Virus record (IMG/VR): IMGVR_UViG_3300045988_132172
Coordinates: 1 to 12,431 of that record
Source of the DNA: a virus
Reading direction: 5' to 3' (one strand)
DNA: 12,431 nt
Part shown: positions 1-12,431 of the stretch, piece by piece
Position numbering within the stretch: position 1 is the stretch's first letter
Layout of the letters: the number at the start of each line of letters is the position of its first letter
Made by a program: the position numbers and the translations under genes
The notes under the pieces: model-generated
Told to the model about the DNA's origin: nothing
Database searches by the model: none
What the model saw: the letters and a program-made list of their open reading frames with translations, nothing else

Positions 1-176
1 GGCAAGACCAACCTGTGAACAAATTGTTAACATTTCCCCAATCTGTTCATATTTCGTTCATAATTGCAAAACTGGCATGAATCTTGCTAGGCAACTATAA
101 CATTAAATTGTCTGACAATATCATACAAAGTCTGTCACTTATTCTGTTGACGTTTTAGCTCATTTGAACTATAATA
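1..176. repeat. Left inverted terminal repeat (ITR-L) of a linear genome
   Basis: Bases 1-176 are the reverse complement of 12256-12431 except at one position (C132 faces A12300). Complementarity stops after 176/12256. ITRs at the exact window ends, together with a protein-primed PolB gene, indicate genome termini. Confidence 0.95.
147..175 (+). promoter_or_regulatory. ITR-embedded SigA/sigma-70-type promoter, left copy (points inward, antisense to all genes)
   Basis: TTGACG (147-152), 17-nt spacer, TATAAT (170-175) on the plus strand. It is sequence-identical to the right-end copy. No plus-strand gene follows it, so the sequence match is strong but function at this end is uncertain. Confidence 0.4.
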
Positions 177-177
177 A

Positions 178-199
178 TAGCCCAGCAAACGCTGGGCTA
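178..199 (-). terminator. Intrinsic-terminator-like hairpin after the last gene (possibly bidirectional)
   Basis: Perfect 9-bp stem TAGCCCAGC/GCTGGGCTA with a 4-nt loop, 8 nt beyond the TAA stop (208-210) of the appendage gene. On the minus strand it is followed by UUAUUAUAGUU; on the plus strand by CCUCUUAUUU. Confidence 0.6.
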
Positions 200-207
200 C
201 CTCTTAT

Positions 208-1464
208 TTACATCGTAATTGAACCCCTGTGAATCTGTACCTGTGTGACCTCTGTCAAAGTCCGGTAGTAGTGCTTGTCATCAGAAATATCATACAAGCT
301 TAAATAAATATTCCGACCTCGGAAATTAAGCTGTGCGGGGATATGATAAAAGTCACTTCCAGACTTAATAATCACGGTCGTTGGATAGCATGTATATCCA
401 TTGTGATCTCCAATAAAAGAAGTTGAAAAAATACGCCCCAAACGGTATTCAGTTCCATCACAGGTAAGTGTTCCGCTGTTTGGTAAACAAACATAGTTAC
501 CCCAGATCAGAGTACTTGTATTCTCATTGTACGAACTAACAATTGCCCAACTTGATCCAAAAGTAGGTGAAAAGTCACCATTTTCAAAGTTTGCAGTAAC
601 TTCATAAAATGACGGGCTGCAAGCCCCTGTTTCAACAGCAGTAGCAAGATAGCTTGCAAGTCTCTCCTGTCCTGTTATGTTTGGATGGAAGCCATCAGAA
701 CCCAGAAAGCCATCAGCATGGAGAATATAGTCTGACCCTGTCAAATACCGCCAATTCTTTCTCTGGGTGTTATAAACGGATTTTGCAATCTTGAGCCTAT
801 TCTGTACATTTGGGTCATCTGTCCGATCTACTGACCATGCTACCATAGCGGAAAATACTTTTGCATTCGGAAATCTTGCGTCCGCAGCACCCATAAAAGC
901 GTTGATTCCAGTTTCAATGTCTGAATAGCTTCCGAACTCATTAAATCCCCCTACTACAAGAATCTGTTTGACATCCGCAGAAGCTGGCACAGCATTTAGC
1001 AACATAAGAAATGAATTAGCAGCTGTTGAGAAAGATGCACCCCCATTTGCGGAAATGGTTACGTCTTCAAGCCCTGTGTACTTGATAAAGTTAGTAGTCC
1101 AGGGGGTTATCTTACCCTCCGGAGTATAACCAACAGTGTAGCTGTCTCCGATTATGATAGTTTTCCCGGAATGGTCAAAAAGTCCTTCTTTTTTCTGTAA
1201 CTTTGTGATTTCAGCTGTATTTGTTCCTACTTGCTCTTTTAATGGCTCAATCTGTTCGTTGATTACTTTTGTAGTAGCTTCATTTACTACTTTTCCGATC
1301 TCTCCATCATCCAGACTTTTCTGGATGGCATCATCAATCATAGTCTGAGCGGTGTCTTTTATATGTGTCCATTCCTCATGATCTTTGTCTGCCTGTTTGC
1401 CAACTTTAAGCAACCAGTCTAAATTCATGTCCTGCATAGAACTATGTGGGTATCTGAAAACCAT
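208..1464 (-). CDS. Tail appendage / receptor-binding protein with an SGNH (GDSL) esterase domain
   Basis: 418-aa ORF with RBS TAAGGAGGAATAAATT before ATG 1464. The central domain has all four SGNH blocks: IIIGDSYT (I), ANGGASF (II), VGGFNEF (III) and SDGFHPN (V, DxxH). The N-terminus (YPHSSMQDMNLDWLL, then a charged heptad-rich stretch to about residue 95) looks like a virion anchor plus coiled-coil stalk. The last ~140 aa are beta-rich and may be a receptor-binding domain. It is the last gene, directly after the collar genes, in the position of phi29 gene 12. Confidence 0.75.
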   Translation of the reverse strand: MVFRYPHSSMQDMNLDWLLKVGKQADKDHEEWTHIKDTAQTMIDDAIQKSLDDGEIGKVVNEATTKVINEQIEPLKEQVGTNTAEITKLQKKEGLFDHSGKTIIIGDSYTVGYTPEGKITPWTTNFIKYTGLEDVTISANGGASFSTAANSFLMLLNAVPASADVKQILVVGGFNEFGSYSDIETGINAFMGAADARFPNAKVFSAMVAWSVDRTDDPNVQNRLKIAKSVYNTQRKNWRYLTGSDYILHADGFLGSDGFHPNITGQERLASYLATAVETGACSPSFYEVTANFENGDFSPTFGSSWAIVSSYNENTSTLIWGNYVCLPNSGTLTCDGTEYRLGRIFSTSFIGDHNGYTCYPTTVIIKSGSDFYHIPAQLNFRGRNIYLSLYDISDDKHYYRTLTEVTQVQIHRGSITM

Positions 1465-1477
1465 AATTTATTCCTCC

Positions 1478-2167
1478 TTAATAAGTTAATAAAAGCAGAT
1501 CCTGTGCAAAAAGACCTGTGCAATAGTCAATAAAGCTTTGTTTTCTCAACTCAAGCTCTGACTGAATCATCTGCTGAGAGGTAGTAACTCCAATATTGCC
1601 ATGAATACGCCCGGAGTGCTTATTCTGTCCGGTCTCCCGGCTTGTCTCACCCTTGCCATATTCAAATGTGTTTTTGTTTTCTCCGGAGCTTTGCACTGTT
1701 GTGCTACCACTGTACTCTGTAGTTGTTTTTTCGTTTGGGCTGTAGCTTGCATCATTAAAAGCACTGACTTCATTGGTAGCTGTATCTGCCCCAGAGTTTG
1801 TCGTAGTGGTTCCCTGCCCTGCTTCTGCCTTGTTTACATCCTGCCCGGAGCTTTGACTTGTTCGTGTCAGATCGGGGCTATCTGTCCATTCTTCATGACG
1901 GTCATAGTTTTCAATCGGTTCATAATTCGTTAATTCTAATACATTATAAACTTTTTCAATGCTACTTTTCCATTTCCTGCTCCATGCAGGAATAGCATTT
2001 TCATGCATAAAATCCCAGTCCGGATAAAGTGGTTCACAGTCCCCATAAGACAGAAGCAGACTATCGATAAAGTTCTGTTTGTCTGCTGATTCTGGGAATT
2101 CCATTTTATCAAATAAAATGTCATTCCATTCATAAAGCCCTGCTATCGTAACCTTATAAAGTGCCAT
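1478..2167 (-). CDS. Putative lower collar / tail tube protein (phi29 gp11 position)
   Basis: 229-aa ORF with RBS GGGGGTGAAAAGTT before ATG 2167, overlapping the connector gene by 14 nt. It lies directly downstream of the connector gene, as gene 11 does in phi29. It has an S/T/G/N-rich central segment and a C-terminal HGNIGVTTSQQM motif that I recall from collar proteins of small Gram-positive podophages. The call is mainly positional. Confidence 0.55.
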   Translation of the reverse strand: MALYKVTIAGLYEWNDILFDKMEFPESADKQNFIDSLLLSYGDCEPLYPDWDFMHENAIPAWSRKWKSSIEKVYNVLELTNYEPIENYDRHEEWTDSPDLTRTSQSSGQDVNKAEAGQGTTTTNSGADTATNEVSAFNDASYSPNEKTTTEYSGSTTVQSSGENKNTFEYGKGETSRETGQNKHSGRIHGNIGVTTSQQMIQSELELRKQSFIDYCTGLFAQDLLLLTY

Positions 2168-3074
2168 AACTTTTCACCCCCGCAGTTTCATAGTTTCTGA
2201 TCTTGACTGACAAATTCATTTCCGGATAAAGTCTATTTGTCATGTCAACCCCTGCTTGCATGGTTTCAAGCCATGTCGTAAGCCGTGTCACGGATTCTGC
2301 ATCATTTTTGCTTGTTTCAAGCACATTCAGACGTTCTTTTTTATCGGAACCAACAGACGGAATCCCTACTTCCGTGTCAAACTGATCCAGAAGTTTCTCA
2401 AACACCTCAATCAGCTCCGGTGCTATAAAGTTTTGCTTAAGATCCTTATTAAAACTTTCCCAGGCCTCCTGCTTGCTTCCCTGTCTGTCTTCTGTTTTTA
2501 TTGATACATCAAAAGCCTCAACTGGGTTACCAGCCTGTATGCTGTCATAGATTTTTTTCAATGTCTGAGCTGCTGCTTTGTTTTTGGCAGCTATCAGAAA
2601 TGCAAGTTTTGAGTTAAACACATTCATGTCAAAAGCAGATGCTACAAGTGCCAGTTTGTAGCTATAAAAGCCAATTATATCTCCAATACCGCAGAAAGTT
2701 GGTCTGAGATAGATGACAGAACAGTCTTTCCCAATTTCCATATCTTCTATTTCAATTGTAGCATTGCTTGCATACGTGTGTATGCTTGCTGTCGTTGGCT
2801 TAAAGTAAATATTGTACCCTGTCAGCATAGGGTATTGAGCAATTAACCCATAAAGATCTGTCTTTGTGATGCAAATATACCCCCCAAAAAGCAGGCAATA
2901 TTTGAAATAGTCAATATCAATACTTCCATTGTATGTGATGTCAAGAATAGAACAGACCCTCTCGTAAAGCATCCGATCAAATGTATCAGTATATAAGCTG
3001 TTGACTTTGATTCCGGATGGTTGGAAATAATTTGTGCAGATGTTGATCTTGTCAAAATTAACCGGTGTCCACAT
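2154..3074 (-). CDS. Head-tail connector (portal), phi29 gp10-like
   Basis: 306 aa (phi29 gp10 is about 309 aa) with RBS AAAAGGAGGAAAGAAAAAC before ATG 3074. By-eye similarity to remembered gp10 includes KKERLNVLETSKNDAES versus KKERMVTDEVSSNDEQIES, and NRLYPEMNLSVKIR versus NELYGLNVKVKFR. The helical middle region is comparable (AAKNKAAAQTLKKIYDSIQAGNPV versus [34 protein letters not shown]). Confidence 0.8.
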   Translation of the reverse strand: MWTPVNFDKINICTNYFQPSGIKVNSLYTDTFDRMLYERVCSILDITYNGSIDIDYFKYCLLFGGYICITKTDLYGLIAQYPMLTGYNIYFKPTTASIHTYASNATIEIEDMEIGKDCSVIYLRPTFCGIGDIIGFYSYKLALVASAFDMNVFNSKLAFLIAAKNKAAAQTLKKIYDSIQAGNPVEAFDVSIKTEDRQGSKQEAWESFNKDLKQNFIAPELIEVFEKLLDQFDTEVGIPSVGSDKKERLNVLETSKNDAESVTRLTTWLETMQAGVDMTNRLYPEMNLSVKIRNYETAGVKSYGTL

Positions 3075-3091
3075 GTTTTTCTTTCCTCCTT

Positions 3092-4435
3092 TTATTCAAA
3101 ATAAAATCCATTATTTAGGTAGCTGTTCACCTGTTCTTGATCTCCCTCGAATCCTGCAATCTGGATAGATGCATTCCGGCATTTTACAAAACCACTCAGT
3201 GCAGAAATACTGCGGACAGTACCATCTATATAACCCTCACTTGTGCCATCTGGATCTATGCTTGTGCAAGCATAGCAGATACTGTTTGCATCCATGTTGT
3301 TGAGTATCGAGGAAATATTGCCAACCGTACCTACCATGTTGGGCTCTGGGGCTGTAACACTTTGAAATGCATCTACAATGCTTGTGCTTGCCTTAATTGG
3401 ATTCATTGTGACAGCACTTGTGGCTGTATCTAACAAGCTTGTCGTAAGCTGGCCAATGTTTGTTGTGGCATATCCAATCTGTACCGGAACAGCAAGCTGA
3501 CATTGGAAGTGTGCATATTCATCAGATCCGGAAGTGAGCCAAACATCAGCCATGCCTGATACAGCATCAAAGTTATAAGTAGCTTTTAACTGCCCTTTAT
3601 GTGTCTTTGTTGGATTGATAGGGATAACACCCACAAATGGTAATTTGACAGTATACTTTGAAAAACTAGCATTGTAATAGCGGAAATCTGTATCAGCATA
3701 TAAGGGGTTACCAAGGCTTAAATCATAAGAAAAAGTGCATGTTGCATCATTAATTAATGCAGCAGTTACATTGCTGTCCCAGTAGCCAAGTTTGATAGTA
3801 TCGGTGATATTCAAGAATGAGCTTAACCGGAATGGCAGCCATTTTAAGTCTACGATATACTGAAATGGATTGAAAAGCAACCGTGTAAGTGCTGAGTCAA
3901 TCACGTCTGGAATTGATCCATACGTGTACATGAATTTCATCAGATCATCTAATTGGCTTCCTCTGACATAATAAGTGCTTATCCCCTCTACTGAAATAGT
4001 CCGTAGCAGATAGTTTCTAGCATACCCATTCACAAACGTGTTTATCGGCAGTCCAACTATCGTAGACTGGCTTACCCAGTCATTTGTAGGAATGTACATA
4101 CTGTCATTGGCAAGCGTAGTCTGCTTAGCAGACCGATCAATGAAGCATGTATAGTTGCTGATCTCTGTCCGATAGGTAGCTAACACATCCTCACTCGCTG
4201 ATATCTCAACCATTTCATTATTTAAAGACAATGTTGAATTGATAAAATAGTAATGGTCAGCCCATTTCAGATAGTTGAATTGCAATGCAATATCCAATGA
4301 CAATTTTAATTTAAACACTGGATTCTGAAACGTGGTGTTTGATTTTAAAAGACAGGGGGCAACTGTCCCCTGTCCTGTCGGTCTTTTTGTACTGTTTTTT
4401 CGTTTGGAAAAATGGAATAAGATAATCTCTGTCAT
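3092..4435 (-). CDS. Tail knob / distal tail protein, phi29 gp9-like
   Basis: The ORF track gives 3092..4477 starting at TTG. I prefer ATG 4435 (MTEIILFHFSKRKNST..., 447 aa), which forms an ATGA overlap with the endolysin stop and matches where gp9-like N-termini begin. The N-terminal region (NYLKWADHYYFINS...EDVLATY) and the C-terminal end (GFVKCRNASIQIAGFEGDQEQVNSYLNNGFYFE) resemble remembered phi29 gp9 segments. It sits directly upstream of the connector gene, as in phi29. Confidence 0.65.
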   Translation of the reverse strand: MTEIILFHFSKRKNSTKRPTGQGTVAPCLLKSNTTFQNPVFKLKLSLDIALQFNYLKWADHYYFINSTLSLNNEMVEISASEDVLATYRTEISNYTCFIDRSAKQTTLANDSMYIPTNDWVSQSTIVGLPINTFVNGYARNYLLRTISVEGISTYYVRGSQLDDLMKFMYTYGSIPDVIDSALTRLLFNPFQYIVDLKWLPFRLSSFLNITDTIKLGYWDSNVTAALINDATCTFSYDLSLGNPLYADTDFRYYNASFSKYTVKLPFVGVIPINPTKTHKGQLKATYNFDAVSGMADVWLTSGSDEYAHFQCQLAVPVQIGYATTNIGQLTTSLLDTATSAVTMNPIKASTSIVDAFQSVTAPEPNMVGTVGNISSILNNMDANSICYACTSIDPDGTSEGYIDGTVRSISALSGFVKCRNASIQIAGFEGDQEQVNSYLNNGFYFE

Positions 4436-5082
4436 GATAGATAAATATCTCCCTTTGCCGTGATTGCACATATCCAACCGGATGGAATCCTAACCCACGT
4501 TGCACCAACCTCATCCTTTTTGACATCTTTTACCGTGACTGTGGTTCCTTTTTTCAAGCATCCATCTGAATAAGCATGTTTCATGCCATCCATTGTCAGT
4601 TGTGCATACTTTTTGATCTGACCCCATACACTATAGCGTACATGTAAGTGATCTACGACAGTGGTATAAGTATGACCTATTTCATAAGATGGAGTTTTTC
4701 CCTCCCATACCCTGCGTATGCAATATAAGTCGGACCTACGACTTACAAGGCTTTTGACTACGCCAACCCCAGGATTGTATGGGGTGTTTTTTCTACCGCC
4801 TCTACTCTCAATCATATAGCCGTTACCAATAAAAATGGCACAATGTGTCACAGGAGATCCAAAGAACAGGAAATCACCGGGTCTCTCCTGACCAATGGGG
4901 ATCATTTCACCCATGTTTGCATAAGTTGCTGCATTATATCGCCCAACGTCTGAACCTGCTGTCCTCTGGACACAGTAAAGCAGTCCGGAACAGTCAAGTC
5001 CTTGTGCAGGTGTTGAACCACCCCACACATAAGGAGTACCAATTAAATTATGAGCATATACTAGAATTTGATTTGATGTCAT
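4432..5082 (-). CDS. Endolysin: NlpC/P60 cysteine peptidase plus C-terminal SH3b-like wall-binding domain
   Basis: 216 aa. NlpC/P60 signatures are YVWGG...GLDCSGL (catalytic Cys) and THCAIFIGNGYMIES (His). The C-terminal ~70 aa (HLHVRYS...GTTVTVKDV...WVRIPSGWI) follow an SH3b-like pattern. It lies immediately downstream of the holin gene. Confidence 0.85.
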   Translation of the reverse strand: MTSNQILVYAHNLIGTPYVWGGSTPAQGLDCSGLLYCVQRTAGSDVGRYNAATYANMGEMIPIGQERPGDFLFFGSPVTHCAIFIGNGYMIESRGGRKNTPYNPGVGVVKSLVSRRSDLYCIRRVWEGKTPSYEIGHTYTTVVDHLHVRYSVWGQIKKYAQLTMDGMKHAYSDGCLKKGTTVTVKDVKKDEVGATWVRIPSGWICAITAKGDIYLS

Positions 5083-5089
5083 TTTACAC

Positions 5090-5314
5090 CTACTTTCCTA
5101 ATTGCTCAATTAATATGTTCATCTTTTCCAAAGCAAGCGTGTTATTTTTTATCACTTCGGAGAGTGTATCAACTTCGCTTTTATGATCCTCATTAAGCTT
5201 GTCAACTCTTGCGTTCGTCTGATCGTACATGTATTTTACAAAGTAGGCCATCATGCAACAGCAGACGATCGGAAACGCATAATTTCCGAGAATAGTTAAG
5301 AATGTATCCATCAT
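5090..5314 (-). CDS. Holin, BhlA/UviB-like (single N-terminal TM helix plus coiled-coil tail)
   Basis: 74 aa with RBS GGGAGGTTACATAACA before ATG 5314. A hydrophobic N-terminus (FLTILGNYAFPIVCCCMMAYFV) is followed by a charged helical tail (DKLNEDHKSEVDTLSEVIKNNTLALEKMNILIEQL), which is the BhlA/UviB architecture. It sits directly upstream of the endolysin. Confidence 0.7.
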   Translation of the reverse strand: MMDTFLTILGNYAFPIVCCCMMAYFVKYMYDQTNARVDKLNEDHKSEVDTLSEVIKNNTLALEKMNILIEQLGK

Positions 5315-5316
5315 TG

Positions 5317-5628
5317 TTATGTAACCTCCCTTTTTTCAAAGTAATTCACATTTACAAAAGTGCTTGTTTCTATCATAACCCTACCTGTGCTATTACCAAT
5401 CACAGAAATAAAGAAACATGATGGGGCTGGAAATCCGTACGGCGTTTCCGGAAAAGTAAAATCAACAAGCTCCGTTTTTGCCAATAAAACAGGACTATTA
5501 TCAGTTAACATTAACCCAGTAGCAGAGTCGGGATCCCCATTATTTAAAATCACAATCCTTTTTATGCCTACTGTATCATCCAACGGAAGCAGAGTAGGCG
5601 TATCGACTGTTACGTCAAAATAAATCAT
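5317..5628 (-). CDS. Hypothetical beta-rich protein (positional analogue of phi29 gene 8.5; function unknown)
   Basis: 103 aa. The ATG overlaps the capsid gene stop by 1 nt (TAATG). No motif recognised. It is coding-like and tightly coupled to the major capsid gene. Confidence 0.6.
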   Translation of the reverse strand: MIYFDVTVDTPTLLPLDDTVGIKRIVILNNGDPDSATGLMLTDNSPVLLAKTELVDFTFPETPYGFPAPSCFFISVIGNSTGRVMIETSTFVNVNYFEKREVT

Positions 5629-6824
5629 TATACTCCCTCCCCCAATACATACAGAATCGCATTGTGTGTGAAGTTATTCCAAGCGTTGAAACGGTAATGG
5701 TCAAAGATGTTGTAATATCCACCTGCTGCATTGAATGGCGTAGCTGCCGAGTACATCCATTGGTTATTCACTCCCATTGCTCTACGATCATATAAAAGAC
5801 CAAGTACATAAGGAAGACTTACCGCTGTCGTGTCTGTTTTTGAAACCCCATCAGCATCAATGATGTTTGGCTTAATATTGATCGCTGGGCTATCGAACTC
5901 CTGCCAGCCGTTTACCAACTCTTTGTCAGCGATTTTAAGCTGCTCATCAGAAAAGACAGTCGGGAATACCTGTGTTTCAGAATCAATCCAGAAATCAGTG
6001 TACATAAGCAGTTTCTGATTCTCCGGTCTAGAGAATCTCAAGATCTCTTTCCCAGTCAGATTCATGTGATATTTTGTTGTGCGGTCCTGCATTTTTTTCG
6101 AATCTTTCTTGATTCTGGCAACCACAAAAGCCATGAAGTCTCTGTGATGCTCCGGGCTTAAAAGCTGCTTTCTTGTCAGCTCTGTACCATATGCTGTATT
6201 GTACTCCTTTACCAGATCCACCTCATTTGTGCCAAGTGATGAGATACCAGCCATAAAGTTAAGCACCGTCATTCTGCGTTTTGCTTCATTTCTGGATTCA
6301 ATATCGTTGTAGTAAGCAGTCATATAGCTACTTACAAACATGAGAAACTCTGCTTCGTTGGAGAAAGCAAGTGCCAGCTGATCACGGAAACGTGTGACAT
6401 GAGATTGTAACACCTTGCTTCCGTAGAATTTCAACTCTACTACTTTCGGGGCATTGATCTTATACATATCGACAGATTGACCATCAGCAAGCTGGTTTTC
6501 ATTCAAATCTGTATTCCAATCCTGGGATGCTTCTGCATCTAATGGAAGTGAAATAATCTCACGTGTGATGGCCCCCCATCGCTCATTATTCTCAATGATG
6601 GATCGGAACACTCCGGATCTGTATTTTTCCATTTCAAAATAAGTACGTCCACACCACTGACTGAGTGCTTTCAAGGTAGACTCTACACCCGTCCGAAGCA
6701 TTGTCTCTCCGACAGCCACAAAAGAACTTGTATCTACTGCTTTGATGTTCTCCCTTCCGGTAGCCATCTTGTACAGGTCATTAATGATTAAATAGGCATC
6801 CTGTACGACTAAACTATTTGCCAT
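5628..6824 (-). CDS. Major capsid protein, phi29 gp8-like (HK97 fold), without a C-terminal Ig-like domain
   Basis: 398 aa with RBS TAAGGGGGGTAATAGAAA before ATG 6824. By-eye matches to remembered gp8 include FLMFVSSYMTAYYNDIE versus FESFVSSIINAIYNSAE, and the C-terminal GGYYNIFDHYRFNAWNNFTHNAILY versus [25 protein letters not shown]. The protein ends where the gp8 BIG2 domain would begin. Confidence 0.8.
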   Translation of the reverse strand: MANSLVVQDAYLIINDLYKMATGRENIKAVDTSSFVAVGETMLRTGVESTLKALSQWCGRTYFEMEKYRSGVFRSIIENNERWGAITREIISLPLDAEASQDWNTDLNENQLADGQSVDMYKINAPKVVELKFYGSKVLQSHVTRFRDQLALAFSNEAEFLMFVSSYMTAYYNDIESRNEAKRRMTVLNFMAGISSLGTNEVDLVKEYNTAYGTELTRKQLLSPEHHRDFMAFVVARIKKDSKKMQDRTTKYHMNLTGKEILRFSRPENQKLLMYTDFWIDSETQVFPTVFSDEQLKIADKELVNGWQEFDSPAINIKPNIIDADGVSKTDTTAVSLPYVLGLLYDRRAMGVNNQWMYSAATPFNAAGGYYNIFDHYRFNAWNNFTHNAILYVLGEGV

Positions 6825-6839
6825 TTTCTATTACCCCCC

Positions 6840-7175
6840 TTAATTCATGAGTTTCATGAGATCGTCTGCTACGTTCTCAGAAGTTCGCGGTGCTGATCCA
6901 CTTTTTCCAGATGCTGACAGGTTACCAGCTTGTAACGTAGCGGTCAAAGTATTGATTGCTGTCAGCAGAGCCGCATTGGTTGCATCCTGTCCTGTCTGTG
7001 CTGTCAGATTCAGTGGAGTATTTGCAACCTGCTGACCCAGATTCTGAATCTGTTCTGTACCATGTGGGCTTGTGATCTGATTAAGCCCAGTCATGTTCTG
7101 AGCGTTCAGAATTCCAATGATCTCATTTTTTGAAAATCCAAGTTTACCAAGTTCTAAAATCTGATCTACTTTCAT
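6840..7175 (-). CDS. Putative scaffolding protein (phi29 gp7 position)
   Basis: 111 aa with RBS AAAAGGAGATAAAA before ATG 7175. It is Q/N/T/A-rich, probably helical or disordered, with a charged C-terminal end (ENVADDLMKLMN). It lies immediately upstream of the capsid gene. The call is positional only. Confidence 0.45.
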   Translation of the reverse strand: MKVDQILELGKLGFSKNEIIGILNAQNMTGLNQITSPHGTEQIQNLGQQVANTPLNLTAQTGQDATNAALLTAINTLTATLQAGNLSASGKSGSAPRTSENVADDLMKLMN

Positions 7176-7198
7176 TTTTATCTCCTTTTCTGCCGGAA

Positions 7199-7284
7199 TT
7201 GAAAAAATTAAAATAGGTCAACGCTTCCGGGTTATCATCCCATGGCATCCGCTTCCGGCGGTAGATGTAGCCGCGTTGACCTAT
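7199..7284 (-). terminator. Branched 72-nt hairpin plus U-tract: intrinsic terminator of the early unit and/or a small structured RNA
   Basis: A perfect 12-bp closing stem joins ATAGGTCAACGC (7213-7224) to GCGTTGACCTAT (7273-7284) and encloses 48 nt. The enclosed region can form two small hairpins on the minus-strand RNA (CCGC-CGGAA-GCGG and GGG-AUGAUAA-CCC). On the minus strand the structure is followed by UUUAAUUUUUUCAA (7212-7199). It lies in the only large intergenic gap, between the ATPase and scaffold genes. Confidence 0.55.
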
Positions 7285-7288
7285 CTCT

Positions 7289-7317
7289 AATATAATTTTT
7301 TTAAAACAGTTTGTCAA
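7289..7317 (-). promoter_or_regulatory. Candidate late/structural-module promoter inside the 3' end of the ATPase gene
   Basis: On the minus strand: TTGACA (7317-7312), 17-nt spacer, TATATT (7294-7289). The predicted start at about 7281-7284 coincides with the first bases of the 12-bp stem. Confidence 0.5.
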
Positions 7318-8347
7318 TATAGAATTTTACAGAAATGTTCTGATAGCTGATTCTATTTGTCAGACGATAGCTGTCAATCCAGCTATAAAAGCATCTAAAC
7401 TGATCTTTTCCATGCTGACTGTCTTCAAAAACGTCTTTACAAGTGCCAGAAATATGATCCGACACATACAAGTGTGCTTTTGATTTGTGCTCATAAATCG
7501 CAACTTTTCCAATCACACAAATTAGCTTGTATTGCCGGATGTCCTCTGATCTGACATCCGAGACATCATCATATGCAAATTCATTCGATAATGCCATCTT
7601 TGCAAAATCCGTGTCACCAGACAAAGCACGATACAATGCAGTATCTTTTTTCTTTTCTGAAATCGGGGAATCGTTAATCAAAACCAAGATGATTCCTCTC
7701 TCTTTTAGCATGGAAAATTCCTGCTTGTTCTTTTTCATTCGTTCAAAGATTGGCAGCAATCCAAAAGCTTGCACAATTGCATTATCTAATGTGTTTGAGT
7801 TGGAAGCAAGCCACCAGCGGAATGGCTTCTTTCCTTGCAATTCTCTGTTTGCTGATATGGTCTCAACAGCATTTAAAAAAGCATCATCCTCCCCACTGAT
7901 TGACTTAGCGATCTTCTCCGGGATGAACTCATCATAAATCCCCTCAGAGAAATCAGATCCAGAGAAACCACGATTATTATGCATTGAAGTAAGGGAAAAA
8001 GCTTCACCCCTATAAACTTGTTCATCTTCTGTTTGCTCCATGATCTTGATACGCCCATATTCACCTCTGGGCTTTTCAAAATGAAAAAACCTGTTCATAT
8101 GTTTATTGATATCAAGCCACGGATCAAACTCAGGAAGAAATACTTTTGTCAGTTGCTCTTTTGTACGCCTCATATAGATGATCTTCTCATTTTTGGGAAA
8201 AACATCATTGATGAAGTGCTGGAAAATGCCATACGTTTTTCCAGTTCTTCTGGCTCCAATAATGAATATGAAGTTAATTTTATTTTTATCAGCAAGCTGG
8301 ACGATCCTTGGAACGTCCAGCCAACCATTTTTATCGTAGATATTCAT
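7301..8347 (-). CDS. DNA packaging (encapsidation) ATPase, phi29 gp16-like
   Basis: 348 aa (gp16 is about 332 aa). Walker A is IIGARRTGKTY (gp16 VIGARGIGKSY) and Walker B is GIYDEFIPEK (gp16 IVFDEFIREK). IIYMRRT resembles FIYVRR and WWLASNSN resembles CICLSNA. The start ATG directly abuts the SpoVG-like stop (TAAATG). Confidence 0.9.
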   Translation of the reverse strand: MNIYDKNGWLDVPRIVQLADKNKINFIFIIGARRTGKTYGIFQHFINDVFPKNEKIIYMRRTKEQLTKVFLPEFDPWLDINKHMNRFFHFEKPRGEYGRIKIMEQTEDEQVYRGEAFSLTSMHNNRGFSGSDFSEGIYDEFIPEKIAKSISGEDDAFLNAVETISANRELQGKKPFRWWLASNSNTLDNAIVQAFGLLPIFERMKKNKQEFSMLKERGIILVLINDSPISEKKKDTALYRALSGDTDFAKMALSNEFAYDDVSDVRSEDIRQYKLICVIGKVAIYEHKSKAHLYVSDHISGTCKDVFEDSQHGKDQFRCFYSWIDSYRLTNRISYQNISVKFYIDKLF

Positions 8348-8647
8348 TTAGGAAAACCCACCCCCGGATGCTACCGGCTGCGAATTCTTATTGCACTCAT
8401 TGTATTTTTTAATACATGCATTCTCCAATAGCTTTGTCCATTCTTTGTCCAGGCTATATACAGTATTGTGATAATCATCATCACTTCCTTTTTTACTTGG
8501 AAATGACAGAAAAAGACTATCTCCCCATTCTATCAATGTAAGTCCTTTAATTACAAGGGTGTCGTCAAGTTCCAGATCAATAAAAGCTTTTGTTCTTGAC
8601 TTTCCATTATAAGGTTTGCAAGTAATTTTTACGTTTGATTTTAACAT
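8348..8647 (-). CDS. SpoVG-family nucleic-acid-binding protein
   Basis: 99 aa with RBS AGGAGATAAACTAAT before ATG 8647. It follows the SpoVG pattern throughout. KAFIDLELDDTLVIKGLTLIEWGDSLFLSFPSKKGSDDDYHNTVYSL aligns by eye with B. subtilis SpoVG [47 protein letters not shown]. Confidence 0.7.
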   Translation of the reverse strand: MLKSNVKITCKPYNGKSRTKAFIDLELDDTLVIKGLTLIEWGDSLFLSFPSKKGSDDDYHNTVYSLDKEWTKLLENACIKKYNECNKNSQPVASGGGFS

Positions 8648-8662
8648 ATTAGTTTATCTCCT

Positions 8663-8776
8663 TTAATCATCTAACAAAAACCATAATTGACAGCTTGCAA
8701 ACATGCAAGCAAAAGTAACACAAGTCCAGAAAAGAGTTTCAATATCTTCTTTATTTTCTTTCCAGAATTTTTTCAT
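8663..8776 (-). CDS. 37-aa putative membrane micro-protein (not in the supplied ORF track)
   Basis: Hand translation gives MKKFWKENKEDIETLFWTCVTFACMFASCQLWFLLDD, a charged N-terminus followed by about 20 hydrophobic residues. It is preceded by GGAGGTGAAAACC-ATG. The same GGAGGTGAAAAC 12-mer precedes the first early gene at 12207. It fills most of the gap between the polymerase and SpoVG-like genes. Confidence 0.45.
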   Translation of the reverse strand: MKKFWKENKEDIETLFWTCVTFACMFASCQLWFLLDD

Positions 8777-8845
8777 GGTTTTCACCTCCTGTCTATATTA
8801 TTGTAACTTGTTTATATTACAAAACTATTACAGATTTATAATATT

Positions 8846-10969
8846 TTATCCGTATACGGTATCTTCCATTTCAAATGGCAACGGCAATCCTGTTTCCTTG
8901 TCATATGGAATCGTGTGATCTAACTCATATTCTGTTTCTGTCAATCGGATGGCACAACCATATTCAATCCTGCATCCATCAATGGTCAGATCGTGAACCC
9001 CATCATGAAAAATATATTCTGTTTTCATTTTCCACCTGGGATCTTGCCAATCATTCGCCCTGCGGTAGTTCCTGCGATACGTCAAATCATTTTTGAAAAT
9101 AAACCCTTTTCTAAAATTGCTTATATCATCATTAAGGCAATATATCCCCTCTTTTGGCACTCCTGCGACTGTCAGATGCAAAGACTCATCTTTTTTCAAG
9201 CGGTAACAATAACGCTTACTACCCATCGTGATGAACTCACTGTATATCCCATCAAACTCAGCAATTCCAAGCCGAAATGTTTTTTCCTTATACTCTACTA
9301 CACCAATTTTTCTTTTTTCTGACATTTCAATTACAGACTGATTAAACTCATTCAGTTTATCATGATCCCAGTCTGTACCTTTTACAGAATCTGTGTCTGA
9401 GTATAGCCACACCCGGCAGCAGGAACCCAGCCGGAAAAGATAAGCCTGTGCATACGCTGTAATAAATACCCCCCACTGGTAGGGCATAAAACTGTTCTTA
9501 TTCCGATAGAACTTTTCAAGCTCTTTTTCCCTGTCCTCTGGTTCTTTTGCCTCCCACTCTCCGAACTCCATAAGCTCTGTACATAAGATCTGGATGATTC
9601 GCTGTACTGTCATGCCATACATTCCATTAAGCTCCCCTTTTGAGATCATGTAATTTTCTTCGTCCAAATCTTTAAGCGTACATTTTTTAAAAAACAATTC
9701 CATCAAATAGTCGGTAAACCACTTCGGCAAGTAATCTTTTGTAGCTCTCATGACCTTTGACACATCAGCCCAATCGTAATCATAACTTGAAAGGATGACT
9801 TCTAAATCTGGATCCGTAAAAGGATAGATGACAAGATCAGCGTTGACGATCTTTCCATTATCCAAGTTGTCATGGAACTGTTCTTTTTTACTTTTTGCCT
9901 CAGGAAAAACACAAACTTTTGCTTTTGAAAAAGCCAGCGGGGGCATGGGGCACTCTTTTTTCAGTCTCAGATTCTTAAGTCTTATATAGCCGGAAAAAGC
10001 ATAATCTTCTTTCAGTTCCATAATGTCTTTTAATGTTATATTATCAGTATAACAAAAATTCGACATTGGAAATTTACAATAGCACATCCAAGCAATGTAT
10101 GAGCTTGCAAAATCATAGCACTCAACAGGTTCTTTTATCAGCTGATTGACATAATACCTGTTTGCATGGGTATAGCCCCCATGATAGCAATCAACCATTT
10201 GATCGTATTGCTCCAACGTCAGGGCCATTTGTTCAAATTGCTTGCGCCATTTCTTGTCTTTTCTTGCCCTCCTGCGTGCGTTCGTCCGGATAAAGCCTGT
10301 ATTGGTCAACGGACAGTTCGCCACATTAAATCCTCTCTGATCTATGTATTTGCGTAATGCCTTACACAAACTGATCGTATCTGTACAGACATAGGCAATT
10401 TCTTTTGCTGTACGTTGACTTGCTGGCGTTCGGAATTTCTTATAGTCCCATGTTCCGACAGCTTTTTCAGTCGTTCCCATGTCTTTGCATAGTTTCTCAA
10501 GTGATCTTTGTGTTAAGATAAGACTATCCCTGAACTCAATCCCTTGTCCTGTCCATTTCATAAAAATGTATTTATGAGTTTTACTAGCAAGAGATTTATC
10601 CGGTATCCCCCATTTTTGGAAAAAATGGTTACGAAGAAAAACATAGTCATATGGAAAGTTATGCACATAAAAGCGTACAAGGTGACTATTGTCAGCATGT
10701 AAAGTTGTACAGATCCTGTCTATTGTTTCAATCAGATCAGAAACATGATTGCCATAAATACAGCAATCATCCTCTATCGTGATTGTCCAATCCGTGACAA
10801 AGCCAATGTTTTTGTTAAGATAGACAAAAGTCTCCGTATCAACAGTTATAATTTTTTCATAAACTCCTAAATAATGCCCTGCGTTGGATCTCCGGATAAA
10901 ATCACCGTTAAACAGTCGCATATAATCATAGTTCTTAAAATAAATAACTGGATATCCTGCGACTACCAT
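8846..10969 (-). CDS. Protein-primed family-B DNA polymerase (phi29 gp2-like)
   Basis: 707 aa with RBS AGGGGGTAAAGT before ATG 10969. Motifs in canonical order: ExoI VDTETF, ExoII HNFPYDYVF, ExoIII YVCTDTISL, YxGG YHGGYT, motif A YDFASSY, motif B KGELNGMYG, motif C YSDTDS and KxY GSKRY. The long spacing between motifs A and B, and between B and C, is compatible with TPR1/TPR2 insertions. Confidence 0.95.
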   Translation of the reverse strand: MVVAGYPVIYFKNYDYMRLFNGDFIRRSNAGHYLGVYEKIITVDTETFVYLNKNIGFVTDWTITIEDDCCIYGNHVSDLIETIDRICTTLHADNSHLVRFYVHNFPYDYVFLRNHFFQKWGIPDKSLASKTHKYIFMKWTGQGIEFRDSLILTQRSLEKLCKDMGTTEKAVGTWDYKKFRTPASQRTAKEIAYVCTDTISLCKALRKYIDQRGFNVANCPLTNTGFIRTNARRRARKDKKWRKQFEQMALTLEQYDQMVDCYHGGYTHANRYYVNQLIKEPVECYDFASSYIAWMCYCKFPMSNFCYTDNITLKDIMELKEDYAFSGYIRLKNLRLKKECPMPPLAFSKAKVCVFPEAKSKKEQFHDNLDNGKIVNADLVIYPFTDPDLEVILSSYDYDWADVSKVMRATKDYLPKWFTDYLMELFFKKCTLKDLDEENYMISKGELNGMYGMTVQRIIQILCTELMEFGEWEAKEPEDREKELEKFYRNKNSFMPYQWGVFITAYAQAYLFRLGSCCRVWLYSDTDSVKGTDWDHDKLNEFNQSVIEMSEKRKIGVVEYKEKTFRLGIAEFDGIYSEFITMGSKRYCYRLKKDESLHLTVAGVPKEGIYCLNDDISNFRKGFIFKNDLTYRRNYRRANDWQDPRWKMKTEYIFHDGVHDLTIDGCRIEYGCAIRLTETEYELDHTIPYDKETGLPLPFEMEDTVYG

Positions 10970-10982
10970 ACTTTACCCCCTG

Positions 10983-11603
10983 CTATGGTCTATACTTCAA
11001 AGCTTCTGCTTCACTAGCAAAGCCCAGCTGTTTTGCTATTGTGTCGGCTGCATCTGGATCAGTTCTCTCACGGAATTTTTCCAAGTCTTTTATAATCTCA
11101 GAAACCGTAGAATCATCCAGTTTATGACTGATGATTCTCATTGTCTGTTTGCTGTCATAGAATCGCTGCATCCACTTCCATACTTCAGACTTGAAAAATA
11201 ACTTCATTTCCTCTTTAGATTTAAAGTTGATTCCGTATTCTGTACTTAGGGTTTTTTGACGTTGATCTATGATCTCACGCCAGCCCTGCACAGTGCTGCT
11301 CTTTTCTTTCAAAATTTTTTGAATTGCTTTCACTTGAGTTCGTGGCAGAGCCTTGTATTTTTCATTATCCAGATTTTCCGGAATAGTTGACCTACCCGGG
11401 AAAAATCTTGCAAGCAGATCCTGATAGTCTGCATAAGCTCCTCCAACTTCTGAATCAAAGCCTTTTGCCTTTAATCTACGCATACGCTGATTCAGACGTT
11501 TTGCAAGCTGTCTGCGGAGCTGTAAAGCTTCCATAGTAGTAAGCATGTTCGGGTTGACGTTCAAACCCTTTGACGTGGTTGGGATTTTAGGATTCTTTGG
11601 CAT
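10983..11603 (-). CDS. Candidate terminal protein (positional; no recognisable motif)
   Basis: 206 aa, immediately upstream of the PolB gene, which is the canonical TP-pol arrangement in phi29, Cp-1 and PRD1. The N-terminal third is strongly basic (LQLRRQLAKRLNQRMRRLKAKG). It overlaps the preceding ORF by 17 nt. Confidence 0.4.
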   Translation of the reverse strand: MPKNPKIPTTSKGLNVNPNMLTTMEALQLRRQLAKRLNQRMRRLKAKGFDSEVGGAYADYQDLLARFFPGRSTIPENLDNEKYKALPRTQVKAIQKILKEKSSTVQGWREIIDQRQKTLSTEYGINFKSKEEMKLFFKSEVWKWMQRFYDSKQTMRIISHKLDDSTVSEIIKDLEKFRERTDPDAADTIAKQLGFASEAEALKYRP

Positions 11604-11961
11604 TATATATCACACCCTTCATATACTCATAAATGCTATCGTATTCCCTAGTTGTTATGCGAAAATCTAATTCTGGTATTTTAATGATCAAATAAAGATT
11701 CTCACATATAACTCTTGCGTCGTTAATAGTATCATGAACATAAAATGAGGCAATAAAATGATATGATTTAACATTTATTAGAGACTTTGAACGATTGTAC
11801 ATTGTTTTTCGTGCAACTCTCCTTATGACGATTATTACTTCTGGATAGTTTAATTCTATCATGTCTGACCTGTCAAGATCTGGGTTTGATTTCATAAGAG
11901 TCACTACCGGGGCTTTTACCCCGGTATTGGTATATTTGAGTTTTTTGTATTTTGATTTCAT
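11587..11961 (-). CDS. Hypothetical early protein (124 aa)
   Basis: Coding-like ORF whose ATG directly abuts the upstream stop (TAAATG). The N-terminus is basic (MKSKYKKLKYTNTG). No motif recognised. Confidence 0.6.
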   Translation of the reverse strand: MKSKYKKLKYTNTGVKAPVVTLMKSNPDLDRSDMIELNYPEVIIVIRRVARKTMYNRSKSLINVKSYHFIASFYVHDTINDARVICENLYLIIKIPELDFRITTREYDSIYEYMKGVIYNAKES

Positions 11962-12207
11962 TTAGTCTACCTTCTGTTCATCCTCTTTTAATCTCATAAT
12001 CTCTTTAAATAACTCAATAGCTTCTTTATCAGTTGTCGCATTAATAATCTCAACTTCATCAGTTCCCTCATATGCATCAGCAAAGTATCTTGCTCCATTA
12101 TACTCCTTATAAAGAGTATACATATAACCCCAACTTGTTTCAATAGTCATAAGTTCTTTGCCAACATATACTCTGTATCTTCCATATAAAATTTTTCCAT
12201 GCTTCAT
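11962..12207 (-). CDS. Hypothetical early protein (81 aa), first gene of the array
   Basis: The ORF track starts at TTG 12252. I place the start at ATG 12207 (MKHGKILYG...) because it is preceded by AAGGAGGGAGGTGAAAAC. The TTG also lies at or upstream of the transcription start predicted from the ITR promoter. The protein has an acidic C-terminal tail (LKEDEQKVD). Confidence 0.65.
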   Translation of the reverse strand: MKHGKILYGRYRVYVGKELMTIETSWGYMYTLYKEYNGARYFADAYEGTDEVEIINATTDKEAIELFKEIMRLKEDEQKVD

Positions 12208-12255
12208 GTTTTCACCTCCCTCCTTTATGACCTTGCTGTATTTATTTGACAAGTC

Positions 12256-12431
12256 TATTATAGTTCAAATGAGCTAAAACGTCAACAGAATAAGTGACAA
12301 ACTTTGTATGATATTGTCAGACAATTTAATGTTATAGTTGCCTAGCAAGATTCATGCCAGTTTTGCAATTATGAACGAAATATGAACAGATTGGGGAAAT
12401 GTTAACAATTTGTTCACAGGTTGGTCTTGCC
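12256..12431. repeat. Right inverted terminal repeat (ITR-R)
   Basis: Reverse complement of 1-176 with one mismatch (A12300 versus C132). Confidence 0.95.
12257..12285 (-). promoter_or_regulatory. ITR-embedded early promoter, right copy (drives the minus-strand gene array)
   Basis: On the minus strand: TTGACG (12285-12280), 17-nt spacer, TATAAT (12262-12257). The predicted start near 12250 gives a leader of about 43 nt ending in a strong RBS before ATG 12207. Confidence 0.65.

Follow-up and report, generated by a model that had tools for sequence, protein, structure and literature searches.

A phi29-like podophage genome from the human gut with a three-way-junction RNA ahead of its putative late genes

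Gene array and transcription signals

The stretch of DNA analysed here (the window, 12,431 nt) contains 16 plausible genes, all on the minus strand, and 94.3% of it is coding. Gene calling done independently on an ENA contig of this variant (assembly coverage ~208x) returned the identical list, confirming the sixteen densely packed minus-strand genes described in an earlier note on this sequence. Genes and flanking signals are as follows.

1..176: left inverted terminal repeat, cut short by 6 nt (AAACTT) at its outer end
147..175, plus: inward-pointing left-repeat copy of the right-repeat promoter
176..201, no strand assigned: GC-rich hairpin AGCCCAGC-loop-GCTGGGCT, terminator-like on both strands
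208..1464, minus: candidate appendage/receptor-binding protein, 418 aa, last gene; SGNH/GDSL esterase-like domain; PHROG 31573
1478..2167, minus: candidate lower collar (gp11 position), 229 aa; assigned by gene order and by its AD70P3 homologue at the equivalent place
2154..3074, minus: upper collar/connector, gp10 counterpart, 306 aa; Pfam Phage_connector 50.9 bits (cut-off 25.6); PHROG 2038, E 8e-23
3092..4435, minus: tail knob protein, phi29 gp9 counterpart, 447 aa; ATG overlaps the lysin stop codon (ATGA)
4432..5082, minus: endolysin; NlpC/P60 domain at residues 15-94; Pfam NLPC_P60 61.6 bits (cut-off 23)
5090..5314, minus: holin-like protein, 74 aa; charged C-terminal half
5317..5628, minus: 103-aa protein, a variable cassette in only 14/60 relatives
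5628..6824, minus: phi29-type major capsid protein, 398 aa; Pfam Phi29_MCP 58.5 bits (cut-off 27)
6840..7175, minus: scaffold-like protein, 111 aa, from its position ahead of the capsid gene and low-complexity, helical character
7213..7284, minus: 72-nt three-way-junction RNA, promoter directly ahead
7289..7317, minus: promoter-like TTGACA-17-TATATT, overlapping the ATPase gene end
7301..8347, minus: gp16-type DNA packaging ATPase, 348 aa; Pfam Podovirus_Gp16 56.6 bits (cut-off 25); PHROG 2150, E 3e-26
8348..8647, minus: SpoVG-family protein, 99 aa; Pfam SpoVG 54.8 bits (cut-off 29.6)
8663..8776, minus: 37-aa protein with one hydrophobic segment, kept in 52 relatives
8846..10969, minus: family B DNA polymerase, protein-primed type, 707 aa
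10983..11603, minus: candidate terminal protein, 206 aa
11587..11961, minus: early protein, 124 aa
11962..12207, minus: first gene, 81 aa from the ATG after AAGGAGGGAGG; variable, in 21/60 relatives
12257..12285, minus: promoter-like TTGACG-17-TATAAT at the inner edge of the right repeat; 11/12 consensus matches
12256..12431: right inverted terminal repeat, differing from the left copy at one base

Counterparts of phi29 gp2, gp16, gp8 and gp10 had been proposed from the sequence, and all four gave Pfam matches over the curated cut-offs. The polymerase (Pfam DNA_pol_B_2, 39.7 bits, cut-off 25.8; PHROG 1907, E 2e-50) shared 23% identity with phi29 gp2 over 500 residues in BLASTP (E 2e-9), with the Exo II/III and polymerase A/B/C motifs aligned. 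The proposed gp9 counterpart was borne out by fold. By sequence the knob assignment was weak (PHROG 'tail protein', E 3.7e-4); in a Foldseek search with its AlphaFold model, which is confident solely at residues 1-100 and 410-447, the nine best PDB matches were all tail knobs, including phi29 gp9 (5fb5, E 1e-7), C1 gp12 and Andhra.

Of the lysis and host-contact proteins named in the earlier note, the endolysin stood, with its NlpC/P60 match, and the other two are weaker assignments: the holin-like protein has a PHROG 4898 'holin' match (E 1.8e-4) and one N-terminal hydrophobic segment by hydropathy, and the appendage candidate scored 29.8 bits with Pfam Lipase_GDSL_2, under the 32.9 cut-off. 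The N-terminal 26 residues of the appendage candidate are kept in the L059 clade and the remainder diverges. A BhlA family for the holin and an SH3b domain in the C-terminal half of the endolysin were unsupported: Pfam returned neither, even with the E-value limit relaxed to 10. The scaffold-like protein matched no family in Pfam or PHROG, and the resemblance of the lower-collar candidate to gp11 was limited to a 10-residue motif and not significant; the lower collar, scaffold and appendage are candidate roles based mainly on gene order. The terminal-protein candidate was chosen solely because it lies immediately upstream of the polymerase gene and is predicted to be all-helical. Gene order is equivalent in AD70P3; similarity to phi29 gp3 was not significant, nor was any PDB chain significantly similar. 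Since a terminal protein was recognised neither by sequence nor by fold, we infer protein priming from polymerase type, repeats and gene order.

Promoters and terminators were assigned as consensus matches only. The right-repeat site, kept at the equivalent position in relatives, is the predicted start of the main operon, and the hairpin at 176..201 its predicted end. From the right repeat the whole gene row would be transcribed, beginning with two small early genes, the candidate terminal protein, the polymerase, the 37-aa membrane protein, SpoVG and the packaging ATPase. The second promoter-like site (7289..7317), kept in all close relatives and with a comparable site in 138/144 related loci, would together with the structured RNA head a late block of scaffold, capsid, holin, lysin, knob, connector, lower collar and appendage, and the operon would end at the hairpin beside the left repeat. 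The left-repeat promoter leads directly into this hairpin, whose paired part spans 178-199, and is antisense to the last gene. In most relatives it is followed by 1-3 small plus-strand genes, accessory genes that it would drive there and that this variant would have lost. Without them the window has a one-directional array and the shortest genome of the set, so strict one-directionality, as claimed earlier, is not a trait of the lineage.

Genome ends and lineage

The repeat arms (1-176 and 12256-12431) differ by a single mismatch, window position 132 versus 12300. They had been described as lying at the exact ends; the arms were confirmed and do abut the window edges, but those edges are not the true molecular ends. 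Twenty-five contig ends of relatives, from independent assemblies, all terminate at AAACTTGGCAAG, 6 nt outside the window, so that the window is short of 6 nt per end and the real end reads 5'-AAACTT GGCAAG.... The AAACTT end was found on both sides in nine relatives, and in L014 an Illumina adapter remnant is fused to AAA at the contig end. Nor is a 176-nt repeat unusual, as had been supposed, since those of Cp-1 and asccphi28 measure 236 and 577 nt, with promoters annotated within them. The molecule would be a linear DNA with ~182-nt repeats, each terminating in 5'-AAA, whose replication would start at both ends with the family B polymerase and the terminal protein as primer. The 3'-TTT template end would permit the sliding-back step known from phi29.

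We conclude that the window is very probably the genome of a lytic phi29-like podophage of the human gut, minus 6 nt per end, belonging to an abundant, undescribed lineage. The earlier view of an essentially complete, phi29-type linear genome is upheld, with polymerase, ATPase, capsid, connector and knob all of phi29-type families. That the window is instead part of some larger element, a circle opened by the assembler or a fold-back assembly artefact is highly improbable. Assemblers can create perfect inverted repeats at contig ends, repeats in relatives vary from 224 to 700 nt and are often 100% identical, and asccphi28 was deposited as 'circular'. Against this, the arms in the window differ by one base, the 25 independently assembled ends share their terminal nucleotide (one with adapter there), contigs of the lineage cluster at 12.4-13.8 kb with none longer, and the set of replication, virion and lysis genes is complete.

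The lineage is not new to databases, contrary to what had been suggested. GenBank MT836115.1 ('UNVERIFIED: Bacteriophage sp. clone scaffold_1437', human faeces, Mexico) aligns with 97% of the window at 87% nucleotide identity, 57 contigs in IMG/VR (a minimum) reach >=90% capsid identity, and the core proteins each fall within a 90%-identity cluster of 1000-1600 members. The lineage is abundant and common in the human gut, often sequenced yet never described. Its genome had also been called unusually small, with only Mycoplasma P1 in range, but phi29-like phages of 10.4-12.3 kb have been isolated (Amedibacillus AD70P2/P3, Salmonella astrithr and Vibrio K58 g2), and a 2024 review counts >2000 phi29-like entries, many of 11-14 kb; such a size is normal for the group. 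The proposed Bacillota host is plausible: ribosome-binding sites read GGAGG, promoters are of the TTGACA/TATAAT type, the genome encodes SpoVG and an NlpC/P60 lysin, and the nearest isolates come from Amedibacillus and Clostridium. The sole genome match of the lysin was the phage itself, binned into an Odoribacter MAG.

A three-way-junction RNA at the head of the late block

The RNA following the second promoter folds into the following elements (all minus strand).

7284-7273/7224-7213: helix P1
7272-7270/7246-7244: helix P2
7269-7262: 5' bulge
7261-7258/7252-7249: helix P3, loop CGGAA at 7257-7253
7242-7239/7231-7228: helix P4, loop at 7238-7232
7212-7202: U-rich tract after the RNA

It lies downstream of the ATPase gene in 143/144 related loci, and covariation between clades is seen at all 22 base pairs. 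Helix P3 is rich in GC and carries a purine-rich pentaloop that hardly varies; the junction nucleotides are not conserved. In every clade the bulge is complementary to the loop of the second hairpin, with differing sequences. The summed complementarity of cognate partners was 86, versus 51.7 +/- 4.1 for permuted partners, a value matched in 0/20000 permutations and, when the L063 super-clade was left out, reached in 11/20000. Inside one clade a compensatory change was observed (GAUAAG/CUUAUC to GACAAG/CUUGUC). A U-tract immediately follows the closing helix in many clades and is absent in several. No Rfam family matched the RNA, the pRNA model remaining silent even at E up to 10, and searches of asccphi28, Cp-1, P68, HM2, astrithr and K58 g2 did not find it. 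In AD70P2 and AD70P3 an RNA of identical topology lies behind a promoter after the ATPase gene. A packaging RNA of phi29's shape has not been reported outside Bacillus phages, and the three-way-junction RNA is a new finding. It may be a miniature pRNA or a late-operon leader.

We tentatively favour a cis-acting leader, in which bulge-loop pairing would form an intramolecular pseudoknot. It could be a terminator-type switch, read through once a phage protein binds the conserved CGGAA hairpin, or a translational-control site; lambda N and boxB follow a logic similar to that of the read-through switch. In every clade the RNA opens the late block, immediately after a promoter, whether the first late gene is scaffold-like, holin-like or a lysin, and it keeps this place in L064, where the ATPase gene lies elsewhere on the other strand. 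The closing helix and U-tract resemble an intrinsic terminator where both are present, and the conserved stem and loop of P3 are as expected of a protein-binding site. However, no candidate binding protein is common to all clades (SpoVG, present in the window and L059 clades, is absent in AD70P3), the U-tract is missing in some, and the unconserved junction argues against a small-ligand riboswitch. An exact match to the pRNA topology would also have to be coincidence.

That match (5'-only bulge, hairpin and second hairpin, as in the Rfam consensus of phi29 pRNA) speaks for a miniature pRNA, which we consider possible if somewhat doubtful. Released as a short transcript from its own promoter, the RNA would assemble into a connector-bound ring, each copy pairing its bulge or loop with a neighbour, and dock the gp16-type ATPase; the genome encodes both protein partners, and the dedicated promoter, the U-tract of many clades, the clade-wide complementarity, its permutation statistics and the compensatory change all fit. 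The same pairing is equally explicable as the pseudoknot of a leader, however, and the Rfam model misses the RNA. In clades without a U-tract the RNA would remain in the mRNA unless processed, and in L064 it is separated from the ATPase gene. Furthermore, the element was not found in the six phages searched, among them asccphi28, for which a pRNA is reported absent and the ATPase makes rings unaided (PMC7823558).

Comparison with known phages

MT836115.1 and the 57 IMG/VR contigs match the window in gene order, repeats and RNA element (capsid identity 90-98%), most of the contigs differing in their left-end plus-strand genes. MT836115.1 is unannotated and truncated within both repeats. Relative to the window it is ~330 bp longer on the left and carries 227 bp inserted between the genes for polymerase and SpoVG, and its first gene differs. 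Amedibacillus AD70P2 and AD70P3 (12.2-12.3 kb, sewage isolates, Guelinviridae in the GenBank taxonomy line) resemble the window in size, in an almost identical gene order and in having nearly all genes on one strand, with homologues of the polymerase (32% identity), ATPase (33%), capsid (29%), connector, knob, 229-aa protein and holin. Sequence identity is very low, however, SpoVG and an NlpC/P60 lysin match are lacking, three small other-strand genes lie at the polymerase end, and GC content is 26.7% (PMC11476376) versus 39.2% in the window.

Astrithr (Astrithrvirus, 11.6 kb) and its relatives Pectobacterium DU_PP_III, Acinetobacter Phanie and Vibrio K58 g2 (10.4 kb) are likewise tailed phages in the 10-12 kb range. 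Their polymerase, ATPase, connector and capsid are of phi29 type, and their genes form a single long row with a small inward-reading block at the far end. They differ in their Gram-negative hosts, protein identities of 22-30%, no detected RNA element and a gene order unlike that of the window, with the ATPase straight after the polymerase and the connector ahead of the capsid.

Phi29 itself (Salasmaviridae) is 19.3 kb long, its repeats measure 6 nt and its early and late operons diverge, none of which applies to the window; its p4/p6 regulators, head fibre and 174-nt pRNA at the left end (PMC11476376) were not found there. In common are the polymerase, ATPase, capsid, connector and knob families, the terminal 5'-AAA and a terminal-protein gene (here a candidate) upstream of the polymerase. 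Compared with phi29 pRNA (RF00044), the window RNA is shorter (~72 nt versus 118 positions in the Rfam model, with which it scores nothing), has much shorter helices and a conserved CGGAA loop, and lies at the late-operon head rather than a genome end, with a putative function. Both nevertheless have an outer helix closing the 5' and 3' ends, a three-way junction, an inner helix that bulges on its 5' side only (8-10 nt) and continues into a short hairpin, and a second hairpin with a loop complementary to the bulge.

Genome ends and gene content

The terminal inverted repeat is 176 nt long with one mismatch, and its arms (1-176 and 12256-12431) lie at the exact ends of the window. Among related IMG/VR contigs, 25 contig ends stop at one identical base, exactly 5′-AAACTTGGCAAG, and this end was found on both sides in 9 contigs. 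The window begins GGCAAG, that is, 6 nt inside the end of its relatives. In one related contig (L014), an Illumina adapter tail (CTTCCGATCT) is fused straight onto the terminal AAA at the 3′ end; it marks a physical DNA end, adapter trimming having been incomplete in the public assembly. The common stop and the adapter junction argue for a linear molecule whose end is defined, and the genome shares linear dsDNA, inverted terminal repeats and defined ends with the phi29-like protein-primed podophages, taken broadly as Salasmaviridae, Guelinviridae, Rountreeviridae, Madridviridae and unclassified relatives. The real repeat is about 182 nt, which leaves the window short of 6 nt per side of a full genome of about 12,443 bp. 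As the ends of relatives show, the GenBank relative MT836115.1 is also slightly truncated, with 30 and 53 nt missing from its two repeats.

Exact physical ends (5′-AAACTT...) can be read from public assemblies, and they support a linear molecule with phi29-like termini. The terminal 5′-AAA is the same as that of phi29 (AAAGTA; PMC11476376), and the L059 clade of more distant relatives also starts AAAC. Such an end is compatible with initiation on a 3′-TTT template, which would be followed by sliding back. Long terminal repeats are normal for the phi29-like group; those of Cp-1 and asccphi28 measure 236 and 577 nt, respectively, both with promoters annotated inside.

Sixteen genes were counted, all plausible ones on the minus strand (94.3% coding, 39.2% G+C), and genes called independently on an ENA contig of this variant made up the same list. 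No tRNA genes were found in the window. A 57-aa ORF (7144-7317) was not accepted as a gene: it has a TTG start, overlaps the RNA element described below, shows poor conservation and is missing from the gene list of the ENA contig. The earlier note's account of a complete phi29-like genome, with repeats at its ends, 16 minus-strand genes and a phi29-type gene set, was borne out by the repeat, by Pfam and PHROGs and, for the tail knob, by fold, except that 6 nt are absent at each end.

Genes of the window assigned by protein family (Pfam match above the curated cut-off) or by fold
2154-3074, minus strand: Phage_connector (gp10), Pfam
3092-4435, minus strand: gp9 counterpart (tail knob), fold match, weak by sequence
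4432-5082, minus strand: NLPC_P60 (lysin), Pfam
5628-6824, minus strand: Phi29_MCP (capsid), Pfam
7301-8347, minus strand: Podovirus_Gp16 (packaging ATPase), Pfam
8348-8647, minus strand: SpoVG, Pfam
8846-10969, minus strand: DNA_pol_B_2 (polymerase), Pfam

A gp16-type ATPase, a gp10-type connector and a phi29-type capsid are thus all predicted by their Pfam families, and PHROGs were concordant for connector, terminase, polymerase and major head protein. The polymerase matched PHROG 1907 (E 2e-50) and phi29 gp2 (BLASTP, 23% identity over 500 residues, E 2e-9), with Exo II/III and motifs A, B and C covered by the alignment (window-gp2: HNFPYD-HNLKFD, YVCTD-YIKND, DFASSY-DVNSLY, KGELNGMYG-KLMLNSLYG, YSDTDS-YCDTDS) and extra segments where TPR1 and TPR2 of phi29 fall. 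These matches identify it as a family B DNA polymerase of the protein-primed type, with the priming activity itself predicted. For the gp9 counterpart, an AlphaFold model built with 15 homologues was confident at residues 1-100 and 410-447, and all nine best PDB matches in Foldseek were tail knobs (phi29 gp9, C1 gp12, Andhra); TM-scores were low (0.31), since the model is confident over part of its length only. The modelled fold points to a gp9-type tail knob. In phmmer searches, the knob, the polymerase and a 229-aa protein gave no PDB match, and hhalign comparisons of shallow profiles with phi29 gp9, gp11 and gp3 were not significant.

The remaining assignments are more tentative. A 206-aa gene directly upstream of the polymerase gene occupies the position of the terminal-protein gene in phi29, Cp-1, asccphi28 and AD70P3 (an isolated Amedibacillus phage), and is a candidate terminal protein by position and helical prediction only. 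Sequence and profile comparisons detected no similarity to gp3, phmmer against the PDB returned chance-level matches only, and a single-sequence AlphaFold model (pLDDT 45) was too poor for a fold search; its homologues, at least 86% identical among the matches listed, are too close for a deeper alignment. The 229-aa candidate lower collar lies at the gp11 position, where AD70P3 has a homologue; it gave no Pfam, PHROG or PDB match and no significant hhalign match to gp11. Putative lower collar, scaffold and appendage roles rest mainly on gene order, the appendage candidate having in addition a GDSL/SGNH match just under the Pfam cut-off. The holin-like protein combines a weak PHROG match with one hydrophobic segment. 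The BhlA holin and SH3b domain proposed in the earlier note found no support, as Pfam searches at E up to 10 detected neither BhlA nor any SH3 domain; the small proteins were also without a family. The SpoVG gene (8348-8647), a member of a family of nucleic-acid-binding regulators in Bacillota, lies between the polymerase and ATPase genes, is kept in the window and L059 clades and is absent from the Amedibacillus phages; SpoVG goes unmentioned in a 2024 review of phi29-like phages (PMC11476376).

Layout, relatives and host

A near-consensus promoter (TTGACG-17-TATAAT) lies at the inner edge of the repeat and is consequently present at both genome ends. The right-repeat copy faces the entire gene row. 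In about 45 relatives, the left-repeat copy is followed by 1-3 small plus-strand genes convergent on the main operon; these are missing from the window and from contig L051, and in the window the left promoter reads into a hairpin at 178-199. The layout recurs in a MEGAHIT contig assembled independently (12,424 bp, multiplicity 208), which argues that the window is a real variant. Complete relatives measure 12,877-13,556 bp. Their larger size and their left-end genes indicate that the one-directional array and the low size belong to this variant and not to the lineage, so that the "strictly one-directional" design put forward earlier is not a lineage trait. The left-end accessory genes appear dispensable, which helps to define the minimal gene set of the lineage.

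Three families of left-end plus-strand genes were distinguished (contigs L004-L057): a conserved 91-aa family ('MKYNQYYNKEVMNLKQL...') and two optional ones of 62 aa ('MKSVKEVTNEEMNDIALYMNDD...') and 58 aa ('MSEARLYELAHEALL...'). Examples, in window orientation, lie at 242-517 in L015 and 245-709 in L026. A 103-aa gene between the capsid and holin genes (5317-5628) and the first gene (11962-12207) were present in only 14 and 21 of 60 relatives, respectively, and behave as exchangeable cassettes. Relative to the window, MT836115.1 has 227 bp inserted between its polymerase gene and its SpoVG gene (8961-9188) and about 330 extra bp at its left end (146-478).

The lineage is not new as sequence, though it is undescribed and unclassified. 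MT836115.1 (human faeces, unannotated, "UNVERIFIED") is 87% identical across 97% of the window, and IMG/VR holds 57 contigs with capsid identity of 90-98%, plus three at 60%. The five proteins looked up (polymerase, capsid, ATPase, candidate terminal protein and appendage) each fall in a 90%-identity cluster of 1023-1592 members, which come from contigs of about 12-13.7 kb; one member has a GenBank accession from a "Caudoviricetes sp." MAG. These figures run against the novelty claimed in the earlier note, and its view that the size is unusual, with only Mycoplasma phage P1 comparable, is out of date. Phages of this size class that share its core proteins have been isolated, among them Amedibacillus AD70P2/P3 (12.2-12.3 kb), Salmonella astrithr, Astrid and assan (11.6-11.7 kb), Pectobacterium DU_PP_III, Acinetobacter Phanie and Vibrio K58 g2 (10.4 kb), and the 2024 review counts more than 2000 phi29-like entries, among them many human-metagenome genomes of 12-14 kb (PMC11476376). 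Taken alone, the genome contributes little: small phi29-like phages (10-14 kb) abound in gut metagenomes and have been both isolated and reviewed, and sequences of this lineage are public already.

Pairwise identities to AD70P3, which belongs to the nearest isolates and is filed under Guelinviridae, were 32% (polymerase), 29% (capsid) and 33% (ATPase); according to the 2024 review, the Amedibacillus phages form a cluster separate from the clostridial Guelinviridae (PMC11476376). The nearest isolates come from Amedibacillus and Clostridium and, together with the ribosome-binding sites, the promoters and the type of lysin, suggest a Bacillota host. The sole genome match of the lysin led back to the phage: an entire genome of the lineage (CABPYD010000046.1, 12,636 bp) sits in a UHGG MAG labelled "uncultured Odoribacter sp.", most likely through mis-binning, and is not to be counted as host evidence.

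A conserved RNA element heading the late operon

From the ATPase stop (7301) to the scaffold-like gene (7175), the window carries a conserved promoter (TTGACA-17-TATATT, 7317-7289), then a 72-nt RNA element (7284-7213, minus strand), then a U-rich tract. The element folds as a three-way junction (-36.3 kcal/mol, z = -3.4). Across 22 distinct sequences of the window clade, 98.3% of cells pair, vs. about 35% with slid partners; compensatory changes occur at three pairs, and RNAalifold independently gives the identical structure. A covariance model of these sequences placed the element at the same site in the 60%-identity clade (E about 1e-17) and, with filters off, in six more clades whose ATPases are only 29-42% identical. 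In the distant matches alone, 96.2% of cells pair, vs. about 40% with slid partners, and compensatory changes were seen at 22 of 22 pairs (0 of 500 shuffles), in an alignment that was fitted to the model, which favours structure, and in which one of the eight rows is a doubtful partial match. MFE folding alone gave the three-way-junction topology in 13 of 16 clade representatives.

A CNGAA-loop hairpin with a stem of at least 4 bp, no more than 200 nt past the ATPase stop, was found at 143 of 144 loci, vs. 1.5% of random 200-nt windows. A descriptor scan matched exactly once each in the genomes of the window, AD70P3 and L059. No CNGAA-type element was detected in asccphi28, Cp-1, P68, HM2, astrithr, K58 g2 or phi29; since a relaxed descriptor (any pentaloop) is unspecific, the absence in asccphi28, Cp-1, P68 and HM2 covers the CNGAA-loop form only. 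Rfam searches of the whole window (E up to 1) and the RNA region (E up to 10) returned no credible family, and no pRNA, hammerhead or riboswitch.

Several local features accompany the element. A UUCCGGC box just 5′ of the ribosome-binding site of the scaffold gene (7190-7196, minus strand) has its complement, GCCGGAA, in the P3 hairpin loop. Only the window clade conserves the box, there without variation; it is not kept in the L059 clade, was rejected as a general feature and may reflect alternative pairing or chance. In contig L031, a 29-nt tandem duplication in the region homologous to window 7290-7330 doubles the TTGACA box of the late promoter. Unusually for a phi29-like genome of 13.7 kb, MT836587.1 carries a tRNA-Gln gene (anticodon TTG; 8489-8564, minus strand) directly after its copy of the element. 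In the MT835901 clade (L072-L105), a second long hairpin region lies 60-110 nt past the element, before the first late gene, and is highly variable, with at least three unrelated forms among genomes 98% identical elsewhere.

Possible roles and likeness to phi29 pRNA

The RF00044 consensus of phi29 DNA-packaging RNA (pRNA) consists of an outer helix, an inner helix, a 9-nt 5′-only bulge, a short hairpin, the inner closure, a 3-nt junction, a second hairpin and the outer closure. When its structure line was compared with the RNAalifold and counted structures, the element had the same order of parts in a shorter form and so shares the pRNA topology (the A helix outermost, a three-way junction, a C helix bulged on its 5′ side only, and the E and D hairpins). 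In pRNA, the bulge pairs with the second-hairpin loop of a neighbouring molecule (PMC5066667). In the element, bulge and second-hairpin loop are complementary in every clade, with sequences that differ each time: CAUC/GAUG in the window, and ACCA/UGGU, AUCC/GGAU, UGACU/AGUCA, GUCG/CGAC, AAAAGGAA/UUCCUUUU, AAGCAAAG/CUUUGCUU and AAAACUGA/UCAGUUUU in further clades. AAGAUAAG/CUUAUCUU and AAGACAAG/CUUGUCUU both occur within one clade. Complementary runs span 3-8 nt across 16 clades. Cognate bulges and loops sum to 86 complementary positions, vs. 51.7 ± 4.1 for permuted partners (reached in 0 of 20000); without the L063 super-clade, which has 8-nt matches, the values are 38 vs. 29.3 ± 2.6 (reached in 11 of 20000). 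Such covariation between phages suggests a contact like that of pRNA between the bulge (CE or right-hand loop) and the D (left-hand) loop, and would arise alike from intermolecular or intramolecular pairing.

Two readings were weighed. The element may be a cis-acting leader of the late operon, perhaps a read-through switch on which a phage protein acts via the invariant CGGAA hairpin, and we give this a little under an even chance. Across clades the late operon consistently opens with a promoter and the element, while the gene that follows varies (scaffold-like, holin-like or lysin), and in many clades a U-tract past the closing helix makes the whole fold terminator-like, although this tract is absent in some clades. 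Genome L064 is instructive: the element lies behind a promoter and heads a late block that encodes holin-like, scaffold, capsid and knob proteins, with the ATPase gene on the other strand 8 kb off, so that a tie between element and ATPase gene was rejected. The same arrangement weighs against a pRNA analogue, in which bulge-to-loop contacts would form a ring linking the connector to the gp16-type ATPase, as does the blindness of the RF00044 model to the element: no match was obtained at E up to 1 in the whole window or E up to 10 in 7150-7340, vs. 145 bits for phi29 itself. The topology and the covarying bulge and loop keep the ring a plausible, though tentative, proposal. A cis-acting leader is at least as likely as a pRNA, and the rest of the weight goes to other roles; a small-ligand riboswitch is unlikely, as the junction nucleotides are not conserved.

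The main point is the element at the late-operon head, with its deep conservation, strong covariation, lack of an Rfam family and pRNA-like fold, and this undescribed pRNA-shaped RNA is the part of the genome worth pursuing. According to reviews, pRNA is known only from Bacillus phi29-like phages (PMC5066667; PMC11476376), and no evidence of one was reported for asccphi28 (PMC7823558). The origin of pRNA is debated. Because the element also occurs in cultivable Amedibacillus phages, the existence of pRNA elsewhere is directly testable. It is possible, if some way from probable, that the element is a miniature pRNA common to many small gut phi29-like clades, these cultivable phages included. 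It would then be the first pRNA beyond Bacillus phages, and RNA-dependent packaging would be widespread and ancestral in the group and not a peculiarity of phi29.

Follow-up and report, generated by a model that had tools for sequence, protein, structure and literature searches.

The window analyzed here is a 12,431-nucleotide stretch of viral DNA (IMG/VR record IMGVR_UViG_3300045988_132172, positions 1 to 12,431), and the locus under study lies on its minus strand, where the gene for a Gp16-type DNA packaging ATPase gives way to a gene for a 111-residue protein. Also encoded by this genome are a connector of the Gp10 type, a capsid protein of the Phi29 type, and a type B polymerase that is protein-primed (Pfam matches in the window: PF05894, PF05352, PF25622, and PF03175), and its mirrored terminal promoter sites imply inverted terminal repeats. 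The 111-residue product has no family in Pfam or PHROG. Its gene immediately precedes Phi29_MCP, the place that gp7 takes in phi29, and the name scaffold, used below, is therefore a positional one. The features of the locus are these:

7301–8347, minus strand: gene for a podovirus Gp16-type DNA packaging ATPase (PF05894, E = 3.7e-15, match nearly full length)
7289–7317, minus strand: sigma-70-type promoter, with -35 TTGACA (7317–7312), a 17-nt spacer, and -10 TATATT (7294–7289); 11 of 12 consensus positions
7213–7284, minus strand: structured RNA, from the P1 5′ strand to the P1 3′ strand (fold, R1 and R2 scores, covariation)
7273–7284, minus strand: P1 5′ strand AUAGGUCAACGC, pairing perfectly with 7213–7224; transcription likely starts in its first bases
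7262–7272, minus strand: P2 5′ strand GGC (7272–7270) and 8-nt bulge UACAUCUA (7269–7262) (P2 pairing and compensatory changes)
7266–7264, minus strand: bulge bases AUC, complementary to the P3 loop
7249–7261, minus strand: E hairpin, consisting of CCGC (7261–7258), the pentaloop CGGAA (7257–7253), and GCGG (7252–7249) (pairing and covariation)
7242–7248, minus strand: AU (7248–7247), P2 3′ strand GCC (7246–7244), and linker AU (7243–7242) (fold and pair counts)
7229–7241, minus strand: P3 hairpin, consisting of GGG (7241–7239), the loop AUGAUAA (7238–7232), and CCC (7231–7229) (pairing)
7236–7234, minus strand: P3 loop bases GAU, pairing with bulge AUC (loop–bulge covariation)
7213–7228, minus strand: A-rich junction strand GGAA (7228–7225) and P1 3′ strand GCGUUGACCUAU (7224–7213) (fold and pair counts)
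7202–7212, minus strand: U-rich tract UUUAAUUUUUU, directly 3′ of P1 and, together with P1, terminator-like in the window lineage (sequence)
7192–7198, minus strand: anti-E segment UUCCGGC, complementary to GCCGGAA (E 5′ strand and loop, 7259–7253), 4 nt 5′ of the Shine-Dalgarno sequence
7173–7187, minus strand: Shine-Dalgarno sequence AAGGAG (7187–7182) and ATG (7175–7173) of the 111-residue gene (sequence)

The -35 hexamer is located inside the last codons of the ATPase gene, the stop codon of which occupies 7303–7301. An earlier note on this DNA had placed a promoter here, TTGACA and TATATT separated by 17 nt, with its start at the first bases of a hairpin stem; the promoter is present as described, and its assignment to the RNA is borne out by an equivalent placement in relatives. 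Because the genome is AT-rich and abounds in sites that resemble promoters (47 found vs 37 expected), a single match in the window means little by itself, and it is the conserved position in relatives that counts. A promoter that matches at least 10 of the 12 consensus positions is present in 74% of 82 relatives vs 0.8% at random control positions, and in most of them it ends 4–7 nt 5′ of P1. In L257, TTGACA falls outside coding sequence.

The minus strand from 7284 to 7213 is predicted to fold into a 72-nt three-way-junction RNA composed of the closing helix P1, a bulged arm, and a second hairpin. The fold has an energy of -32.8 kcal/mol (z = -3.37), which was equaled by none of 200 shuffled sequences, and the covariance models R1 and R2 score the element at 99 and 72.5 bits, respectively. 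The perfect 12-bp stem described earlier pairs along its full length (AUAGGUCAACGC with GCGUUGACCUAU), and the 48 nt within it, said to be branched, give two arms in the fold. Other identities were considered for the same stretch. ARAGORN finds no tRNA or tmRNA. A 57-codon open reading frame that overlaps the RNA (7144–7317) was rejected as a gene because substitutions are paired and compensatory and indels are not multiples of three, and a hammerhead or other ribozyme was rejected because a conserved junction core is absent.

The RNA at 7284–7213 is a real, conserved structured RNA family. R1, a covariance model built from close relatives only, recovers it from the corresponding position of phages with ATPases only about 35–50% identical to that of the window. 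R2 has exactly one match in 82 of 87 related phage contigs, with ATPases 35–97% identical to the window's. The carriers are small (12–15 kb) phi29-like podophages, mostly from human gut samples. Collecting them required a protein alignment, as a distant ATPase used as a single-protein query returned one locus only. At the DNA level, a loose pattern scan of viral contigs gave, among the matches listed, mostly chance hits; a tighter pattern gave 75 stretches, all of which lie in related phage contigs, mostly of 11–14 kb, with the exception of L202, L206, and L240. On bacterial genomes, the same pattern yielded chance matches and one 12.6-kb phage contig binned in an Odoribacter MAG. That binning is no reliable guide to host. 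Two cultured relatives were scanned with R2, Amedibacillus phage AD70P3 and Streptococcus phage Cp-1, and neither gave a hit; the closest isolates identified, Amedibacillus phages AD70P2 and AD70P3, have another kind of leader. The family is previously undescribed, and neither Rfam release 15 nor the literature searched contains it.

Selection on the structure is evident from the 82 sequences. P1, P2, E, and P3 are 90–100% paired, and cells changed on both sides of a pair number 833, compared with 252 in shuffles. All 12 pairs of P1 have changes on both sides. P2 is 100% paired with compensatory changes, the E helix is 100% paired with covariation at 4 of 4 pairs, and P3 is 98% paired. RNAalifold independently gives the same junction, and all 20 of its 20 pairs carry compensatory changes. 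Thus, the folding and covariation analyses that the earlier note had proposed identify a genuine conserved structure and no chance hairpin. These counts were obtained from model-based alignments because a MAFFT alignment of distant members (A5) misaligned P1; it was excluded. The outer two pairs of P1 are not conserved, and the conserved helix in close relatives is about 10 bp. Junction strands vary in both length and sequence, and conservation of sequence is confined to the pentaloop of the E hairpin, the most conserved sequence of the family, which is CGGAA in most members, with UGGAA, CUGAA, CAGAA, and CGAAA as variants.

The bulge of the P2 arm and the loop of P3 are complementary to each other throughout much of the family. 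Cognate bulges and loops can form a mean of 4.3 Watson-Crick pairs, with at least four in 80% of cases, compared with 2.5 pairs and at least four in 12% for non-cognate combinations. Counted row by row, 63 of 82 sequences have at least four of five pairs. More than 20 different pairing sequences occur, one of which (AACCA/UGGUU) contains the AACC/GGUU of phi29, and they fall into two registers, distinguished by one unpaired A between the pairing bases and the E helix in some members and none in others. Because of the two registers, no single set of columns holds the pairing, so a count of register-1 columns gives only 60% paired. In the window itself, the complementarity amounts to only three pairs (AUC/GAU) and a U-U mismatch. 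The lengths of P2 (3–7 bp) and P3 (3–6 bp) vary across the family and trade off against one another, and the strand joining the E helix to the P3 loop is 10–11 nt long in 44 of 48 distinct cases. We infer that such constant spacing is more in keeping with two pairing sites at a fixed distance than with a loop closed within one molecule. The sequence data themselves could reflect either intermolecular bulge–loop pairing or an intramolecular pseudoknot, and fit the two alike.

A further complementarity connects the E hairpin to the region ahead of the scaffold ribosome-binding site. The earlier note had pointed to three copies of CCGGAA/TTCCGG (7193–7198, 7225–7230, and 7253–7258) and to the alternative pairings that they allow. 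The three copies are there, and since the hexamer is over-represented genome-wide (18 copies vs 2.3 expected), they are less special than they first appeared; the alternative pairing itself holds up, as it covaries in other lineages. GCCGGAA/UUCCGGC in the window is replaced elsewhere by AGCCGGA/UCCGGCU, CCCCGGA/UCCGGGG, and CUCGGAA/UUCCGAG, and an anti-E complement of at least 7 nt is found in 19% of cognate vs 2.6% of non-cognate pairs. Only 19–27% of distinct members have this pairing, and most lineages are without it. In other clades, the complement that precedes the Shine-Dalgarno sequence targets the P2 3′ strand, linker, and P3 5′ strand, for example GUCAUGGG/CCCAUGAC and GCCACGG/CCGUGGC. 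The RNA thereby combines two traits of a leader, a place in the 5′ untranslated region and an alternative pairing at the ribosome-binding region.

The reading that we favor, and to which we give roughly even weight, is a pRNA-like RNA in miniature, with a host-type promoter of its own and an additional connection in cis to scaffold translation. It is supported by the pRNA-like anatomy, by the phi29-type context of ATPase, connector, capsid protein, and polymerase, and by the position-conserved promoter. L259, in which a separate consensus promoter for the scaffold gene lies 3′ of the RNA, and the L274 clade, in which a strong canonical terminator stands between the RNA and the scaffold gene, argue for an independent transcription unit, and the covariation of the anti-E segment with the E hairpin argues for the cis link. 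A miniature packaging RNA had been suggested in the earlier note; this suggestion stands with respect to the topology of phi29 pRNA in miniature and gains a pRNA hallmark that the note had not described, the covarying bulge–loop complementarity, and it is not upheld by the Rfam pRNA model, which does not match.

A more explicit form of this proposal, offered tentatively and at a little short of even confidence, is that the RNA is the packaging RNA of phi29-like phages outside Bacillus, a minimal 72-nt pRNA ringed on the portal that serves as leader or terminated product of the scaffold–capsid transcript and feeds back on scaffold translation through its CGGAA loop. Under the favored reading, the RNA would do for these phages what prohead RNA does for phi29. 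Successive copies would be joined, bulge to hairpin loop, into a ring at the portal, with P1 projecting outward to hold the Gp16-type ATPase. In the window lineage, P1 and the U-rich tract may end many transcripts and so release an RNA of about 80–85 nt, whereas in transcripts that read through, the RNA would form the 5′ leader of the scaffold–capsid mRNA. Either on these transcripts or in trans, UUCCGGC ahead of the scaffold ribosome-binding site could pair with the CGGAA hairpin, and translation of scaffold would then depend on the RNA's state. In the more explicit form, the supply of motor RNA would also be coupled to capsid protein synthesis by the shared transcript.

Alternative explanations assign the element a role confined to the transcript that it heads. 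In the window, the 12-bp stem is followed by UUUAAUUUUUU (7212–7202), the U-tract noted earlier and confirmed in the window lineage, and from the RNA to the start codon of scaffold there is no other promoter for the structural genes, which obliges all late transcripts there to pass the RNA. The element might then be mainly an intrinsic terminator or attenuator that ends the early replication–ATPase unit and gates late read-through in the manner of lambda PR′-6S-tR′, its inner structure being incidental. However, the 48 nt enclosed by the stem are branched, selection acts strongly on this inner structure, and a pattern scan of the window for terminators does not call the element because its loop is too large. 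At least five T in the 8 nt 3′ of the RNA are found in about 45% of distinct members, about half of the family lacks a U-rich tract, and in one clade, the RNA lies at the far end of the genome and the ATPase operon, located elsewhere, has its own simple terminator there. Termination of the early unit, as had been claimed, is thus no property of the family, and we consider this explanation very improbable. Of the two ends that would define a discrete small RNA, the promoter is conserved, and a terminator-like 3′ end is seen in the window lineage and a few others. A 5′-terminal stabilizer that shields late mRNA from 5′ exonuclease or endonuclease, with no further role, is improbable as well. Stabilizers of mRNA in Gram-positive bacteria place a strong helix at the very 5′ end, and P1 begins 4–7 nt past the -10 hexamer in most members, which would put a strong helix at the transcript 5′ end; but a simple hairpin would suffice for this purpose, and the three-way junction, the covarying bulge and loop, the near-invariant pentaloop, and the 10–11-nt spacing would be left unexplained.

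A purely cis-acting 5′ leader of the scaffold–capsid mRNA is the more serious competitor, a real possibility that we judge less than probable. The junction, locked by an intramolecular bulge–loop pseudoknot, would be a translational operator and any short terminated RNA a by-product; a phage protein (scaffold, capsid, or SpoVG-like) would bind the CGGAA loop or, alternatively, the fold would sense a ligand, and binding would select between the hairpin and the anti-E pairing and so set scaffold and capsid output. The RNA heads the scaffold–capsid operon in all 82 members, immediately 5′ of the scaffold Shine-Dalgarno sequence (median 20 nt downstream, range 3–83), and where the structural module is inverted, it moves with this operon and not with the ATPase gene, as a cis-regulatory element would. 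Covariation between the pre-Shine-Dalgarno complement and the E hairpin, its retargeting to P2-3′/linker/P3-5′ in other clades, and the half of members without a terminator-like signal also speak for a leader, and post-transcriptional autoregulation is known for the scaffold of phage P22. Weighing against it, most lineages have no anti-E pairing, which therefore cannot be central to how the element works; apart from the pentaloop, bases of the junction and core are unconserved, unlike those of small-molecule riboswitches; the Rfam riboswitch and leader families have no match; the lengths of P2 and P3 trade off instead of matching; and the scaffold promoter 3′ of the RNA in L259 and the terminator in the L274 clade are hard to square with a leader on the same transcript. 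The pRNA-like reading has its own difficulties. It must accommodate the lack of sequence or model similarity to known pRNAs, a length of 72 nt with a short P1, the different junction strands, the invariable position as scaffold leader with travel alongside the structural module, the half of the family without a terminator-like signal, and the negative R2 results in AD70P3 and Cp-1. The phi29 connector binds pRNA through an RKR segment, and the connector's N-terminal end has no basic RKR-like segment here. The evidence suggests that a discrete trans-acting RNA and a late leader may both hold.

Many phages that are not of the Bacillus type carry the same ATPase, and an RNA with the ground plan of pRNA makes their use of RNA directly testable. 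If this RNA is a pRNA, RNA-dependent packaging would be ancestral to the whole phi29-like group and no oddity of Bacillus phages. The smallest phi29 pRNA that is still active is about twice as large, so the new RNA would show how small a motor RNA can be and would inform ideas on how the motor arose; RNA nanotechnology would gain a new self-assembling block that comes in many natural versions with mutually distinct loop pairs. If it is not a pRNA, the family would represent structured phage leaders of a new and widespread class that control capsid gene expression.

Several known systems share parts of this organization. Three-way-junction aptamers with contacts between their loops, such as the purine riboswitch, and operators in phage leaders that act on translation by binding protein, such as the pseudoknot of T4 gene 32, are likewise RNAs of about 70 nt in which P1 closes two arms with distal pairing, and they too are situated in 5′ untranslated regions with an alternative pairing segment beside the ribosome-binding site. 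They differ from the new family in that the latter has no conserved junction core, has arm lengths that trade off where those of the known systems match, and carries the alternative pairing in a minority of its lineages only. No Rfam riboswitch or leader family matched the window or 16 relatives, and other Rfam families gave chance-level matches only (e.g., miRNA models at E of at least 0.3). With lambda PR′-6S-tR′ the window lineage shares a constitutive promoter firing into a terminator-like structure just 5′ of all structural genes; therefore, the late genes depend on read-through for their expression, and a short RNA is probably produced. In contrast to lambda, no Q-type antiterminator or binding site is evident here, and the RNA has an architecture, conserved and covarying, for which a terminator would have no use, and a terminator-like tail that is absent in about half of members.

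Reviews treat pRNA as confined to phi29 and the Bacillus phages related to it (PMC11476376, PMC5066667), and a structure-based search in 2025 added only further Bacillus-phage pRNAs (PMC12670572). A pRNA was predicted for Cp-1 (Martin et al. 1996, as cited in PMC6266182), which models of Bacillus pRNAs do not recover (PMC6266182). As with the new family, that proposal concerned a packaging RNA for a phi29-like phage outside Bacillus and was made from secondary structure alone; it drew on one sequence, whereas covariation across 82 sequences is available here. The Rfam pRNA model to which the earlier note had pointed (RF00044) scores phi29 at 145 bits (E = 1e-35) as a positive control and, with E values of up to 10 allowed, matches neither the window nor the 201-nt region by itself; on 16 relatives it has no match up to E = 0.5. 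Conversely, R1 does not find the pRNA in phi29.

By way of comparison with phi29 pRNA itself, the new RNA is shorter (72 nt vs 120–174 nt), and its P1 has 12 bp (7–16 bp in the family), compared with about 25 bp, interrupted by bulges, in the A helix that holds the ATPase in phi29. The junction strand is A-rich between P3 and P1, in place of the UUU between the C and D helices of phi29, and the bulge–loop pairing comprises 4–5 (up to 6) bp in the family vs 3–4 bp in phi29 pRNA. The near-invariant CGGAA pentaloop and the complementary segment beside the downstream ribosome-binding site are particular to the new family. phi29 pRNA forms rings of five or six RNAs, binds proheads, and is needed for packaging; under the favored reading, the new RNA would do likewise. 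The phi29 ATPase cannot dock on the connector (portal) without pRNA (PMC7672431). The two RNAs nevertheless agree in the order of their helices, a 5′/3′ closing helix followed by an arm with a 5′ bulge and a terminal hairpin and then by a second hairpin. In both, the bulge is on the 5′ side and directly abuts the hairpin (7–9 nt and 4–5 bp, respectively, in the new family), and its 3′-most bases are complementary to the loop of the second hairpin and covary with it, so that complementary bases occupy the same two places as the intermolecularly pairing loops of phi29 pRNA. Both belong to phages with protein-primed replication, a Gp16-type ATPase, and a Gp10-type connector, and both have their own strong host-type promoter. 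In each case, shape is conserved and sequence poorly so, known pRNAs sharing only about 12% identity (PMC5066667).

The minus strand of the window carries, immediately downstream of a sigma-70-type promoter, a 72-nt RNA that folds into a three-way junction. The promoter, composed of TTGACA (7317-7312), a 17-nt spacer, and TATATT (7294-7289), overlaps the 3′ end of the ATPase gene (stop codon at 7303-7301). The 5′ strand of the closing helix P1, AUAGGUCAACGC (7284-7273), begins five bases after TATATT and pairs perfectly with GCGUUGACCUAU (7224-7213), and UUUAAUUUUUU (7212-7202) follows directly; the promoter, 12-bp stem, and trailing tract described in the earlier note are all found in place. 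The 101-nt stretch folds with -32.8 kcal/mol (z = -3.37), and none of 200 shuffles yielded an equal fold. The parts of the RNA are as follows.

Anatomy of the RNA in the window
7284-7273 / 7224-7213, minus strand: P1, 12 bp
7272-7270 / 7246-7244, minus strand: P2, GGC / GCC
7269-7262, minus strand: bulge on the 5′ side, UACAUCUA
7261-7249, minus strand: E hairpin, CCGC-CGGAA-GCGG
7243-7242, minus strand: linker, AU
7241-7229, minus strand: P3 hairpin, GGG-AUGAUAA-CCC
7228-7225, minus strand: junction strand, GGAA

A second near-consensus promoter (TTGACA-16-TAGAAT, 11/12; 7350-7377, minus strand) is situated inside the ATPase gene, ~60 nt upstream of the first. The three local copies of CCGGAA/TTCCGG claimed previously are also present; because this hexamer is over-represented across the genome (18 copies against 2.3 expected, a count reached in 0 of 200 dinucleotide-preserving shuffles), the triplet by itself is weak evidence. 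The hexamer consists of the E loop sequence and its complement, and its sites include 5446-5453 and 11376-11383, both TTCCGGAA. In ten of the 18 copies the mRNA strand has UUCCGG, so that pairing with the CGGAA loop is conceivable in principle; a bias in codons or dipeptides is another possible cause of the excess.

Relatives retrieved from IMG/VR by their ATPase comprise 80 loci in three tiers of ~95%, 67%, and 40% identity, and in the two closer tiers the element lies after the ATPase gene. P1 is wholly rewritten among clades with retention of pairing (AGGUCAACG, AAGGGAAAAC, AAGGAAGCG), while the inner sequence is conserved. Among 29 distinct sequences, both partners have changed in 13 of 26 pairs, and pairing is kept in 97% of cells, compared with ~29-44% when partners are slid. 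Additional clades were obtained by exact-protein look-ups, and a protein-profile locus search added 80 loci with ATPases 41-51% identical to a distant query. A covariance model built from close clades only (R1) detects the element at the expected place in distant phages (E 2e-6 to 0.05), and with a broader model (R2), 82 of the 87 loci each have exactly one match, with E no higher than 3e-4; E-values of these models are rough by design. In the resulting 82-sequence alignment, pairing is retained in 90% (P1), 100% (P2), 100% (E), and 98% (P3), and all 22 nested pairs have changed on both sides. Double-change cells number 833 against 252 ± 14 in shuffles, and the covariation score is 0.93 against 0.21 for shuffles and 0.11-0.17 for slid partners. 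Shuffling takes no account of phylogeny; the slid-partner controls, like the cognate versus non-cognate tests below, are independent of it. RNAalifold, unprompted, yields the same three-way junction. The structure is thus conserved and covarying in relatives, which rules out a chance hairpin, and it is close to certain that 7284-7213 encodes a genuine structured RNA, under selection and driven by its own promoter.

All long ORFs of the window are on the minus strand in an ORF scan, and Pfam recognizes the following products.

Genes with Pfam matches in the window
8846-10969, minus strand: protein-primed type B DNA polymerase
8348-8647, minus strand: SpoVG-like protein
7301-8347, minus strand: Podovirus Gp16-type packaging ATPase
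5628-6824, minus strand: Phi29-type major capsid protein
2154-3074, minus strand: phi29 Gp10-type connector
minus strand: NlpC/P60 hydrolase

The 111-aa gene at 6840-7175, for which Pfam and PHROG gave no family match, is a putative scaffold gene, named only by its position before the capsid gene, like gp7 in phi29. Promoter-like sites (TTGACG-17-TATAAT and ATAACA-16-TATCAT) are mirrored at the two ends (97-175, plus strand; 12335-12257, minus strand) and all directed inward; the mirroring implies that the ~12.4-kb genome is linear and complete, with inverted terminal repeats at least ~175 bp long. Its closest match in GenBank, at 87% identity, is a human faecal contig that carries no annotation. 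A strong bidirectional terminator-like hairpin (GGTAGCCCAGC...GCTGGGCTA; 176-201, both strands) follows the last gene at the left end, and the top Rfam match in the window, BSnc120 (E = 0.076), is merely this hairpin.

The SpoVG-like gene adjoins the ATPase gene, or lies one short gene further upstream, in the window and in related contigs L252-L257; in L258 its Pfam match is faint and the gene is two genes upstream, and no SpoVG match was recorded by Pfam in L259 or L260. On this evidence, the RNA probably does not require it as a partner. L252 and L253 (ATPase identity 76-78%) encode at a genome end, on the opposite strand, a 62-aa protein matching the anti-CRISPR family AcrIC5 (12773-12961 and 11068-11256, the latter match weak). 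Short tandem repeats occur in the scaffold-position gene of L254/L255 (ACCTCAGCAGGTGCAGAC units, ~6300-6700, partly N-masked in the record) and of contig L065 (ACACAGCCGAC units, ~4230-4260).

Rearrangements among relatives identify the neighbor that travels with the RNA. In the 67% clade, inversion has moved the polymerase module to the opposite end of the genome, and four elements stay together: a 98-aa gene (placed as the SpoVG-like gene is in the window), the ATPase gene, the RNA, and the scaffold gene; in its member L160, the inverted polymerase and terminal-protein module occupies 9312-12698 at the right end, a phi29-like convergent layout. In the 40% clade, a plain terminator ends the ATPase gene opposite a convergent structural module, and R2 places the RNA on the opposite strand at the extreme right of the genome, preceded by TTGACA-17-TATTTT and directly upstream of the scaffold and capsid genes. 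The conserved unit is therefore promoter, RNA, and scaffold-capsid operon, and the ATPase adjacency in the window is secondary.

In 74% of the 82 members, the RNA is preceded at a distance of 2-10 nt (mostly 4-7) by the end of a sigma-70-type promoter matching at least 10/12; the rate at random positions in the same loci is 0.8%. In related contig L257, TTGACA lies outside the ATPase coding sequence, within a short duplication, so the -35 element is more than a by-product of the ATPase C-terminus. The Shine-Dalgarno sequence of the next gene lies 3-83 nt beyond the RNA (median 20 nt). P1 runs into a U-rich tract in ~45% of distinct members, among them every close relative of the window, and about half of the family has no terminator-like signal after the RNA. 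The clade of contig L274 has a separate canonical terminator downstream of the RNA, and L259 has a consensus promoter (TTGCAT-17-TATAAT) between RNA and scaffold gene; in at least two lineages the RNA would be an independent transcription unit. Contigs L283, L289, L315, and L318, all of one clade, have GTGTATACAAGTATACAC or TGTATACAAnTATACA, a perfect palindrome that lies between the RNA and the scaffold ribosome-binding site, ~30-50 nt past the RNA, and could be an operator or an extra hairpin.

The alternative pairing near the scaffold ribosome-binding site proposed in the earlier note proved right. In the window, UUCCGGC (7198-7192), 4 nt before AAGGAG, is the complement of GCCGGAA, a segment made up of the loop and the 3′ half of the E 5′ strand. 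Variants seen in other lineages keep the E segment and pre-RBS segment matched (AGCCGGA/UCCGGCU, GGCCGGA/UCCGGCC, CCCCGGA/UCCGGGG, CUCGGAA/UUCCGAG, AUCCCGG/CCGGGAU), and complements of at least 7 nt occur in 19% of 79 distinct cognate combinations versus 2.6% of non-cognate ones. In several closer clades, the pre-RBS segment instead matches P2-3′/linker/P3-5′ (GUCACGGG/CCCGUGAC, GUCAUGGG/CCCAUGAC, GCCACGG/CCGUGGC, UGCCGUGG/CCACGGCA) and covaries with the otherwise unpaired linker. These covarying complements indicate that the RNA is wired to the scaffold translation start in many, though not all, lineages.

A further pairing connects the bulge to the P3 loop. In 44 distinct combinations, cognate bulge and loop form a mean of 4.3 contiguous Watson-Crick pairs (at least four in 80%, at least five in 45%), whereas bulges set against the P3 loops of other members form 2.5, with at least four in only 12%. 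More than 20 different pairing sequences occur, among them AUCA/UGAU, AACCA/UGGUU, AGCCA/UGGCU, GGUCA/UGACC, AGUCA/UGACU, GACCA/UGGUC, UGUCA/UGACA, GCACA/UGUGC, GUGCA/UGCAC, UAGCA/UGCUA, and GAAACA/UGUUUC. The two registers differ by one unpaired A beside the E helix; at least four of five pairs form in one of them in 63 of 82 aligned rows, the remainder being mostly rows with misaligned loops. The window itself is a weak case, with AUC (7266-7264) complementary to loop GAU (7236-7234) and a U-U mismatch besides these three pairs. Of 48 distinct cases, 35 have 10 nt and 9 have 11 nt between the end of the E helix and the P3 loop. The lengths of P2 (3 to 7 bp) and P3 (3 to 6 bp) are negatively correlated (r = -0.30, p ~0.04, uncorrected for phylogeny), and their sum has a variance of 0.51 versus 2.6 for the parts summed. 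If the pairing were closed within one molecule, with P2 alongside P3 and a 5-bp loop helix, the two lengths would be expected to increase in parallel; a total fixed at roughly one turn of helix would fit, without proving, two pairing sites at a set distance, as in a ring-forming subunit.

What this RNA does can be weighed against these data. Readings as only a terminator or only a stabilizer leave the conserved inner architecture unexplained. We consider a pRNA-like role in the packaging motor about as probable as not: a ground plan shared with pRNA, in the sister group of the only known pRNA-using phages, is hard to ascribe to chance, and the apparent independent transcription in at least two lineages also favors it. 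The main rival, carrying about a third of the weight, is a purely cis-acting operator of the scaffold-capsid mRNA containing an intramolecular pseudoknot; it is best supported by the constant location of the RNA ahead of the scaffold gene and by the covariation of the pairing beside the ribosome-binding site. The pRNA-like and operator readings are compatible, as an RNA freed by termination or processing could also act on its own mRNA.

Published accounts treat pRNA as exclusive to phi29 and its relatives among Bacillus phages (PMC11476376, PMC5066667). Twelve more pRNAs found in a 2025 search were all matched by phi29, GA1, or DLc1 pRNA models (PMC12670572), and the pRNA once predicted for Streptococcus phage Cp-1 was not recovered by Bacillus pRNA models (PMC6266182). 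The Rfam pRNA model RF00044, which scores 145 bits on phi29 as a positive control, gave no match up to E = 10 on the window or up to E = 0.5 on 16 diverse relatives, and R1 did not find the pRNA in phi29. Judged by sequence or profile, the gut-phage RNA is not a member of RF00044. Apart from a single binned phage contig, a scan of bacterial genomes returned chance matches only. Among cultured phages, the nearest found were Amedibacillus AD70P2/P3 (33% ATPase identity); at the same place they have a promoter followed by a structured leader of another kind, with a CCGAA pentaloop, and R2 gave no match in them. In AD70P3 (L361; OP172639, Guelinviridae), a TTGACA-17-ATATTA promoter lies between the ATPase gene and the next gene (6276-6398, minus strand), and the leader has a hairpin UAGUG-CCGAA-CACUA, its pentaloop of the CNRAA type seen in the family, and a possible GUUGC/GCAAC pseudoknot. 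This leader, which could be a divergent cousin of the RNA family, is accessible to experiment.

The likeness to pRNA suggested earlier is striking in ground plan, extends to bulge-loop complementarity, and fails at the level of the Rfam model; known pRNAs themselves keep their shape at only ~12% sequence identity (PMC5066667). The phi29 pRNA consists, in order, of a closing A helix, the C helix, a 9-nt 5′ bulge, the E hairpin (4 bp, 6-nt loop), the C return strand with no bulge, UUU, the D hairpin, and the A helix; the last four bases of the bulge, AACC, abut the E hairpin as the right-hand loop, and the D loop bears GGUU. The gut-phage RNA is half as long, has a short closing helix, a conserved pentaloop, and a position at the head of the late operon, and its junction has an A-rich strand between P3 and P1 where phi29 has UUU between C and D. 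The order of elements is nonetheless the same, the E hairpins are similar in size, and complementary bases occupy the same two places, with AACCA/UGGUU in some gut-phage members and AACC/GGUU in phi29.
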